Assembly (NCBI GenBank): GCA_016936595.1
Contig: JAFGXO010000011.1
Coordinates: 1-57,019 of the forward strand
Length of the DNA stretch: 57,019 nt
DNA from: Bacteroidales bacterium
GTDB taxonomy: Bacteria > Bacteroidota > Bacteroidia > Bacteroidales > JAFGUD01
Reading direction: 5' to 3'
Position numbers and translations under genes: made by a program. The notes under the pieces were generated by a model. It had not been told where the DNA came from and searched no databases. It was given only the letters and a program-made list of their open reading frames with translations. Below are positions 1 to 57,019 of the stretch, in pieces. How positions within the stretch are numbered: position 1 is the first letter of the stretch; the number at the start of each line of letters is the position of its first letter.

Positions 1-1
1 A

Positions 2-610
2 ACTGGAATTGACGAAATTACAAAATCTGTGGGTCAAAATAAAGTTAATTTTCAAATCTCCTCATCTTATCCAATTGAAACCACAAATGATCTTGTTTAC
101 TTTCTTGATATAGATTCTAGTCGAACATACCGCACAACTCTTAACATAACAGATTCAGTTGTCACAAAATTCTACACATGGGGATACGCACAACAACTTC
201 AAAATGAAGGTATCCAAGTTTACTGGAACCAAGAAAGCGGATTTTCATTTGATGGCGCATCTAATGCAAATGGCACAGAGGCAAATAATGATCGAGTATT
301 TGCTTTTTCAAACAAATATGGCTCAGGACAAAGCCCTCTACCAGCAAACGGAGAATGGAAAAGTGGAGATACTATTTCCAATAATTTCATACTTGCATAT
401 AACCTCCCACAAGGAGTCACATCAGTTGATGGTAGTTTAGCAGAATACCCAAGTGGAATTCATCCAAATATGCAGCCTAGTACAAAACAGGCCATTGCAC
501 AAGCACTCATCAATAATGTCCGCACGCAATTAAATGAACCAAGTCTCTTTATGTTAGATGGCACGCCGATCACTTGGGATGAAATTGAATCTCTTGCAAA
601 TGGCAAATAA
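2..610 (+). CDS. Hypothetical protein, 5'-truncated by the window edge (Ser/Asn/Gly-rich, possibly extracellular)
   Basis: Frame is open from position 2 (TGIDEITKSVGQNK...) to TAA at 608-610, so the GTG at 29 is probably not the true start; no family motif recognised. Confidence 0.6.
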   Translation, partial: TGIDEITKSVGQNKVNFQISSSYPIETTNDLVYFLDIDSSRTYRTTLNITDSVVTKFYTWGYAQQLQNEGIQVYWNQESGFSFDGASNANGTEANNDRVFAFSNKYGSGQSPLPANGEWKSGDTISNNFILAYNLPQGVTSVDGSLAEYPSGIHPNMQPSTKQAIAQALINNVRTQLNEPSLFMLDGTPITWDEIESLANGK

Positions 611-636
611 TATAACATAAAAATTTAAATTTTCCG

Positions 637-644
637 TATCTTTG
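637..644 (+). promoter_or_regulatory. Bacteroidota -7 promoter box for the Rpn gene
   Basis: TATCTTTG matches TAnnTTTG, 33 bp upstream of ATG 678. Confidence 0.55.
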
Positions 645-677
645 TAAAATAAGTTGAACACGTAAAATCACAAAAAC

Positions 678-1571
678 ATGACAAAAATAGCAAACCCGAT
701 ATACGATGTAGTTTTTAAATACTTAATGTCAGATAATAAGATTGCAAAACTCATGCTTTCCACTATTATCGGTAAAGAAGTTAATAATTTGCAATTCAGA
801 GATACGGAAAAACGAAACGATATTGACAAATCAATAAAGTATCATCGTTTAGATTTTTCGGCAGAAATTTTGGACGAAACAGGCAAAAAGGAAATCGTAA
901 TTATTGAACTTCAAAAAATACGGCTTCCTGCCGATATTGTTCGTTTTCGCAGATACTTGGGCGAGCAATACATGAACAAAGAAAACACCTACACGGGCGA
1001 AAACGAAAAAGGCGACCCCGAAGTTAAAGCAATGCCAATATTAAGCATTTATTTTCTTGGTTATAAGTTGTATAAAACCGATGCACCTGTCGTAAAAATA
1101 AACCGTAAAACAATAGACATTGCCACAAACGAACCAATAACCGAAAAAACAGAATTTACCGAAAGTTTAACGCATGACAGTTTTATCATTCAAATACCTT
1201 ATCTGAAAGAAAAACGCCGCAACGATGTTGAAAAACTGCTTGCCATTTTCGACCAAAGTTATCAGGATAAAGAAGATTATCATGCTCTAAACCTGAACGA
1301 AGACGATTTTCCCGAAAAATACCGAGAAATAATTCGCCGATTGGTAAAAGCAAACTCCGAACCTGACATCCGCCGAAAAATGGACATGGAAGACGACCTC
1401 GTAGAAGAAATCCGTAACAAAGATTTAGCAATAGCAAAGCGAGATTTGGCGATTGAAGAACAAAAGAAAAATTTACTGGAAACGGCAAAATTATTGAAAC
1501 AGTTGAAAGTGGATATAAACACGATAATTGAAAAGACTGGACTTTCTCGTGATGAAATAGAACGGATTTAA
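678..1571 (+). CDS. Rpn family recombination-promoting nuclease / PD-(D/E)XK putative transposase
   Basis: N-terminal NPIYDVVFKYLM, RLD...IIELQK catalytic motif, RFRRYLG, C-terminal coiled coil and IIEKTGLSRDEIERI tail typical of Rpn/PDDEXK_2 proteins. Confidence 0.85.
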   Translation: MTKIANPIYDVVFKYLMSDNKIAKLMLSTIIGKEVNNLQFRDTEKRNDIDKSIKYHRLDFSAEILDETGKKEIVIIELQKIRLPADIVRFRRYLGEQYMNKENTYTGENEKGDPEVKAMPILSIYFLGYKLYKTDAPVVKINRKTIDIATNEPITEKTEFTESLTHDSFIIQIPYLKEKRRNDVEKLLAIFDQSYQDKEDYHALNLNEDDFPEKYREIIRRLVKANSEPDIRRKMDMEDDLVEEIRNKDLAIAKRDLAIEEQKKNLLETAKLLKQLKVDINTIIEKTGLSRDEIERI

Positions 1572-1594
1572 TAAAAACAAATAAAAAGACAAGA

Positions 1595-1728
1595 GTTTAA
1601 CATTGGCTTTGCAGTAATTTTGGGCATTGTGCGTAATTCAAACAAAGTAGCTCGTATAAACATAAGTGCAAACTTTGAAGCATTGTGCCTCGTATCTCCA
1701 AAACTACTCAAACCTATTTTCGTTATCA
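1595..1728 (+). mobile_element. attC-like (gene cassette recombination site-like) imperfect inverted repeat, 134 bp
   Basis: Starts with RYYYAAC (GTTTAAC 1595-1601) 23 bp after the Rpn stop and ends at GTT (1722). Left arm GGCTTTGCAGTAATTTTGG pairs with right arm CCAAAACTACTCAAACC, leaving two unpaired C (1607, 1612). Confidence 0.6.
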
Positions 1729-2181
1729 CGAGGCTTTAAGTAAATGTGATAGTATTTTATCACTTAAAAAAACAATGGATACTCATTCTGAAAAAAATGT
1801 TGGTAATTCTGATTTTGTGATGCTTAATTACATTGATGAGCTTGTAGAAATTTTTCCAAAACCAAAAATTTTGTTGGTTGAACGAAAACCTCTTGAAGTT
1901 GTTGAAAGTTTACTTAATTTTCAATTAACTGATGACTATGAAGTTACGGAAAAATGGATTGATTTTTTATCTGAAAAATAAAATATATAAAAACAAACTT
2001 TGAAGTTAAAACAATTAAACATACAGATGTTGAGGACTTAGAAACAATGAAAGAAGTCTGGAATTATCTAATCCCTGACGAAAAATTTAATGAAAAAAAA
2101 TTTCAATTTTTAGATGATTTATACGTTAATGTTATGTTGGGAAAACTCATTTTAGAACACATAAACAAAGTTACAAAGTAA
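1722..2181 (+). pseudogene. Sulfotransferase-like (P-loop) gene remnant, 5'-truncated and frameshifted
   Basis: YHEAL...VGNSD...FPKPKILLVERKPLEVVESL resembles small sulfotransferase-like proteins. Adding one A to the A5 run at 1974-1978 joins it to an open frame 1981-2181 (KYIKTNFEV...MKEVWNYLIPDEKFNE...). The N-terminal PAPS-binding loop is missing. Confidence 0.6.
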
Positions 2182-2347
2182 ACCAAACTAACAATTTTTT
2201 TATAAATTAAACTACGAGGAAGATTATGGTTTTTTAATTGTTTTTTTTTCTTTTCATAAATAAATTTTCAAATAGTTTGTAATGTAATGCTAATAACAAT
2301 AAAGTTGTATTTATTATTTGAATATAACTTTGTTAGAAAGAAATAAT

Positions 2348-2383
2348 AAAAAAACTGCTATAAATTACGATAGCAGTTTTTTT
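2348..2383. terminator. Bidirectional rho-independent terminator downstream of trxB
   Basis: A7-CTGCTAT-loop-ATAGCAG-T7. Confidence 0.75.
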
Positions 2384-2400
2384 GATTTATTGAGAAAACT

Positions 2401-3420
2401 TTATTCTTTTTCGTTAAATTCAGTTTCAGAAATATATCTTTCGGCATCTAAAGCAGCCATACAACCCGAACCGGCAGCTGTAACGGCTTGTCGGTATGAT
2501 GAATCTTGTACATCACCGCAAGCAAATACTCCGGGAACGTTAGTTTTACTTGTTTTTCCTTCGGTTACAATGTATCCAACTTCGTCGGTATTAACAAATT
2601 CTTTAAAAATGTCAGAATTTGGTTTATGGCCTATTGCTAAGAAAAAACCGTCGATAGGCAAATCATAAATTTCTTCGTTATCTTGACCTTGATGTTTTAC
2701 AAGTTTAACCGCATTAACATTTTTATCGCCCAAAACTTCAAGAGTGTTGTGTTCAAATAAGACTTCGATTTTAGGATTGTTAAGCACACGTTTTTGCATA
2801 ATTTTAGAAGCACGCATTTCAGGTTTACGAACAATTAGATATACTTTAGCGGCAAGAGTAGATAAGTAAAGAGCTTCTTCGGCAGCAGTATCACCACCAC
2901 CAACAACGGCAACAATTTTTTCGCGATAGAAAAAACCGTCGCAAGTAGCACAAGCCGAAACACCTCCGCCACGTAATCTCATTTCACTTTCCAGTCCAAG
3001 ATATTTTGCACTTGCACCTGTTGCAATAATAATTGCATCGGCAGTAACAACTATATCCTCGTCAATAACAGCAGTATAAGGTTTTTTAGATAAATCAACC
3101 GAAGTAACTTCACCCCAGCGAATATCTGTTCCAAAACGTTCCGCTTGTTTTTGGAGGTCCTCCATTAAAACAGGGCCGGTAATTCCTTGAGGGTAGCCAG
3201 GGAAGTTTTCAACTTCGGTAGTATCCATAAGCTGACCACCAGCTTGCATTCCTTGATAGATTACTGGTTTTAAACCAGCTCTTGCAGCATATATTCCGGC
3301 AGTGTAACCGGCTGGTCCCGAGCCAATTATTAGTACTTGAATGTGTTCAGACGGATCTTTTTGTTTTTTTTCTGATTTTTGTTCGTTATTGTTCAAATTT
3401 AGTGAGCCGAAGAGTCCCAT
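2401..3420 (-). CDS. trxB: Thioredoxin-disulfide reductase
   Basis: GSGPAG FAD motif, GGQL, CATCDGFF redox motif, GGGDTAAEEA NADPH motif, GVFACGDVQD. Confidence 0.97.
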   Translation of the reverse strand: MGLFGSLNLNNNEQKSEKKQKDPSEHIQVLIIGSGPAGYTAGIYAARAGLKPVIYQGMQAGGQLMDTTEVENFPGYPQGITGPVLMEDLQKQAERFGTDIRWGEVTSVDLSKKPYTAVIDEDIVVTADAIIIATGASAKYLGLESEMRLRGGGVSACATCDGFFYREKIVAVVGGGDTAAEEALYLSTLAAKVYLIVRKPEMRASKIMQKRVLNNPKIEVLFEHNTLEVLGDKNVNAVKLVKHQGQDNEEIYDLPIDGFFLAIGHKPNSDIFKEFVNTDEVGYIVTEGKTSKTNVPGVFACGDVQDSSYRQAVTAAGSGCMAALDAERYISETEFNEKE

Positions 3421-3559
3421 TGTTGTGTATTTTTTATGTTATTATTTAATAATTTTAATAGCAGTTTGCAAAATCAAAGCCAAACGCTTAGTGCGACAAA
3501 TTGTCGTTTTTTACTTTCTGCAATTATTGTTTTCATTAATAAAATAATTTGTGTAAAAA

Positions 3560-4567
3560 TTATTCGTTTCTGTTTTCGGTATAAGTTTCCCATTTTTCAA
3601 GAACTTCTGCCATATCTTGTGGAATTTCACTTTCAAAAAACATTTCTTTTCCTGATGTTGGGTGAACAAACCCTAAGGATTTAGCATGAAGAGCTTGTCG
3701 TGGAACAATTTTAAAACAATTATGGATAAATTGTTTGTATTTAGTAAAAGTAGTGCCTTTAAGTATTTGATCTCCACCGTATTCTGCGTCATTAAAAAGA
3801 GGGTGTCCAATATGTTTCATGTGAACTCTAATTTGGTGAGTTCTTCCGGTTTCTAATTTGCATTCAACAAGAGTAACATACGAAAATCTACGAAGAACTT
3901 TATAATGAGTAACGGCTTCTTTACCGTATTCGCCGTCGGGGAAAACGTGCATTACTTTTCTGTTTTTAGGGTGTCTGCCAATATGTCCTGTTATTGTTCC
4001 TTCATCTTCGTCAAAATTACCCCAAACTAAAGCGTAGTATCGTCTTTTAGTAGTATGATCAAAAAATTGTTTAGCAAGTTTAAGTTTAGAAATTTCAGTT
4101 TTTGCAACAACTAATAAACCGCTTGTATCCTTATCAATTCTATGAACTAATCCGGGTCTGGTATCATCTTCTTCAAATAATTCGGAATCAGTAATGTGGT
4201 TTGCCAGAGCGTTAACCAGTGTTCCGGAATAATGTCCATAAGCAGGGTGAACAACCATTCCGGGTTGTTTGTTTATAACAATAAGATCGTCGTCTTCGTA
4301 AACAATATTAAGCGGTATTTCTTCGGCAATAATTTTAATTTCGCGTTTTGGTTGAGGCATTTTAACGATTATTATATCGTTAGGTTGTACTTTATAACTG
4401 CCTTTTTCCGGTTTATCGTTAACAAAAACAAGTCCTGCTTTAGTAGCTCTTTCAACTTGTGTTCTGGATATATTTTCTAATCGCATAGAAACAAAAGCGT
4501 CAAGTCTCATCGGACCTTGACCCGGATCTGCAAATAATTTGTGGTGCTCAAAAAGTTCTTCTGACAT
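3560..4567 (-). CDS. rluD: RluA-family 23S rRNA pseudouridine synthase (RluD-like, N-terminal S4 domain)
   Basis: S4-like MRLDAF...SRTQV, NKQPGMVVHP, VHRIDKDTSG catalytic Asp motif, ETGRTHQIRVH, RQALHA. Confidence 0.9.
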   Translation of the reverse strand: MSEELFEHHKLFADPGQGPMRLDAFVSMRLENISRTQVERATKAGLVFVNDKPEKGSYKVQPNDIIIVKMPQPKREIKIIAEEIPLNIVYEDDDLIVINKQPGMVVHPAYGHYSGTLVNALANHITDSELFEEDDTRPGLVHRIDKDTSGLLVVAKTEISKLKLAKQFFDHTTKRRYYALVWGNFDEDEGTITGHIGRHPKNRKVMHVFPDGEYGKEAVTHYKVLRRFSYVTLVECKLETGRTHQIRVHMKHIGHPLFNDAEYGGDQILKGTTFTKYKQFIHNCFKIVPRQALHAKSLGFVHPTSGKEMFFESEIPQDMAEVLEKWETYTENRNE

Positions 4568-4633
4568 TTTTACTTAAATTTGTGCAAAAGTACTAAAATT
4601 AATGATTTAGATATTAAAATGTTTGGAATTGGT

Positions 4634-6499
4634 CTAATCTAATTTTTCGAAAATAGAGTTTTGACTCCTAAATTCAGGGATAATATTTTTCATGTTTTTT
4701 ACAATTTCCATGTTGTTGTGGTTGTTATTAACTGTTATTAAGTTGTTAATTTTAACAGAAACGTCATTGTAACAATATTTTTTAACTTTAGCAATCATAA
4801 TTTGTGGGTGATGAGTAGGCAAGGTATTTTCTTTGTCGTTTAAAAGTTCTTCGTAAAGTTTTTCGCCGGGGCGTAAACCGGTGAATGTTATTTGGATATC
4901 TATTCCGAGTTTTAGTCCGGAAAGTTTAATCATTTTTTTAGCTAAGTCAACAATTTTAACTGATTTACCCATGTCAAAAATAAAAATTTCGCCACCATTA
5001 CCAAAGGCACTTGCTTCAAGCACCAATTGACAGGCTTCGGGAATTGTCATAAAATACCGAGTAATTTCGGGGTGAGTAACAGTAATTGGTCCGCCTTGAT
5101 CTATTTGTTTTTTAAAACGAGGAATAACAGAACCATTTGAACCTAAGACATTTCCGAATCGGGTAGTAATAAATTTAGTGTTAGCTTTTTCATTAAAAGA
5201 TTGAATGTAAACTTCGGCAATGCGTTTAGATGCACCCATAATATTTGTAGGGTTAACTGCTTTATCTGTAGAAATCATTATAAATTTATCTATGTTGTAA
5301 AAATCAGATAAATCGGCTAGATTTTTTGTTCCTTTTATGTTGGTTTTTACAGCTTCATAAGGATTATTTTCCATCATTGGAACATGTTTGTAAGCCGCTG
5401 CATGATATACTATTTCGGGAGCAAATGTTTTAAAAACCTCTTCAAGTCTAATATTATCGGAAATATCCCCAATTACAACTTCAATTTTGTCAAATTTTAT
5501 TTTTTCTAAAATTTCGAGTTCAATATCGTACAATGAAGATTCTGCTTGGTCGAGTAAAACAATAAGTTTGGGTGAAAATTTTGTAAGCTGACGAACAATT
5601 TCACTACCAATAGAACCGGCTGCTCCTGTAACAAGCACTGTTTTGCCTAAAACGGTTTTGTGTATTTTATCTTCATCAAGTTGAATAGGAAGGCGTTCAA
5701 GTAAATCTTCAATTTTAATTTTTTTAATTTGATTAAAACTAAGTTCTCCGTTAATCCAATGTTTTATTTGAGGGATTCGTAAAATTTTAATTGATTTTTC
5801 AAGACAAATGTCGATAATTGTTTGTTCAACTGCCGGAAATTTTCGTTTTTTTGCTAAAATAACATAGCTAACATTAAAATCATCAATTATTTTTTCGAGT
5901 TCAGAAACGCCATAAACTTCGAGGCGATCTATGAATTTTCCGTTACTTAAATTATCAACAAAGCCAACAACTTTGTAGTTTGATGTTGGGTCACGTTCTA
6001 AAGTTTTTTTTGTTGCTAATCCATATTCGTCGCCGCCATAAATTACAATATTTTTTACATATTTATGCCCATCAATGCTTTCAAAATATAATGCTTTTAC
6101 AGTAAATCGTAGTATTATTAATGCACTAATTGAAATTGCAGCATCAATTATAATAATAGAGTAGGGGATAAAGTAAATTTTTGTAAATATGTAGTATATA
6201 ATATTGAATATCAGCATAAAAGAAGAGCCGATAAATATAGTATATATTATTCGTAAAGCGTCTTTGCTGCTTGTAAATCTAACAACTCCTGCGTAAATTT
6301 TAGTAATAAAAAAGCTAATTAATCTGACAGTTGTAAAAACAGGAATAACATAAACCAAAGAATTAATATAATCTTCAGGAATTTCAAAATTAAAACGTAA
6401 ATAATATGAAAAAATAAGTGAGCTTAATGATATTGTTAAATCAATCAATAGCACAGCCCATCTTGGAACGTAACGTTGTATAAAAGTGAAGTTTAGCAT
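4634..6499 (-). CDS. CapD/PglF/WbpM-like membrane-anchored nucleoside-diphosphate sugar 4,6-dehydratase
   Basis: Four N-terminal TM segments, TGAAGSIGSE, HAAAYKHVP, STDKAVNPTNIMGASKR, RFGNVLGSNGSV, GLRPGEKLYEEL. ATG 6499 preferred over TTG 6520 because a TAATTTTG box lies at 6525-6532. Confidence 0.92.
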   Translation of the reverse strand: MLNFTFIQRYVPRWAVLLIDLTISLSSLIFSYYLRFNFEIPEDYINSLVYVIPVFTTVRLISFFITKIYAGVVRFTSSKDALRIIYTIFIGSSFMLIFNIIYYIFTKIYFIPYSIIIIDAAISISALIILRFTVKALYFESIDGHKYVKNIVIYGGDEYGLATKKTLERDPTSNYKVVGFVDNLSNGKFIDRLEVYGVSELEKIIDDFNVSYVILAKKRKFPAVEQTIIDICLEKSIKILRIPQIKHWINGELSFNQIKKIKIEDLLERLPIQLDEDKIHKTVLGKTVLVTGAAGSIGSEIVRQLTKFSPKLIVLLDQAESSLYDIELEILEKIKFDKIEVVIGDISDNIRLEEVFKTFAPEIVYHAAAYKHVPMMENNPYEAVKTNIKGTKNLADLSDFYNIDKFIMISTDKAVNPTNIMGASKRIAEVYIQSFNEKANTKFITTRFGNVLGSNGSVIPRFKKQIDQGGPITVTHPEITRYFMTIPEACQLVLEASAFGNGGEIFIFDMGKSVKIVDLAKKMIKLSGLKLGIDIQITFTGLRPGEKLYEELLNDKENTLPTHHPQIMIAKVKKYCYNDVSVKINNLITVNNNHNNMEIVKNMKNIIPEFRSQNSIFEKLD

Positions 6500-6599
6500 A
6501 TTGTTATTTGCGTATTGCAAACGTCAAAATTAAACTTATTACTTAAAATAAAAAAATTTTAATATTATGCTTTTCTTTATATTTCTGAATAATAGATTG

Positions 6600-7826
6600 T
6601 TAGTAAGATTTTGTTTCGTTCCAAATTGCAATATTGAATCTTTCGTTAATATTATAGCCATTTTTTCCAAAATAGCCAACAAAATAAATGTCTTTGCCGT
6701 CAGCCAGCATTCCCATAACTCCTTGAGAACTTGAATTTGCTAATCCGTCGCCCAATTGATGCCATTCATCTTCAATAAAAACACCAACATGATTAAGGGT
6801 ATCGTCGTCGCTGTATTTTTTGTCAAAAAATCCTCCTATATAAACTTTTCCGTCGCTATCAATAGCAATATCCTGAACCGAGAAAGTATTGCTCCAACTT
6901 GCGTAAACACCTTTGCTCATAGCATTCCATGCAGTGCCGTCCCAGTATGCAATACCCTGAGAATGAATATTATTACCTATAAATTTGAAACTTCCTCCGG
7001 CATAAAGTTTTCCGTCATAATATTCCAGAGTTAGTATATAATTATCTGAACCTTGTCCTAAAGCCGACCAATTTTGTCCGTCCCATTTTGCAATATAGTT
7101 TGTTTGAACATTTCCTGCTTCGGTAAATTCTCCCCCAACATACAAATTTTGTCCATCAGTAGCTAATGCTCTAACTCTACCGTTTAAGCCACTGCCAACT
7201 GCTTCCCATTTTTGAGTTGAAATATTGAATTGGCGAATATATAATAATTCTGAGCTATCTGAATTAAAAGTACCACCACCAATGTAAATGTAATTTCCAA
7301 CAATTTCAATGTCGTAAACACCTCCGCTAATTGGACCTCTCTGCTGATCATAGTCATAAAAATCTATGTCTCTTAAATTTTCCCAAGAACCATCAGAAAC
7401 GTTAAATTTTGCCACTCTTCCTGCAACAATTTCTCCAATTTGCGAAAAATCGCCTCCGAAATATATGTTTCCGTTATTGTCGGTAACTCCGCATCTGATG
7501 AAATTATTATGATAATAATCAATTCCCGGAACTTGCTCCCAAGTATTTGTAGAGGGCACCCAGCGAGCCAGATTTTTCATGTCCCAATTTTCGTTAACAT
7601 GCAAAAAAGCACCGCAAACGTATATTTTTTCATCAATAGATGATTTTACAACATCATATCCTTCGCCGCCGTCAATAGTTCCGTTAAATTCAACAAACCA
7701 GTGGTTATTAGTTAAAATGCCGGAAATTGAATCATTGGGATCGTTGTTGTTATTATTGTTTATTTTATCACAAGATGTTGATATAGAGATTATTACAATA
7801 GATATTACATATAGTAATTTTTTCAT
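6600..7826 (-). CDS. Lipoprotein with beta-propeller repeats (Rax2/delta-60-like)
   Basis: Lipobox ISTSC, Asn-rich linker, about seven repeats of (I/L)Y(V/F)GGxF...(I/V)A(K/R)WDG..W. Confidence 0.75.
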   Translation of the reverse strand: MKKLLYVISIVIISISTSCDKINNNNNNDPNDSISGILTNNHWFVEFNGTIDGGEGYDVVKSSIDEKIYVCGAFLHVNENWDMKNLARWVPSTNTWEQVPGIDYYHNNFIRCGVTDNNGNIYFGGDFSQIGEIVAGRVAKFNVSDGSWENLRDIDFYDYDQQRGPISGGVYDIEIVGNYIYIGGGTFNSDSSELLYIRQFNISTQKWEAVGSGLNGRVRALATDGQNLYVGGEFTEAGNVQTNYIAKWDGQNWSALGQGSDNYILTLEYYDGKLYAGGSFKFIGNNIHSQGIAYWDGTAWNAMSKGVYASWSNTFSVQDIAIDSDGKVYIGGFFDKKYSDDDTLNHVGVFIEDEWHQLGDGLANSSSQGVMGMLADGKDIYFVGYFGKNGYNINERFNIAIWNETKSY

Positions 7827-8071
7827 TGAAGAGTTTTTTGTGTTTGTTCAAATTTATAAAAATTGTTGACTAAAAGCAAGTGTTTAATGAAAAAAAAATT
7901 GATAATTGATTGTTTTGGGTATTTATTCGTTTTGAGTATCAGGCTTGTATCGTAATATTTCTTGTTTTTTTTGTTGAATGAATTATCATTTATAGAAAAT
8001 CTATTTTTCTTTTTATCTGATAAAACAAATTTAGATATTAAAAATAAATTATTTTTGTGAAAAATTAAACA

Positions 8072-8860
8072 ATGAAATTTTCTTTTCTGACTGTAATAAT
8101 TATTGCTATTTTTAATGTGGCTTTTTCTCAAACAATAGTTGAAAAAAATTTTAAACCTTACTTTGATAAACATGGAGTTGAAGGATGTTTTGTGTTATTT
8201 GATCCATCAGATAATGAATACATTATGTATAACCTTGATATTTGTAAAACAGAATACACTCCTGCCTCAACGTTCAAGATTCCAAATTCTGTGATTGCAT
8301 TAGAAGAAGGTATAATTGAAGATACAAATGAAATAATAAAATGGGATAGTACAGAAAGATCTTATAAAGTATGGAATCAGGATCAGACACTTAAGACTGC
8401 AATTAAATACTCATGTGTTTGGGTTTACGTTAAATTTGCTGATCAAATTGGCATAGATAAATACCAAAAATATGTTGAAGGCTTTGATTACGGCAACAAA
8501 AATCTAAATGGGCCTGCAAATAGTTTTTGGCTCGAAGGCGATTTTGCAATTAGTGCAATTCAACAAGTTGATTTTTTAAAGAAGTTTTACTTTTACGAAC
8601 TTCCGGTTTCAAAAAACTCAATTGACATTGTAAAAGATATTATTATTATAGAAAAAACTGACGACTACCAAATAAGTGGAAAAACAGGAGCCGGAAAATA
8701 TTTTAACGATCAATACATTATGTGGCTTGTTGGTTACATTGAAAAAGACGGCAAACCTTATTTTTATGCCTTAAATTTTACTACTGCCGATTTTAATGGA
8801 AAACTTAATGCTCGATTTCAAATTACCAAAGATATTTTGATCGAATTAGGTTTAATATAG
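8072..8860 (+). CDS. Class D (OXA-like) serine beta-lactamase
   Basis: Signal peptide; PASTFKIPN (SxxK), YSCVW (SxV), YGN, FWLEG, GKTG and WLVGY motifs in class D order and spacing. Confidence 0.88.
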   Translation: MKFSFLTVIIIAIFNVAFSQTIVEKNFKPYFDKHGVEGCFVLFDPSDNEYIMYNLDICKTEYTPASTFKIPNSVIALEEGIIEDTNEIIKWDSTERSYKVWNQDQTLKTAIKYSCVWVYVKFADQIGIDKYQKYVEGFDYGNKNLNGPANSFWLEGDFAISAIQQVDFLKKFYFYELPVSKNSIDIVKDIIIIEKTDDYQISGKTGAGKYFNDQYIMWLVGYIEKDGKPYFYALNFTTADFNGKLNARFQITKDILIELGLI

Positions 8861-8881
8861 TAGTTAGAGTTTAATTAACAA

Positions 8882-8911
8882 AAAAAACGGAAGTTTAAAC
8901 TTCCGTTTTTT
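8882..8911. terminator. Bidirectional terminator between the convergent beta-lactamase gene and valS
   Basis: Perfect 30-bp palindrome AAAAAACGGAAGTTTAAACTTCCGTTTTTT. Confidence 0.85.
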
Positions 8912-8913
8912 AT

Positions 8914-11544
8914 TTATCCTTTTAAATTAGCTATTTGTTCTTCGAGAGCTTTTATTTTATTTTCTGCATCGGTTTGCTTTTGTTTTTCAATTTCAACAAC
9001 TTTTGGAGGAGCGTTATTAACAAAACGTTCGTTGCTGAGTTTTTTCATTACACCTGTTAAAAATCCGCGATTATATTCCAATTCTTTTTGAAGTTTTTCA
9101 ATTTCTTCTTCAATATTAATATTGTCTGCCAAAGGAATGTAGTATTCAACGTTTTTAACAATAAATGAAACTGCTCCTTGAATTTTTTCATCTGTATATT
9201 CAATTGTTTCAAGATTGCAGTTTTTTATAATTATCTCATCAAAATAATTATCATAATCGCCTTCAATTAAGTTGAATGAAAGTTTAATAGCTTCAGAGAA
9301 TTTTATTTGTTTTTCAAGTCTGATTTTGCGAACATTAGAAATAATAGACTTAACATTTTCAAATTTATAGATTAATTCGTCGTTGTATTTTTTTGCTTTT
9401 GGCATTTCGGCAAAAACTATTGTTTCACTATTTTTACGCACGTATAAATTTTGCCATATTTCTTCGGTAACAAAAGGCATAAACGGGTGTAGGATACGCA
9501 ATAAACTATCAAAAATTGTTTTTGTATCTTCAAAAGTTTTTGTGTCCATAGGTTTTCCGTAGGCAGGTTTAACTGTTTCAAGATACCATGAAGCAAAATC
9601 GTCCCAGAATAATTTATAAATTGTCATTAAAGCTTCTGAAAGTCTGTATGTTTGGTATTGTTGTTCTATTTCTTCAATAGCTTTGTTTAATTTTGCATTA
9701 AACCAGTCGATAGCAACTTTGCTTGAAGCAGGTTGTTCAACATTTTCAACATTCCAAGAAGTAACTAAACGAGCGGCATTCCAAACTTTATTGGCAAAAT
9801 TTCTACCTTGTTCGGGCAACTCGTCTTTGTAAAGCAAATCACCGCCGGCAGGTGAGCAAAGCAGCATTCCAACACGAACACCGTCGGCACCATATTTTGC
9901 AATTAAATCAAGCGGATCGGGTGAATTACCTAATTGTTTAGACATTTTACGACGTTGGTCATCGCGAACCATTCCGGTGAAATAAACATCTTTAAAAGGG
10001 AATTGATTTTTGTATTCGTATCCGCTCATTACCATTCTTGCAACCCAAAAGAAAATAATATCGTGTCCGGTAGCAAGTACATTTGTTGGATAATAATAAT
10101 TAATATCTGCATTGTCTGGTTCATTTATTCCGTTAAAAACCGAAATTGGCCATAACCACGACGAAAACCAAGTATCAAGTACGTCTTCTTCTTGTTTTAA
10201 GTCATTTATTGTAAGAGAATTATTCTTAGTTTTTTGGATCGCTAATTCAAGGGCTTCTTGGGTATTGGCAGCTACCACAAAATCGTTTGAATCTTTAATA
10301 TAGTATGCCGGAATTTGGTGTCCCCACCATAATTGACGAGAAATATTCCAATCTCTAACATTTTCCATCCAGTGTTTGTATGTATTTTTAAACATTTCAG
10401 GAAAAAAACGAATGTTGTCGTTAATTACGTTTTCTAAAGCAGGTTTGGCTAACTCTTCCATTTTTAAGAACCATTGCATTGAAATTTTAGGTTCAACAGG
10501 AACATTAGTACGTTGAGAATAACCAACTTTGTGCATGTAGTCTTCGGTTTTTTCATGCAATCCGGCAGCTATTATGTCTTTCATTATTAGTTTTCGGGCT
10601 TCAACAAGTGTTTTGCCAATATAAAATTCAGCTTTTTCGTTCAGAGTTCCGTCGTTGTTAAAAATATCAATTACTTCAAGATTATGCTTTATACCTATTT
10701 CGTAGTCATTCGGGTCGTGAGCAGGAGTAATTTTTAAACAACCTGTTCCAAATTCCATATCAACATATTCGTCGGTAATAATAGGCACTTTGCGATTAAT
10801 AATTGGAACAATAACTTTTTTGCCGTGAAGATGTTTAAATCTTTCGTCGTTCGGATTAACGCATATTGCAGTATCGGCAAGAATGGTTTCGGGACGTGTA
10901 GTAGCAATCACAACAAAATCGTCGCTATCGGTTAATTTATAACGAACATGATAAAGGTGTCCGGGAGTTTCTTTGTATTCCACTTCTTCGTCTGAAACGG
11001 CAGTTTTAGCTTCGGAGTCCCAATTTATCATACGTATTCCGCGATAAATAAGACCTTTATTGTATAAATCAATAAAAACTTTGATAACGCTTTGATATAA
11101 ATCATCGTCAAGAGTGAACTTAGTTCTGTCCCAATCGCAAGAGGCACCAAGAGTACGAAGTTGTTTAAGAATAATACCGCCGTGTTCGTGTGTCCATTCC
11201 CAAGCGTGTTTCATAAACTCTTCGCGTCCAATATCAAATTTGCTAATACCCTGTTGTTTAAGTTTATTAACCACTTTAGCTTCGGTAGCAATAGAGGCGT
11301 GGTCGGTGCCCGGAATCCAACAAGCGTTTTTCCCTTGCATTCTGGCTCTGCGAATAAGTACATCTTGAATTGTATTGTTCAAGATGTGTCCCATGTGTAA
11401 AACTCCGGTAACGTTTGGCGGAGGAATTACTATTGTGTACGGTTCTTTTTCGTTTGGTTCTGAATGGAAAAATTTGTTTTCAATCCAGAAGTTATACCAT
11501 TTTTGTTCAATCTCAGCTGTGTTAAAATTCTTCGGTAGCGACAT
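8914..11544 (-). CDS. valS: Valine--tRNA ligase
   Basis: PPPNVTGVLHMGH (HIGH), GTDHAS, ATTRPET, ISRQLWWGH, DVLDTWFSS, KMSKQ, C-terminal coiled-coil arm. Confidence 0.98.
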   Translation of the reverse strand: MSLPKNFNTAEIEQKWYNFWIENKFFHSEPNEKEPYTIVIPPPNVTGVLHMGHILNNTIQDVLIRRARMQGKNACWIPGTDHASIATEAKVVNKLKQQGISKFDIGREEFMKHAWEWTHEHGGIILKQLRTLGASCDWDRTKFTLDDDLYQSVIKVFIDLYNKGLIYRGIRMINWDSEAKTAVSDEEVEYKETPGHLYHVRYKLTDSDDFVVIATTRPETILADTAICVNPNDERFKHLHGKKVIVPIINRKVPIITDEYVDMEFGTGCLKITPAHDPNDYEIGIKHNLEVIDIFNNDGTLNEKAEFYIGKTLVEARKLIMKDIIAAGLHEKTEDYMHKVGYSQRTNVPVEPKISMQWFLKMEELAKPALENVINDNIRFFPEMFKNTYKHWMENVRDWNISRQLWWGHQIPAYYIKDSNDFVVAANTQEALELAIQKTKNNSLTINDLKQEEDVLDTWFSSWLWPISVFNGINEPDNADINYYYPTNVLATGHDIIFFWVARMVMSGYEYKNQFPFKDVYFTGMVRDDQRRKMSKQLGNSPDPLDLIAKYGADGVRVGMLLCSPAGGDLLYKDELPEQGRNFANKVWNAARLVTSWNVENVEQPASSKVAIDWFNAKLNKAIEEIEQQYQTYRLSEALMTIYKLFWDDFASWYLETVKPAYGKPMDTKTFEDTKTIFDSLLRILHPFMPFVTEEIWQNLYVRKNSETIVFAEMPKAKKYNDELIYKFENVKSIISNVRKIRLEKQIKFSEAIKLSFNLIEGDYDNYFDEIIIKNCNLETIEYTDEKIQGAVSFIVKNVEYYIPLADNINIEEEIEKLQKELEYNRGFLTGVMKKLSNERFVNNAPPKVVEIEKQKQTDAENKIKALEEQIANLKG

Positions 11545-11550
11545 TTTTTT

Positions 11551-11585
11551 TAATTGATAATTGTTAATTGTTAATTGTTAATTAA
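11551..11585. repeat. Tandem heptamer TAATTG(T/A), four copies plus a degenerate fifth, in the valS leader
   Basis: taattga taattgt taattgt taattgt taattaa, starting 6 bp upstream of the valS ATG. Confidence 0.85.
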
Positions 11586-11691
11586 AGCAAGAGTTAAGAA
11601 TGCTCAAAACCTTACAAAACGTGCAAAAATATAAAAATTGTTCTAAAAAGCAGATAAAATTAGTTTGAAAAAGTTAAGAGTTTAAAAAATA

Positions 11692-11808
11692 ATCAATATT
11701 CAATGTTTAATATCAATGTTCAATTTTAAAATGAATGTTGAATGTTCTGTATTGAAAATTGAATATTCTTTGAGTTGAAAATTCTGTATTGAAAATTGAA
11801 TATTCTTT
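11692..11808. repeat. Degenerate heptamer-based repeat block with an exact 27-bp direct repeat and an inverted arm
   Basis: TTCTGTATTGAAAATTGAATATTCTTT at 11745-11771 and 11782-11808; AATATTCAATGTTTAATA near 11695 is a 16/18 inverted match to it. Confidence 0.8.
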
Positions 11809-12799
11809 ACAAGTTTTCGAAATAATCAAAAGCGTCAATAATGTCTAAGTATGCTCCGTCAAAATTTTTGTCAATTATTTTTTTCATGTAAGAATTATCG
11901 TTTCCGAAAATAATATTTTGCCAGCCTGTTTCCCAATATTTAACTTTATAATTTCCTTTCCAAGAAGGGTTTTCATCTCCAAGCCAATCGGGTTCATCTT
12001 TATTCCACTCTAAATTCCAATAGTATCGGTAATCTTCGGCTTCTGCGATGCTTATATAACAAATAATTAGTCTTTTACCTCCGTTTTGTTTTGTTTTTAG
12101 TTCATTAATTTCATCGGCAGTAAATTCATCTTCATTATGAAATAAGTCCATAATAACAACATCATAATTTGTTAATTTAACAGCATCAATAAAATCTTTT
12201 TTTGTTGTAAAATCTTCTGTATTAATTAGATACAAGAAGTTTTTAGCCTGAGAAATATTTAAAATATCATCATTGTTTTGGTTGTATGGTTGGATAGGGT
12301 AATTTGGAATATTTGTTAAATTTCGTTCATTTGCAGCAAAAGAAATAAAGTTAAGAGAAAAATTTTGAGAATAAGAATCGTCCATATTTTGGGCAGAAGA
12401 ACAATAATCAATAACAAGAACTTTAATATTATTTTGTTCACAAATGTTTAATAATCCGAGCATGTGTGCTTTAGCGTCGTCGGGAGTTGGTTTGTCGTCG
12501 GCAGAATATCCGTAAAATAAATCTTCTCTTCCCACAGCATTAATGTTTTGAATGTAGTTTGTTTGAATTATTCCATCGGCATCACCGTTATCTGTAATAA
12601 TTTCCTGACCATTTTGAGGAACTATTATAAAATTTTGATTATAAGTGCGAGCGTAATCAGATAAATCAACTACAAAATCTCTCATTTCTTGTCTAAAATC
12701 AATTCCCGATAAATCTTCTTTATTACAAGAAAAAAGTACAAGTACCAATAGTCCGAAAAAAGTTGTTGTTAAAATTTGCAATAAAAATTTAGTTTTCAT
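11807..12799 (-). CDS. Lipoprotein, endo-alpha-1,4-polygalactosaminidase / TM1410-MJ1477 (GH114-like) family
   Basis: Lipobox LFSC, IVPQNG, GREDLFYGY, ICYISIAEAEDYRYYW, GNYKVKYW, FDGAYLDIIDAF. Confidence 0.82.
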   Translation of the reverse strand: MKTKFLLQILTTTFFGLLVLVLFSCNKEDLSGIDFRQEMRDFVVDLSDYARTYNQNFIIVPQNGQEIITDNGDADGIIQTNYIQNINAVGREDLFYGYSADDKPTPDDAKAHMLGLLNICEQNNIKVLVIDYCSSAQNMDDSYSQNFSLNFISFAANERNLTNIPNYPIQPYNQNNDDILNISQAKNFLYLINTEDFTTKKDFIDAVKLTNYDVVIMDLFHNEDEFTADEINELKTKQNGGKRLIICYISIAEAEDYRYYWNLEWNKDEPDWLGDENPSWKGNYKVKYWETGWQNIIFGNDNSYMKKIIDKNFDGAYLDIIDAFDYFENL

Positions 12800-12862
12800 T
12801 TTTAGAGTTTATTAAGTTATTAAGTATAAAACAAAGTTAGTAAATAATTTTATAAAAAGAAT

Positions 12863-12892
12863 AAAAAAATCCGCCTTGAAAAAAGACGGATT
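12863..12892 (-). terminator. Rho-independent terminator of the SPOR-domain gene
   Basis: Minus strand AATCCGTCTT-loop-AAGGCGGATT followed by a T-run. Confidence 0.65.
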
Positions 12893-12934
12893 GGCATTAT
12901 TGAAAAATATATAAATTAAACTGTTTTTTAAAAA

Positions 12935-14008
12935 CTAGTATTGATTTTGAACAGAAACAGGATCAATACCTTCGGCTTGTAAAGCAACTTTAATGTCAAC
13001 ATGTTGACCATTAATAAAAGCAATAATAAAAGCTTTGCTGCCGTTTTTCATTCTGCCCATGCTTTTTCTGTATGTGTGAGCGTCCCAATAAGAAGAAAAA
13101 GAACCGATGTAGTATTTATGCCAAAGGTGTCCTTGTTTGTCGTTTTCTTCAAAATGTTCAATAGTTTCGTTTGTCGAAAACACTCTGCTTTTGATAGTTG
13201 CATTAGAAAGAGGCGTTTTGCTGGCAGAAATTTGAACATGGTACACTAAATCAGGGTTGCCTTGTTGATTTTGAGCATCAGCAATTTTTTTGCGTAAGTC
13301 TTCAATTTTTTGTTCGGCTTGGGCAACATGAGCTCCATTAGGAAAGTTTTGAATATATTCTTCGTAAGCAGAAATACTGTCTTCCATAAGAGCATTTTGC
13401 CATGCTTCGTTATCGGCATTAACCATTGCTTGCTGTTTTTGAGCTTGATTTTCGTATAAAGTTAAAGCTTCAACAAGTTTTTCGATAGCTTCTTTTTCTT
13501 TTTGAGCTCCATTTTTTATGTTAGTGGCTAAATTTTGATATTTTATTGTTTTTTGAAGTTGTTTATCGGTATATCCTTTGTTATTTTGTAAAATTTGATG
13601 ACCATCGTCAAATAAACTTTTAGCCTGATCTATAAGGTTTTGGGCTGTGGCTTGGTCGTCTTGAAATTGAAAAACAATGCCGTCTAATTTTGCAGTATAT
13701 ACATCATATAATTTTTGATATCCACCATCAAAATAATTGTCGGCCGTAATTAAATTACGTTTGGCAGGAACAGTTTTTTTTTCGGCTTTATTTTGTTTCC
13801 TAGAATTCCCGCTAAAAAGGTCAGCATATTTTTGATAGTCGTTATCCGCAGCAGCAATCATACGGTCTCCTCTGTCAATGTCTTTTTTTGCATCTTCAAT
13901 AGCTTCTTTTTCAGTATCAGTTAAATCAGAGGTTGGTGCATAAAAATCCTGAGCTGAAAGTTGAAAGCTTATTAAAATTATAAACAAAGAGTAAATAAAC
14001 TTTTTCAT
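12935..14008 (-). CDS. Secreted helical/coiled-coil protein with C-terminal SPOR-like domain
   Basis: Signal peptide ending QLSA-Q, long helical region, YEEYIQNFPNG motif, YHVQISAS...KYYIGSF...AFIIAF SPOR-like tail. Confidence 0.7.
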   Translation of the reverse strand: MKKFIYSLFIILISFQLSAQDFYAPTSDLTDTEKEAIEDAKKDIDRGDRMIAAADNDYQKYADLFSGNSRKQNKAEKKTVPAKRNLITADNYFDGGYQKLYDVYTAKLDGIVFQFQDDQATAQNLIDQAKSLFDDGHQILQNNKGYTDKQLQKTIKYQNLATNIKNGAQKEKEAIEKLVEALTLYENQAQKQQAMVNADNEAWQNALMEDSISAYEEYIQNFPNGAHVAQAEQKIEDLRKKIADAQNQQGNPDLVYHVQISASKTPLSNATIKSRVFSTNETIEHFEENDKQGHLWHKYYIGSFSSYWDAHTYRKSMGRMKNGSKAFIIAFINGQHVDIKVALQAEGIDPVSVQNQY

Positions 14009-14234
14009 TTTATAAAATTTTAAATTAGTTACGTAATATTTTTTGAAAAATGTAAATAATACATTAATTAAAACACATTCTATGCCAATTTTATTGTGGC
14101 AAATAATTTATCATTATAAATAAAAAATATGATAGATTATATTATTGATAATGTTATCGGTATTTGAAAATTTGTTTTAAAAGCAAAAATAAGTTAATTT
14201 CGCAAAGTTCAAAAAAGAAACTAAAATAATTATT

Positions 14235-14576
14235 ATGAAACCTTTAATTGGAGCAAAATCTATTTCAAGATGGTTGTTACGACTGTTTCCTGCATTTTTT
14301 ATTTTTAATAATCATCTGGAAACTTTATTAAATTTTGATTTTTCAGATGTAATTTATTTAATAATTTTAGCTTTAGGTTTGTTTTCATTATTGCTAATAC
14401 TTGGGGGATTTTTCAGAAAACAGAGTTTAACAATAGTTTCCGGCTTAATTATTTCAATTCTAAGCCTAATAATGTTGTTTTTAAATTTTGAAAACACAAT
14501 TATAGTTAGTTTTTCGGTAATATTAATTTTGTTGGGCTTCTTTTTTGTAGCAAATGGAAATAATAAAAAACAGTAA
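14235..14576 (+). CDS. Small hypothetical membrane protein (about 4 TM)
   Basis: 113-aa ORF with four hydrophobic stretches and an A-rich start context. Confidence 0.7.
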   Translation: MKPLIGAKSISRWLLRLFPAFFIFNNHLETLLNFDFSDVIYLIILALGLFSLLLILGGFFRKQSLTIVSGLIISILSLIMLFLNFENTIIVSFSVILILLGFFFVANGNNKKQ

Positions 14577-14613
14577 TAAAAATAGTTCTAATTATAAGAT
14601 AAATTTAAAAAAA

Positions 14614-15360
14614 ATGAAATTATTAGAAAACAAAGTTGCTGTTATCACAGGAGCAGCAAGAGGTATAGGTTTAGCAATTGCTAAAAAATTTGCTGAAAAT
14701 TCTGCAAAAATTGTAATAACAGATATTGCATTTGCAGATGAAACCGAAAATTTTATTGAAGAGTATTCAAAAGTCGGAGGAGTTGTAAAATTCTACAAAT
14801 CAGATGTTTCAAGTTTTGAAGGTTCTTTAAAAGTTGTTGAAAATATTTTAGGTGATTTTGGCCAGATAGATATTTTAGTAAATAATGCAGGAATTACCAG
14901 AGATGCACTATTAATGCGAATGGACGAAAGTCAATGGGATTCGGTTTTGAGTGTGAATTTAAAATCGGTGTATAATATGACAAAGTCGGTTCTTAAAACC
15001 ATGATGAAGCAACGCAACGGCTCGATAATAAACATGAGCTCTGTAGTTGGGGTTAGCGGAAACGCCGGACAATCAAATTACTCTGCATCAAAAGCAGGAA
15101 TGATTGGATTTACAAAATCAATAGCTATCGAGTTGGGTAGTAGAAATATTAGAGCAAATGCTATTGCTCCGGGTTTTATTGAAACAAAAATGACCGAAAA
15201 ATTACCCGAAGATGCTAGAAATGAGTGGATAAAATCAATTCCACTTCGAAGAGGAGGACAGCCTGATGATGTTGCAAATGTTGCTTTATTTTTAGCTTCC
15301 GACTTATCGGCTTATGTTAGCGGACAAGTTATTAACGTTTGCGGAGGAATGAATACATAA
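14614..15360 (+). CDS. fabG: 3-oxoacyl-ACP reductase
   Basis: TGAARGIG, LVNNAGITRD, SSVVG, YSASK catalytic motif, IAPGFIET; start moved to MKLLENK at 14614. Confidence 0.93.
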   Translation: MKLLENKVAVITGAARGIGLAIAKKFAENSAKIVITDIAFADETENFIEEYSKVGGVVKFYKSDVSSFEGSLKVVENILGDFGQIDILVNNAGITRDALLMRMDESQWDSVLSVNLKSVYNMTKSVLKTMMKQRNGSIINMSSVVGVSGNAGQSNYSASKAGMIGFTKSIAIELGSRNIRANAIAPGFIETKMTEKLPEDARNEWIKSIPLRRGGQPDDVANVALFLASDLSAYVSGQVINVCGGMNT

Positions 15361-15456
15361 AATTTTATTTTAAAATACATTTTTATACAAAATTTAAGTT
15401 ACCTTTGTTCTGAAAATGAATAAAGGTACTTTTAAAAATACACAAAAATTATTATT

Positions 15457-16695
15457 ATGCCACTCTTTAACAGACGCAAAAAAGCAGATATGGCTTTATA
15501 CAACGCCGTTGAAAAAAGAACTGCCCCTATTATTTCAAAAAAAACAAAATCTATAGAAGTAAAAGGTAAAGTTAAAGCCAAATTACTAAATGTAAGAAAA
15601 ACACCCGATCTTAATGCAAAAGTTATTGGTCAGGTTAGTATCGGGCAAATTTTAGACGTTTTAAATCGTTTGGGAGAATGGTATCAGGTAATATATAAAA
15701 ATAATAAATCCGGTTATGTTTATGCAAAATATATAGAATTATTGCGAGAAGAAAAAAGCGGAATTGTTACTGCCGGAGTTTTAAATGTTAGGGAAAAACC
15801 TAATACAACTTCGCTCGTTTTAGGCAAATTGCATAAAAATGACGTAGTTAATGTATTACAAGAACTGCAAGAGTGGGTTAGAATTAAATACAATAATAAA
15901 GAGGCGTATGCTTATAAACAATTTATTAGTTTAAGCGATGTTCCTATTCAACCTAATCCGGTTGTTAACAGTACTACTTTTTTTTATCAAAGGAATGACC
16001 TTGCAAGTTTTCCTTTGGCTCCGAGCAACCCAATAACAGTACCTTCGGGCTATCACGAAGCTATTGCTGCTAAAACTTGGAATAATTACGGCGGATTAAT
16101 TAAAAAAATTAGTGATGAATTGCAAATTGATGTTGCAACAGGCTTATCTGTTTTGTGCGTTGAAAGCAGTGGTCAGGGGTTTAGCAACGATAAAATGATT
16201 ATCAGATTTGAAAATCACGTTTTAGACATGTTTTGGGGTAAAAATAATATAGATAAATTTGATGAACATTTTAAATACAATAAAAAATCCCGAAGAAATG
16301 ATCATTATTTTAGAGCCTCAAAAAATGATGATTGGGAAGTATGCCATACAAGTCAGGACATGGAATGGAAAGTTCTTAATTTTGCTATGACTTTAGATGA
16401 AACAAATGCCCTAAAATCAATAAGTATGGGAGCCCCTCAAGTTATGGGTTTTAATCATAAGTTTATCGGATATAGCACACCACAAGAAATGTTTACAATG
16501 TTTAATAAAGATATTCGGTTTCATCTTTTAGCCTTATTTGATTTTTGTAAATATAAACCCGAACGAATTAGATTCCTGCAAAGAAGAGATTTTTATCAGT
16601 TTTCTGTTGAGTATAACGGAACCGCAGCACCAGCTCAGTACGAAGAAAGATTGAAAAAATATTATAACATTTTTAGAAGTATTTTACCTTCTTAA
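15457..16695 (+). CDS. Two bacterial SH3 domains fused to an N-acetylmuramidase (DUF3380-like) domain
   Basis: LNVRKTP...WYQV...GYVYAKY and LNVREKP...WVRI...AYAYKQF SH3b repeats; VESSGQGF, IRFENH, SMGAPQVMGFNH and YNG motifs of DUF3380 muramidases; no signal peptide. Confidence 0.82.
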   Translation: MPLFNRRKKADMALYNAVEKRTAPIISKKTKSIEVKGKVKAKLLNVRKTPDLNAKVIGQVSIGQILDVLNRLGEWYQVIYKNNKSGYVYAKYIELLREEKSGIVTAGVLNVREKPNTTSLVLGKLHKNDVVNVLQELQEWVRIKYNNKEAYAYKQFISLSDVPIQPNPVVNSTTFFYQRNDLASFPLAPSNPITVPSGYHEAIAAKTWNNYGGLIKKISDELQIDVATGLSVLCVESSGQGFSNDKMIIRFENHVLDMFWGKNNIDKFDEHFKYNKKSRRNDHYFRASKNDDWEVCHTSQDMEWKVLNFAMTLDETNALKSISMGAPQVMGFNHKFIGYSTPQEMFTMFNKDIRFHLLALFDFCKYKPERIRFLQRRDFYQFSVEYNGTAAPAQYEERLKKYYNIFRSILPS

Positions 16696-16744
16696 TTTTA
16701 ATAATGTTAAAATTTTAATTCCCTGAATAATTGAGCCTTAGCTT

Positions 16745-18847
16745 ATGAATAATACTATTATTTTCGAATATTCCAAGTGGTTAATTCTATTGTGCATAGT
16801 CATTGCGTTTGGCTATGCTTTTTTACTTTATTTTAGAGATAAAAAATTTGCAGAATTAAAAAAATCAAAAGTTTATTTGCTTGCTGCGTTTCGTTTTTTA
16901 TCTTCGTTAATAATATCTCTGTTGCTTTTATCTCCTCTTTTAAAATCAATAGAAAGAACAGTTCAAAAACCTGTAGTTGTTTTTGCTGTTGATAATTCAG
17001 AATCGCTTTTTTTATCTTGCGATAATAAAGATGATGAATTTAATTTAATGCAAGAAAATTTGCAGAATGCCATAAATCAAGTTTCAAATACTTTCGACGT
17101 TGAAACTTTTAGCTTTGGAGCGTATCTTTCAGATACTTTGTTTTATGATTTTTCTAAAAAGCAAACAGATATTTCAAATGTAATAACCGAAATTAATAGT
17201 CGTTTTTACAATAAAAATATAGGAGCAGTAATACTTATAACAGATGGTATATACAACAAAGGCTCAAATCCATTATTTAATCTTAAAAATGTAATGTATC
17301 CAATTTATACCGTTGGAGTAGGAGACACAACAGTATATAAAGATTTGATTGTTCAAGATGTAGAATATAATGAAATAGCATTTTTAAATAATAGGTTTCC
17401 GTTGGTTGTTTCTGTTTTTTCAAAAAAATTAAACAATCAAAACGCTTCATGTAACGTATATCAAAATGGTAAATTGCTTGCAAGCCAGACATTTACAATA
17501 GGTTCTGATAATTTTTTGCAAAAATTAACCTTTGATATTGATGCAACCAAAGCAGGCGTGCAACAGTATTTGATTACTGTTACAAAAATTGCAGGTGAGC
17601 GAAATACTATAAATAATTCTAAAATTATAGCAATAAATGTTATTGAAAATAGACAAAAAATACTAATACTTGCAAATTCACCACACCCCGATGTTGCAGC
17701 AATTTTTAACTCACTAAAAACCAATGTGAATTTTGACATAGAAGTTGCAATGGCCAACAGGTTTACGGGAAATGTTACAGATTATTCGCTTGTTATTTTT
17801 TATCAATTACCTTCGTTAAAAAACAGTGTTAAAGATATTGTTAATCAGGTTATTGCAGCTGAATTGCCTATGTTTTTTGTTGTGGGAAGTCAAACTAATA
17901 ATGTTGAGTTAAATGATTTGAATTTAGGTTTAAATATAGCCCAATACAACAATTCTTACGATGATGTTAATGCTTATATTAACCCCAATTTTGTTGATTT
18001 TGAAGTTTCCGACAAATTAAGTTCTTTATTGCAATCATCTCCACCAATGATAGTTCCTTTTGGTAATTACACACTTTCGGGGCAAATGAAAGAAATATTG
18101 TTGCAAAAAGTTAAAAATATTAAAACAGCAAAGCCTTTAATAGTGTTCTCAAGCTCTGAAATTTCCACAAATTCTAATATTGGATTTATTATTGGCGAAA
18201 ATATATGGCGAACCAGAATGCATTGTTTTACTCAATTTGGCGATTTTGAAGTTTTTGATGAATTTTTTAATCAGATAATTCAAGCCTTGGTTTTAAAAAC
18301 AGATAAAAACCGATTTACAGTAAAAGTTGATAAAATTATACCTGAAAATCAAGACGTTTTGTTTAAAGCCGAGGTTTACGACAAAATTTATCAACTTACA
18401 AATTCAGCCAACGTAAGCTTGTCTTTTACAGACTCTTTAGGAAATATACTCGAGTACGATTTTAAGAAAACACAAAGCTCTTATGTGCTTAATATTGGAG
18501 TTTTGCCACAAGGTAAATACACTTATTTTGCTTCAACCGAAGTAGCCGGTGAAAAATTAACTACCTCAGGTTCTTTTGTGGTTGTAAATTCAGATATTGA
18601 AGCATTAAATTTGGTTGCTGATCATAATTTGCTCTATAAAATTTCCGAAAATACAGGAGGAAGGTTTTTATATCCCCACAATTTAGACAGCCTACATACA
18701 TTTTTACAGACCAATCCAAATATAATATCTGTTTCTTATGAAAAACAAGAATTAGATGAATTTGTTAAGTTTAAATGGATTTTCTTTTTGATAATTTCCT
18801 TACTTAGTTTGGAATGGTTTTTACGAAAATTTTGGGGATCATATTAA
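16745..18847 (+). CDS. Membrane-anchored VWA-domain protein (conserved Bacteroidota type)
   Basis: Two N-terminal TMs, VDNSES MIDAS-like motif, TDIS, LITDG, PIYTVGVGD, C-terminal TM with LEWFLRK. Confidence 0.8.
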   Translation: MNNTIIFEYSKWLILLCIVIAFGYAFLLYFRDKKFAELKKSKVYLLAAFRFLSSLIISLLLLSPLLKSIERTVQKPVVVFAVDNSESLFLSCDNKDDEFNLMQENLQNAINQVSNTFDVETFSFGAYLSDTLFYDFSKKQTDISNVITEINSRFYNKNIGAVILITDGIYNKGSNPLFNLKNVMYPIYTVGVGDTTVYKDLIVQDVEYNEIAFLNNRFPLVVSVFSKKLNNQNASCNVYQNGKLLASQTFTIGSDNFLQKLTFDIDATKAGVQQYLITVTKIAGERNTINNSKIIAINVIENRQKILILANSPHPDVAAIFNSLKTNVNFDIEVAMANRFTGNVTDYSLVIFYQLPSLKNSVKDIVNQVIAAELPMFFVVGSQTNNVELNDLNLGLNIAQYNNSYDDVNAYINPNFVDFEVSDKLSSLLQSSPPMIVPFGNYTLSGQMKEILLQKVKNIKTAKPLIVFSSSEISTNSNIGFIIGENIWRTRMHCFTQFGDFEVFDEFFNQIIQALVLKTDKNRFTVKVDKIIPENQDVLFKAEVYDKIYQLTNSANVSLSFTDSLGNILEYDFKKTQSSYVLNIGVLPQGKYTYFASTEVAGEKLTTSGSFVVVNSDIEALNLVADHNLLYKISENTGGRFLYPHNLDSLHTFLQTNPNIISVSYEKQELDEFVKFKWIFFLIISLLSLEWFLRKFWGSY

Positions 18848-18874
18848 AAAAACCGCCTGTTATGAAGCAGGCGG
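18846..18874 (-). terminator. Rho-independent terminator oriented for a minus-strand transcript
   Basis: CCGCCTG/CAGGCGG stem (18853-18859 / 18868-18874) with the T7 tail on the minus strand only. Confidence 0.7.
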
Positions 18875-19050
18875 AAAAACTCGATTATTATAGTTGTAAT
18901 CGCTAAAAAACAACTATATAAAAAATTTTAATAAAAATAAAAAGTGTTATGTGTGCTAAAAAAACCTTTTAAAATTTGTGTAATTTCAAAGTTTTTTGTT
19001 CATAGCCGGCCTGTAAAAATCCTCTATCATGAAAAAATAGTTATTTATTA
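18846..19050 (-). ncRNA. Candidate small RNA or small-ORF transcript
   Basis: Minus-strand TAATTTTG box at 19055-19062, internal hairpin TATAGTTGT/ACAACTATA at 18889-18918, minus-strand terminator, no long ORF. Confidence 0.35.
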
Positions 19051-19122
19051 CTTTCAAAATTACGCCAAATTATCTTTCATTAAAATCTATACAAATTAAA
19101 TGCTTTTTACATTACTACGCAA

Positions 19123-19138
19123 TACCTGAATTCAGGTA
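19123..19138. promoter_or_regulatory. Perfect 16-bp palindrome, candidate dimeric transcription factor site
   Basis: TACCTGAATTCAGGTA in an otherwise very AT-rich intergenic region, no U-tail. Confidence 0.55.
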
Positions 19139-19519
19139 ATTTTCAGGCCAATAGATACTAATTTTGTTTGTTATTTTTGTTTGCATTATATATTTAATAA
19201 GCGGTTTTTTTAAGTCTATTTTATTATTAGTTGTAAAGTATTTAAGTTTTTGAAAAAAGTTGTATTATAGCCGAAAAATTGATTTTTAAAATTGATTTTA
19301 TAATTTTTGTGAAAAACTTTTTTTTTTGTAATGTTTTTTAGTTACGTGATTTTTAAAACATTTTAGTGCTTTTCTTCTTTTTCCTGTTTTTACAATAATT
19401 TTTAGTAAAGTTTTTGGAATAGTCGGTTTTTTTAACGTTTATACTTGAGTTTTTTTAATATTTTCTTTTTAGTTCTTTTTGGAAATTTTTTAAAGTGTAA
19501 ATTTAACAAATAATATATT

Positions 19520-19549
19520 TTTGAAATTGTACATTTTAATTTACTTTTG
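19520..19549 (+). promoter_or_regulatory. Bacteroidota -33/-7 promoter of the GGCT operon
   Basis: TTTG (19520-19523), 18-bp spacer, TACTTTTG (19542-19549). Confidence 0.6.
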
Positions 19550-19605
19550 TATGTTTAAAAAAGGTTTGGTAAGTTTTTTGATTATAAAAAAAAAAACTAC
19601 AACAA

Positions 19606-20157
19606 ATGAAAATTGATAGCCCATACAAAAAGTATCTTTATTTACCTTTAGTTAAAATTTTTGTTTACGGAACATTGCGAAAAAATAATCGTTTAGGATT
19701 TTATATGGAAGGAGCCGAATATGTTGGTCCATACTATACACGAGGGCAGCTTATGAAATCCGAAAATGAAAATGTTTACATAGATTTTGGTTACAATGAC
19801 GCTGTTACAATAGGAGAGGTTTATATGGTTAATTTTTATTGTTTACAAAGAATAAACCACCTTGAAGTACTTTCCGGCACGTTTCCTAAAGGTTATGAGC
19901 TTAATGTAAAACCAATTTGGAAATTATCCGAAGATAAAAAATTTACATTTGATGATCAAACCATAGAACTTGCTTTTTTTTACAAATGGATTAATAGTCC
20001 TGTAAAAATATTAACAGGTGATTTTAATGACGATTTTATTCCAATTGACGAAATCGAGAAATTGATAGTATCATCAAAAGGCGAAATAAAAAGCCAAGAG
20101 CTTTTAACTATCATGCAAAAAAAATTATCAATTTTTGAAAGCTTGACCTTTGAATAA
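19606..20157 (+). CDS. Gamma-glutamylcyclotransferase (AIG2/YtfP-like) family protein
   Basis: IFVYGTLRK, GEVY, RINHLE (conserved Glu position), GY; C-terminal extension. Confidence 0.82.
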   Translation: MKIDSPYKKYLYLPLVKIFVYGTLRKNNRLGFYMEGAEYVGPYYTRGQLMKSENENVYIDFGYNDAVTIGEVYMVNFYCLQRINHLEVLSGTFPKGYELNVKPIWKLSEDKKFTFDDQTIELAFFYKWINSPVKILTGDFNDDFIPIDEIEKLIVSSKGEIKSQELLTIMQKKLSIFESLTFE

Positions 20158-21577
20158 AAACAAAAAAAATATAAGGCAACGGATTGCAAATGTTTTGTTT
20201 TGGTCAATCGTTTCGGCGGCATTTATAGGTCCGGGAACTGTAACAACAGCTACTAAAGCAGGTGTTTATTTCCATTACGATCTTATGTGGACTATGGTTT
20301 TTTCTGTAATTGCATGTTTGCTTTTGCAAGAAGCCAGTGCACGAATAGCAATATTTTCAGAAATGAATCTTGGAGAAGCAATAGCCAAACATTTTGAAAA
20401 TAAATCGTCAAAATATTTTATTTCAGTATTAATAATAGGATCAATAATATTGGGAAGTGCTGCTTATGAAACCGGAAATATTTTAGGTTCGGTTGAGGGC
20501 TTGCGATTTGTGTTTAAATCCGTTCCAAAACCCATATTTGTAATTGTTTTAGGCATTGCTGCGTTTTTATCATTTAGAATGAAGTCGATTAGAACCGTTG
20601 CACAAATATTAGGCGGTTTTGTTTATTTAATGGGTTTGGCATTTTTGCTTACAGCCATATCAGTTAAACCCGATATTTCTAGAATAATGCAAGGAGTTTT
20701 TGTTCCAACTATCCCAGATGTTTCGGGAGCGGGTATGTTAATTCTTGGAATAATAGGTACAACTGTAGTTCCTTATGATTTGTTTTTGGGCTCGGGAATT
20801 GTAGATAAAACACAAACAATTAGAGAAGCTCGTTTAGGATTATCAATTGCGATAATTTTAGGAGGCATAATTTCTATGTCTATTATGGCTGTAGGTAGCT
20901 CAATAACAGATGGTTGGACTGCTGAATCAATTGCAAGTTTAGAATTTGATTTTGAGTTCATGAAATCAGGGCTTTATCTAAATTCGCTCATTAACGATTA
21001 CGCATTATACATATTTGGTTTTGGAATGTTTGCAGCGGGTTTTACCTCAGCAATAACTGCACCGTTAGCTTCGGCTATAACCGCAAGAAGTTTATTTTCA
21101 AAAAATAAAGAAAAATGGGAATCAAAATCTTTAAGATTTCAATTAGTTGCAGGAGGGGTTTTAATTGTAGGAGTTGTTTTTGGAGTATTACAAGTTAAAC
21201 CTGTTCCGGCAATAATTATTGCTCAAGCTTTTAATGGTTTTATTTTACCATTCATAAGTATTTTTATGCTTATGATTATTAATAATCCGGCAGTAATGAA
21301 GAAAAGAATTAATTCACATTTTTCAAATGTATTAATGGGATTTGTAGTTTGGATAACTTTATTAATAGGAACTTTTAATATCCTAAAAGCAGTTCAGAAT
21401 GTGCTAAATTTTGAAATAGCAAATAACGATTTATTATTTGTTTTTATTAGTTTCTTTAACTTATTAGCAACAATTTTTATTATATTTAGAATTTACAAAT
21501 ATCGAAATAAGAAATTAACAGAATTAAGGAATGAAGAGTTTAACAACGAATATTATAAACACATTAGAAATAATTAA
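20150..21577 (+). CDS. NRAMP-fold transporter of the YcsG-like subfamily
   Basis: AAFIGPGTVTT, LQEASAR, AAYETGNILG, IGTTVVPYDLFLG, FAAGFTSAITAPLA, AQAFNG; about 11-12 TMs; TTG start overlaps the upstream gene end. Confidence 0.85.
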   Translation: MNKNKKNIRQRIANVLFWSIVSAAFIGPGTVTTATKAGVYFHYDLMWTMVFSVIACLLLQEASARIAIFSEMNLGEAIAKHFENKSSKYFISVLIIGSIILGSAAYETGNILGSVEGLRFVFKSVPKPIFVIVLGIAAFLSFRMKSIRTVAQILGGFVYLMGLAFLLTAISVKPDISRIMQGVFVPTIPDVSGAGMLILGIIGTTVVPYDLFLGSGIVDKTQTIREARLGLSIAIILGGIISMSIMAVGSSITDGWTAESIASLEFDFEFMKSGLYLNSLINDYALYIFGFGMFAAGFTSAITAPLASAITARSLFSKNKEKWESKSLRFQLVAGGVLIVGVVFGVLQVKPVPAIIIAQAFNGFILPFISIFMLMIINNPAVMKKRINSHFSNVLMGFVVWITLLIGTFNILKAVQNVLNFEIANNDLLFVFISFFNLLATIFIIFRIYKYRNKKLTELRNEEFNNEYYKHIRNN

Positions 21578-24500
21578 TGCTCGGACTGCAGGATTACATA
21601 AAAGATAGATTTAATATAAAAGATGATGACTATAATAAAATCAAGCTCTTGTTTTTATATTCGTTTTCGTTAGGCCTTTTTATAGCATTTTATTTTGTTC
21701 CCGCAAATTCAAAATTTTTAGAAAATTATGGTCATTTTGAACTACCTTACGCCTATATAATTTCCGGAGTTGTTGGTATTTTGGCTATTACAGTTTATTC
21801 TTTTATTCAAAAACACAAACGTAGTAAAACTCTGTTTGTTTCGGCTATAGTTTTTATGTTGCTTATTTCTTTGCTCTCAAAATTATTTTTATATGTTCTT
21901 CATAGCGATTTAATCAATATTTCTTTTGATTTAAAATCTTCATTAACTCGTGCAATAAGCTTTTTTGTTTTTATTTGGGCATGGCCATTTATTTCCCTCG
22001 TAGCTACTATTACCGGCGGTTTAGCTCTTCGCTTATTTAATTTATTGCAGGTCAAAAAATTCTATGGTTTAATTAATTTAGGAGGAGTTATTGCAGCAAC
22101 AATGAGTTATTTTTTAATATCTCAAATTCTAAAAATACTTGGTTCTCAGTATGATTTAATATTAATTGGCAGCGTTGGATTGCTTTCTGCAATTATTTTA
22201 TTGTTTTATATTTACAAAAAGTTCCCCGAAAAAAAGCAAGCAGTAAAGGAAAAAATAAAAGGCGAAAAACCAAAATTTTGGGGCGGATTATTAAAAAACA
22301 AGTTCATATTTTTTATTTTTATAGGTGCTATTGCTTCATCGGTTGTAATTTACATTGCAGATTATGGCTTTTTAATAACAGTTAAAGCTACAAAAGATGA
22401 AATATTAGGAGGCGATCAAGAAGTTGCAAAATTTCTTTCTTTAGTATTTGGGGGATTAAAAGTTGGCGAATTAATTATTTCACTTATTTCGGGCAGAATT
22501 TTAACAAAAGGAGGATTAAGATTAGGCTTAGTTTTGCTCCCGCTTTTTATAACTACTTTATTTTTAACCGCTTTTATTAGTGCTCAGATAGTAGGCGTTG
22601 TTTCGTTTTTATTTTTGGGATTAATGACTTCGGGTAAAATGTTTGAGCGAATAATTAGGCGAGGAGTTGACGATCCTTCTTTTAATGTGCTTTATCAAAC
22701 TTTGCCCGAAGACCAAAAATTATTTGTTCAAACTCGTGTGGGCATTGTTCAACAAGGAGCAATTGCTATAGCCGGAACATTTTTATTGTTAGTAAATTTG
22801 GCTCTTCACACAAGCGGGTCCGATTTTAAAGTTCAATATTATCCTTTATATACACTTCCTATTATGATGTTGGCTATTTACTTGGCTTTTCAATTATATT
22901 CTCGTTATAAAAATAGGATAAAAGAGATTTTAGCAGATAAAAAATTATTTAAATTTGAGTATATTGAACAGGAGATTTTTGCTAATGATATTCTCAAAAA
23001 ATTTATTTTAAGCGAGGATATTGAAGCATCAAAATTTAGTACTGTTGTTCTTTCAGAAACAAATCCCAGGAGTTTAGAAAATTATATTGCTTTTTTGCTT
23101 AAAGTAGATGATATAATTATTCGTAAATCAATTCTTTCAAATATTGATAGCACTTATAACGAAAAACTTGTTCCAATTATCGAAGAAATTGGAAATAAAG
23201 GAGGAATAACCGACAGAGAATTGAAAAAATTATTTTTGCAAGCCTTTTTTAAGCTCGACTATAGCGAAATAAAAGAAATGCCAATAATTAAGCTTAAGTC
23301 TTTTGCTTATTCCGAAAATCCGAATCTGAATATTACAGCTACAAAATATCTTTTTAAAAATAGAGTTAGCGACGACGAAGAAATAATAATTCATCTTTTA
23401 TGTTCAAAAAACAGAAGTGTAAAATTAGCAGCAATAAAAATAGCAAGTAAACGCAAAACTCCAGTTTTGTGGGCAAAATTGATTGAGCTTTTAGAAAACA
23501 CAGAGTATAATAATATTATTATTAATATTTTGGTTGAAATTGGAGAACCGGTTTTAACCGATCTTAATAAGTTTTTTAAAACTCAAACCGAAACAAATAT
23601 TTTAAGTAAAATTATTCAAATTTTTGCTAAAATAGGAACCGCAAAAGCTCAAAGAATATTGGTTTCATATTTAGATTATCCAAATAGAGAAATTCAAAAC
23701 TTATGTATTCAAGCTCTTCATTATTCACGCTTTAGAGCAAAAGAAGATACTTTTGAGGTTATTCGAGACCGAATAAAATCGGTGGCTTATAATATTTTTT
23801 GGTTTTTAATTAGCATTAAAGATTTAGTAAAAGAAAAAAATACTCTTAGATTAGTTCAAGCACTTGATTTAGAGAGAACTAATAGCCTCGAAGAATTATT
23901 TTTCTTGCTTAGTTTTACTCAATCACCCGAAATTGTAGAATTAATAAAAATAAATATTATAGGTGAAAATACAATATTTGCTCTTGAGTTAATTGATAAT
24001 TATATAGAGCCTGAAATAAAGAAAATGATTATCCCTCTTTTTGAACCAATTTCTATAGGTCAAAAAGTTAGACGATTAAAGCAATTTTTTGTGCTAAAAC
24101 CACTTGAATTTGAAAAGCGACTTATAGATATTGTGCTTACAGATAACGTTAAAGTTGATGTTTGGTCTCAATCAAAAGCAATAGAACTTATTGGAAAAAT
24201 ATTGCCAAATAAAGAGCTAAAATGTCCGGATATTGATATTTCGCAAATTGAAGAACCCCAAATTTGGAATATTGAGGGAATTAAAAAAGTTCGCTTGCAG
24301 TTTTCGGTTAATAATTTGGAAAATACTCTTTGGGCTACTATGCTTCACCCCTCTGAATTAATTTATTCAACAGTAATGAAAATTTTGTTTGATAATAAAG
24401 CAACAGGATTGGAAAAATTTGTTGATAAATTATCAAAAAAGAAAAGGCAAATATATAATAATTTAGTAGTAAATGCCGATTTAATATCCGATAAAATTAA

Positions 24501-24864
24501 AATGTTGCGACGAGTTTATTTGTTTTATTCTATTCCCGAAAAATCGCTTTTACGCTTGGCCGATATCGTAGAGCATGATAAATTGAATAAGAATGATGAA
24601 ATTGAATTTTTTAATGAAAATGCTGAGGAAAATATAATTATTTTGGTAAAAGGGAATTTAAATTATATCTCTCAAAATAAAAATGAAATTATATACAATA
24701 AAAATAGTATTGTTATAAGAGGGTTAAATGTTCCACAAAAAGCTAAATCTTTAGTTGCAGTAAATGCTTCGGTTGTTATAAAAATTAATCGTTTTAAATT
24801 TTTTAATTTACTTGCTTCAAATAACGATTTAGTCCAGAATTTATTCAAAACAATTAAATTTTAG
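21577..24864 (+). CDS. Npt1/TLC ADP/ATP-carrier-like MFS domain fused to HEAT repeats and a cNMP-binding-like domain
   Basis: About 12 N-terminal TMs with LPYAYI, FNLLQVKKFYGLI and LYQTLP motifs; long helical solenoid; C-terminal LRRVYLFYSIPEKSLLRLA...IILVKG...INRFKFFNLL Crp-like domain; TAATG coupling. Confidence 0.75.
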   Translation: MLGLQDYIKDRFNIKDDDYNKIKLLFLYSFSLGLFIAFYFVPANSKFLENYGHFELPYAYIISGVVGILAITVYSFIQKHKRSKTLFVSAIVFMLLISLLSKLFLYVLHSDLINISFDLKSSLTRAISFFVFIWAWPFISLVATITGGLALRLFNLLQVKKFYGLINLGGVIAATMSYFLISQILKILGSQYDLILIGSVGLLSAIILLFYIYKKFPEKKQAVKEKIKGEKPKFWGGLLKNKFIFFIFIGAIASSVVIYIADYGFLITVKATKDEILGGDQEVAKFLSLVFGGLKVGELIISLISGRILTKGGLRLGLVLLPLFITTLFLTAFISAQIVGVVSFLFLGLMTSGKMFERIIRRGVDDPSFNVLYQTLPEDQKLFVQTRVGIVQQGAIAIAGTFLLLVNLALHTSGSDFKVQYYPLYTLPIMMLAIYLAFQLYSRYKNRIKEILADKKLFKFEYIEQEIFANDILKKFILSEDIEASKFSTVVLSETNPRSLENYIAFLLKVDDIIIRKSILSNIDSTYNEKLVPIIEEIGNKGGITDRELKKLFLQAFFKLDYSEIKEMPIIKLKSFAYSENPNLNITATKYLFKNRVSDDEEIIIHLLCSKNRSVKLAAIKIASKRKTPVLWAKLIELLENTEYNNIIINILVEIGEPVLTDLNKFFKTQTETNILSKIIQIFAKIGTAKAQRILVSYLDYPNREIQNLCIQALHYSRFRAKEDTFEVIRDRIKSVAYNIFWFLISIKDLVKEKNTLRLVQALDLERTNSLEELFFLLSFTQSPEIVELIKINIIGENTIFALELIDNYIEPEIKKMIIPLFEPISIGQKVRRLKQFFVLKPLEFEKRLIDIVLTDNVKVDVWSQSKAIELIGKILPNKELKCPDIDISQIEEPQIWNIEGIKKVRLQFSVNNLENTLWATMLHPSELIYSTVMKILFDNKATGLEKFVDKLSKKKRQIYNNLVVNADLISDKIKMLRRVYLFYSIPEKSLLRLADIVEHDKLNKNDEIEFFNENAEENIIILVKGNLNYISQNKNEIIYNKNSIVIRGLNVPQKAKSLVAVNASVVIKINRFKFFNLLASNNDLVQNLFKTIKF

Positions 24865-24867
24865 CAC

Positions 24868-25704
24868 ATGACTATAACTTGTAAAGGGAAATTATTAGAT
24901 TTGAATTATCCGGTAGTAATGGGAATATTAAACATAACTCCGGATTCTTTTTATGACGGAGGTTTGTATTTAACAAAAGAACAAATATTACTACGAGCAA
25001 AGCAAATTGTTAACGAAGGTGCTGAAATTATTGATGTTGGAGCTTATTCATCACGCCCCGGAGCTGCAAATATTTCTGTAAACGAAGAACTTAATCGTTT
25101 AGATAATGCACTAACAGTGATAAAAAAAGAGATGCCCGACGCATGTATTTCTGTTGATACTTTTAGGCCTGAAGTTGTTCAAAAAGTTGTACAAAATTTT
25201 AATGTTGATATTATTAATGATATTTATGCAGGCACTGCAAGTAAAAACATGCTTGAAACTATAGCTAACAATAATGTTGCGTATATTATGATGCACATGC
25301 AAGGAACACCTCAAAATATGCAAACTAATCCGCAATATGACGATGTTGTTTTAGATATAATAAAGTTTTTTTCAGAAAGAATTAATAAAGCAGTAAATTT
25401 TGGAATAAATGACATTATTATAGATCCTGGTTTGGGGTTTGGAAAATTACTTGATCATAATTTTCAAATAATAAGTCGTTTAGATGAATTTAAAATTATC
25501 GATTATCCAATTTTAGTTGGAGTTTCGCGAAAATCAATGATTTACAAGTATCTAAATATTAGCCCTCAAGAAAGTTTAACCGGAACAATTTCTTTAAATA
25601 CAATAGCATTAAACAAAGGAGCAAATATTTTAAGAGTTCACGATGTGAAGGAAGCTGTTGAAACGATAAAAATTGTTAATAAAATAAATAATTTTGCAAA
25701 TTAA
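24868..25704 (+). CDS. folP: Dihydropteroate synthase
   Basis: MGILNITPDSFYDGG, IIDVGAYSSRPGA, ISVDTF, IIDPGLGFGK, GVSRKS, LRVHDV. Confidence 0.97.
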   Translation: MTITCKGKLLDLNYPVVMGILNITPDSFYDGGLYLTKEQILLRAKQIVNEGAEIIDVGAYSSRPGAANISVNEELNRLDNALTVIKKEMPDACISVDTFRPEVVQKVVQNFNVDIINDIYAGTASKNMLETIANNNVAYIMMHMQGTPQNMQTNPQYDDVVLDIIKFFSERINKAVNFGINDIIIDPGLGFGKLLDHNFQIISRLDEFKIIDYPILVGVSRKSMIYKYLNISPQESLTGTISLNTIALNKGANILRVHDVKEAVETIKIVNKINNFAN

Positions 25705-25932
25705 ATGTTTGCTTAATTATCTTTGATAAACATAAATTACTTTTTCTTTAAAAAATATCTTTAATTAGTTTATTATTAGAACTTTAATTGAGTTTAAACA
25801 CAATTTATTTTATTTGTATGAAAATATATTGTAAAAATATTTAATTTTGCATTTACAAGTATAAACTAAAATGTATTTTTGTGCGGTTTTAGCATTTATA
25901 AAACCTTTTTTTTTAATATTTATTTTACATTC

Positions 25933-26874
25933 ATGGCAACAAAATATAAATTTAATCCCGAAACTTTTTCATATCAAAACGACAATAAATTAGTACGTTA
26001 TTCGAAAATAATATTAACACAAATAGTTGCAATTGTATTTTTGAGTATTGCAGTGTTTTATGCTTTGTCATATTTTCAAGATTCTCCTCTTGAAAAAAAT
26101 TTAAAGTACGAAAATCAGATTTTAGAAAAAGAATATAACCGAATTTATGCTTTGTACGACGAAAATGAAAAGAACTTGCAACAACTTGAACAACAAGATG
26201 AAGGTTTATATAAATTGATTTTTGGAGCACCAATGCCGGTTGACAGTTCTGCAAATATTATTAACAAAATAAACACAACTAAGCCAAAGGTTTTAGTGAA
26301 AAATAACTACGAAAATTTATTAGAATTACAAAATTATTTAAGTTCAACAAAGCAAGAATTTATTAGTTTTGTTGATTCTTTTCAAAATATAATTAATTCC
26401 TCTGATAATATACCTTCAATTCAGCCGGTTCCAAATCCTAATTTGCAGTTATTGATATATGGTTACGGATACAGATTAGATCCAATTTACCACACTCCAC
26501 GTTTTCACAAAGGAATAGATTTTAACGTACCAATTGGAACTCCTGTTGTTGCTACTGCAAACGGCAAAGTTACAAAATCGGGTAGAGCAACCAAAGTTCA
26601 GGGAATTATTGTTGAAATTGAACATGGCGATTATTCAACTCATTATTATCATTTAAACGATGTAAATGTTAGAGTTGGGCAAACAGTAGAAAGAGGTCAG
26701 GTTATTGGATATGCCGGAACTACCGGTAAGTCTCTAATTCCTCATCTTCATTACGAAATATTTTACAAGAATAAACCGGTTAACCCTATTTTCTTCTTCT
26801 TTTTAGATTTGACTCCTCAGGATTTTAATACGATTTATAAAAAATCCATAACAGCCGGAATTAGTTTAGATTAA
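25933..26874 (+). CDS. M23 family metallopeptidase (membrane-anchored, coiled coil)
   Basis: KYKFNPET N-terminus, TM segment, HKGIDF (HxxxD) and PHLHYE (HxH) motifs; ATG 25933 preferred. Confidence 0.9.
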   Translation: MATKYKFNPETFSYQNDNKLVRYSKIILTQIVAIVFLSIAVFYALSYFQDSPLEKNLKYENQILEKEYNRIYALYDENEKNLQQLEQQDEGLYKLIFGAPMPVDSSANIINKINTTKPKVLVKNNYENLLELQNYLSSTKQEFISFVDSFQNIINSSDNIPSIQPVPNPNLQLLIYGYGYRLDPIYHTPRFHKGIDFNVPIGTPVVATANGKVTKSGRATKVQGIIVEIEHGDYSTHYYHLNDVNVRVGQTVERGQVIGYAGTTGKSLIPHLHYEIFYKNKPVNPIFFFFLDLTPQDFNTIYKKSITAGISLD

Positions 26875-26914
26875 TATTTTATTGCAATATTATTGCGGGT
26901 AAAAGTTGAATTTT

Positions 26915-27499
26915 TTAAATTAAATTGTTTTTTACAGCATAATATATTAGTTCGGTTGTATTTTTTACGTCAATTTTTTTTAAAATTCGTTTTCTGTGCG
27001 TTTCAACAGTGTGAAAAGCAATGTTCAGAACTTCGCCCACTTCTTTGGAGCTTAAACCTTTGGATAGATATTTTATTATATCAAGCTCTCTTTCAGATAT
27101 TTGAACGTTATTTTTTTGCTGTAAATTGTCTGAAATCAGTAAATATATAGAGCTTGTAACTTGTTTATCGGTAAATGGTTTTGTTATGTATGAAAACGGT
27201 TTTGAATTTTTTGCTCTATCGAGTGTAACCTTGTCGGTGTAAGAAGTTAAATAAATAAAAGGAATGGTGTGTTTTTGGTTTATTTCAGTCATTAAATCAA
27301 TTCCATCTTTTTCGTAATGTAGATGTATGTCGCATAAAATAAGATCAGGTTTTTGTTCTTCAATCATTTTTTGAGCTTTATCGTATCTTGTTGCAGATCT
27401 AATATTTTTAAAGCCATCGTCTAAAAGAATTTTTTCAATACTTTTTACATTTATAAGGTCGTCATCTATAATTAATATATCTAATAGAGTTTTTTTCAT
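26915..27499 (-). CDS. Response regulator, REC plus LuxR/NarL-type HTH
   Basis: IIDDD, PDLILCDI phospho-Asp, YLTS, YITKPF; SERELDII...GLSSKEVGEVLNIAFHTVETHRKRILKK. Confidence 0.92.
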   Translation of the reverse strand: MKKTLLDILIIDDDLINVKSIEKILLDDGFKNIRSATRYDKAQKMIEEQKPDLILCDIHLHYEKDGIDLMTEINQKHTIPFIYLTSYTDKVTLDRAKNSKPFSYITKPFTDKQVTSSIYLLISDNLQQKNNVQISERELDIIKYLSKGLSSKEVGEVLNIAFHTVETHRKRILKKIDVKNTTELIYYAVKNNLI

Positions 27500-27574
27500 T
27501 TGAGTTTTTTAGTATACTAAAAAATAAAAAAAATAAATATTTAATCTTAAGCGTATCAAATTACTTAATATTTT

Positions 27575-28009
27575 TTATTGATTGTAATCTTTTCGTGTTA
27601 AATTAACTTCCGCTTCAAAATTTATATTGTGTAACATAAAACTAAATTTTGCAATAATATCATTTTGGGTTATTTGTTTTATTGTAAGTGTTTGATTTTG
27701 AGATGTTTCTAATAGTACAATATTTTCGTCAATGTGCCAATTTACGGTATCTGAGTTAATAATACACACATTACTATCAATAAATTCAAATTCAATTAGG
27801 GATAAGTAATTTAAAATATTAGTTTCAAATTCATTAATTGAAATAATAGATGTGTTTTTATTACAATATTCCTGAAATTTTAGGTCTAAATCATTTATAT
27901 ATGCATCTTCAATTAACCATTTACCAATTATTGCTGTTTTTAATGAGGGTGAGCATGAACAAAAAAACAATATTCCTGTAAAAAATATAACTGAATTTAA
28001 AGGCTTCAT
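27575..28009 (-). CDS. Hypothetical lipoprotein (lipocalin-like N-terminus)
   Basis: Lipobox-like FCSC followed by IIGKW. Confidence 0.6.
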   Translation of the reverse strand: MKPLNSVIFFTGILFFCSCSPSLKTAIIGKWLIEDAYINDLDLKFQEYCNKNTSIISINEFETNILNYLSLIEFEFIDSNVCIINSDTVNWHIDENIVLLETSQNQTLTIKQITQNDIIAKFSFMLHNINFEAEVNLTRKDYNQ

Positions 28010-28061
28010 TTAAGCATTTGATTTTTTATAAAAAAGTTAGTTGTTTTCATTAACTTAAACG

Positions 28062-28101
28062 AAAAAACCGTCACTTTTGTTAGAAAATGACGTTTTTTTT
28101 T
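28062..28101. terminator. Terminator downstream of ffh
   Basis: A6, CGTCA(C)TTTT / AAAATGACG stem, T-run. Confidence 0.65.
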
Positions 28102-29436
28102 TTATTTTCTTTTTTTGCTTTTTTTCTTTTTTCTCATAGCTTGAGGACCTCCTGTTGTCATCGTCTTCATCATTTTTTTCATCTGCGAAAATTGTTTGAT
28201 TAAAGCGTTAACTTCTTGAACAGAGGTGCCGCTACCGTCAGCAATTCTGGCACGTCTGGATCCGTTTAAAATAGCGGGTTCGTGCCGTTCTTGAGGAGTC
28301 ATAGAGTAAATGATTGCTTCAATACTTTTAAAAGCATCATCGTCAATATCAACGTCTTTTATTGCTTTTCCAACGCCGGGAATCATTGCAGCCAAGTCTT
28401 TTAAATTACCCATTTTTTTAATTTGTTTAATCTGACTTAAAAAGTCTTCAAAATCAAATTGTTGTTTGGCTATTTTTTGTTGTAATTTTTTTGCTTCTTC
28501 GGCATCGTAATTTTCTTGAGCTTTTTCAACAAGTGATTTTATATCACCCATTCCTAAAATTCGGTCGGCTAAACGGTCGGGGTAAAAAAGGTCAAGAGCT
28601 TCAAGTTTTTCGCCGGTACTAACAAATTTTATTGGTTTATCAACAACATATTTAATAGAAAGAGCAGCACCACCGCGAGTATCTCCGTCAAGTTTTGTTA
28701 AAACAACTCCGTCAAAATCAAGAACTTTGTTAAATTCAAAAGCAGTGTTTACGGCATCTTGCCCTGTCATAGAGTCAACTACAAAAAGAGTTTCGTTTGG
28801 GTTAATTGCTTTTTTAATGTTTGATATTTCCCGCATCATTTGCTCGTCGATAGACAAACGTCCGGCAGTATCAACAATAACAACGTTATTATGGTTTTCT
28901 TTTGCTTGTTTAATAGCGTTTTGAGCAATTTTTACCGGATCTTTGTTGTCTTCTTCGGTGTAAACATCAACATTAATTTGTTGGCCAAGAACTTTTAGTT
29001 GTTCAATAGCGGCAGGTCTGTAAACGTCGGCAGCAACTAATAAAGGTTTTTTGCCGCGTTTTGATTTTAAAAATAAGGCTAATTTACCCGAAAAAGTTGT
29101 TTTTCCGGAACCTTGTAAACCTGAAATTAAAATTATTGTTGGTTTTCCATCAAGGTTGATGTCTGCTTGTTCTCCGCCCATTAGTGCAACTAATTGATCG
29201 TGAACAATTTTAACCATAAGTTGTCCGGGCTGAATAGCAGTAATAACGTTTTGGCCTATTGCTTCTTCCTTAATTTTAGCTGTAAATTCTTTTGCTATTT
29301 TATAGTTAACATCGGCATCAACTAATGCTCTACGTATTTCTTTTACGCTTTCGGCAACGTTTATTTCCGTAATTTTGTGTTGACCTTTTAGTATTTTAAA
29401 AGATCTTTCGAGTTTATCCGATAAATTTTCAAACAT
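28102..29436 (-). CDS. ffh: Signal recognition particle protein
   Basis: MFENLSDKL, GLQGSGKTT, DVYRPAA, DTAGR, TKLDGDTRGG, RILGMGD, Met-rich M domain. Confidence 0.98.
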   Translation of the reverse strand: MFENLSDKLERSFKILKGQHKITEINVAESVKEIRRALVDADVNYKIAKEFTAKIKEEAIGQNVITAIQPGQLMVKIVHDQLVALMGGEQADINLDGKPTIILISGLQGSGKTTFSGKLALFLKSKRGKKPLLVAADVYRPAAIEQLKVLGQQINVDVYTEEDNKDPVKIAQNAIKQAKENHNNVVIVDTAGRLSIDEQMMREISNIKKAINPNETLFVVDSMTGQDAVNTAFEFNKVLDFDGVVLTKLDGDTRGGAALSIKYVVDKPIKFVSTGEKLEALDLFYPDRLADRILGMGDIKSLVEKAQENYDAEEAKKLQQKIAKQQFDFEDFLSQIKQIKKMGNLKDLAAMIPGVGKAIKDVDIDDDAFKSIEAIIYSMTPQERHEPAILNGSRRARIADGSGTSVQEVNALIKQFSQMKKMMKTMTTGGPQAMRKKKKSKKRK

Positions 29437-29656
29437 AAACTTAAAATTTTAAACAGTTTACCAAAATTATTTTAAATTTTGGTATAAATAATTAAAGCTC
29501 AATAATATAAATAATTTTTTAAAGCTCTAAACTTGCATTGATAATTTAAAAACTACAAAGTTTTTTTGTTTTTTTTAGTTTAGTTTGCAAAAATAATATT
29601 TTTTGGAATAAAATCTATTCTATTTAAAATAATTGGCAGATAACTTTATTTTTTGT

Positions 29657-29687
29657 AAAAAAAGGCAGAATTTTTTAAGTTCTGCCT
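29657..29687 (-). terminator. Rho-independent terminator of the BNR-T9SS gene
   Basis: AGGCAGAA/TTCTGCCT stem with T-run on the minus strand. Confidence 0.75.
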
Positions 29688-29702
29688 AAACTAACTGTAT
29701 AA

Positions 29703-31550
29703 TTAATTTTTTATGAAGATTTTATGAAATCGTCCGTATTTTGTTCTCGATACTAAAATATATTGAGCCGGATTAAATTGTGAAACGTCTATTTGATAAT
29801 TGTTTTCTCCTTTTAAATAATTTTGATTAATGTTTTTTAAGAGTTGACCATTTATTGAATAAATTTCAAAACTTAGTTCTCCGTTTTTAACTGCATTTAC
29901 ATTTATGTTTAATGTATTTTGAACCGGATTAGGGTAAATATTAACATTAATATCTGAAGTTAATGGTCTTATTTCGTGTAAAAATGTGGTATAAATAGTG
30001 CTATCAACCGAAAGAACCGAATCTGTAAGAAGTTTAGCATAGTAAATATCTAAATCGGTTCCGTTGTCATTTAATTCTGACCAAAAAACATTTATAAAAT
30101 TGTTTGAAGCACACAACTGATAATATTCGCCAACATAAAACGCGTGACTAATGTTGTTGTAATTAAATAAAGTGTCGTTAACGTTTCGTTGCAAAAAAGT
30201 TTCGCCTCCATCGTACGAAATCCCAACAAAAAAATCAGTATTATATACATCTGGAATAGAACTATAACGGGTATCGTACCAGCTTGCTATAACTTTTCCG
30301 TCAGGAGTAACAGTTATACTTGGACGGTGATGGAATTTATAAGCAGCGGGTTGGTCAGAATTAACTCTTATTGGCTCACTCCATGTTTGGCCGTTATCAT
30401 CTGAGTGGCTTAGATGAACATTTACATTGCTGAAAAAATTGGTGTCGTTTGAGTTCCAAATAGCATAAATTCTTCCGTCAAAGTTACTGCCGCTTGTATC
30501 AACAGCAATATAGGCACTTGCATATAAACGATTATAAGCCAAAGTGTTTGTATTGTTCATTTGCAGAGCAGACCCCATATTGTTAACAAAAACTTCGGAA
30601 ATAACTGTAGTGTCTGACCAAGTTAAGCCATTATCATAAGAATTTTGATAAAATAAGAATTCAGTTGCTACTTGATCGTCGTTTGCCAAAATATTTAGAG
30701 TATCTTTGTAAGCTGGATAAACAGCATGTAAAATTCCGTTTTTATCAAAACAAATAGCTCCCTGAGTAGATGCAAATAAATCTGAAGGTGGAACCAATTT
30801 GTGGTCGGTAATAAAAGCTAAACTGTCGGCTGGTTTTCTTCTGATTCCCCAAATATCGGTAATAGAGTCGGCATGATAAAATTCTGTAGTTGAAATAATT
30901 AAATCGTTATTAAGAGGATTTACTGCCATCCATTGTTTGTCTGGAGGATAACCGCTATCAACTGCTGTTATGCCAACACCTAATTCATAATCAAAAACAC
31001 CCCAAGCTATTGTGTCGGTAATAGGGCGAATCCAAGTGGCTCCACTGTCAGAAGAGTAGGCGTAGTATAAAACTAAGTCCATATATATTTCGCTCATACT
31101 TACAACATTTGCAACAAGATATAGCCATGTGAAATGAGCAAGTCCATCATTATCATAAGCAATAACAGGATCTCCGCCACCGCCAATTACTCTTGTTTGT
31201 GATAAGTTATGTGGCATAAAATTAATATCAGAATTTTCCCAGCTTATTCCACCGTCAAGTGTGTACATCATTTTGAATAATAGCGGGTTAGTGGCTGTAC
31301 CTGAAGGGTCAATACTCATCCATGACGTTATAATATTATTCGGATTTGTTGGATTGATTGCACTGTATAGCTCTAAGTCTTCTCGGTTATCGTTAGTAAA
31401 TTGTTGTAAAGAAGAAGTTTTTGCTCCTATTTGTTTTAGAGTATTTGTTGGGATAATAACTTTTTTTTCAATAAGTAAAGAAACTGCATTTTGTGAAAAA
31501 GAAAAAAAAGATGCCATCAAAAACATCGTTGCAATAATTATTTGCTTCAT
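29703..31550 (-). CDS. T9SS-secreted BNR/Asp-box beta-propeller protein (sialidase-like fold)
   Basis: Signal peptide; Asp boxes TLDGGISW, SSDSGATW, SYDNGLTW, SDDNGQTW, SYDGGETF; GDPVIAYD, DKQW, GEYY; type A CTD IYPNPV...KIFIKN. Confidence 0.85.
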   Translation of the reverse strand: MKQIIIATMFLMASFFSFSQNAVSLLIEKKVIIPTNTLKQIGAKTSSLQQFTNDNREDLELYSAINPTNPNNIITSWMSIDPSGTATNPLLFKMMYTLDGGISWENSDINFMPHNLSQTRVIGGGGDPVIAYDNDGLAHFTWLYLVANVVSMSEIYMDLVLYYAYSSDSGATWIRPITDTIAWGVFDYELGVGITAVDSGYPPDKQWMAVNPLNNDLIISTTEFYHADSITDIWGIRRKPADSLAFITDHKLVPPSDLFASTQGAICFDKNGILHAVYPAYKDTLNILANDDQVATEFLFYQNSYDNGLTWSDTTVISEVFVNNMGSALQMNNTNTLAYNRLYASAYIAVDTSGSNFDGRIYAIWNSNDTNFFSNVNVHLSHSDDNGQTWSEPIRVNSDQPAAYKFHHRPSITVTPDGKVIASWYDTRYSSIPDVYNTDFFVGISYDGGETFLQRNVNDTLFNYNNISHAFYVGEYYQLCASNNFINVFWSELNDNGTDLDIYYAKLLTDSVLSVDSTIYTTFLHEIRPLTSDINVNIYPNPVQNTLNINVNAVKNGELSFEIYSINGQLLKNINQNYLKGENNYQIDVSQFNPAQYILVSRTKYGRFHKIFIKN

Positions 31551-31576
31551 TTTTTAGTTTTTTTTTTGAATAAAAA

Positions 31577-31603
31577 GTATGCTACCGAAAAACGGCAGCA
31601 TAC
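31577..31603 (-). terminator. Terminator-like hairpin between the two smaller T9SS genes
   Basis: GTATGCTGCCG-loop-CGGTAGCATAC followed by TTTTTATT on the minus strand. Confidence 0.7.
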
Positions 31604-31633
31604 AAACATAACCTAAACCTAATCTTATATTTC

Positions 31634-33769
31634 TTATTTTATAATAATTTTGTGATTTATTGAAATATTATTGTTTTTAAATTCAATAAAATAAATTCCT
31701 TTTTGATTTTTACTTAAATCAACATTTGCTTGGGTAATATTACTGTTTTTATAAATAATTTTTCCGTTTACATCAAAAATTGTAATATTTACAATGTTTA
31801 CACTTTGAATAGTAAATATCCCATTACTTGGATTTGGATAAATAGAGATATTTGCATTTGTTAAATCATCAATAGAAAGAGGTGAAAGACTAATATCAAC
31901 ATCTTCGTTAGCAGCATTAACAGTAAAATCGGAAGAATAATTTTCAAATCCGGCAGCAGCAACGTCAAAATTGTAAGTTCCATCAACTAAATCAATTGTA
32001 GCAACACCGCTTGCATCAGTAGTAATTGCAGAGTATCCGTCAACAGTAATATCAGCTCCCAAAACAGGGTTAGTATTTTCATCAACAACTGTAAAAGTTA
32101 CAGTGTATTCAGTTGGAATAACTTCAACTAAAGTAACATTTACTGTTTGATTTGTTCCATTTACAGTAAAAGAAGAAGAATAATCTTCGTATCCGGCAGC
32201 AGCAACGTCAAAATTGTATGTGTCGTCGAATAAATTAATAGTTGCTTCGCCGCTTGCATTAGTAGTAATAGCAGAGTAACCATCAACAGTGATTTGTGCT
32301 CCGGAAATAGGATCAGTATTTTCATCAACAACATTAAAAGTAACGTCATAACTGGTTCCGCAACCACCGGCAACGTTAATGTAATTCATTTTAGTTACTG
32401 TAACAGGACTATTACTGTAAGTAGAATTTGTAACAACAAGTTGTATTGCATAACAACCGGCTTGATAAAATTCAACAGAAGGGTTTTGGTCAGTATTAGT
32501 TGTGAAATTTGTGAAATTCCAGTGTACTCCTGCGGCACCGGGACTAACAGCCCATTGATAAGTAGTTGTTCCCGAAATTGGGTCTCCGTTTGAAACAGAC
32601 ACGTTACTTGTAAAATCAGTAGAACCATTTAAATTAACACTTGTTGGGCTTGCAGAAAAGTCAGCCATTAATTGTGGGGCTAATTCTATGGTTATATAAT
32701 CTGTTTTTGTTTCGGTTTGAGTATCGGGTGTAAAGTTTGCATTAGTAATTGTTTGAGTTACAGTATAAGTTCCGGGTTGAGTAAAACGAACAATAGGGTG
32801 AGCCGAATTAGCATCAGTTCCTTCAAGGTATTGAACATTATTGGGGGTAAATTCCCATGTAAAAGAAGATCCATTATCAAGAGGGTACGATAAATTGAGC
32901 ATTTTAAATTCATCATCTGTATTCCCTGTAGTACTTGAAGCACCCGAAGTGTTGTTAACAGCAATAAAATCAACTTCTATAGCATCATAAGGTTTTTGCC
33001 ATTGTAAAGTATGAGTAGTAGATTTTGCTGAATTTGAAACAACATAGCTCAATACAGGTCCTTGTACACCTTCAACAAACCAGTAATAAGCATCATCAGA
33101 AACAGTGCTTGTTACAGCAGGTGATCCATTCATCATCAATTGAATTTGAAAATCTTCGGTAACATGAACTCTCATTGCATTAAGATATACTTTATGTGGG
33201 AGAATAAGGGTTCCATAGGCATCACAATCAAAGTGGTATTCTCCTAAATTAGGAATGATAGCTTCGTCTTCTCCTACTCCGTCCATATACCAACCACCTG
33301 TTGCACCAAAAGGCACTACGTCGTGAGAAGTTTGGTAAGTAAAATTATCAGGGTAAAGTTGAAGTGGTCCGCCGTCGTATGCTAACCATATTTCAATACC
33401 TCCGTCATTAGCGTAAAAACCAGAACGGTTCCATTGTGTTCCTCCATTATTGTCAAAGTAAAAATAACCGTTACTACCTGAGTTAAGTTGTTCGGCTACG
33501 TCAGCGTCGGTCATAATATCAACGTGAGGTTTGCCTGTTGGGTCAAGATAATCAAAAATATTGTGATCTCCGTCGGGCACTAAAGCAGAAAAATCCCAAA
33601 TTACATTTTCGCCATCAGCACCGGGATCAAAAGCGTCTGCTCCAAATATTGAGATATAATCAACATTATCGTTTACAATAAAGCAATTATCTGCGGCAGA
33701 AATAGTTACTTGAGAAAAACTGTATGCAGAAATTAAAAGCATCAGAATGAATAAATTAATTTTTTTCAT
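31634..33769 (-). CDS. T9SS-secreted protein with two PKD-like and two Cna-B/carboxypeptidase-regulatory-like repeats
   Basis: Signal peptide, PGADGENVIWDFS and DAYGTLILP N-terminal domain, two PKD-like units, duplicated YxVTFxVVDENT...AAAG(Y/F)E units, CTD IYPNPSNG...KIIIK. Confidence 0.85.
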   Translation of the reverse strand: MKKINLFILMLLISAYSFSQVTISAADNCFIVNDNVDYISIFGADAFDPGADGENVIWDFSALVPDGDHNIFDYLDPTGKPHVDIMTDADVAEQLNSGSNGYFYFDNNGGTQWNRSGFYANDGGIEIWLAYDGGPLQLYPDNFTYQTSHDVVPFGATGGWYMDGVGEDEAIIPNLGEYHFDCDAYGTLILPHKVYLNAMRVHVTEDFQIQLMMNGSPAVTSTVSDDAYYWFVEGVQGPVLSYVVSNSAKSTTHTLQWQKPYDAIEVDFIAVNNTSGASSTTGNTDDEFKMLNLSYPLDNGSSFTWEFTPNNVQYLEGTDANSAHPIVRFTQPGTYTVTQTITNANFTPDTQTETKTDYITIELAPQLMADFSASPTSVNLNGSTDFTSNVSVSNGDPISGTTTYQWAVSPGAAGVHWNFTNFTTNTDQNPSVEFYQAGCYAIQLVVTNSTYSNSPVTVTKMNYINVAGGCGTSYDVTFNVVDENTDPISGAQITVDGYSAITTNASGEATINLFDDTYNFDVAAAGYEDYSSSFTVNGTNQTVNVTLVEVIPTEYTVTFTVVDENTNPVLGADITVDGYSAITTDASGVATIDLVDGTYNFDVAAAGFENYSSDFTVNAANEDVDISLSPLSIDDLTNANISIYPNPSNGIFTIQSVNIVNITIFDVNGKIIYKNSNITQANVDLSKNQKGIYFIEFKNNNISINHKIIIK
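31886..32350 (-). repeat. Intragenic tandem duplication of about 240 bp (two Cna-B-like domains)
   Basis: Shared DNA blocks such as TCCGGCAGCAGCAACGTCAAAATTGTA and CAGTATTTTCATCAACAAC-like sequence in both copies. Confidence 0.8.
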
Positions 33770-33803
33770 GTTTTTTTTTTTATGTTTTATAATTGGAATT
33801 GAA

Positions 33804-33865
33804 CAAATTTACTTTAATGAAAAAAAAAATGCAAAATTGTTTTGTCTAAATTCATAAATCAATAC
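33804..33865 (-). promoter_or_regulatory. -7 box plus 22-bp operator-like motif upstream of the PKD-T9SS gene
   Basis: Minus-strand TAAATTTG (33804-33811); GTCTAAATTCATAAATCAATAC (33844-33865), 32-bp gap. Confidence 0.65.
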
Positions 33866-33933
33866 ATATTGTTAATTTTATTGTTATTTAAAACGCTTTA
33901 AGATAATTGTTTAAAATTATTTAATTTCTGTTT

Positions 33934-36900
33934 TTAATTTTTAAAAAGAATAAATTTTTTAGTGAATATTTTTTGATTTTGAATAATTATCACATTGTAA
34001 ATACCCTGAGCAAGGTAGTTCAATTCATATACATTGTTTTTATTTTTTGGATTAATGTCTTTAATTTTTTTGCCTGTAATATCAAAAATTGTGATAGTTG
34101 TATTTGGTTCCGGAATGTCAATGAAATTAACAAATAGATTCATTTTATTTGAATAAATAAGAATGTTTGAATTAATAACATTAGTATTATTATTAGAATT
34201 TGTTTGATGTTTGAAAATAATTTTAAAACGATTTCTGTATGTTCCTATATTAGAGTAAAAATCATAAGTATTGTTTTTTGTTAAATCTGTTTCTGTATTA
34301 TTTTGTAAATCAATCAAATAAGGCGTAATGCTGTCCGGGAGAATAAAATCATTCATTGTAATTGAAAATTGTCCGGCAGTTCCGGTTTTAAACCCAAGAT
34401 TAAGTATAGAATTAGTGTCAATTTCCGGTAAACTGTTAATTGAAAGGTTTATACTATCATCGCTTAAACTGAAAAGATACGGAACGTTAACAGAATAACC
34501 AACTAATTTAATGGCGTCTAATTGTCCGTCATAATTTTCTGTAGCTTCGGGAATAAATCTAAGTATAGTTTCATCTGTGTATTGATTATTATAAGCAGTT
34601 AGTCTTAATTGATTAGGTTCTTCAAAATTTGATTTATAAAAAGGTACATCGTTGTGAATACGAGCACTATTGTTAACGGTTATAGAAGCACCGGGGCTAT
34701 TGGCTTTAACAAAGAATGATTGGCTAAGAGGTATGCAACCTGAAACTCTGTTTAAAACTACTGAAGGATATGGATTAGTATAAGATTCGGGTAAAAAGTA
34801 CGAGTAATTATTGTAAGCTCCGGATCCATCATCAATATAAAAATATATTGCACCATCAATATTGGTTTTTGTGATATTGTTGTTGTCATACCAATTTAAT
34901 GTTGAAGGATAAGGGTTTCCAATTAAATTCCAGCCGTCAAAAATTGAGTTGCCATGTGTTGCAGTATTATCTGTATAGCTTAAATTATAAGTTATTTCTC
35001 CGGTATTTAATTCTCCTGTAAATTCAACAGTTGCTTGATTTTGATATGTAATATATCCTTGCATTATGTTCATATTACTACCGCTTGCAGGGAATATCCA
35101 GCCCATTAATCCTCCCGAAAAATTTTGCATATTCCAGCTGTCTTCAATAGTTTCATCGTAAAAATAAAAATTATTTGGGTGAAACAAGTTAACAGAAGCT
35201 GAGGTAATAGGACTGGAAACATAGTGCCACATCAATGGACTGATATATCTTTGAACAGTAGTTGTTTCGATGCCGTAATTTACTGTGCTTTTATTAATAA
35301 ATGAGCCTGTTCCGGTAGCATCTGATTGAATAATAAAAGTTCCATTTTGGTTCATTATTCCCCAAACAGTTAGATATTTATTTGGAGCAATGTATAAATG
35401 AGAACCTGTTTGAATTGTTAGATTTTTTGTTTCTGCCAGATTATCAATATTGCTATTAGTTTCAGGAAAATTGCCTCCAACAGGTGTTGTTGGTATTATT
35501 ACATTTGTTGCATTTGAAATGTATGTATTTGGCTGCCAGTTGGTTACTGTGTTCCAGTCGGTATTTGTATTTCCTGTCCAAATAACGCTACCAAGATATT
35601 CGTCAGCTCCGATGTAGGGTGGATATTGTCGGGTTTCGCCATCAAAATCAGTTGATATTCCTGTTGTATTATCGCCGGCTTGTAAACCTGCATTTTCGGT
35701 ATGTAAATTATCAACAGATAAATACATTGGGTTAATGGTTATTGAATTAGCACCTTTCCCTGTAAAATCAGGCATAAAGTTGTTATAATTTTCAGTAGAA
35801 TTTGTTAATACTGCTGCATTGAAACTATTAGCTGAAGCTGATACAAAATTATTATTTTTGATGCTTAAAAAATCTGCTGTATTTATATTAATTCCGGCTC
35901 CATTAGTTGATAATACATTTGAGCTGTTGAAAAATATATCAATATAACCTGAATTTCCTGTGGCGTTTTCGATATTTATTCCATAACTTGTTCCACTACC
36001 GTTTCCGATAGAAAACATATTATTAATAACAAGAGCTTTGTTTCCGGCAGTGCCCAAAACATTATCTAAAAATAAACCATAACCATTAGCTTGTAATGCA
36101 ACAACATTATTTTGTGAAATAATTGATTCATTGTTGCATGTTGTTAGCGAAATTCCTCGGTAATCGGTTCTATTGGAAATTGAAACAATTGAGTTGTTTA
36201 TAATTACAGGAGTATTTACATTGGTTAAAAATATTCCTGAAAAAGATTGATTATTAAATGCGTTATGAGACAAACTAAGACCGGAAATATTTTGAGTTGC
36301 ATTTTTCCCGAATAAATTTAAGCCATAACTTCCGTTATTAAATACACAATTATAAAAATTAAAATCAGAAGAGTTAGTTAAAGTTTCAAACTCGTAAATT
36401 AATGCGTAATTGTCTGAATTATCAGAAGTTTGAACACCATTAAAAGTGCAATTTTCAAAATTTATGTAATGATTATTTTCAGCTATTTCGATAACACGTC
36501 CGTTGGTGTTTCCGAGAGCATTAAAGCTAAAATTTTTAAACGTGATATAACTTGTTCTGTAAAGTCTTAAAGTGTAGTTATTAGTTGCATCAGCATCGTG
36601 TTCTAAGATTGCTTGTCCACAGTCGTCGCACCAAGTTTCAAATGTGATTGTGTTAACATCGCTAACACCGCAGATTGTGCCAATTTGAATTTGTTCGTTA
36701 AAAGGAACATCTGCAACATCAAAGTGCACAGGACCACTAACTCCGTACATTTCTAAACTGTCAACGGCAGCTTGAATTGAAGGATAGTTAACTTCAGAAG
36801 GTTCGATAGTAAAGTCTCCGGACATTGCAACAATAGGATTAAAAGCAACGTTTCCTTCAAGTAAAATTTGAAAATCGCAGGTATTACCGGAAACACCATC

Positions 36901-39900
36901 AATAGTTATATAATATTGTGTATCGGGGTACAAATCTAAAGGATTCCAAACAATATCGCTTTCATCACCAGGATAAGCACAAAAAACTTCGGTGTGATTT
37001 GCCGGATCGCAAGCAGGTTCGGCATCAAGTCGAGTTATGGCTATTTGAATTCCAGTTCCTCCGGGTGAACAAACAATATTTTGAAAAGTAACTGAAACTT
37101 CGCCCCCACGGCAATTAGTTGTAAAATAGTACCATGCAGTATTTTCGAGTGTTACACCGGAACAGCCGGTAGTGCTAAAATTTGGGTCTTCTAATGGGTC
37201 CCATGTTGCATTACTGTTGCTTGTTGCATTAGTTACGGCATCTACAATTTCTATTGCAGCATCACAATGATCATTACAAGTAGGGAAATTTGCAACGTCA
37301 GCATAAATTGTGTCGTTAATAGTTATTTGATCTTGTTCGCCGTTTGGGCTATCGATCCAAACTGTAAGTTCACTTGTTGGCGGATTAACATTGAACATTT
37401 GTAATTCTGTTATTCGAATATAGTTAGTACTACCTTCGGCATTAGTAATATTTATTCTGAAGTACCGAAAAGGAATTGTGTTATCAAAAGTAAATACTTT
37501 CCATTCGTTCATTAAAATATTACCATAAACTTTGCTGTCAAGAGTAGTCCAAGAAGAGCCGTCGTTTGAGCCTTGAAATTGCCAAGTTCCCGGGTTATAT
37601 TGTTCGTTATTCCAACTTCCGGGGGTCTGAGTAGAGCTGCAATATACCCGGTAAGCATTAACTGCTTGTTCGTTGCCGGCACCAAGATCAACTTGTAACC
37701 AACTTGGCAATGAGTTATTGTTAGCCCAACCGGTAGTAGTTATGTTATTGTCGAAAGCAGCAGCAGCAGAATTGCCTGCGTAGCTGGAACTTGCAGAAGC
37801 TATTCCGCTTGCAGCCAAATTATTGCTCATATCTAAGCCATTGGGTATTGTAATTGGAGAAATTGTAACAATATCTGAGCTCCCGGCAGGAATATTTACA
37901 GCGTAATTGTTAGTAACTGTTGCTCCGCCATCAATAATGTAACTAATATTTATTGATGTTAAAATATCGGGTTCAGTAGCAACTCCTCCGTTATTTATGG
38001 CTAAATCAGATACTTCCCAGCAAGAATTTACGTCCATATTAGTAAGAGAGCCATTGTATCCATTGCCTGTAATATCAGAAACAGAATAACTACCAGTGTT
38101 TTCTTCCATTTGATAGTAGGCAACAAGGTTAGGTTCTGTTCCGGTTAATGATCCACAAATTCCGTTTCTGATTTCAGCTTCACTTAGGGCTATGTCCCAA
38201 ATTTTTACTTCATCAAGGTTTATATTTGAAGAGTATGTGTTGTTGTTTTTTCCGCCAAAATTCCATTCAGCCGAAGGAATAGTAATATTTGCGGTATAGT
38301 TGTAAACATTTTCTCCGTTTACGTATAATTTTATGCTTGAACCATCAGAAACCCATGCAACATGCGTCCATTCTCCAACGGGCAGATAAACCGCTGTTGT
38401 TCGCCAGCCTGTAGCCGGAGTATAAAATCTAAGTTGCCCATTTGTTTCTTTTGTTGTTTCAAATCTATCGCCTGCAACGCTCGTAATTCTGTCGTAGGTG
38501 CCGTCTGTTCCGTTGTGTTTTACATAATATTCAACAGTAAAGTTGGTAAAAGCCGGTAAAGTACCAATTGTTACCATATCATTTGAACCATCAAATTTTA
38601 ATGAAGTTTGACCATCAAATCCACATGGGTCAAATAGTTGGCAAAAATTATTTCGGTTTGCTATTTCTACTTCTAAGTTGTATTCTTGTCCATAGCAACC
38701 TGTTAAATTAGTGATTTCTGCGTCAATTCGGGCATCGGAAATTGTAAAATTATCAAATGCAAAGTAGTAGTAGTAAGGATTATTGTAATATGTACGTCCA
38801 ATAATTCTAAACTTCACACAAGTTTCATCTTTTAAATTACAAAGAGTATGTTCAACATAAGTCCATTCATCAACAGGATTTCCTAAATTATTAGTCCACC
38901 AATTTGTGCTACCGGAATACCAATTGGGATCAGAATTTGTTCCGAGTTGAAGCCACGAAACTCCTCCGTTTGTAGAATATTCGACATGAAAATAATCGTA
39001 ACTTGTGTGATATAAATGATATTTAACGTCCATTGATAGGATAGGATTTTCTAATCCGGTAAAGTCAAAAACCGGACTTTCAACCCAATAATAATCCCAT
39101 TTTCCGTTTGTTGTAACTTCGGTAAACCAACTTTGTCCGTTATTTTCGTTTCCCTCAAGATAATCAAATTGTCCAAGAACAAATTTTCGTCCATTGTTAT
39201 CAGGTGGATTATCTCCGCTTGATGTCCAATATTTTGATGTTGTTGGATTGTTGAAATTTTCAAAGTATGGAAAAGTTGAAATTAGAGTGTCGTTTACAGT
39301 AATAGATTGATAAATGGTGTCGTTTTGGTTATTAAAATCGGTTAATAAGCTCGAAAAAGTTTTTAAATAGTAAGTTCCGAGTGTTCGCATGTCAATATTT
39401 GTAGCAAATGTGTAATTTACGTATGTTTTAGCCGGAATATCAACATTTCCAATAAGGGTTTGAGTAATAGCACCGGTAATTTCGCAAGTTATTGGTACTG
39501 AGGTTAAATCGGAACAAAATGGATTATAAACTGTTACTGTAACCGGTTGATTTTCAATAAAAGTGCAATGTTCCTGGTCTTCAGTGGGGGTAACATATTC
39601 AGTTACGGCTGCGTCGGTGATTTGGTCGTAAATCCAAAAATTATCAAAAGCAAATTGATTATATCCTTCATTAATATAATAAGTTCGGGCTTTTACTCTA
39701 AATTTTACACAGTCTTCGCCTGCCAAAAAACATACATCATGCTGCATTTTAGTCCATTCGATTAATGGATTTGTATTGTTTGCTGTCCACCAATTTGTTG
39801 AGCCTGAATACCAGTTATAATCAGCACTTGTTCCAAGTTGTATCCATGTATCGCCTCCATCTAAAGAATATTCTAAATTAACATAATTATAAGAGGAATG

Positions 39901-42900
39901 GTAAAGAGAGTATTTAATATCTAAAAATATACTTGGTTCGGTAAGAGATGAAAAATCGAATACCGGACTTTCAACCCAATAGTAGTACCATTTTGCATTA
40001 GTTGTTACTTCAGTGAACCAACAATCGCCTTCACCATCGGAGCCATTAAGATAAGGTAACGTTCCATGAATAAAATTTCTGCCTGTTTCTATGTCAGGTG
40101 GGAAATTTGGTGAATCTCCGCCTGCTTTCCAGTATCCTGTTCCGCTATTAAAATCTTCTATATATGGAAAAGAAGAAATTTTAGGATATTCCACAACAAT
40201 CGAAGAGCTCGTATTATCATTTGAATTGTTGGGATCGCCAACAAAAATTGTATATGCGTTTAGATTATAAGTTCCTACGGGTGTCATATCAAAACTTCCT
40301 GTTAAGGTAAAATCGGTATAACTTTGTGCCGGAACAGTAGGAACAATGCCAGTTAAAGTTGCTGTTGCAGCACCGGTTACATCACATTGTACCGGTACAT
40401 TAGTTGCGTCTGTACACGACCAATTATAAACTCTAACAGTTACAGTTTGATTATCAATAAAAGTACAACCTGCTAAATCGGGAGTAGGGTCAAGAATTTT
40501 AGTTACTCCAACATCTTGTGCATCAATTATTTTGAAGTTGTCAAAAGCAAATTGGTTATAACCTTCGTTAATGTAATATGTTAGAGCTCTGATTCTAAAT
40601 TGAACACAACTCTGACCAGCAAGCATACATAAATTATGTTGCATTTGCGTCCAATCTTCAATTGGGGCAGCATTATTGTTTGTCCACCAATTTGTACTGC
40701 CTGAATACCAGTTTGGGTCGGCAGATGTGCCGAGCTGAGTCCAATTTGTGCCTCCATTAGTTGAATATTCTACGTGAACATAATCGTAAGACGAATGATA
40801 TAATGAATATTTTACATCAAAATATAAAATAGGATTGGAAATAGTTGTAAAATCAAAAATAGGGCTTTCAACGTTGTAATAATCCCATTTTCCGTTTTGT
40901 TTAACTTCAGAATACCATGAATTTCCCTGACCTTGAGCTCCATTAAGGTATGGAGGCTCGCCATATCTGAAATATCTGTGGTTCGCATCGGGTCTTGACA
41001 CCCAACCTTGATTATCTGCATTAAAATCAGCTAAATAAGGGAATGTGTTTATAGGTGTGTTAATTCTTGTTTCTGTTAAATTATTATTAGAATTGTCGCC
41101 ATCAGTAGATAAATTAGTAGTAACAGAAATTGTGTGAGTTCCTGGAGCAGATAAATCGGCAGTGGTTGTAAAGTTGTATAAATAAGTGTCAAAACGGTTA
41201 ATTGGTCCTGGTACAATTTCATTAATAATTGCACCACCGTCAATTTGAATAGAAATTGGAATGTTGTACAAAGGGCGACATTTATTGTTGATAATAAGAA
41301 CTTGTACATTTTCGGAGTTGGAATATCCACTGCAATTACCACCATCAGCAAGAGTTATTTGAATTGGTTGAGCATCATCGCTTTCTCCTCCTGAAATTTC
41401 GAAATTATCAAATGCAAATTCATTATAACCGACATTTATGTAGTATGTTCGTGCTTTTATTCTGAATTTAACGCATGGTTCGCCCGATAGTTCGCATAAA
41501 TCGTGTTCAACGTGTGTCCAAGTATTCACCGGGGTCGTATTATTTGCAGTCCACCAATTAGTAGAGCCTTGATACCAATCGGGGTCGGCGTTTGTGCCGA
41601 GTTGCGTCCAATTTGAGCCTCCATCTAAAGAATATTCTACATGAACATAATTGTAAGAAGAGTGGTAAAGAGAGTATTTAATGTCCATTGAAAGAGTGGG
41701 ATTTGTGTTTTGAGAAAAATCAAAAACCGGACTTTCAACCCAATAATAATCCCATTTAGCATTTGTTGTAATTTCGGTGTACCAACAATCCCCTTCTCCT
41801 TCGGGTCCGTTAAGATATGGTAATGTTCCGTGAACAAATTTTCGCCCGTTGTTGTCGGGAGGATTATCTCCGCCTGCAGTCCAGTAACCATCACCTGAGT
41901 TAAAATCTTCGAGATATGGGAATGTGTTTATTTTAGGGAAATCGACAGAAATATCTACATTAACGGTATCGTTGTTGTGGTGAGTATCTCCAATAAGTTG
42001 AGAATAAGCTTCGAAATTATATAGTCCCATAGGCGTCATGTCAAAAGTGCCTGTGAAAGTGTAACTTGTAGAACTTTGAGCCGGAATTGTTGAAACAATG
42101 CCGTTTAGTGTTATTGATGGAGCATTTGGGTGTCCTGCCGGAAATGTAATAATGCATTCAACCGGAACGTCAGAAATATCACCACAACCGAAATTTTCCA
42201 CCTCAATTGTAATTGTTTGATTAGATGAATATAAACACCCTGATGCATTTGCATTGGGATCTAATAAAGCTGAAACGCCAACTTCGGGTTGGTCAGTAAT
42301 TTCAAAATTATCGAAAGCAAATTGATTGTATCCATCAGTTAGGTAGTAAGTTCTGGCATATATTCTAAATTTTACACAACTTTTTTCAGCCGGTGTAAGA
42401 GCAGCAATGTTGCACAAGCTATGTTGCATCGTAGTCCATTCATCAACGGGGTTTGTATTGTTTGCTGTCCACCAGTTTGTTGAACCGTTATACCAAAAAG
42501 GGTCGGCTGAAGTTCCGAGTTGTGTCCAAGTAGATCCTCCATTTGTTGAATATTCTACGTGAACATAATTATACGAAGAGTGGTAAAGCGAATATTTAAC
42601 ATCAAGAAATAAAGTAGGGTTTGAAACACCGTTTAAATTAAAAACCGGACTTTCAACCCAGTAATAGTCCCATTTTCCGTTTTGAGTTATTTCAGTATGC
42701 CAAGAATTTCCTTCACCTTGTGCTCCATTTAAATAAGGTAGTTCTTGAAGTCTAAAATATCTATGATTAACAGGAGTTCTTGAAACCCATCCTCCATTCC
42801 CGGAGTTAAAATCTTCGAGATAAGGATAAGTAGAAATAATCCCATTTATTCTTGTTTCGGTTAAAACATCGTTAGTATTGTTGTTGTCTGTTGGTAGATT

Positions 42901-44619
42901 TGTTGTTACAATTATAGTGTGGTTTCCTGCAGAACTTAAATCGGCTGTTGTGGTAAAATCGTACAAATAGGTGTCAAAACGAGGGATAGGTCCGGGCACA
43001 ATTTCGTTAATAATTGCACCACCGTCAATTTGAATAGAAATAGGCATATTGTAAATTGGACGGCAAGTGTTATTTTTCAATAAAACTTGCATTGGTTCAG
43101 TGTTATTAAAACTGCTACAAGTTTTTGAATGAGTTAAAGTTAAGGCAATAGGTTCAACATCATCAGCTTGAGTTTCAGAGATTTCAAAATTATCAAAGGC
43201 AAATTGATAATATCCATCATTTTGATAATAAGTTCTTCCTCTTATTCTAAATTTCACACAAGTTTCGCCCGAAAGATAGCATAAATCGTGCTGAACATGT
43301 GTCCATGTGTTTATGGGAGTAGAGTTATTTGCAGTCCACCAGTTTGTTGAGCCTTGATACCAATCAGGGTCTGCATTTGTTCCAAGTTGTGTCCAATTTG
43401 CACCATCATCTAAGGAATATTCAACATGAAAATAATCATAAGAAGAATGGTAAAGAGAATATTTTATATCCATTGATAATGTTGGGCTAGTGTTTTCGGA
43501 AAAGTCAAAAACCGGACTTTCTACCCAATAATAATCCCATTTGCCATTGTAGTATCTTTTAACTTCCGAAAACCAAGAGTTTCCTTGTCCGTCCGGACCG
43601 TTTAAGTATGGTAAATTACCCCACGAAAATTGTCGTCCGTTGTGAGTTGGAATTGCATTATTAGGTTGAGTAGGATTATCGCCGTATTCAAACCAGCCAT
43701 CACGTGAAGAATTAAAGTTGGCAAGATAAGGGTAAGTTTGAACATATTGTCTTCGTCCAACTTTAAAATTGTTGTTTGCCATGTATCCGTCGCCGGCAAG
43801 AGTTGCGGTAATATCAAAATGATAAATATCATCAGCCGACATATCAAGATTTGCAACAAATACATCAACAAAGCCATCAGCAGGAATGTTGATTCCCGAA
43901 CCGCTCCAAGAACCTGTTTGTCCGCCGGAAACATTTACTGTCCAACTAACATTTGTAACATCTTCGTTACTGTAATTAAAAAGCCTAATTGTAACATTTT
44001 CTGCATTAGAATAGGTTTGTCCGCAATTTAAATAAGCCGGACTAACAAGTTTAGGAACACCTACATCGTTTCCACTATAAACAACAATATCGTCAATGTA
44101 CCAATATTTTCCAACAGCACCGCTTTCATAGTATCTAAATCTAATCTTAACATCAGTTTGATTTGCAGCTATTGCCGAAATATCAACAATAGTTTTATTA
44201 GGAGTAGTTAGGCTTCCTACTGTAGTACCACTGTTATCTAAAAAAATTGTCCATGTAGTTCCGCCGTTTGTAGATACTTCAAAATATCCGTGTGTATTTT
44301 CAACAGCGTGCCAAAATTCGTAAAAACTAACTTTCACAGAAGTCATTCCAGAACAATCAAAAGAATTTGTTTGAATATAGGCTTCGTTAGGAGTAGTTCC
44401 GGCACCAAGGCTTTCGTCGTCAAAAACGGCATAAAACCCTCCGCTTGGGCTCGAAAATCCGGGATTATCTTTTATAACCCAGTTATATGAGCCTTGAAAT
44501 TTGTTTATTGTCCAACCCGTAGGAGTGGTACTTGAACTAAAAGTTTCTTTAAGAACAATATCTGCATTTGAAATGGATATATTGAAAACTAAAAAATAAA
44601 AAAGGATAATTTTTTTCAT
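33934..44619 (-). CDS. Giant T9SS-secreted multidomain adhesin/lectin-like protein (3561 aa)
   Basis: Signal peptide; N-terminal MAM-like domain; six (MAM/cleaved-adhesin-like plus CARDB-like) repeats; LamG; F5/8 type C; parallel beta-helix region; GWNLIGNPYPS region; CTD IFDITGK...QGIYNV...TKKFIL. Confidence 0.9.
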   Translation of the reverse strand: MKKIILFYFLVFNISISNADIVLKETFSSSTTPTGWTINKFQGSYNWVIKDNPGFSSPSGGFYAVFDDESLGAGTTPNEAYIQTNSFDCSGMTSVKVSFYEFWHAVENTHGYFEVSTNGGTTWTIFLDNSGTTVGSLTTPNKTIVDISAIAANQTDVKIRFRYYESGAVGKYWYIDDIVVYSGNDVGVPKLVSPAYLNCGQTYSNAENVTIRLFNYSNEDVTNVSWTVNVSGGQTGSWSGSGINIPADGFVDVFVANLDMSADDIYHFDITATLAGDGYMANNNFKVGRRQYVQTYPYLANFNSSRDGWFEYGDNPTQPNNAIPTHNGRQFSWGNLPYLNGPDGQGNSWFSEVKRYYNGKWDYYWVESPVFDFSENTSPTLSMDIKYSLYHSSYDYFHVEYSLDDGANWTQLGTNADPDWYQGSTNWWTANNSTPINTWTHVQHDLCYLSGETCVKFRIRGRTYYQNDGYYQFAFDNFEISETQADDVEPIALTLTHSKTCSSFNNTEPMQVLLKNNTCRPIYNMPISIQIDGGAIINEIVPGPIPRFDTYLYDFTTTADLSSAGNHTIIVTTNLPTDNNNTNDVLTETRINGIISTYPYLEDFNSGNGGWVSRTPVNHRYFRLQELPYLNGAQGEGNSWHTEITQNGKWDYYWVESPVFNLNGVSNPTLFLDVKYSLYHSSYNYVHVEYSTNGGSTWTQLGTSADPFWYNGSTNWWTANNTNPVDEWTTMQHSLCNIAALTPAEKSCVKFRIYARTYYLTDGYNQFAFDNFEITDQPEVGVSALLDPNANASGCLYSSNQTITIEVENFGCGDISDVPVECIITFPAGHPNAPSITLNGIVSTIPAQSSTSYTFTGTFDMTPMGLYNFEAYSQLIGDTHHNNDTVNVDISVDFPKINTFPYLEDFNSGDGYWTAGGDNPPDNNGRKFVHGTLPYLNGPEGEGDCWYTEITTNAKWDYYWVESPVFDFSQNTNPTLSMDIKYSLYHSSYNYVHVEYSLDGGSNWTQLGTNADPDWYQGSTNWWTANNTTPVNTWTHVEHDLCELSGEPCVKFRIKARTYYINVGYNEFAFDNFEISGGESDDAQPIQITLADGGNCSGYSNSENVQVLIINNKCRPLYNIPISIQIDGGAIINEIVPGPINRFDTYLYNFTTTADLSAPGTHTISVTTNLSTDGDNSNNNLTETRINTPINTFPYLADFNADNQGWVSRPDANHRYFRYGEPPYLNGAQGQGNSWYSEVKQNGKWDYYNVESPIFDFTTISNPILYFDVKYSLYHSSYDYVHVEYSTNGGTNWTQLGTSADPNWYSGSTNWWTNNNAAPIEDWTQMQHNLCMLAGQSCVQFRIRALTYYINEGYNQFAFDNFKIIDAQDVGVTKILDPTPDLAGCTFIDNQTVTVRVYNWSCTDATNVPVQCDVTGAATATLTGIVPTVPAQSYTDFTLTGSFDMTPVGTYNLNAYTIFVGDPNNSNDNTSSSIVVEYPKISSFPYIEDFNSGTGYWKAGGDSPNFPPDIETGRNFIHGTLPYLNGSDGEGDCWFTEVTTNAKWYYYWVESPVFDFSSLTEPSIFLDIKYSLYHSSYNYVNLEYSLDGGDTWIQLGTSADYNWYSGSTNWWTANNTNPLIEWTKMQHDVCFLAGEDCVKFRVKARTYYINEGYNQFAFDNFWIYDQITDAAVTEYVTPTEDQEHCTFIENQPVTVTVYNPFCSDLTSVPITCEITGAITQTLIGNVDIPAKTYVNYTFATNIDMRTLGTYYLKTFSSLLTDFNNQNDTIYQSITVNDTLISTFPYFENFNNPTTSKYWTSSGDNPPDNNGRKFVLGQFDYLEGNENNGQSWFTEVTTNGKWDYYWVESPVFDFTGLENPILSMDVKYHLYHTSYDYFHVEYSTNGGVSWLQLGTNSDPNWYSGSTNWWTNNLGNPVDEWTYVEHTLCNLKDETCVKFRIIGRTYYNNPYYYYFAFDNFTISDARIDAEITNLTGCYGQEYNLEVEIANRNNFCQLFDPCGFDGQTSLKFDGSNDMVTIGTLPAFTNFTVEYYVKHNGTDGTYDRITSVAGDRFETTKETNGQLRFYTPATGWRTTAVYLPVGEWTHVAWVSDGSSIKLYVNGENVYNYTANITIPSAEWNFGGKNNNTYSSNINLDEVKIWDIALSEAEIRNGICGSLTGTEPNLVAYYQMEENTGSYSVSDITGNGYNGSLTNMDVNSCWEVSDLAINNGGVATEPDILTSINISYIIDGGATVTNNYAVNIPAGSSDIVTISPITIPNGLDMSNNLAASGIASASSSYAGNSAAAAFDNNITTTGWANNNSLPSWLQVDLGAGNEQAVNAYRVYCSSTQTPGSWNNEQYNPGTWQFQGSNDGSSWTTLDSKVYGNILMNEWKVFTFDNTIPFRYFRINITNAEGSTNYIRITELQMFNVNPPTSELTVWIDSPNGEQDQITINDTIYADVANFPTCNDHCDAAIEIVDAVTNATSNSNATWDPLEDPNFSTTGCSGVTLENTAWYYFTTNCRGGEVSVTFQNIVCSPGGTGIQIAITRLDAEPACDPANHTEVFCAYPGDESDIVWNPLDLYPDTQYYITIDGVSGNTCDFQILLEGNVAFNPIVAMSGDFTIEPSEVNYPSIQAAVDSLEMYGVSGPVHFDVADVPFNEQIQIGTICGVSDVNTITFETWCDDCGQAILEHDADATNNYTLRLYRTSYITFKNFSFNALGNTNGRVIEIAENNHYINFENCTFNGVQTSDNSDNYALIYEFETLTNSSDFNFYNCVFNNGSYGLNLFGKNATQNISGLSLSHNAFNNQSFSGIFLTNVNTPVIINNSIVSISNRTDYRGISLTTCNNESIISQNNVVALQANGYGLFLDNVLGTAGNKALVINNMFSIGNGSGTSYGINIENATGNSGYIDIFFNSSNVLSTNGAGININTADFLSIKNNNFVSASANSFNAAVLTNSTENYNNFMPDFTGKGANSITINPMYLSVDNLHTENAGLQAGDNTTGISTDFDGETRQYPPYIGADEYLGSVIWTGNTNTDWNTVTNWQPNTYISNATNVIIPTTPVGGNFPETNSNIDNLAETKNLTIQTGSHLYIAPNKYLTVWGIMNQNGTFIIQSDATGTGSFINKSTVNYGIETTTVQRYISPLMWHYVSSPITSASVNLFHPNNFYFYDETIEDSWNMQNFSGGLMGWIFPASGSNMNIMQGYITYQNQATVEFTGELNTGEITYNLSYTDNTATHGNSIFDGWNLIGNPYPSTLNWYDNNNITKTNIDGAIYFYIDDGSGAYNNYSYFLPESYTNPYPSVVLNRVSGCIPLSQSFFVKANSPGASITVNNSARIHNDVPFYKSNFEEPNQLRLTAYNNQYTDETILRFIPEATENYDGQLDAIKLVGYSVNVPYLFSLSDDSINLSINSLPEIDTNSILNLGFKTGTAGQFSITMNDFILPDSITPYLIDLQNNTETDLTKNNTYDFYSNIGTYRNRFKIIFKHQTNSNNNTNVINSNILIYSNKMNLFVNFIDIPEPNTTITIFDITGKKIKDINPKNKNNVYELNYLAQGIYNVIIIQNQKIFTKKFILFKN
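38735..43748 (-). repeat. Six intragenic repeats with a period of about 870-920 bp
   Basis: ACCGGACTTTC(A/T)ACCCA (WVESPV) recurs near 43510, 42644, 41726, 39962 and 39071, with a variant near 40860. Confidence 0.9.
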
Positions 44620-44637
44620 GACTCATATTTTGTTCTA

Positions 44638-44699
44638 CAAATATAAGTTAAATGAAGGCATGTAATAAGACTAATATGTCTTGATTTGTAAATTTGGAC
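44638..44699 (-). promoter_or_regulatory. -7 box plus 22-bp operator-like motif upstream of the giant adhesin gene
   Basis: Minus-strand TATATTTG (44638-44645); pseudo-palindrome GTCTTGATTTGTAAATTTGGAC (44678-44699), 32-bp gap. Confidence 0.65.
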
Positions 44700-44711
44700 T
44701 AAAAAATGTGG

Positions 44712-46604
44712 TTATCTAAAGGATTCCATTTCTTTTTTGAAAAAAGCAGGAGTTACTCCGGTGTTTTTTTTGAATACGGAGTAGAAAGATGATCTGCTTT
44801 TAAATCCAACTAAGTCGGCAATAGCGTCTAGGGTTAAGTTTTTGTGTTTTGGAGAAATGAGCAGTTTTTGAGCTTCGTCAATTCTAAAGTCGTTAATGTA
44901 TGTATTGAAATTTTTATTGTATTCGTAATTTATAAATTTGGACAAATAAAGTTTGTTTGTATTAAGTATTTTGCTCATTTTATCTAAAGTAATGTCCGGG
45001 TCTAAAAATATTTTTTCTTGAATAAGTTTTTCAACGCCTGTTTTTAAAATTTCAAGTTGTTCCGGTTTTAGCCCAATATCTTCTGCTTGTTTTTCGTAAT
45101 TTTTATCAATAATTTCTTTTTTAATTTCAAATTCTTCTTTTATATCATTTTTGTGTTTTTTTTCCACGATTTGAATGTTTTTTTCCACAAGCATTTTGTA
45201 CGATTTATTTAATTTGCGATAAAAAACTGCTGCAATTGTTACAAGTAAAACAAACACAGAAAAAGCTATTTCAAAAAACAGCAGTAATTTTTTTTGGCGT
45301 TGAATTTCGAGTTGGTTTAGTTGGAGTTTTTTGTCTTTTTTTTCAGTTTCATAATTCAGTTTTAACTGATTTATTTTAAGACTATTTTCGATATTGTACA
45401 GGCTGTCTTTTAAACTTGTATATTTTATATGAAAAGAATATGCTTTATTGTAATCTTTTTCAGCAAAAAATAAATCGGAAAGTGCTAAATAGTTTTCTTT
45501 TTCTAATTCTTTATACCCGGTTTTTTTAGCAAATTCTATGCTTTTATAAAAACTATCTTTAGCTTTTGTAATATCTTTAATACTAATGTATAACTTACCG
45601 AAAAGATGGTATGTTGCTGATAAATAAGTTATTAGTTGATATTGTTCAAATATTTCTTTTGCTTGATTTAATAAATCGGAAGCTTCTATGAGGTTGTTTT
45701 GTTTTATAAAAATTTCGGCAATATTTGTTTGGGCTACAGCATACATAATTTCATCATTTAAATCATATGATAATTTTGAGGATTTTTTAAAATAATACAG
45801 AGCTGAGTCTAAATTTTCTAAGTTTGTATAGATGTTACCAATATTGTTATAAACTGTAGCTAATCCTTTATGATTATTTAAATTTTGATATATTTTTCTT
45901 GCTTGATTGTAATATAAAAGTGAGTTGTAAAAGTCTCCGTCTGTTGCATACGTCATTGCAATGTTATTTTTTGAAGATGCTTGAGCTTCGGCGTAATTCA
46001 TGCTTTCTGCTAATTTAAGTTCAATTAAAAAATAATCAATAGCTTTTGCATAATTGGATTTCATGTAGTAGGTCATACCTAATCGTTCATAAGATCCAAT
46101 TATTGATACTGTGTCGTCTAATTTTATATAAATATTCAATGCTTTATTGAATAAACTCTCGGCAAGTTCGTAGTTTTCAGTAAAATAATGAAGCCTTCCT
46201 TTCATAAAACAAATTCTTCCTTCTATTTTTGGAGAATTTGTTTTTCTTATTTCATAGTATGCCGAATCTAAATATAGAAGAGCTGTATCAATTTTATTTT
46301 CTGTTTCAAATGTTGATGAAATTATGATGTAAAAACTACTTGATTTTTCGCTAATGTTGTTTTTTTTTGATAACTTTAATCCTTTATTTGCGTAAGTTCT
46401 TGCAAGTTTAAGGTTTTTTTCAGAGTAATAATTAGATATTTTTGCGTAAAGTTCTATTTTTTCAGGAGTATCTGCGATATTTAACAAATTTATTAAGCTG
46501 TCAACGTTTTCACTAAATGATAATTTTGAAAATCCAATGATTATTAATAAAATTATAAAAAATTTATATTTTAAAAAAGATATGTTTTTTGAAATATTTA
46601 TCAT
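44712..46604 (-). CDS. Membrane-spanning TPR-repeat sensor with C-terminal AraC HTH
   Basis: N-terminal signal/TM, multiple TPRs (YNNIGNIY, NNIAMTY), TM LLLFFEIAFSVFVLLVTIAAVFY, AraC motifs FLDPDITL...YLSKFIN...FNTYINDFRI...VGFKSRSSFYSVFKKNTGVTP. Confidence 0.92.
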   Translation of the reverse strand: MINISKNISFLKYKFFIILLIIIGFSKLSFSENVDSLINLLNIADTPEKIELYAKISNYYSEKNLKLARTYANKGLKLSKKNNISEKSSSFYIIISSTFETENKIDTALLYLDSAYYEIRKTNSPKIEGRICFMKGRLHYFTENYELAESLFNKALNIYIKLDDTVSIIGSYERLGMTYYMKSNYAKAIDYFLIELKLAESMNYAEAQASSKNNIAMTYATDGDFYNSLLYYNQARKIYQNLNNHKGLATVYNNIGNIYTNLENLDSALYYFKKSSKLSYDLNDEIMYAVAQTNIAEIFIKQNNLIEASDLLNQAKEIFEQYQLITYLSATYHLFGKLYISIKDITKAKDSFYKSIEFAKKTGYKELEKENYLALSDLFFAEKDYNKAYSFHIKYTSLKDSLYNIENSLKINQLKLNYETEKKDKKLQLNQLEIQRQKKLLLFFEIAFSVFVLLVTIAAVFYRKLNKSYKMLVEKNIQIVEKKHKNDIKEEFEIKKEIIDKNYEKQAEDIGLKPEQLEILKTGVEKLIQEKIFLDPDITLDKMSKILNTNKLYLSKFINYEYNKNFNTYINDFRIDEAQKLLISPKHKNLTLDAIADLVGFKSRSSFYSVFKKNTGVTPAFFKKEMESFR

Positions 46605-46758
46605 AAAGTAATAGTGGATTAGGCTGTTTTCTGTGGCTAAGTTTGCTCTTTTTTATTTAACAAAAATAAAAAAAAAGGCATCAATAAAATAAAAAAAAGA
46701 ATTTTTGTTAAATTTGTTTTTTAATCGAGTATAATGCTTTTTGCAAATTTAGACAAAT

Positions 46759-47178
46759 ATGTTGAAATATATCATTTTAATTTTTATAGTATTTTCTGCT
46801 TTTTTAGCTGAATCTCAGACTGATACAATATCATATATTAAAACAATTAATGGTTATCAATTTGTGTATCAAGATCAAGAGTTGTCCCTTTTTAAGTTGA
46901 GTAAAATTGTTAAAACTTGCCAAGACGCAAAAAAAGAGATGAATAAAGCCGAATTTATTTGGCTTAGTTCATATCTTTTTAGTTACACGGGGGGGTACAT
47001 TGTTGGTTATATTTTAGGCGGAGCTTTATTTGGTGCTGACATCAATTATGAGCTTTTGGCAATTGGAGGAGGGCTTGTACTTGTTTCAATTCCTTTAAAT
47101 TTGGCAATTTCAAAGCATACCTTACTTGCAGTGCAAATTTTTAATAAAAATTCTAATTACACCCATTTTTATGATTAA
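46759..47178 (+). CDS. Hypothetical exported/membrane protein
   Basis: Signal peptide plus Gly-rich hydrophobic hairpin. Confidence 0.65.
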   Translation: MLKYIILIFIVFSAFLAESQTDTISYIKTINGYQFVYQDQELSLFKLSKIVKTCQDAKKEMNKAEFIWLSSYLFSYTGGYIVGYILGGALFGADINYELLAIGGGLVLVSIPLNLAISKHTLLAVQIFNKNSNYTHFYD

Positions 47179-47193
47179 TTTATAATTTAAAGT

Positions 47194-47703
47194 ATGAAAT
47201 ATTTTATTGTTTTGATTTTTTCTTTTTTATTAGCTTGTCAAAAAGACACCTGCAACGAAAGTTTAGGTTCCACTTTTATGAATGTTCAGCTGGATAGTTT
47301 AAAAATTGATATAAATAATGATGTAGATATCAAGCTTAAATTAAGCACTTTAGATGCTTTACCTTTAAATTATTTTACCGATTTTAATTTAATTTTATCT
47401 GATAATAATCCGCAGGGCTACTGGTGGCATAATGCTGCTCCTGCTATTGATACGATTTTTGTGAATAATGAAAAAATTCAATTCACAATATTAAATGATT
47501 CTTTACCGATAATTGGAACATCATTAAAATATGATTTTCATTTAGTATTTCCTGATCGAAGAAATTATATTTCGTGCGAACATTTAGGTTCTTCAGATTG
47601 TTATTATTTGGATTTTAGCTTTGTTTTAAAAAAAGTTGACACCTTAAATTATCAAATATCCGACTTTTATTGGGACGAAACACTTAATAAAGGTGGTTTT
47701 TGA
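47194..47703 (+). CDS. Hypothetical lipoprotein
   Basis: Lipobox LLAC followed by QKD; no family recognised. Confidence 0.65.
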   Translation: MKYFIVLIFSFLLACQKDTCNESLGSTFMNVQLDSLKIDINNDVDIKLKLSTLDALPLNYFTDFNLILSDNNPQGYWWHNAAPAIDTIFVNNEKIQFTILNDSLPIIGTSLKYDFHLVFPDRRNYISCEHLGSSDCYYLDFSFVLKKVDTLNYQISDFYWDETLNKGGF

Positions 47704-47710
47704 TTTTATA

Positions 47711-49777
47711 TTAGTCTTTTTTAGTGTTAGTGTTTTTTTCAATTTTTTGCAAATAGTTGTAAACAGCAATTTGAGCTCTAATTTTTTCTTTTCCTTGAGT
47801 ATTATTTTTATTTGAAAGATTGTTGTCTAAAATTCTGGCAGCAACATTGTCTTTTTTATGAATATCAAATATATCTAAGATGATTTTTTGAATATTAGGA
47901 TCAAAAATTGGGAATGTAGCTTCAACTCTGCGGTCAATATTTCTAACCATAAGGTCTGCTGAACTTAGAAAAATTTTTGGTTTTTGGGCGTTTCCAAAAA
48001 TAAGCATTCTTGTGTGTTCTAAAAAACGATCAATTATTCCGTAAGCTTCAATTTTATCTGTTTTATCTTTAATGCCGGTAATTAACGAAAACATTCCTCG
48101 TATTAATAAAATTACTTCTACGCCATTTTGAGATGCTTCGCTCAACAAATCGATTATTTCGCGGTCGTCAAAATTATTAATTTTAATATGAATATATGCT
48201 TTTTCTCCGGCTTTTGCATTTTCAATTTCTTGTTTGATAAGTTTTTTAATTTGTGTTCTAAAATTAAATGGTGATACTAAAAGATGATTAAACACAAAAT
48301 GTTTATAATTATTTTTTATAAATTCAAACATTTTTTGCACATCAAGAATTATTTTAGGATTGGCTGTTAAGATTGTAATATCTGTGTAAAGTTTTGCTGT
48401 TGTTTCGTTGTAGTTTCCGGTTCCAACTGCGGCAAAGCGTTCGTAATTGTCTCCAATTTTTTTGGTGATTAAAGTTAGTTTTGAGTGAACTTTTAAACCA
48501 GGTACTCCATGTATTACTTTAACTCCTCCTTCAGTTAATTTTTTGCTCCACGAAATATTTTCTTTTTCGTCAAATCTGGCTTGTAATTCGATAACAGCTG
48601 TAACATATTTTCCGTTTTGAACGGCACTAAGCAGAGCCGAAATAATATCTGAATTTTTGCTCAATCTGTACAATGTAATTTTAATTGAAACAACGTCTTT
48701 ATCAATCGCTGCTTCTTTAATAAAATTAACAAAATAATTAAAAGAATGATACGGGTAATGTAAAAATATATCTTGTTTTTTTACAACATCAAAGTAGCTT
48801 ATTCTTTTTTCAAGTGCTTTAATTTTTATAGGCTCTATTTTTTTATATATTGCTTCTTCTCCTAAAACGTTCGGAAATTTAAGGAAATCTTTGGTGTTAT
48901 GGTATCTTGTTCCGGAAATTAGGGTATCCATATTGCCTATTTTGAACATTTTTACTAAATAATCTAATATGTCTTGTTCAATGTTTCTATCATAAACTAA
49001 TCTTACAGGTAGTCCTTTTTTTCTGCGTTTAAGGCTTTTATCTAATAATTCTAAATACGACGATGAAATATCGTCTTTTATGTCAAGTTCTGCGTCTTTA
49101 GTTAATTTGAACGCATAGGCTTTTATTTTTTCAACATCTAAAAAATAAAATAATTCTTTTAGTCCTAATCTAACAATATCATCTAAATACATTATTCTTG
49201 TAACTTTTTCGTCTTTATGAAGAATAATAAATCTGTCAAATTTATTTGTTGGTAATTGCATTAGTGCAAAAATCGGTTTTTCTTCATTGTTGATAATCAA
49301 TTTGAGGGCAAAATAAATATTGTCGTCAACTAAATCGGGGCTGCGTTTTTTCCCTCTCAAAATTATTGGGAGTAGTGATCCTTTTAATGATTCGCAAAAA
49401 AATGTTTTTGCATATTTATAATCTCTATCTGATAGTTCATTTTCGTCAACTATCTCAATATTATTCTTTTTAAGTTCTTGTTTTATTAGTTGATGTGCTT
49501 CTTCGTAGGATTTATTTTGTTCTCTTACAATTCTGTTTATTTCCTTTAAAGTTTCTACGGGGCTATGTCCTACAATTTTTTTTGCTTTGCTTTTAAGTTT
49601 GGTTAATCGTTTTAATGTGGCTACTCTAACTCTGTAAAATTCGTCCATATTATTTGAATAAATTCCTAAAAATTTTACGCGTTCGTGTAAGGGAACTTCT
49701 TCATTTAAAGCTTGTTGTAAAACTCTTTCGCTAAATGAGAGCCAGCTAATTTCTTTAGGGCGGTAAATTGTTGCCAT
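47711..49777 (-). CDS. ppk1: Polyphosphate kinase 1
   Basis: EISWLSFSERVL, SNNMDEFYRVRVA, LHYPYHSF, ELQARFDE, LKVHSK, GTGNYNE, DRFLEH, SADLMVRNIDRRVE. Confidence 0.97.
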   Translation of the reverse strand: MATIYRPKEISWLSFSERVLQQALNEEVPLHERVKFLGIYSNNMDEFYRVRVATLKRLTKLKSKAKKIVGHSPVETLKEINRIVREQNKSYEEAHQLIKQELKKNNIEIVDENELSDRDYKYAKTFFCESLKGSLLPIILRGKKRSPDLVDDNIYFALKLIINNEEKPIFALMQLPTNKFDRFIILHKDEKVTRIMYLDDIVRLGLKELFYFLDVEKIKAYAFKLTKDAELDIKDDISSSYLELLDKSLKRRKKGLPVRLVYDRNIEQDILDYLVKMFKIGNMDTLISGTRYHNTKDFLKFPNVLGEEAIYKKIEPIKIKALEKRISYFDVVKKQDIFLHYPYHSFNYFVNFIKEAAIDKDVVSIKITLYRLSKNSDIISALLSAVQNGKYVTAVIELQARFDEKENISWSKKLTEGGVKVIHGVPGLKVHSKLTLITKKIGDNYERFAAVGTGNYNETTAKLYTDITILTANPKIILDVQKMFEFIKNNYKHFVFNHLLVSPFNFRTQIKKLIKQEIENAKAGEKAYIHIKINNFDDREIIDLLSEASQNGVEVILLIRGMFSLITGIKDKTDKIEAYGIIDRFLEHTRMLIFGNAQKPKIFLSSADLMVRNIDRRVEATFPIFDPNIQKIILDIFDIHKKDNVAARILDNNLSNKNNTQGKEKIRAQIAVYNYLQKIEKNTNTKKD

Positions 49778-49851
49778 TTTTTAGTGTTTTTTCAAAATTA
49801 TAAAAAAAATATGAAAAATTAAAATGTATTTTTTTGTTTTAAACTTAAATG

Positions 49852-50877
49852 TTATTGTTGCAAAATTTTAGATACCGCATCTACCCATTTGTCATTATCA
49901 TTTAAACTTTTTACCATCACAAATTTTTTGCCACCATTTTTTATAAAAATTTCTTTGTATTCTAAATTAAGTTCTATGTTTGTTTCTAAACAATCTGCAA
50001 CAAATGATGGTGCAATAATCAAAATTTTTTTAATATTGTTCTGTGCATAGTTTTTTATTACTTCATCGGTAAACGGACTCAGCCAACCTTCTGATAATCT
50101 TGATTGAAAAGTTGTTATTGTTTTTGAGGGTGTTATTCCTGTTTTTTGTAATAGTAATCGTGTTGTTTGATAACAAGTTGCTTTATAACAATGAGTTCCA
50201 TGTTCAGGCATTTTTGTTTCGCAAGTACAAGATTGATAATTTATATCTGCATGTGTTTTATTGATTTGACGTATTGGTAAACCATGATACGAAAAAATAA
50301 TCTTGTCAAAATCTTCTGGTTTATATTTTTTTATTTGATCAGAAAACGAATCTATAAAAGCTTCGTGTGAATAATATTGATTGATAAAACGAATTGAAGG
50401 AATTATTTCCCATGTTTTAGTTTGTTTCATTACAAGATCAAAAATTGAACCTGTTGTTGATGATGCATATTGAGGGAAAAGTGGAAAAATTATTAATTCC
50501 TCAAAATTTTGCTGTTTTATTTTAGATAATATTGTTTTAAGTTCAGGTTTTCCGTATCTCATAGCACCAAAAACAACATATTCTGGTTCTAATTTTTTTT
50601 GAAGTTTTTCTGCTAAATTGTTCAGATAAATTAGTAATGGAGAACCTTCGGGTGTCCAAAGTTTTTTGTATATTTTTGTAGATTTGGGTGTTCTAAAAGG
50701 TACAATAATTAAATTTACAAGTAATTTTCTTGCAATCCAGGGTAAGTCTATTACTCGTTTGTCGTTTAAAAAATTAAACAAATATTTTCTAACATGCTTT
50801 TTTGTAGCACTTTCAGGGGTTCCCAGATTTACAACTAATAATATCTTTTTAATATGTTTGTTGCTTGTATCAATCAT
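49852..50877 (-). CDS. hemH: Ferrochelatase
   Basis: LVVNLGTP, FLNDKRVID, GSPL, AMRYGKP, PLFPQYASSTTGS, FSYHGLP, FQSR, WLSPFTD, FVADCLET. Confidence 0.96.
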   Translation of the reverse strand: MIDTSNKHIKKILLVVNLGTPESATKKHVRKYLFNFLNDKRVIDLPWIARKLLVNLIIVPFRTPKSTKIYKKLWTPEGSPLLIYLNNLAEKLQKKLEPEYVVFGAMRYGKPELKTILSKIKQQNFEELIIFPLFPQYASSTTGSIFDLVMKQTKTWEIIPSIRFINQYYSHEAFIDSFSDQIKKYKPEDFDKIIFSYHGLPIRQINKTHADINYQSCTCETKMPEHGTHCYKATCYQTTRLLLQKTGITPSKTITTFQSRLSEGWLSPFTDEVIKNYAQNNIKKILIIAPSFVADCLETNIELNLEYKEIFIKNGGKKFVMVKSLNDNDKWVDAVSKILQQ

Positions 50878-50933
50878 TTATTTGGAGTATTTTTATTATA
50901 CTTATGCAATAAAAATTATCAATGTGGGTTTTA

Positions 50934-52298
50934 TTAAATTATTGAGTTTGCGATGTCAACAGCTTGTTTTACTCGGTCTGCCATACCAATACCATTTCTG
51001 ATATTTCCGGCAAGTAGTAATCCTTCGTGTTGTTTTTCCAACTGGCTTATTAGTTCAAATCTTTTTTTTGATTTTTCATCGTATTGGGGTATAGCATGTT
51101 GATATTTATAAATATTTATAAAATCCGGCTGAATATTATCTAAATTTAAAGTTGAATTTATCTCTTCAATTGCAATTTGTTTTATCTCATTATCTGATTT
51201 TTCAAATAAATCGGGTCTTTTTATTCCTCCCATAAATACCGATAATATTACTCCTTTTTCGGGGGTTCTATTTTTAAAAATTGATGAAGGAAATAGTATT
51301 CCCAGTACATTTCTTTTTTCGACTGTAGGAACTAAACCTCCAAAAGCAGGTAATCCAATTCCTTTCCAGTTTTTATAACCTGCAACGGTTAAAATAACTT
51401 TTGCATATTCTAAATTTGTAATTGGTTCAAGAGTTTTTTTGTCGATAAATGATAGAATTTCCGGCAGTGCATAAGCTCCAACTGTTGTAATAATTTTTTT
51501 TGATATTATGTTAATATTGTGGTCTTTATGTTCAAATATTGTGTTAAATGAATTGTTTGATTTTTCTATTGTAACATTATTACAATTTTTATAGATGTTT
51601 TTTTGTTCGATGTTTTTTTCGAGAGCCGAAATTAAATTTTTAAGTCCTCCTTTTGTCGAAAAAACTTCTTTTGTTGCACGTTTTTCGAGTTGGGTTTTTG
51701 GTAGTTTTGCTTTTTTTATCGAACCTTTAATAAAACTCCCGTAATTTTGTTCAAGATTGTACAATTTTGGCAAAGCAAATTTTGTAACAAGTTTATTTGG
51801 ATCACCTGCATAAATGCCCGAAATAAAAGGGTCAACTGCGTAATCAAGAAAACTTTTTCCCATTCTTCTTTTCACAAGTTCAGCAACAGTTTCATTCGGA
51901 TTTGTGCCTTTTTTTCTGAAAGGTTCGCCTAAAATTTTAAGTTTATCTTTAAAAGAAAAAAGTGGAGTTTTAATTGCCGAAAAAGCACCTGATGGAAGAG
52001 CATTCCATTTTCCTTTTTTTAAAATCCAACGTTGTTTTGAGGCTTTATTGGCTGTTTCAAGTTCGCAATCGTTTTTTAAATCGTCAAAAAGTTGAACTAA
52101 TTCAGGGTTTGATAATACCCCTGTATTCGGACCTGTTTCGTAAATAAATCCGTCATGCTCGTGGGTTTGTATAACGCCGCCAACTATGTCATTTTTTTCA
52201 ATAATTAAAACATTTTTTCCTGCTTTTTTTAAATAAAAGGCTAATGTTAAGCCTGTTAGTCCGGCTCCAATTATTATTATATCTGTTTTTATTGTCAT
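50934..52298 (-). CDS. hemG: FAD-dependent protoporphyrinogen oxidase (HemY-type)
   Basis: IIGAGLTGL dinucleotide motif, ETGPNT, PFISGIYAGDP, AIPQY, GIGMADRV; ATG 52298 lies 4 bp after the hemN stop. Confidence 0.92.
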   Translation of the reverse strand: MTIKTDIIIIGAGLTGLTLAFYLKKAGKNVLIIEKNDIVGGVIQTHEHDGFIYETGPNTGVLSNPELVQLFDDLKNDCELETANKASKQRWILKKGKWNALPSGAFSAIKTPLFSFKDKLKILGEPFRKKGTNPNETVAELVKRRMGKSFLDYAVDPFISGIYAGDPNKLVTKFALPKLYNLEQNYGSFIKGSIKKAKLPKTQLEKRATKEVFSTKGGLKNLISALEKNIEQKNIYKNCNNVTIEKSNNSFNTIFEHKDHNINIISKKIITTVGAYALPEILSFIDKKTLEPITNLEYAKVILTVAGYKNWKGIGLPAFGGLVPTVEKRNVLGILFPSSIFKNRTPEKGVILSVFMGGIKRPDLFEKSDNEIKQIAIEEINSTLNLDNIQPDFINIYKYQHAIPQYDEKSKKRFELISQLEKQHEGLLLAGNIRNGIGMADRVKQAVDIANSII

Positions 52299-52302
52299 TT
52301 TT

Positions 52303-53676
52303 TTATACTGATTTTGAATATTTGTTGTTTTCAAAAGAATAATTAGGGTCAAGCGAAGCAGCAATATTGCGAATAAAAAAAGCTCCTTTTTCTGTGATTT
52401 CTATTTTTTCTTGGCTAAAAGTCAATAGTTCATCATTTTTAAATTCGTTCAACTCTTTAATATTCAGGCTTATATTTTGTTTTATTTCGTCAACGCTTAT
52501 GTTTATTTTATTAGATAATAGATTAAAATCTAATTTTAAATTGCACATAAGTTCGGTAATTGCTTCGCCTGTAATTCTCTGATTTTTAGATAAAAGCATT
52601 CCTTTTTCTATTGGTAAAATATCATTGTTTATTTTTTGTATATAATCGTTTGTTTCTTTTGTGTTTTGAAAATATCCACCCGAAATTTGGCTGATTGCCG
52701 AAACTCCAAAAGCATAAACCTGTCCGGTTGTTTGACGGGAACAATATCCCTGGAAGTTTCTATGTAACATATTGTTTTTCAGTGCAGTATATAGTTCGTC
52801 GTTTTCTAAAACGTAATGATCAAAACCAATAGGCTTGTAACCTTCTTTTTTTAATATTTTGTTTGCGGCAAAAAACATTTCTGTTTTTTCGTCAGCATTT
52901 GGCATGCCTAATTTTTCAAGAATTTGCTGATGTTTTTTTATCCACGGAACGTGAGCATAGGAAAAAGTAACCAATCTGTCGGGTCTTATTTTTGCTGCTT
53001 TTTCTATTGTTTCGCTAAAATTTTCAACATTTTGACCGGGCAAACCGTAAATAAAATCTAAATTTACCGAAATATTATCTTTTCGTATAAAATCAACAAT
53101 TTCGTGTACAGGAATTATAGATGGTTTTCTGTTTACTTTTTTCAAAACTTCGGTGTTAAAATCCTGAATACCAACACTAAATCTGTTAAATCCTGCTTTT
53201 TTTAGTTTGTCAATATATTTAAAATCTAAATACCCCGGGTGTACTTCAATTGCAATTTCCGGTTTATCAATGAACTGAAATTCGTCAAAAAAAAGTTGAT
53301 TTATTTCGGCTAAAATTTCGGCATCAATAGCATTTGGTGTTCCGCCTCCGTAGTGAATTTGCGATACTAATCTTTTTTTGTCAATGTGCTTAATTACACT
53401 TTTAATTTCTTTTTTTAAAGCGTCAATATATGGCTTAACTTTTAAACCTTTTCCTATATTACATGCATTGCAGCCGCAGTAGAAGCATATTTTATGACAA
53501 AAAGGAATATGCACATAAAATGCAATTAATTTTGGATTTTTATAGTTAGAGTTTTGTATGTTCTCAAGGTATTCTTTTTTAGTTATATCATCTGAAAAAT
53601 GATTTGCCGGCGGATAACTTGTATATCGTGGTACCGGTTTATTGTATTTTTTAATTATTTTTTTATCTATTTCCAT
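52303..53676 (-). CDS. hemN: Oxygen-independent coproporphyrinogen III oxidase (radical SAM)
   Basis: KYNKPVPRYTSYPP N-terminus, YVHIPFCHKICFYCGC, GGGTP, DFIYGLPGQ, YAHVPW, LHRNFQGY, which fit true HemN rather than HemW. Confidence 0.93.
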   Translation of the reverse strand: MEIDKKIIKKYNKPVPRYTSYPPANHFSDDITKKEYLENIQNSNYKNPKLIAFYVHIPFCHKICFYCGCNACNIGKGLKVKPYIDALKKEIKSVIKHIDKKRLVSQIHYGGGTPNAIDAEILAEINQLFFDEFQFIDKPEIAIEVHPGYLDFKYIDKLKKAGFNRFSVGIQDFNTEVLKKVNRKPSIIPVHEIVDFIRKDNISVNLDFIYGLPGQNVENFSETIEKAAKIRPDRLVTFSYAHVPWIKKHQQILEKLGMPNADEKTEMFFAANKILKKEGYKPIGFDHYVLENDELYTALKNNMLHRNFQGYCSRQTTGQVYAFGVSAISQISGGYFQNTKETNDYIQKINNDILPIEKGMLLSKNQRITGEAITELMCNLKLDFNLLSNKINISVDEIKQNISLNIKELNEFKNDELLTFSQEKIEITEKGAFFIRNIAASLDPNYSFENNKYSKSV

Positions 53677-54877
53677 TTCTAATTTTTTTATTTAAATAAA
53701 TTGAAAAAATTACTATTACTAAGGTTATTACAACAAGAATAGCCTCGTATTTAAATAGTCCATTATAGCCAATTTTATCTCCAATTTTTCCGCTAAAAAT
53801 TGCAATAATCATACTACTTAAGTGAGTAATAACAATTTGAAGTGTAAAATCGGTTCCTTCTCGGTTATTTCTTACAATTTCCATTGATTTTGTGTAAATT
53901 GCTACTGTTGCAAAACCGTAACTACCCCATAATAAGCCAATTCCAATATAAATTTGAGCTAATGTTGGCGTAGAATTTGTAATATATACAAAATACAAAA
54001 CAGCAGCCAAGCTAATAAACAAAAAGCTTATAAGAGCTTTATTTACTGATATTTTTTTTACGACATAACCTGCTAATAATGAGGAAATTACGGCTATCGC
54101 CGTCCCTACAATACCCGACATAAATCCAATTTGTTTTACATCATAGCCAAGATCAACAAGATAGGGCTTTAACATAGCTAAAACGCCTATTATTCCGGAA
54201 TAGTAGAAGATTAAAACCGGAAGGTGTAATATGGTTTTTTTGTTTGTGAAAAATGTAAAGATGTCGGTAAATTTAACCGATTTAGTGTTGTTTTTTTCTA
54301 ATTTTTTTTCATCTTTATACAAAAAAAGCGGAATAATTGCAATTAAAACAAATGCAGCTAACAAAAACAGTAATACCGACCATCCAAAATAAAAATAAGC
54401 AATTAATAAAACCCCTGTTCCAAGCAATGAACCAACAAAACTTCCGGCACTTTGCATGCTGTTTCCATAAGCTCGTTCGCTTTTTTTAAGATTTAATATT
54501 GCAAAGGCATCGGTGGCAATATCCTGAGTAGCAGATGCGATAAACGCAACAACCATTAAAATAACAATTAATTTAAAATCGGTTTTTAAACTAAATAATC
54601 CGATGCTAATTATTACAAAAGCATAAAATAATTCAGATAATATTATCCAACGTTTTAAATCTTTATTGTTTTGTGAGGTTTTATCAACCATTGGTGCCCA
54701 TAAAAATTTTAGTATCCACGGAAGTTTTACTAATTGAAGCATTCCAATTGCTTCAAGTGAATATTTTTCCTGACGCATAATTACAGGCACTACCGTTGAA
54801 AAAAAACTCATTGGTACTGATTGTGCAATGTATAAGCTAAAAAGAACAGGATATTTTTGCCATAAATTATTTTTCAC
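53663..54877 (-). CDS. MFS permease of the AmpG/RhtX/FptX/YbtX family
   Basis: LYIAQSVP, LPWILKFLWAPMVD, SATQDIATDA, EGTDFTLQ; about 12 TMs; GTG start. Confidence 0.85.
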   Translation of the reverse strand: MKNNLWQKYPVLFSLYIAQSVPMSFFSTVVPVIMRQEKYSLEAIGMLQLVKLPWILKFLWAPMVDKTSQNNKDLKRWIILSELFYAFVIISIGLFSLKTDFKLIVILMVVAFIASATQDIATDAFAILNLKKSERAYGNSMQSAGSFVGSLLGTGVLLIAYFYFGWSVLLFLLAAFVLIAIIPLFLYKDEKKLEKNNTKSVKFTDIFTFFTNKKTILHLPVLIFYYSGIIGVLAMLKPYLVDLGYDVKQIGFMSGIVGTAIAVISSLLAGYVVKKISVNKALISFLFISLAAVLYFVYITNSTPTLAQIYIGIGLLWGSYGFATVAIYTKSMEIVRNNREGTDFTLQIVITHLSSMIIAIFSGKIGDKIGYNGLFKYEAILVVITLVIVIFSIYLNKKIRNGNR

Positions 54878-54880
54878 ATC

Positions 54881-56950
54881 TTAAAATTTTACGGATAAAC
54901 TTGCTCCAAATTGTAGCGGTTTTCCTATTTGCACATATTTATTTCCGAGTGCTTCAAAATAAAATGAATTATATGTTTGATTTAAAAGATTTTTACCCCA
55001 CAAATCAAATTGAAAAATATTTTTTATAAAAGATATTTTTGCATCAACAAGATTATAATATTTTTGATAGCTTGTATTTTCTTCGTTCCAATACAAGTCT
55101 CCAATTCCTTTATAAACCAAACTAAAATTTATTTTATTGATAAATAAATTATTTAACACAATAGTTTTATTTAATTGTATCGAAACTGTATTTTGGGGAA
55201 CGTAAGGAATAAAATTACCATTGTAATTAGTTAAACTATCAACAACGTTAGAAATAAATGTTGCATGTGTATATCCATAATTAACAGCAACTTGCAAGTT
55301 TCTTTTGGGTATAAATTGAATCGAAAATTCGCTTCCTTTGCTAACCGAATGGCCGGCATTTTTGAGCATTGAGCCTTGTCCGCTTGGAACAGTTTGGTAA
55401 ATTTGCTGATTTCTCCAATCAATGTAAAACAGAGCAATATCAACATAAAGTTTTTGGTTTATCAACGACGATTTTACACCTGCTTCATAGTTCCAACTGT
55501 ATTCCGGGTCAAAAGTTAAATCTTCGGGGCGTTCAAATGTAGAGTTAAAACCACCTGTTTTGTATCCTTTTGCAATAGTTGCATAAACAGAAGTATTTGT
55601 AAATGAATAGCTTATTGAAAATTTTGGCAAAACTTGCAAATAGTCTAAAGCAGGGTAAAGTGTATCAGCTTTGTTTATAATGTTACCAGCGGCCATTTCA
55701 ATATCATACTCGTAGTCTAATAAATTTTGTTCATAATCAAATCTAATACCGGCAGTTAAAACAATATTTCCAATTTTAAAAGTTGATTGATGAAAAGCCG
55801 CAACACCATAAATAGATGATAGATAATTTTTATATAGAGTCATATTAGAAGGGAAAACAGTAACATCAACTGATTTGTCAAACATCTGTGCAAAGCTATA
55901 AGCTCCTAATATCCAATTATATGCTTTTTTGCTTTTTGATCGAGTAATAATTTCCTGCGAAATCATGTTCTGTTTTTGAGTTTGTTTAACTAAATATAAT
56001 GAAGCATCTGTAAAATCTTGGTCAATATTTTGTTCGTCGCCTATAAATTGATAAGACGAAGTAGAAACAATTTCAAAATTATTTGAAGAATATTTTAAAA
56101 TAAAAGCATCAGAAAATAAATTACGATTGTATCCGCTATACTCATTATAGCTAATATCGTTTGCTGTTTGAGTAGAGTCATTAAAAACTGCGTATGGATA
56201 CCCTCCTTGATCACTTTTTTCAAAACTTGCAATGTTTTCAACCGAAAATTTGTCGGATATTTTCCAAATAAGTCTGTTTCGAACCCCAAATGAAGATAAA
56301 ACATCAATTTTTGTGTTGTTAAAATTATTTGTAAAAAAACCGTCGTTATGTTTGTAGTTTAGGGCTAAAGAATACCCAATTTTATTGGAAATAAGTCCGT
56401 AATTAGCAATATTTGCATTATAGCTTCCATAACTGCCGGCAGATAAATTTATATTAGTTCCTTGAAAATATAAAGGCGAAATAGTAACAATGTTTATTAT
56501 ACCACCCATAGTGTTTCGTCCGAATAAAGTTCCTTGAGGACCTCTAAGTACTTCTATTTGTTTTATTTCGAAAAAATCGAAAGCAAATGCAGCTTTTTCA
56601 AAGTAGGGAACATTGTCAACATACAAGCCAACAGAGGGGGAATTAATACGCGAGCCTATACCTCGGATATATACCGGAGAAGTAAGCTTAGAGCCATAAT
56701 CCGGCATAAAAAAATTTGGTGCAGTTGAAGAAATATCACTTAAAGTTGTAATTTGATTTTGCTGAATATTTTTAGTTGTAAGTATAGAAACCGAAGCCGG
56801 TAATTCCTTGTATTTTAATTGATTTTTTGAAGACTGAATAACAATTTCATCAAATTTAATTTCAGAAATTGTATCTTGTTTTTGAGCAATCAAATTTGAA
56901 AAAAGCACAAAAACAAAAAATAAAGCGATTATTATTTTTTTATAATACAT
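54881..56950 (-). CDS. TonB-dependent outer membrane receptor (FyuA-like, no SusC hallmarks)
   Basis: Signal peptide, DEIVIQS TonB box, YIRGIGS, IEVLRGPQGTLFGRNTMGGIIN plug motif, KGYKTGGFN, C-terminal SVKF; ATG 56950 preferred. Confidence 0.92.
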   Translation of the reverse strand: MYYKKIIIALFFVFVLFSNLIAQKQDTISEIKFDEIVIQSSKNQLKYKELPASVSILTTKNIQQNQITTLSDISSTAPNFFMPDYGSKLTSPVYIRGIGSRINSPSVGLYVDNVPYFEKAAFAFDFFEIKQIEVLRGPQGTLFGRNTMGGIINIVTISPLYFQGTNINLSAGSYGSYNANIANYGLISNKIGYSLALNYKHNDGFFTNNFNNTKIDVLSSFGVRNRLIWKISDKFSVENIASFEKSDQGGYPYAVFNDSTQTANDISYNEYSGYNRNLFSDAFILKYSSNNFEIVSTSSYQFIGDEQNIDQDFTDASLYLVKQTQKQNMISQEIITRSKSKKAYNWILGAYSFAQMFDKSVDVTVFPSNMTLYKNYLSSIYGVAAFHQSTFKIGNIVLTAGIRFDYEQNLLDYEYDIEMAAGNIINKADTLYPALDYLQVLPKFSISYSFTNTSVYATIAKGYKTGGFNSTFERPEDLTFDPEYSWNYEAGVKSSLINQKLYVDIALFYIDWRNQQIYQTVPSGQGSMLKNAGHSVSKGSEFSIQFIPKRNLQVAVNYGYTHATFISNVVDSLTNYNGNFIPYVPQNTVSIQLNKTIVLNNLFINKINFSLVYKGIGDLYWNEENTSYQKYYNLVDAKISFIKNIFQFDLWGKNLLNQTYNSFYFEALGNKYVQIGKPLQFGASLSVKF

Positions 56951-57019
56951 TAGTTTTTTTTTAGAAGTTTGAAAAAAATAATTGTTCAAAATTTCTATCG
57001 GTAAAATTGAACTTTGAAA

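Follow-up and report, generated by a model that had tools for sequence, protein, structure and literature searches.

An attC-like folded site behind an Rpn-like gene points to an integron-like cassette system in Bacteroidales

The Rpn-like gene, its flanks and the left end of the cassette

The window analyzed here, i.e., the whole stretch of 57,019 nucleotides from contig JAFGXO010000011.1 of a Bacteroidales genome (GCA_016936595.1), opens with a truncated open reading frame, an Rpn-like gene and a long hairpin, followed by a gene remnant and a trxB-like gene (Table 1). Sequence inspection confirmed the motifs and the 134-nt hairpin (1595-1728) that an initial annotation, made from the letters, had described. 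The hairpin arms are read as GGCTTTGCAGTAATTTTGG (1605-1623) and CCAAAACTACTCAAACC (1698-1714). As that annotation had noted for integrases, the window carries no recombinase gene, and none of the tyrosine recombinase matches falls on its contig (C163).

Table 1. Features around the Rpn-like gene and its downstream hairpin (positions in the window)
Feature	Position	Strand	Remarks
ORF 5' of the Rpn-like gene, truncated by the contig start	2-610	+	202 aa seen; no family found
TATCTTTG box	637-644	+	Fits the Bacteroidetes -7 box; read from sequence as the putative promoter of the Rpn-like gene
GTTGAAC (GTTRRRY match)	653-659	+	Shortly after TATCTTTG, with 18 nt separating it from the ATG (678); unsupported as boundary
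Rpn-like (PD-(D/E)XK-type) gene	678-1571	+	297 aa; cassette cargo
R'' box GTTTAAC	1595-1601	+	After the stop codon (1569-1571); family-invariant core TAAC at 1598-1601
Unpaired 5' spacer ATT	1602-1604	+	Invariant in the alignment of 12 sequences
Stem 5' arm	1605-1624	+	C1612 is the family-typical unpaired base; fixed A1617 faces C1704
Variable loop	1625-1697	+	Direct repeats GCATTGTGC at 1624-1632 and 1680-1688
Stem 3' arm	1698-1715	+	C1704 opposite A1617: A/C on the top strand, G.T on the bottom strand
Unpaired 3' spacer ATTTTC	1716-1721	+	Family pattern ATTNNC
R' box GTTATCA	1722-1728	+	GTT at 1722-1724; predicted crossover between G1722 and T1723
Sulfotransferase-like gene remnant	1775-2181	+	Frames 1775-1981 and 2047-2181; N-terminal part missing
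Thioredoxin-reductase-like (trxB-like) gene	2401-3420	-	Named from motifs; first conserved flank gene

The cargo gene had been annotated as encoding an Rpn nuclease. A distant relationship holds, in that the protein aligns end to end with TIGR01784 (E 3.2e-6), but the score of 27.1 bits is under the cut-off of 52.1 and no Pfam family is matched at E up to 0.1. Judged from its sequence, the gene product is a distant Rpn relative at best (TIGR01784 / PF04754 / PF12784). Its Atlas neighbors are Bacteroidota clusters, one of which is named Rpn/PDDEXK_2 at 0.95, and a paralog on contig C180 of the same genome shares 44% identity with it. A D...ExxK-like stretch (LDFS...IIELQK) is seen by eye, suggestive of a putative nuclease, and a short C-terminal product might be translated from either of two in-frame ATGs (1380 and 1386). 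According to the portion of a preprint drawn on here (bioRxiv 10.1101/2023.05.02.539157), Rpn (YhgA-like) recombination-promoting nucleases are anti-phage toxin-antitoxin systems whose antitoxin is translated from inside the gene. The window protein resembles them in its weak end-to-end match, its Rpn/PDDEXK_2 neighbor cluster, the D...ExxK-like stretch and the internal ATGs; unlike them, it stays under the family cut-off and has no Pfam match.

Downstream of the hairpin, the sulfotransferase-like remnant matches PF13469 (E 0.0018) and PF17784 (E 0.0028), both below the cut-offs. It is the decayed last segment ahead of the core genes, and no attC was found 3' of it when the window was scanned with R1, the one narrow covariance model of the site family described below. 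Synteny with a sister species (G001) begins at the trxB-like gene, which shares 79% nucleotide identity with contig C82 of that genome; in the sister species, neither an attC nor an Rpn gene lies beside trxB. The flank beside this gene is variable between the two species, and the window site is the last one before the core genes.

The GTTGAAC box upstream of the Rpn-like gene had been proposed as the left core site of the cassette, a proposal that our results do not support. GTTRRRY occurs 132 times in the window, compared with 131.9 expected from shuffles (about one per 860 nt per strand); because the motif is at chance frequency, finding it in the 67-nt gap 5' of the gene is unremarkable. 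The complementarity of GTTGAAC with GTTTAAC at 6/7 positions adds little, because one consensus fits both boxes. Nor does any attC-like site lie between ORF 2-610 and the Rpn-like gene, R1 matching nowhere in the window but at 1595-1728. Tract 619-760 shares 90% identity with the C180 paralog locus, and homology between the two loci begins 34 nt upstream of GTTGAAC and crosses it. On C180, the real boundary of the Rpn paralog is one gene further upstream, 9/9 complementary and directly behind an attC. A third Rpn paralog, in the sister species, has the -7 box without a GTTRRRY motif and without an attC. The TATCTTTG box fits TAnnTTTG, which we take to be the Bacteroidetes -7 promoter consensus.

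By analogy with the paralogous locus on C180, ORF 2-610 probably shares a cassette with the Rpn-like gene, as its first gene, and the true left boundary of this two-gene cassette probably lies beyond the contig start. Compatible with our general explanation, a one-gene cassette could instead start at GTTGAAC 653, e.g., by insertion at a secondary G/TT behind a resident promoter. The complementarity to R'', 6/7 in the window and 7/7 at the equivalent C180 position (where GTTAAAC is found), would agree with such a start. Nevertheless, we regard it as unlikely, given the chance frequency of the motif, the absence of an attC end (arm plus ATTNNC) before it, the homology running through it, the better match one gene upstream on C180, and the third paralog with its -7 box but neither motif nor attC. 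The left end would be expected to read GTTAAACTC, complementary to R''. Matches to it are many by chance genome-wide, and only that at C180:1166 lies behind an attC; a 13-nt match at C137:4270 sits inside a ferritin-like gene and was discarded. No contig of the genome was found that continues the window leftward.

The stem is maintained by compensatory change across a family of sites

Taken alone, the window hairpin is unconvincing, since it folds no better than shuffled sequence: -14.0 kcal/mol for the top strand (z -1.03; 36 of 200 shuffles as good) and -14.7 kcal/mol for the bottom strand (z -1.04; 32 of 200). As a member of a repeated, covarying family, it is far beyond chance. The window copy has the weakest fold among the 35 elements compared, apart from a weak match on C226, and may be decaying. 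A search of positions 1-3000 against Rfam, which to our knowledge holds no attC family, gave no match at E up to 1, and there is no T-run 3' of the hairpin. Our own strict motif-plus-stem scanner was dropped, as it detected just 7 true sites, the window copy not among them, and a looser regular expression gave 33 matches, mostly by chance.

Sibling repeats, which the initial annotation had advised looking for, do occur in the genome. BLAST finds them on C223 (83% identity), on C104 (78%) and at two places on C52 (89-91%), and diverged siblings were gathered with nhmmer and R1. At least 15 sites are spread over 13 contigs, and many sit at a contig end. The window site, the single R1 match in the 57-kb window, is itself 1.6 kb from the contig start, and the description of the cassette as solitary is not supported. 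In assembled public data, unitigs break at 655-723 and 1625-1693, and the summed depth is 77 in 1601-1700 versus 12.6 in the gene, which fits a repeat and is not a copy number. No excision product was seen in public assembled contigs, where six listed joints with short sides (21-62 letters) or an unknown middle were not counted.

The sites share a common anatomy. Their 4-bp R box pairs TAAC or TATC with GTTA or GATA; the unpaired spacer is asymmetric, reading ATT on one side and ATTNNC on the other; the stem, of ~17 bp, has one unpaired base and one fixed A-opposite-C position; and the loop is variable. Among 12 aligned sequences, 96.7% of 243 cells are paired and 14 of the 21 pairs have changed on both sides; none of 500 shuffles reaches the observed pairing, and slid controls reach 35-46.5%. 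With 34 elements, in an alignment that was fitted to the model and thus leans towards the structure, 94.4% of 677 cells are paired and all 17 stem pairs (17/17) have changed on both sides; no shuffle out of 500 does as well, and slid controls reach 34-39%. These results show that the stem is maintained by compensatory change, and a conserved fold with the layout of attC, as initially suggested, is borne out.

The A opposite C is fixed in 31 of the 34 rows (two rows are gapped and one has A-T). Two extrahelical bases had been claimed for the window copy; one recurs, with an unpaired stem base there in 31 of the 34 aligned elements, but the other (C1607) is seen in the window copy only. In 32 of 35 elements the bottom strand folds more stably (mean difference 2.3 kcal/mol). 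Because the elements are themselves related, these counts are not independent. Only TAWC/GWTA is kept in the R box across the family. Half of the sites have TATC/GATA with G/AT, which is outside GTTRRRY/RYYYAAC; in the window, R'' (GTTTAAC) fits RYYYAAC and R' (GTTATCA) departs from GTTRRRY.

Of 151 genomes sampled from the order, 30 have R1 matches, as do 7 of 151 sampled from the phylum; both counts include the source genome. Among the proteins encoded by sibling cassettes are PIN plus DUF6364, XRE, LytTR, helicase, outer-membrane and secreted proteins. Complete cassettes span C84:213-1313 and C215:3363-4768. Several are large, up to 4.5 kb with three or four genes, and the window cassette, judging from the -7 box match, carries its own promoter, unlike textbook cassettes. 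The siblings and the covarying fold agree with the proposal that what follows the gene is an attC-like site, belonging to an integron-like cassette system of a Bacteroidota genome.

Arrays, their crossover point and the recombinase at their head

In arrays, all of which lie outside the window, the 5' box of a site complements the 3' box of the preceding site. Among 15 consecutive pairs, nine are complementary at 9-10 of 10 positions (mean over all 15, 7.9), compared with a mean of 5.6 of 10 for the match to the site's own R' (n = 14) and of 5.3 for unrelated control pairs (95th percentile 8, n = 520). Three more junctions, read from the sequence of the L060 record, match at 9 of 9 (3/3). Five of the 15 pairs match at 7 of 10 or fewer, and undetected intervening sites could lie behind them. 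Within the R box, pairing breaks down only at pair 6/143 (the second base of R'), and the two rows concerned, out of 12, are those where neighboring cassettes differ. In arrays, what follows the conserved G travels with the next cassette; strand exchange is therefore placed between this G and the base after it, as in integrons. The position G1722/T1723 given for the window is carried over from these arrays.

In three relatives (G127, G037 and the L060 record), the array starts just 3' of a gene in the same orientation that encodes an XerA/IntI-like tyrosine recombinase. Among NCBIfam models, NF040815 ('site-specific tyrosine recombinase/integron integrase') fits the enzyme best, with 198-212 bits (cut-off 220); TIGR02249 gives 186-193 bits (cut-off 265), and the 186 bits of the G127 enzyme are in two stretches. 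The best solved match is 4a8e (archaeal XerC-like, 139 bits), and 5hxy (XerA) gives 117 bits, both end to end. The enzyme is without the IntI insertion, as the G127 protein has 26 residues where IntI4 (2a3v) has 68, and it has an N-terminal extension of ~110 residues, with DUF5710 in some family members. In one case, that of G127, an attI-like point (L047:7399) lies 71 nt after the recombinase stop codon; it is a 10/10 complement of the R'' of the first detected site, and no hairpin precedes it. No such point was found in the source genome.

The search for an IntI-like recombinase, which the initial annotation had recommended, gave a divided answer: an IntI/XerA-like enzyme heads arrays in relatives, but no IntI was found in the source genome. 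No protein exceeds the TIGR02249 cut-off there, nor in G001, G002 and G017, of which G017 and G002 are site-rich. With no canonical IntI in these four genomes and an array-head enzyme without the IntI insertion, we cannot follow the initial annotation in calling the sites those used by integron integrases. The head of the source genome's array was not found in the assembly, which is 85% complete and in 241 contigs. Its best candidate recombinase, on C174, is 39% identical to the G127 enzyme and was rejected as an array head because no site or array lies downstream; the recombinase fragment that opens C194 belongs to another (mobile-element) type. A large recombinase in the sister species (G001:C348) is cut by a contig end. 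With the G127 enzyme as a query against five site-rich relatives (E 1e-30), one homolog was recovered (G076), also at a contig end. Two recombinase loci (L061 and L062) have no R1 match, attC-like ends there being seen by eye only, and most single R1 matches in well-assembled relatives have no recombinase within the stretch fetched.

A proposed cassette system with an insertion-less recombinase, and its relation to known systems

We consider it likely that 1595-1728 is a folded-DNA attC-like site of a Bacteroidales integron-like cassette system, and that the Rpn-like gene is cargo of the last recognizable cassette of an array that runs off the contig start and ends at the trxB-like core genes. 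The initial annotation is thus partly confirmed in its observation and partly supported in its interpretation. The array-head recombinase would excise cassettes as circles (attC x attC) and insert them next to its own gene; it may act on the folded bottom strand, which the fixed G.T wobble and the unpaired base would mark. With a slight leaning, we further favor the view that Bacteroidota own a widespread cassette platform, in which an insertion-less recombinase performs integron-type folded single-strand recombination and reads the strand from the G.T wobble and one unpaired base, perhaps aided by its N-terminal extension; the window would then be the distal end of an array with an Rpn-like, possibly anti-phage cassette. 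In the portion of PMC8138268 considered here, the IntI insertion is regarded as necessary to recognize folded attC sites. If our view is true, these enzymes provide a natural experiment on what recombining folded DNA requires, and the known range of integron-like gene capture is enlarged, one narrow model already matching 30 of 151 genomes of the order. Tools that require the IntI signature would miss the whole system. It would also explain many assembly breaks in metagenome-built Bacteroidales genomes, and the cassettes would be places to seek defense and toxin-antitoxin genes in Bacteroidota. We found no description of such a Bacteroidales cassette system in the literature, supplements aside.

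Several other explanations could account for parts of these data. The sites might be ordinary attC sites of a classical integron whose canonical IntI was missed by the 85%-complete assembly; the window R'' does fit RYYYAAC, the crossover follows the G, and the genome is fragmented, with contigs broken by repeats. This is very unlikely, however, since the TIGR02249 cut-off is passed in neither the source genome (0/1) nor G001, G002 and G017 (0/3), the array-head gene in three relatives encodes a recombinase without the insertion, and half of the sites are G/AT with TATC, outside GTTRRRY/RYYYAAC. Moreover, integrons are close to absent from Bacteroidetes in the part of the IntegronFinder 2.0 preprint used here, which found almost nothing in that group.

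A palindromic repeat without site-specific cassette exchange, either MITE-/REP-like or a terminator or 3'-UTR hairpin spread by other means, would also lie behind genes in gene orientation as a long hairpin, and none of the public assembled contigs showed an excision product. What neither transposition nor an RNA function predicts is that the ends of a copy pair with those of its neighbors rather than with its own. No target-site duplications were seen in the flanking sequence inspected. The transcribed (top) strand, which carries the fixed A-C mismatch, is the poorer folder in 32 of 35 elements, and there is no T-run after the hairpin and no Rfam match at E up to 1. We regard this explanation as quite improbable. 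Still harder to credit are housekeeping Xer sites, comparable to the dif-like sites that bound plasmid modules, with no dedicated array recombinase. The array-head enzyme is Xer-like and the source genome has XerC/D-like genes (C167 and C229), but the sites are hairpins of 92-135 nt in direct orientation rather than 28-bp duplex sites, and a dedicated paralog stands at the array head in three genomes, in one of them with an attI-like point 71 nt behind it.

Compared with known systems, the elements differ from MITE and REP sequences in that their outer boxes match the neighboring copy (mean 7.9) better than their own (5.6 of 10), and no duplications were seen in the flanking sequence inspected. 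The array-head recombinase aligns end to end with Xer-type enzymes (4a8e, 5hxy); unlike them, it heads cassette arrays, is extended at its N-terminus and coexists with separate XerC/D-like genes. Like CALIN as defined by IntegronFinder, the window and most contigs have attC-like sites without a nearby integrase. CALIN needs two or more sites close together, whereas the window has one, and the contig start 1.6 kb upstream may have cut off a cluster.

The system departs from integrons in its array-head enzyme, which lacks the IntI-defining insertion (26 versus 68 residues, 2a3v), stays under the IntI model cut-offs and has the ~110-residue N-terminal extension, with DUF5710 in some members. Its core is TAWC/GWTA, half of the sites breaking GTTRRRY; it has one unpaired base plus a fixed G.T position, compared with two extrahelical bases in integrons; and several Bacteroidales cassettes are multi-gene with promoters. 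Integrons whose integrase is co-oriented with the array are of the Treponema denticola type. The likeness to integrons, above all sedentary chromosomal ones, lies in hairpin sites built of R boxes, an unpaired spacer, a stem in which a base is left unpaired, and a variable loop, in a site structure conserved rather than its sequence, and in a favored bottom strand, judged here by fold stability. It extends to the predicted crossover right after the G of the 3' box, with each cassette carrying the far half of the preceding site, to sites that are alike within a genome, to a recombinase beside the first cassette, and to cargo with toxin-antitoxin pairs.

The hairpin and its sibling sites

The motifs, arms and closing GTT reported in the initial annotation are all present in the sequence (see the table). 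Viewed singly, neither the motif nor the hairpin of the window copy is above chance. The window has 132 GTTRRRY matches versus 131.9 expected, and the folding energy of the 141-nt stretch is -14.0 kcal/mol on the top strand and -14.7 kcal/mol on the bottom strand, with z of about -1.0 on both. An Rfam search of window positions 1-3000 gave zero matches.

Features of the window and of related loci, with their positions
Feature	Position	Remark
Upstream ORF	2-610	202-aa C-terminal part of a protein
Tract common to both Rpn-like loci	619-760	C180:1612-1753
GTTGAAC	653-659	18 nt 5' of the ATG of the 297-aa ORF
297-aa ORF (Rpn-like)	678-1571	
In-frame ATGs	1380, 1386	putative product within 1380-1571
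attC-like site	1595-1728	134 nt
GTTTAAC	1595-1601	3' of the stop codon of the 297-aa ORF
Hairpin arms	1605-1623 and 1698-1714	
Direct repeats GCATTGTGC	1624-1632 and 1680-1688	flanking both sides of the loop
GTT	1722	
Sulfotransferase-like remnant	1775-2181	begins 47 nt after the site
Fused site, C52	895-1075, minus strand	short-type site 973-1075; long-type 3' half 895-976
Recombinase fragment, relative G017 (C325, locus L044)	3151-3524	site 3151-3247
Recombinase, sister species G001 (C348, locus L036)	349-2082	truncated by the contig end

The search for sibling repeats proposed at the outset was fruitful. The host genome is a draft of 3.34 Mb in 241 contigs (85% complete), of which the window is contig C163. 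BLAST of 1572-1740 against it found copies on C223 (83%), C104 (78%) and C52 (two, 89-91%). C180 ends in the first part of another copy, which follows a paralog of the Rpn-like gene (44% protein identity). A profile search, followed by a covariance model built on 12 members (R1), added diverged members on C215 (two), C84 (two), C178, C226, C89, C240, C53 and C172, and a different-looking site on C180. Many sibling sites are terminal on their contigs, and in the best-matching public run there are unitig breaks within the element.

All members share one layout: a box ending in TAAC or TATC, then ATT, the 5' arm, a variable loop, the 3' arm, ATTNNC, and G followed by TTA or ATA. Among the 243 cells of a 12-sequence alignment, 96.7% are paired, and 14 of the 21 pairs show changes on both sides; none of 500 shuffled controls reaches the observed pairing, and slid partners give 35-46.5%. 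Across 34 elements from this genome and its relatives, aligned by fitting to the model and hence biased towards structure, 94.4% of 677 cells are paired and all 17 stem pairs show both-side changes. Covariation is missing at one position, where in 31 of 34 rows the 5' arm has an A facing a C of the 3' arm, a G.T wobble when read on the bottom strand; five positions before this fixed A there is an unpaired base (31 of 34 rows). The bottom strand is more stable in 32 of 35 elements (mean difference 2.3 kcal/mol), with the caveat that the elements are related to each other, so that this and the other counts over 34-35 elements are not independent. Because only the weak C226 match folds less stably than the window copy among the 35, the window site may be decaying.

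Direct repeats were also found beside the loop of the window copy. Other long-type sites (on C84, C215, C172 and C240) carry related words, TTGTGC and GTGCAAA, two to four times in their loops, and short-type sites lack them. The loop repeats could be where an accessory protein, or the N-terminal part of the recombinase, binds. On C52 (locus L033), a complete short-type site is fused to a long-type 3' half, with the join inside ...GAT|AAGTAGCTCG. This looks like the product of cassette recombination at a secondary site within the loop of another site; the same two flanks are found on a 151-letter contig of run X2, from another study.

Cassette junctions and boundaries

Where one site follows another on a contig, the 5' box of the second complements the 3' box of the first and not its own. 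The match to the neighboring box is 10 of 10 on C84 (own box 4), C215 and G001:C276, and 9 of 10 on C52 and C180. Nine of 15 consecutive pairs from nine genomes reach 9-10 of 10, with a mean of 7.9; the mean is 5.6 when a site is compared with its own 3' box, and 5.3 among 520 unrelated pairs (95th percentile, 8). Five of the 15 pairs score 7 or less, which sites missed in between might explain. In a four-site chain on a complete Bacteroidales chromosome (L060), all three junctions match at 9 of 9. The match starts at the base right after the conserved G, and where neighbors differ (TATC versus GTTA) the second base of the 3' box is unpaired with its own 5' box. These box comparisons place strand exchange between the G and the following base, exactly the crossover position of integrons. 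Siblings, covarying stem and cassette junctions thus bear out, at the family level, the attC-like identity proposed for the downstream hairpin.

The GTTGAAC at 653 was rejected as the left boundary of the cassette. Besides being at chance level, this upstream GTTRRRY core site is not borne out by the paralogs on C180 and in G001. On C180 a small membrane-protein gene precedes the Rpn-like paralog and a real site precedes that gene; the 3' box of this site, G|TTAAACTC (the bar marks the inferred crossover point), complements at 9 of 9 the box that follows the Rpn-like gene. The match lies one gene further upstream, and the C180 cassette therefore has two genes. The GTTAAAC located there, 18 nt from the ATG, falls within a 142-nt tract that begins 34 nt upstream of it and is 90% identical between both loci. 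A third paralog, in G001, keeps the -7 box, but the motif is absent and no site follows the gene. The 90% DNA identity covers the promoter and the first 28 codons, a mosaic pattern that points to gene conversion or to a strongly constrained 5' end. By analogy, the window cassette most likely includes the upstream ORF and would start beyond the contig start; no contig extending it leftward was found. That ORF belongs to no Pfam or NCBIfam family, and the genome has no paralog of it. A unitig of run X1 extends 320 letters past the window start, so the missing 5' part of the ORF exists in public data.

On the right, the sulfotransferase-like remnant lies in two frames and lacks the N-terminal part; it can be read as a last cassette that has decayed or as a flank gene that has been disrupted. 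R1 detects no further site behind it, and the trxB-like and rluD-like genes that come next are syntenic with G001, which has neither a site nor an Rpn gene beside trxB. The window site is therefore the last of its array, adjoining core genes.

Cargo and range

The 297-aa protein matches the Rpn family model (TIGR01784) weakly from end to end (E 3e-6, below the cut-off) and has no Pfam match; its Atlas neighbors include an Rpn/PDDEXK_2 cluster. Rpn proteins are described as toxin-antitoxin and anti-phage systems with an internal antitoxin (bioRxiv 10.1101/2023.05.02.539157). Two in-frame ATGs of the window gene could be candidate starts of a 61-63-residue C-terminal product, which would resemble these antitoxins. 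Sibling cassettes carry a PIN/DUF6364 pair, XRE and LytTR regulators, a ResIII helicase, a TonB-dependent receptor with DUF4249, a secreted trypsin-like protease and small unknown proteins. Defence systems are reported in cassettes of chromosomal integrons in a preprint. R1, a narrow model with 22 candidates scored per genome, has matches in at least 30 of the 151 genomes drawn from the order and at least 7 of the 151 drawn from the phylum, this genome included in both.

The array-head recombinase and integrons

No protein of this genome or three relatives exceeds the cut-off of the integron-integrase model. In the relative G127, a 387-aa tyrosine recombinase is located directly 5' of an array with three R1 matches, in the same orientation. 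A 10 of 10 complement of the 5' box of the first detected site lies 71 nt past the stop codon of the recombinase with no hairpin before it, as expected of an attI. Homologs (38% and 49% identity) are equally placed in G037 and on the L060 chromosome. This genome has one gene of the type, on C174 (39% identical); no array lies behind it, so the head of this genome's array was not located. The L044 fragment (60 C-terminal residues, 59% identical to the G127 enzyme) directly follows a site, is oriented with the array, and is an array-head remnant within an array. The L036 tyrosine recombinase (more than 578 aa) combines a long N-terminal region with two core-binding domains of SAM-like type; its N-terminal IntI-model match is the strongest in the genus (124 bits).

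A passage of the IntegronFinder 2.0 preprint gives nothing for Bacteroidetes beyond In0 elements and a single complete integron (Salinibacter), and a review lists Bacteroidota among integron-bearing phyla. Our literature searches gave no description of this Bacteroidales cassette system. The array-head enzyme scores 198 bits against NF040815 ("site-specific tyrosine recombinase/integron integrase"), just below the cut-off of 220, and 186 bits against TIGR02249, well below the cut-off of 265. Its N-terminal extension of about 110 residues scores as DUF5710 in some family members. The enzyme aligns along its full length with archaeal XerA-type structures, and a stretch of 68 residues in Vibrio IntI4 is matched by 26 residues in it; the IntI insertion is therefore absent, an insertion described as "not fully conserved" in an integron-like subgroup of tyrosine recombinases (survey, PMC8138268). 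The window hairpin is a genuine attC-like site, and the system to which it belongs is integron-like. As this system fails the IntI test that defines integrons, we class it as working like an integron and not as a member of the integron family.

Follow-up and report, generated by a model that had tools for sequence, protein, structure and literature searches.

We found that a 22-bp dyad, GT(C)(C)nrATTTnnnAATnnnrAC, lies at the same distance upstream of the predicted promoters of two T9SS cargo genes and that it recurs beside genes for homologous regulators across the order. Judged from sequence, it is probably (about 0.7) the cognate activator site of the regulator encoded next to it, a 630-aa protein with a TPR region and a C-terminal AraC-type DNA-binding domain. 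The window, by which we mean the whole 57,019-nucleotide stretch of DNA that was analyzed, contains the following relevant features.

31634..33769, minus strand: T9SS type A cargo gene, 711 aa, with PKD, CarboxypepD_reg, and Por_Secre_tail domains
33804..33811, minus strand: predicted -7 box (TAAATTTG) for the 711-aa gene, with site A 32 nt upstream of it
33820..33829, no strand: A10 tract, read as T10 on the gene strand, between the -33 and -7 elements of the 711-aa gene promoter
33832..33835, minus strand: the -33 TTTG in the 711-aa gene promoter, separated by 8 nt from site A upstream and by 20 nt from the -7 box downstream
33844..33865, no strand: site A, the weaker copy of the putative operator; gene strand, GTATTGATTTATGAATTTAGAC
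33934..44619, minus strand: T9SS type A cargo gene, 3561 aa, with choice-of-anchor J, Reelin subrepeat B, Laminin_G_3, and F5/8 type C domains
44638..44645, minus strand: predicted -7 box (TATATTTG) of the 3561-aa gene, with site B 32 nt upstream of it and the ATG 18 nt downstream
44678..44699, no strand: site B, the putative 22-bp operator, dyad-symmetric, 12 nt past the regulator stop codon; gene strand, GTCCAAATTTACAAATCAAGAC
44712..46604, minus strand: regulator gene, 630 aa, with a predicted N-terminal signal/anchor, TPR region, coiled-coil-like stretch, one TM helix, cytoplasmic linker, and C-terminal AraC-type HTH
46740..46754, no strand: TTTGCAAATTTAGAC, a half-site look-alike, with a -7-like TAAATTTG on the minus strand at 46744-46751

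The regulator, the cargo genes, and their predicted promoters

Both cargo proteins end in a sorting domain that scored above the TIGR04183 cutoff of 23 bits, as T9SS type A cargo should: 46.7 bits for the 711-aa protein and 27.8 bits for the 3561-aa protein. The 711-aa protein also matched PF18962 at 52.8 bits (cutoff, 27). In the regulator, Pfam identified TPR_12 (1e-30), HTH_18 (2.6e-13), and HTH_AraC (1.7e-9). Residues 544 to 624 scored 50.5 bits against PF12833 (cutoff, 33.6) and 38 bits against PF00165 (cutoff, 26.6), and this part of the protein matched in sequence the solved AraC-type domains 6swi, 3oou, and 3lsg. The regulator thus ends in the roughly 100-aa domain, with its two helix-turn-helix motifs, that marks the AraC/XylS proteins. 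These scores confirm that two T9SS cargo genes lie beside a TPR-AraC sensor, as the earlier note on this DNA had claimed.

We found two hydrophobic segments in the regulator, at about residues 14 to 32 and 439 to 462 (hydropathy peaks, 7 to 34 and 437 to 465). The peaks flank the TPR region, the second is followed by K/R-rich sequence, and the HTH lies at the C terminus. Hydropathy, together with the order of the domains, leads us to predict that the protein joins an extracytoplasmic TPR sensor, a single TM helix, and a cytoplasmic part (about residues 465 to 630) with the AraC DNA-binding domain in one chain. Pfam found neither an OmpR-type winged helix nor kinase domains in it. The FimS-type TPR sensor kinase model NF053520 matched residues 197 to 475 at 114.3 bits, against a cutoff of 600.

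Site A (GTCTAAATTCATAAATCAATAC on the plus strand) is identical to the reverse complement of site B at 18 of 22 positions. The best 22-mer window between the two regions reached 19/22, and by eye the match runs on to 23/27 by way of a common ATATT. The gap between site and box is exactly 32 nt at both promoters, and both boxes lie on the coding (minus) strand. The coordinates and sequences therefore bear out the claim of two 18/22 copies, each 32 bp upstream of a TAnnTTTG box. In this alignment, the two copies face opposite ways with respect to their genes, which is of little consequence given the dyad symmetry of each site (14/22 positions self-complementary).

The housekeeping promoter of Bacteroidota has a -33 element, TTTG. 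Its -7 box is TAnnTTTG, as given in PMC7641319. By the pattern of TAnnTTTG with TTTG about 19 to 21 nt upstream, the predicted promoter of the 711-aa gene (promoter A) is complete, with an exact -7 box and TTTG 20 nt upstream of it. The predicted promoter of the 3561-aa gene (promoter B) likewise has an exact -7 box but, unlike the housekeeping promoter, carries CTTA in place of TTTG at the -33 position. Promoter B, which has a good -7 box but lacks TTTG at -33, should depend on an activator. Promoter A, with its full -33/-7 pair, may be partly constitutive.

The dyad in the ortholog and across the order

The pair of sites alone says little. We compared real upstream regions of the genome of the window (G000), trimmed to 164 and 92 nt, and found that 8.1% of 2998 random pairs reached at least 18/22 and 1.1% at least 19/22. 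A degenerate-pattern test gave 3 matches against 0.13 expected, but its pattern was derived from sites A and B, which makes it circular. The A/B match is within chance, and its significance therefore comes from relatives.

The genome collection yielded one true ortholog, in G001, whose regulator is 54 to 55% identical with a near-invariant HTH. The gene order there is the same as in the window: regulator, giant cargo, second cargo. We found GTCCAAATTTGTAAATTCGGAC 20 nt past the G001 regulator stop, followed by a 32-nt spacer and then TATATTTG. The spacers of G000 and G001 are identical at only 15/32 positions, and their length is kept. The exact core, GTCNNNATTTNNAAATNNNGAC, occurs once in G000, at site B, once in G001, in the orthologous place, and not at all in G002. 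G001 has no site A; only 20 bp separate its two cargo genes. In both G001 and G273, about 390 to 420 nt separate the conserved promoter from the large ORF downstream, a point against the proposed function because the large ORF may not be the immediate product there. In metagenomes, a single-protein scan found no close relatives, and an alignment scan returned only distant homologs at 33% identity or less.

In other families of the order, the dyad, as GT(CC)nrATTTnnnAATnnnrAC, lies directly 3' of genes for TPR-TM-AraC homologs. Its GT, ATT, AAT, and AC (G1, T2, A7-T9, A14-T16, A21, and C22) are invariant across families, as are the outer G/C positions. Among 49 newly fetched 300-nt regions downstream of homologs, 10 scored above the 99% shuffle level (7.0), 6 of these 49 regions exceeded the 99.9% level (13.1), and 39 had no detectable site. 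With the reversed matrix, none of the same 49 regions rose above the level (maximum, 1.9). In a separate set of 10 homologs, three had a site with at most three core mismatches and one more had a site with four. Across 18 regulator loci (72 kb), all four matrix matches above 10 fall after the regulator stop, and the reversed matrix gave none. Exact-core matches in other genomes of the order lay downstream of AraC-HTH genes in 2 of 11 cases. One of these two loci encodes, in order, a TPR-AraC protein, a 1539-aa T9SS cargo protein, and a second TPR-AraC protein with its own site 16 nt after the stop.

The spacing recurs as well. We looked for TAnnTTTG within 100 nt of 17 sites. Exact boxes occurred only at offsets 31 (one site), 32 (four sites), and 43 (one site), and boxes with one mismatch at offsets 32 (four sites) and 33 (one site). 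Thus, 10 of the 17 sites have, 31 to 33 bp downstream, a -7 box that is exact or off by one position; in some relatives the spacer is 42 to 43 nt, which would predict dependence on helical phase. TTTG was found at offset 8 in four sites, and G036, G010, and G076 share this offset with promoter A.

We then scored the 3.34-Mb genome of the window with a matrix built from 10 foreign sites. Site B ranked first (26.2), and site A was the second-best intergenic match (17.5 on the gene strand and 15.2 inverted). A genome-wide scan found no further credible intergenic sites beyond these two, and the family matrix found none in the other upstream regions of the window (31551-31633, 29437-29702, and 46605-46758). 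The bare exact core occurred in 13 of 401 genomes order-wide versus 17 for the reversed control, which is no enrichment. In a class-wide sample, the composite pattern of site, 31 to 33 nt, and TAnnTTTG matched twice in G000 and once each in eight other genomes, versus three genomes with control matches, which is near background; none of the eight adjoins a homolog.

The genes downstream of the regulators vary and encode T9SS type A and type B cargo, a 205-aa protein, and proteins of 136 to 138 aa. The sole constant neighbor of the element across the sampled loci is the regulator gene. The earlier note had spoken of a small regulon of surface proteins; what stands is two linked promoters in the window, with targets in relatives that are often, not always, T9SS cargo. 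A variant subfamily of three regulators with its own HTH2 signature has a variant dyad, GTCCATAT-N6-ATATGGAC. Apart from this subfamily, a comparison of HTH residues with site type found no obvious recognition-helix difference in the regulators without a site.

Proposed function and rival explanations

The site lies a few bases past the regulator stop; downstream of it, 8 bp separate its end from the -33 position of the next gene, and 32 bp separate it from the -7 box. It is upstream of the core promoter, where activators bind, and not over the promoter, where repressors bind, which points to activation. In our model, the regulator would bind the site upon a signal sensed by the TPR region and would then recruit RNA polymerase. 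It is probably a dimer, since the site is dyad-symmetric. Dyad symmetry is unusual for AraC/XylS proteins, which counts against the model. The weaker copy, site A, would serve the second cargo gene with the same geometry. The idea that the element is the activator site of the adjacent TPR-AraC protein, put forward in the earlier note, fits the site, spacer, and -7 box conserved in the ortholog, the dyad after the stops of homologs, and the recurring 31 to 33 bp; from this fit we infer binding by the AraC domain.

It is highly improbable that the two AT-rich promoter regions resemble each other by chance and share no element. Random pairs do reach the A/B identity at the rate given above, the core with at most two mismatches occurs at 34 places in G000, most of them within coding sequence, and the genome-wide reversed-matrix maximum (18.1) exceeds the score of site A. 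Against this, site B, the spacer length, and the -7 box are kept in G001 despite the diverged spacer sequence, the dyad recurs after homologous regulator genes and the controls recur after none, and the spacing recurs too. Conservation thus refutes a chance origin for site B; site A on its own, with no G001 counterpart, may be a chance match. We also consider it very unlikely that the palindrome is the terminator of the regulator gene or another 3'-end RNA hairpin. In favor of this reading, the stop codon is only 12 to 20 nt away from the element in both G000 and G001, the copy in G273 has a folding energy of -8.8 kcal/mol (z = -2.4), and a look-alike in G078 is a terminator-like hairpin (-21 kcal/mol, then a T-run) after a Reg_prop/Y_Y_Y-AraC gene, for which reason we dropped that perfect palindrome as an operator copy. 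In G000, however, the site B palindrome lies outside the minimum-energy fold (-4 kcal/mol, with other bases paired), shuffled versions of site A fold about as well as the site itself (z = -0.03), and the G001 copy reaches -5.7 kcal/mol (z = -1.5). A scan of both window regions for a G+C-rich stem with a T-run gave no terminator-like sites. The differences between copies are non-compensatory, what is invariant is primary sequence (GT, ATT, AAT, and AC), and the element keeps a fixed distance to the -7 box. In G010, a separate terminator hairpin lies between the regulator stop and the site, and the terminator and the site are therefore distinct elements.

A real promoter-upstream element could instead be bound by another factor, such as another transcription factor or polymerase itself, as with an AT-rich UP-like element. 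UP elements sit where this element sits, upstream of the promoter; the element is AT-rich, and the many homologs with no detectable site would also fit. We regard this as unlikely. With only two high-scoring intergenic places in G000, the element is not shared by promoters in general; the sampled loci have it only beside this regulator family, and its outer G/C positions do not vary.

Two further proposals of the earlier note were not supported. Slippage in the A10 tract was suggested to tune activation of the first promoter, and a change in its length would alter promoter geometry, since the tract lies inside the 20-nt -33/-7 spacer. Such a switch is very doubtful and unsupported here: the genome contains 169 A/T tracts with a length of 10 or more, of which 132 lie between genes, a density of about one in every 4 kb of intergenic sequence. 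No tract of this kind is present in the site B spacer or the G001 promoter, and in a comparison of contigs, that of a relative about 91% identical has 29 substitutions and 0 gaps over 33534-33870. The supposed partial third copy at 46740-46754 scored -6.9 with the family matrix, consists of GTC plus the -7-like box, and is not conserved in G001.

Comparison with known systems

AraC/XylS activators with upstream sites include AraC, RhaS/RhaR, MelR, and MarA/SoxS/Rob at class I promoters. The system described here resembles them in its C-terminal two-HTH domain, in its roughly 20-bp site ahead of the core promoter, and in a regulator encoded beside its putative target. It differs in that the site has dyad symmetry and stops 8 bp short of -33 rather than overlapping it, that an extracytoplasmic TPR sensor is predicted to act through a membrane helix in place of a cytoplasmic ligand-binding domain, and that the promoter is of the Bacteroidota -33/-7 type.

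ToxR, TcpP, CadC, and PsaE are membrane-bound one-component regulators. The ToxR/CadC kind has an N-terminal OmpR-type winged helix and a C-terminal periplasmic domain; our regulator has the opposite order and an AraC-type DNA-binding domain. ChiS of Vibrio is described as another membrane-bound one-component regulator (bioRxiv 10.1101/2020.01.10.902320). Like these proteins, the 630-aa regulator is predicted to sense outside the membrane and bind DNA inside within one polypeptide, with targets near its own gene. We thus predict that it works like the ToxR/CadC kind without being a member. The TPR sensor region is similar to that of the FimS-type TPR sensor kinases of Porphyromonas (NF053520); here there are no kinase domains, and the output would be direct DNA binding. 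Hybrid two-component systems with AraC output adjoin PULs in Bacteroides. They likewise couple sensing in the periplasm to an AraC-type output, and the regulator adjoins the locus that it controls. Our regulator differs in having no phosphorelay domains, a TPR sensor, and targets that are mainly T9SS cargo, not PULs.

The T9SS secretion machinery is reported to be controlled by PorXY-SigP (PMC7712824). Beyond PorXY-SigP, the timing of production of individual T9SS cargo proteins in Bacteroidota, especially giant adhesin-like ones, is little understood. A full-text literature search, with most subscription journals outside its scope, returned no paper on this regulator type or operator. The uncharacterized and widespread TPR-TM-AraC architecture, which recurs across families of the order, gains a candidate DNA site, a promoter geometry, and candidate targets. 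The system would add an AraC-type example of membrane-tethered transcription control and would yield regulator/operator pairs as genetic parts in Bacteroidales.

We also propose, tentatively and at somewhat less than even odds, that Bacteroidales carry many self-contained sensor-operator-cargo cassettes. In each, a dyad operator would follow the regulator's own stop with fixed 8/32-bp geometry, the next gene would often encode a giant T9SS surface protein, and regulation would act in cis because a tethered domain reaches mainly nearby DNA. Operator variants would have co-diverged with their regulators (GTCC..ATTT/AAAT..GGAC versus GTCCATAT/ATATGGAC) and, if so, would give orthogonal regulator/operator pairs.

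One candidate in G000, the paralog C187 (HTH, 54% identical), was rejected: it has no canonical site (best score, 4.1), and a different palindrome is present. At the look-alike locus, the Reg_prop/Y_Y_Y-AraC gene stands beside SusC/SusD/GH97.

The locus and its two 22-bp elements

The draft genome (G000; 3.34 Mb, 29.8% G+C), of which the window is contig C163, carries a regulator gene and both cargo genes on the minus strand:

44712-46604, minus strand: 630-aa regulator, TPR repeats and C-terminal AraC-type HTH
44678-44699: site B
44638-44645: TAnnTTTG box of promoter B
33934-44619, minus strand: 3561-aa protein, T9SS type A sorting domain above NCBIfam cutoff
33844-33865: site A
33804-33811: TAnnTTTG box of promoter A
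31634-33769, minus strand: 711-aa protein, T9SS type A sorting domain above NCBIfam cutoff

The TPR part of the regulator is similar to the sensor part of FimS-type kinases; the regulator itself lacks a kinase domain. Hydropathy gave an N-terminal signal/anchor and one transmembrane helix (about residues 439-462) with a K/R-rich stretch after it; in the predicted topology the TPR part lies outside the membrane and the HTH inside. Two ORFs divergent from the regulator (46759-47178 and 47194-47703, plus strand; 139 and 169 aa) had no Pfam or NCBIfam matches.

Each feature described in an earlier note was present at its given position. As that note reported, sites A and B are alike at 18 of 22 positions, and an exact TAnnTTTG box lies 32 nt downstream of each. 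According to PMC7641319, TAnnTTTG is conserved as the -7 box in Flavobacterium and Bacteroides. The note aligned the sites as copies inverted to each other on the gene strand. We found that each is itself dyad-symmetric (GT/AC at the ends, ATT/AAT inside), so orientation carries little weight; with the family matrix, site A scored 17.5 in the gene-strand orientation and 15.2 when inverted. Among 2,998 random pairs of real G000 upstream regions, 8.1% reached at least 18/22 and 1.1% at least 19/22. By itself, the A/B pair is weak evidence. The core with up to two mismatches occurs at 34 places in G000, mostly within genes. One look-alike with a single mismatch lies in the regulator's own HTH-coding region (44922-44943; C277:73425-73446 in the related genome G001). 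Because this stretch codes for the conserved SKFIN(Y/I)E, a coding coincidence is the probable explanation and an autoregulatory site the less probable one.

We searched the 100 nt downstream of 17 sites, on the gene strand, for TAnnTTTG. Exact boxes were found at offsets 31 (one site), 32 (four sites) and 43 (one site) and nowhere else, and one-mismatch boxes at 32 (four sites) and 33 (one site); counting both kinds, 10 of the 17 sites had a box at 31 to 33. Offsets of 42 to 43 nt, one helical turn longer, were found in G081 and in both G273 copies, the latter with a weaker box. TTTG stood 8 nt past four of the 17 sites. These offsets therefore give the architecture site, 8 bp, -33, 19 to 20 bp, -7, which, on the sequences compared, is common to a subset of the TPR-AraC family in the order. 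The -33 consensus of Bacteroidota promoters is TTTG. TTTG at -33 is present in promoter A and missing in promoter B and its G001 counterpart, a pattern from which we infer that the giant-gene promoter B would be activator-dependent and promoter A stronger and less dependent.

Conservation and linkage to the regulator family

In the genome and metagenome collections searched, G001 held the only true regulator ortholog; the metagenome scans returned distant homologs and nothing closer. The two regulators are 54 to 55% identical, with a nearly invariant HTH, and G001 keeps the gene order (regulator, 4303-aa giant cargo, 782-aa cargo). Twenty nucleotides past its regulator stop we found TTTTTA-GTCCAAATTTGTAAATTCGGAC, 32 nt and TATATTTG; the 32-nt spacer is identical to that of G000 at 15 of 32 positions. 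Each of these genomes has a single exact core, at the orthologous place; the third genome of the genus lacks it. As judged from this comparison, a phylogenetic footprint covers site B, the -7 box and the distance between them. Only 20 bp separate the G001 cargo genes, and site A is therefore specific to the G000 lineage.

Between the conserved promoter and the ORF lie about 390 nt in G001 (L021 16749-17130, stops in all frames, ending at the giant ORF's ATG) and about 417 nt in G273 (L054 13053-13470). A short ORF (about 35 aa) shortly past the site is conserved between the two G273 cassettes. A long leader, a small peptide or an sRNA could account for these gaps.

The bare core was not enriched among 401 genomes of the order (13 genomes versus 17 for the reversed control), and 2 of 11 exact-core matches outside the genus, one in G273 and one in G078, lay directly downstream of AraC-HTH genes. 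The G078 match was rejected as an operator because its strong hairpin and T-run are terminator-like: the perfect palindrome GTCCCAATTTATAAATTGGGAC (L055 12159-12180), with the operator's core, is followed by TTTTT and has a folding energy of -21 kcal/mol. On one side of it is a Reg_prop/Y_Y_Y-AraC gene, in whose 931-aa product we found no kinase or receiver domains, and on the other a SusC/SusD/GH97 locus.

In G273, the dyad comes after a TPR-AraC gene and before a 1539-aa T9SS cargo gene and a second TPR-AraC gene; this second regulator gene has a two-mismatch dyad 16 nt past its stop and then another large gene. Three of 10 homolog loci had dyads with at most three core mismatches 11, 15 and 68 nt past the stop, and a fourth had a four-mismatch candidate at +9. 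Over 18 homolog loci (72 kb), four matrix matches exceeded 10, all downstream of the regulator, and the reversed matrix gave none. We then scored the 300 nt downstream of 50 more homologs matching from the juxtamembrane region through the HTH (49 used, one being too short), with a matrix from six sites and thresholds from 1,960 shuffles (99%, 7.0; 99.9%, 13.1). Ten of the 49 exceeded the 99% level and six the 99.9% level, two of these six (G124 and G127) being closely related and not independent; the highest reversed-matrix score was 1.9. Nothing was detected in the other 39 regions of 300 nt, and the canonical element is therefore confined to part of the family.

Three regulators with their own HTH subfamily (signature VGYKSKTAFNNAFKK in the second HTH) are followed by a variant dyad, GTCCATAT-N6-ATATGGAC, at +255 in L074 (G085), +147 in L079 (G059) and +37 in L072 (G140; GAAC in this copy). 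They may form a second regulator/operator specificity class. TPR-AraC genes also form arrays: regulator and cargo alternate twice in G273 (C1, L054), four regulators share one G127 contig (C42, 113-134 kb), and G124 has two (C38, 10-13 kb). In tandem regulator pairs, the dyad follows only the downstream regulator. A paralogous TPR-AraC gene in G000 (C187, 8319-10121, minus strand) has a different palindrome, GTGCAAAATCATCATTTCGCAC, 2 nt past its stop (about 8295-8316), and a TAAATTTG box just 5 nt on, a geometry unlike that of sites A and B.

Function of the site and its targets

G001 conservation, family linkage and spacing make the earlier note's main reading the best supported: the element is a putative cognate upstream activator site of the membrane-tethered TPR-AraC one-component regulator. 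Binding of the regulator to the site, the direction of regulation and the signal are what we infer from sequence. The literature searched held no description of such a regulator/operator system.

A palindrome downstream of a stop could instead be a terminator or RNA hairpin. This does not hold here: the minimum-energy fold leaves out the site B palindrome, site A folds no better than shuffled copies, and a scan found no terminator-like sites in either region. Substitutions between copies are not compensatory, 11 of the 22 positions are identical in all 10 foreign sites, and in G010 a distinct terminator lies upstream of the site. A general UP-like element is unlikely, since in the loci sampled the motif was restricted to those of TPR-AraC regulators. 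Another, unlinked transcription factor could conceivably bind the site.

We scanned G000 using a matrix of 10 sites, all from other genomes. Site B was the top match of the whole genome (26.2), and site A (17.5) ranked third, or second when intergenic places alone are counted. The highest score with the reversed matrix was 18.1, above that of site A, which is therefore credible solely by position and spacing. By matrix score there was no site upstream of the regulator, the third T9SS gene or other window neighbors. The partial copy listed in the earlier note at 46740-46754 fell away: it scored -6.9, is a -7-like box and differs in its G001 counterpart. Outside G000, five loci have T9SS cargo downstream of the site: G001, G273-1, G081a, G027 (type B domain) and G081b (third gene downstream). 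Its place is taken by a 205-aa protein in G055 and by 136- to 138-aa proteins in G124 and G127.

The A10 tract and a close relative

The A10 tract (33820-33829) lies within the -33/-7 spacer of promoter A, and its slippage had been suggested to tune activation. A/T runs of at least 10 nt are common in G000 (169, 132 of them intergenic), and a contig of a relative about 91% identical aligns over 33534-33870 with 29 substitutions and without gaps; slippage is therefore unsupported at the contig level. The relative's alignment stops at 33870, five bases past site A. In its contig (runs X3 and X4), 33871-34059, about 190 nt comprising the giant gene's 3' end (T9SS sorting domain) and the distal intergenic part, is replaced by diverged sequence of the same length, and the flanks align.

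Follow-up and report, generated by a model that had tools for sequence, protein, structure and literature searches.

What function joins a pair of transporter genes to the last three enzymes of haem synthesis? The question is raised by a contig of a freshwater Bacteroidales bacterium, analysed here as one window that is the whole contig (57,019 nt). The gene row that it carries is probably a haem-precursor salvage operon with its entry point at coproporphyrin(ogen) III. The features are as follows.

56951..57019, minus strand: partial spacer upstream of the TBDR gene, 69 nt of sequence to the contig end
54881..56950, minus strand: TBDR, a TonB-dependent outer-membrane receptor, leading gene of the five that the window contains, 689 aa from ATG 56950
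53663..54877, minus strand: MFS inner-membrane permease of the RhtX/FptX/AmpG branch, 404 aa, GTG start
52303..53676, minus strand: HemN, oxygen-independent (radical SAM) coproporphyrinogen III oxidase/dehydrogenase, 457 aa
50934..52298, minus strand: HemY-type FAD-dependent protoporphyrinogen oxidase, 454 aa from ATG 52298
49852..50877, minus strand: HemH ferrochelatase, 341 aa, closing the module

The original prediction described five co-oriented, tightly packed genes, and both points are borne out: all five lie on the minus strand at the positions given, with gaps of 3 nt (TBDR-MFS), -14 nt (MFS-HemN, an overlap), 4 nt (HemN-HemY), and 56 nt (HemY-HemH). A longer TTG open reading frame, reaching to 56989, is probably not the start of the TBDR, since a signal-peptide-like N-terminus follows ATG 56950. 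The contig ends 69 nt upstream of the receptor start, and the promoter and a sixth conserved gene therefore lie outside the window. This sixth gene, the first of the operon, is a small membrane ORF of 115 aa; a profile built from related sequences placed it (E 1.9e-12) at the beginning of a different contig from this genome (G000:C149:16-363, minus strand). Promoter and terminator scans with consensus sequences return chance-level matches only, and the RNA-library match is one 160-nt contig on the HemY gene.

The three enzymes exceed their curated cut-offs and appear to fit the protoporphyrin-dependent branch. HemN scores 453.9 bits on the equivalog TIGR00538 (cut-off 324.95) versus 144.2 bits on the HemW model TIGR00539, below its cut-off of 205.4. 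It resembles E. coli HemN (1olt, E 1.4e-89) over its full length (residues 4-443), and it carries the radical-SAM motif CxxxCxxC as CHKICFYC at residues 60-67 and a HemN_C domain (PF06969, 29 bits). The oxidase, labelled "HemG(Y)" in the original prediction, is of the FAD-dependent HemY type and not the flavodoxin-like HemG. It reaches 275.4 bits on TIGR00562 (PgoX; cut-off 97.85) and shows the dinucleotide-binding (FAD, GxGxxG) motif IIIIGAGLTGL at its N-terminus after ATG 52298. Its best solved relatives are the tobacco (1sez, 1.1e-47) and Myxococcus (2ivd, 1.1e-46) PPOs; the B. subtilis enzyme 3i6d follows behind these at 4.3e-38, a ranking that conveys likeness and not whether protoporphyrinogen IX is preferred to coproporphyrinogen III (PgoX versus CgoX). 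HemH matches PF00762 with 310 bits (positions 4-314 of 317) and TIGR00109 with 241.9 bits (cut-off 124.6), and only 37 bits are attained on the Firmicute-type model NF009095. Among solved structures it comes closest to human/mitochondrial protoporphyrin ferrochelatases (E 5e-23).

The receptor is a member of the TonB-dependent receptor superfamily, with a signal-peptide-like N-terminus, a Plug (PF07715, 67.4 bits), and then a 22-strand-type barrel (PF00593, 97 bits), both domains over their cut-offs. Its best solved relative is the FyuA/pesticin receptor 4epa (E 6e-27, residues 63-681). The siderophore-receptor model TIGR01783 and the haem-receptor model TIGR01785 give 123.5 and 57.8 bits, below cut-offs of 223.5 and 316.85, respectively. 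The permease matches PF07690 with 98 bits, and its orthologues align from residue 1. Its best NCBIfam match is RhtX/FptX TIGR02718, where 173.2 bits against a cut-off of 356.15 mark it, on profile score, as a relative and not a member of that siderophore transporter family; it nonetheless displays the family trait of a gene placed beside a TonB-dependent receptor. The AmpG muropeptide permease model TIGR00901 gives 152.6 bits (cut-off 350 not reached), and AmpG 8zgz is the best solved relative (E 1.3e-22). Homologues at E<=1e-20 number 2814 among 8000 scored and are named only "MFS transporter". The two transporters thus resemble metallophore or muropeptide importers most, with every family cut-off missed, and the labels "FyuA-like" and "FptX/YbtX-like" hold as descriptions of best matches but not as family assignments.

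Pairs of a TBDR with an RhtX/FptX-type permease are two-membrane importers of small chelators. In FptA-FptX (pyochelin), FyuA-YbtX (yersiniabactin), and RhtA-RhtX (rhizobactin), a TBDR gene likewise stands beside an MFS gene of this branch. Unlike those systems, the pair described here falls below the family cut-offs (123.5 versus 223.5; 173 versus 356), has genes for haem enzymes and not for siderophore synthesis as its neighbours, is found in genomes that lack early haem genes, and has a metal-free tetrapyrrole as its presumed cargo.

The adjacency of the five genes is not due to chance, since their order recurs in 103/103 related loci examined, as far as contigs reach. Among the 80 best related loci, counting evaluable loci only, linkage to the MFS gene and its row amounts to 67/67 for the TBDR, 73/73 for HemN, 61/61 for HemY, and 56/57 for HemH; the gene row is unchanged in a further 23. 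It is kept across 41 genera while the flanking genes vary. The five-gene linkage, whose conservation the original prediction named as a check, is thus conserved across Bacteroidales, as salvage predicts. The transporters are invariably paired with HemN and HemY, and the ferrochelatase gene varies: 17 of the 56 genomes with the MFS gene have no ferrochelatase gene in the locus or genome, and there the transporters still accompany HemN-HemY. No reductase gene is conserved in the cluster for the putative reduction step raised in the original prediction, and the scanned neighbours included no siderophore-synthesis genes.

The host appears unable to begin the pathway. In its MAG, which is 85% complete, hemA, hemL, hemB, hemC, and hemE were not found, nor were ChdC and HmuY; a HemD-like gene was detected. 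This outcome of the gene search named in the original prediction is the one expected under salvage. A haem consumer is present in the form of cytochrome bd (CydA, E 3.4e-164). Two further genomes of the genus that were searched both lack MFS, hemB, hemE, and HemH, which indicates that the trait is patchy.

Across 401 Bacteroidales genomes from 236 genera, strong MFS orthologues occur in 56 genomes and 41 genera, with none in 30 genomes from other orders of the class. The permease is strongly and negatively associated with the early pathway: 53/56 carriers, described as near-complete genomes, lack hemE and 49/56 lack hemB, and the 102 HemH-positive genomes divide into 53 with hemE and no MFS, 37 with MFS and no hemE, 2 with both, and 10 with neither. 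Complete genomes agree with the trend, as in one single-contig, 100% complete genome (G031) that has the cluster and lacks hemB and hemE. A complete de novo pathway together with non-conserved linkage, which would count against salvage, is not what these genomes display, 53 of the 56 being without hemE. Conserved linkage and the early genes missing from the host MAG support the uptake-and-finish reading. Three of the 56 genomes (G122, G352, and G374) also have hemB and hemE, and the module is therefore not confined to auxotrophs. Moreover, in a prototroph (G097, locus L121) a DUF4491-HemN-HemY row that lacks the MFS gene includes a TBDR of 35% identity, so a link between TBDR and haem genes is possible without auxotrophy.

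In the proposed mechanism, the TBDR would bring a free tetrapyrrole from other organisms across the outer membrane, and the permease would pass it into the cytoplasm. HemN would then convert coproporphyrinogen III to protoporphyrinogen IX, the HemY-type oxidase would yield protoporphyrin IX, and HemH would insert iron to give protohaem for use by haem proteins, cytochrome bd among them. The position of entry is suggested by two features: (i) HemN and HemY are invariant and the MFS and HemN genes overlap while the ferrochelatase is variable, which points to a cargo that feeds HemN and not the chelatase, and (ii) four genomes (G019, G057, G069, and G367) carry the cluster, make porphobilinogen (hemB) and have hemC but not hemE, so that only the step yielding coproporphyrinogen III is missing and entry at coproporphyrin(ogen) III is indicated. 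Coproporphyrinogen III itself is the likeliest cargo, with coproporphyrin III as the other candidate; the former should be lasting enough in the anoxic waters and sediments that carriers inhabit. A point against this reading is that air destabilises coproporphyrinogen while O2 is the usual oxidant of HemY-type enzymes, two requirements that conflict.

Other explanations deserve weighing. The transporters may import an iron chelate or metallophore that gives ferrochelatase its metal, with porphyrin reaching HemN via an unlinked route. Metallophore importers are the best matches of both proteins (FyuA 4epa, E 6e-27; TIGR02718, 173 bits), the prototroph described above holds a related TBDR in its late-haem row without the MFS gene, and a single-type DUF4491 gene stands beside FeoAB at another locus (L126), an example of linkage between iron and haem genes in Bacteroidales. 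An iron importer is nevertheless improbable: the transporters accompany HemN-HemY in the 17 genomes without any ferrochelatase gene too, and such an importer would not explain the near-exclusion of MFS and hemE in HemH-positive genomes (2 with both versus 37 and 53). The neighbours scanned show no siderophore synthesis, and 49/56 genomes would still need a second importer for porphyrin. That the neighbourhood is merely conserved, with transport and haem enzymes functionally uncoupled, is very improbable: co-transcription is presumed and the promoter and terminator scans stay at chance level, but the row persists across 41 genera despite varying flanks, its start and stop codons overlap or lie 3-4 nt apart, and its negative association with the early pathway is strong.

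A somewhat less remote alternative, though still an unlikely one, is that the cargo is some other tetrapyrrole or one from further along the pathway (protoporphyrin IX, haem, a metal-coproporphyrin, or a different porphyrin), with HemN and HemY acting non-canonically or HemN serving as a HemW-like haem chaperone. The stable extracellular forms are oxidised porphyrins; coproporphyrin III is reported to be secreted and to bind zinc (PMC6104308), and a paper on P. gingivalis cautions that certain Bacteroidota proteins named "HemN" lie nearer to HemW (PMC13096392). The HemN encoded here, however, scores 453.9 bits on its own equivalog against 144 on TIGR00539 and aligns with E. coli HemN at full length. 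Import of protoporphyrin or haem needs neither HemN nor HemY, yet these are kept in 73/73 and 61/61 loci, and the four genomes in which hemE is the only gene missing point to entry before HemN.

Salvage from coproporphyrin(ogen) III, the preferred reading, has parallels elsewhere. Trypanosomatids such as Leishmania follow the same logic: an early-pathway auxotroph keeps the last three haem enzymes and is able to finish host- or neighbour-derived coproporphyrinogen. They differ in being eukaryotes, in the oxygen dependence of their enzymes, and in the lack of a dedicated, linked importer. In BtuB-dependent cobinamide salvage, a cell that cannot start the pathway takes up an incomplete tetrapyrrole, which a TonB-dependent receptor likewise feeds into the last steps; the cofactor, the enzymes, and the inner-membrane class (ABC there, MFS here) differ. 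Porphyromonas gingivalis is similarly a member of the Bacteroidota without hemA-hemE that keeps the last steps (HemN-HemG-HemH, with Hus/Hmu uptake). Its HemH is reported to be functional (PMC13096392), and a review that proposes the uptake and finishing of coproporphyrinogen III or PPIX calls this "a theoretical hypothesis" (PMC12094164). In contrast to P. gingivalis, the operon has a HemY-type oxidase in place of HemG, a FyuA-like TBDR and MFS permease in place of a hemophore system, and importer genes physically joined to the enzymes, and its carriers are environmental Bacteroidales.

A literature search turned up no paper describing this operon. Genome surveys count Bacteroidales that have less than half of the pathway among the haem auxotrophs (PMC11139205), and in reviews precursor uptake by Bacteroidota figures as an untested idea (PMC12094164). 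The operon provides named candidate transporters for such uptake in 56/401 sampled Bacteroidales genomes. It also implies porphyrinogen exchange within anoxic communities and predicts a defined growth factor (coproporphyrinogen or coproporphyrin III) whose supply could aid the cultivation of as yet uncultured Bacteroidales from sediment and freshwater.

The variability of the final gene touches on a long-standing gap, namely HemH-free haem synthesis in Bacteroides and Prevotella, which are reported to form haem from iron and protoporphyrin IX via "an unidentified ferrochelatase" (PMC6460266). In the absence of HemH, its place is taken by DUF4491 genes, which occur in 1/102 HemH-positive genomes versus 22/25 HemH-negative genomes with other haem genes. 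This replacement makes DUF4491 a candidate for the missing Bacteroides ferrochelatase. A broader and tentative proposal, for which the odds are somewhat less than even, is that the operon is a dedicated coproporphyrinogen III importer-finisher, that many environmental "haem auxotroph" Bacteroidales are in fact precursor auxotrophs living on leaked porphyrinogens, and that DUF4491 is the non-HemH ferrochelatase of Bacteroides/Prevotella or an obligatory part of it. DUF4491 proteins are three-helix membrane proteins of ~95 aa that occur as pairs or fusions.

Five co-oriented genes, as in the original prediction, occupy positions 49852-56950 of the window, all on the minus strand. Beginning with the receptor, the row comprises:

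54881-56950, minus strand, TonB-dependent receptor (TBDR) with plug and barrel domains
53663-54877, minus strand, MFS permease with RhtX/FptX and AmpG as its best NCBIfam models
52303-53676, minus strand, HemN (453.9 bits, cut-off 324.95)
50934-52298, minus strand, HemY-type FAD protoporphyrinogen oxidase (proto_IX_ox, 275.4 bits, cut-off 97.85)
49852-50877, minus strand, HemH (hemH, 241.9 bits, cut-off 124.6)

The enzyme identities are based on Pfam and NCBIfam profiles with curated cut-offs. The receptor likely starts at ATG 56950, directly followed by a signal-peptide-like stretch, and the oxidase likely at ATG 52298, with a GxGxxG motif five residues on. Recomputed from these starts, the spacings from TBDR through MFS, HemN, and HemY to HemH are 3, −14, 4, and 56 nt and match those first given. 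The window makes up contig C163 in full, and this stops 69 nt upstream of the TBDR start. No RNA run was among the public runs listed as matching the window, and of four runs compared directly, a single 160-nt contig of one RNA library matches HemY, not enough to demonstrate transcription.

HemN aligns over its full length with 1olt, the E. coli HemN, and its CxxxCxxC motif is intact. The oxidase resembles the protoporphyrinogen oxidases of plants and Myxococcus more closely than the one from B. subtilis, and the nearest relatives of HemH are protoporphyrin ferrochelatases. Judged from sequence, the three enzymes appear to be an ordinary protoporphyrin-dependent trio. A coproporphyrin-dependent pathway was rejected for the window's genome (85% complete), in which no ChdC was found and HemH is not of the Firmicute type. 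The best solved relative of the receptor is FyuA (E 6e-27), in keeping with its earlier label as FyuA-like, while YncD/PqqU and BtuB, the next solved relatives, match over the plug only. The permease had been called FptX-like; RhtX/FptX is indeed its top NCBIfam model (173 bits, with AmpG at 153 bits), but both scores fall below the family cut-offs, and its best solved relative is AmpG.

The row is conserved as a unit. When one genome per species was searched with seven aligned MFS orthologues, 599 stretches matched, and 534 of them encode a relative; the related contigs are labelled Bacteroidales and are mostly from uncultured MAGs (Paludibacter, Salinivirgaceae, Marinilabiliales, and the like). 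Among the best 80 of these 534 relatives, and for each gene within the loci where the contig extends far enough to judge, the permease has the receptor before it in 67 of 67 loci and HemN after it in 73 of 73, while 61 of 61 contain HemY. HemH was found by tblastn in 53 of 57 evaluable loci and in 56 of 57 after the exceptions were rechecked; the five-gene linkage is kept across Bacteroidales. Three of these exceptions (loci L084, L085, and L099) carry a divergent ferrochelatase between HemN and HemY (254-257 bits to PF00762 in the two that were scanned), the MFS of L084 being identical to that of L085, and L083 is the sole evaluable locus without HemH. The genes flanking the row vary between loci, which marks the row itself as the conserved unit. 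PPK1 (47711-49777, downstream) was considered as a further member and ruled out because downstream genes differ among loci. Thirty genomes from other orders of the class yielded no strong orthologue of the MFS (best E 2e-18, 29% identity).

The window's own genome is a MAG of 3.34 Mb in 241 contigs, with a completeness of 85%, a contamination of 1%, and a G+C content of about 30%; of the public runs, a freshwater metagenome matches the window's DNA best and may be its source. The genome search suggested with the original prediction found none of the early genes it named except a HemD-like one. Profile searches of this 85% complete genome did not detect hemE (PF01208), hemB (PF00490), or hemC (PF01379), and the best matches to hemA (TIGR01035, 23.7 bits against a cut-off of 209) and hemL (TIGR00713, 201 bits against 527) stay below the cut-offs. 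ChdC and HmuY were likewise not found in it. A passage of the P. gingivalis HemH paper (PMC13096392) reports a HemD-like gene in all Bacteroidota analysed there. A haem consumer is encoded, namely cytochrome bd subunit I (E 3.4e-164). Since the MAG is incomplete, relatives provide the stronger evidence on the missing early pathway.

Across 401 evenly sampled Bacteroidales genomes, the window's own among them, a strong MFS orthologue occurs in 56 (41 of 236 genera), hemB in 74, hemE in 64, and HemH in 102; since kin are not independent, no weight is placed on a Fisher value for the association. Several one-contig genomes carry the row, such as G031, G260, and G116, the last of which also has DUF4491. 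Among the 56 MFS genomes, 53 lack hemE and 49 lack hemB. The 102 HemH-positive genomes divide into 53 with hemE and no MFS, 37 with MFS and no hemE, 2 with both, and 10 with neither, and this near-exclusion of MFS and hemE recurs in many families. Four carriers (genomes G019, G057, G069, and G367) have hemB and hemC and lack hemE; they can make early tetrapyrrole intermediates and are unable to make coproporphyrinogen III. Of all the evidence, this points most specifically to the step at which an imported compound would come in. Several cases argue against a strict link with auxotrophy: three genomes (G122, G352, and G374) carry the cluster plus hemB and hemE, two genomes of the window's genus lack MFS, hemB, hemE, and HemH altogether, and the prototroph G097, in which both hemB and hemE occur, encodes a receptor with 35% identity to that of the window (L121:1519-3642) without an MFS, in a row ordered DUF4491-DUF4491-TBDR-HemN-HemY.

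Pairs of a TBDR and an RhtX/FptX-type MFS import small chelators across both membranes, and the pair in the window is for this reason read as a putative importer. Its cargo would feed HemN, given that HemN and HemY never part from the transporters, that the MFS and HemN genes overlap, and that the ferrochelatase slot varies. The row would be a variant of two known kinds of system, siderophore-type importer pairs and cofactor-precursor salvage. No conserved reductase gene occurs in the row across the related loci compared, and, most simply, the porphyrinogen would be imported directly in its reduced form in anoxic habitats. An oxidase of the O2-dependent type also stands beside the O2-independent HemN in prototrophic relatives (L120-L123), for which reason this combination appears to be the normal pair of the lineage. 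After the genome, conservation, and co-occurrence checks, the originally proposed salvage of coproporphyrin(ogen) III, completed to haem by HemN, HemY, and HemH, is the best-supported explanation and a rather probable one, with the ligand a candidate. A full-text literature search found no description of the five-gene operon. The nearest statement, in a passage of PMC12094164, is that P. gingivalis might import coproporphyrinogen III or PPIX via Hus for HemN-HemG-HemH, which its authors call “theoretical”. A word search of a 2026 review of haem biosynthesis (PMC13564367) returned no word starting with Bacteroid, Porphyromonas, salvage, or scaveng.

The HemH slot varies. Seventeen of the 56 MFS genomes lack PF00762 and have loci of the form TBDR-MFS-HemN-HemY. 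In seven such loci, a DUF4491 (PF14898) tandem pair or natural two-domain fusion lies at the edge of the row, and in L104 it directly follows HemY, in the slot otherwise held by HemH. These genes, all outside the window and beside HemN-HemY, are:

L104:13236-13838, DUF4491
L105:12839-13457, DUF4491
L109:1251-1861, DUF4491
L110:6919-7579, DUF4491
L113:5791-6413, DUF4491
L115:13054-13646, DUF4491
L119:12146-12753, DUF4491

DUF4491 is encoded in 16 of the 17 HemH-negative MFS genomes and in six of eight genomes with hemE and no HemH, adjoining HemN-HemY in four of the latter (L120-L123). It was not found in the window's own genome, exceeds the cut-off in one (G116) of the 38 other genomes with MFS and HemH, and is absent from all 53 genomes with hemE and HemH and from all 10 HemH genomes without MFS and hemE; one more of the 38, G043, shows a remnant of 43 residues immediately upstream of the cluster. 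Overall, DUF4491 occurs in 1 of 102 HemH-positive genomes versus 22 of 25 that lack HemH and have other haem genes; of the sampled genomes with none of these haem genes, 8 of 27 encode it. Three genera (g9, g145, and g132) each have one species of either kind, and on the MFS tree the label requires at least five changes, two of them forced by well-supported branches. A Bacteroides thetaiotaomicron control genome has DUF4491 and no HemH, and none of 30 genomes of other orders has DUF4491.

In a passage of PMC6460266, Rocha and colleagues describe how Bacteroides and Prevotella, which lack HemH, turn protoporphyrin IX and iron into haem by an unidentified ferrochelatase. This, together with a distribution opposite to that of HemH, makes DUF4491 a candidate, on purely distributional grounds, for the ferrochelatase of Bacteroides and Prevotella or an obligatory part of the activity. 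The protein has about 95 aa and is confidently modelled by AF2 as a helical membrane unit (pLDDT 95). Its Glu-Tyr, Trp, Glu, Gln, and Arg-Val residues are invariant, and one subtype has a His-Pro motif. Foldseek found nothing in the PDB at E<=0.001; since the weak top rows (best 0.9) are three-helix transporter units, the model leaves a possible transport role as a live alternative to ferrochelatase function. The Atlas returned DUF4491 clusters only, NCBIfam holds no DUF4491 model, and no paper naming DUF4491 was found in the full-text search. A fused gene for the ferrous-iron transporter FeoAB is directly followed, in the same orientation, by a single-copy DUF4491 gene at L126:5995-9087.

A sixth gene probably precedes the row. 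A small co-oriented ORF of 96-140 aa (e.g., L035:7412-7792) lies upstream of the TBDR in 28 of the 34 loci with enough upstream sequence. It is replaced in five, all Paludibacter-labelled (L056:6943-7707, L060, L072, L075, and L098), by a gene for a NigD1/NigD2-family lipoprotein, possibly a partner that binds the receptor at the surface; in the remaining locus (L024) the nearest upstream ORF is an iron-only hydrogenase gene. The small ORFs have no Pfam family or NCBIfam model. They begin with an N-terminal hydrophobic membrane helix, vary in the middle (mean column identity 23%), and end with FSRPPP a few residues before the stop, a build that we take to resemble membrane-targeted or membrane-inserted ribosome-arrest peptides, as a candidate likeness. 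Their profile finds one copy in the window's own genome, at the start of contig C149 (16-363, minus strand) and reading towards the contig end, with a divergent DUF349 gene upstream. This position fits C149 adjoining the end of the window, and it is therefore most probably with the small ORF that the operon begins.

Between the small ORF and the TBDR, the spacer measures 16-435 nt in 68 of 69 pairs, the other pair overlapping by 3 nt, and no common hairpin was seen among 14 folded spacers. Upstream of the small ORF, 58 loci gave no clear operator motif, with TAnnTTTG-like promoter strings only, by eye. Rfam at gathering score returned tRNAs and a group II intron only in seven full loci, with no RNA element before the TBDR. 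Between 47000 and 57019, predicted sigma-70 promoters (48 versus 52.7 expected) and terminators (6 versus 4.9 expected) are at chance level in scans ill-suited to Bacteroidota.

Elsewhere in the window, adjacent ORFs of 139 and 169 aa (46759-47703, plus strand), with no Pfam or NCBIfam family found, lie between a TPR-AraC regulator (44712-46604) and PPK1. On the other side of this regulator, a giant 3561-aa ORF (33934-44619, minus strand) encodes Reelin-subrepeat, Laminin_G_3, and F5/8 type C domains, and is also flanked by two proteins with T9SS tails (Por_Secre_tail; 29703-33769). At 20150-25704 (plus strand), the gene of an Nramp metal transporter runs into the start of an ORF of 1095 aa, whose only match is a weak one to MFS at its N-terminus, and a pterin-binding (DHPS-like) gene follows 3 nt on, making up an unusual trio.
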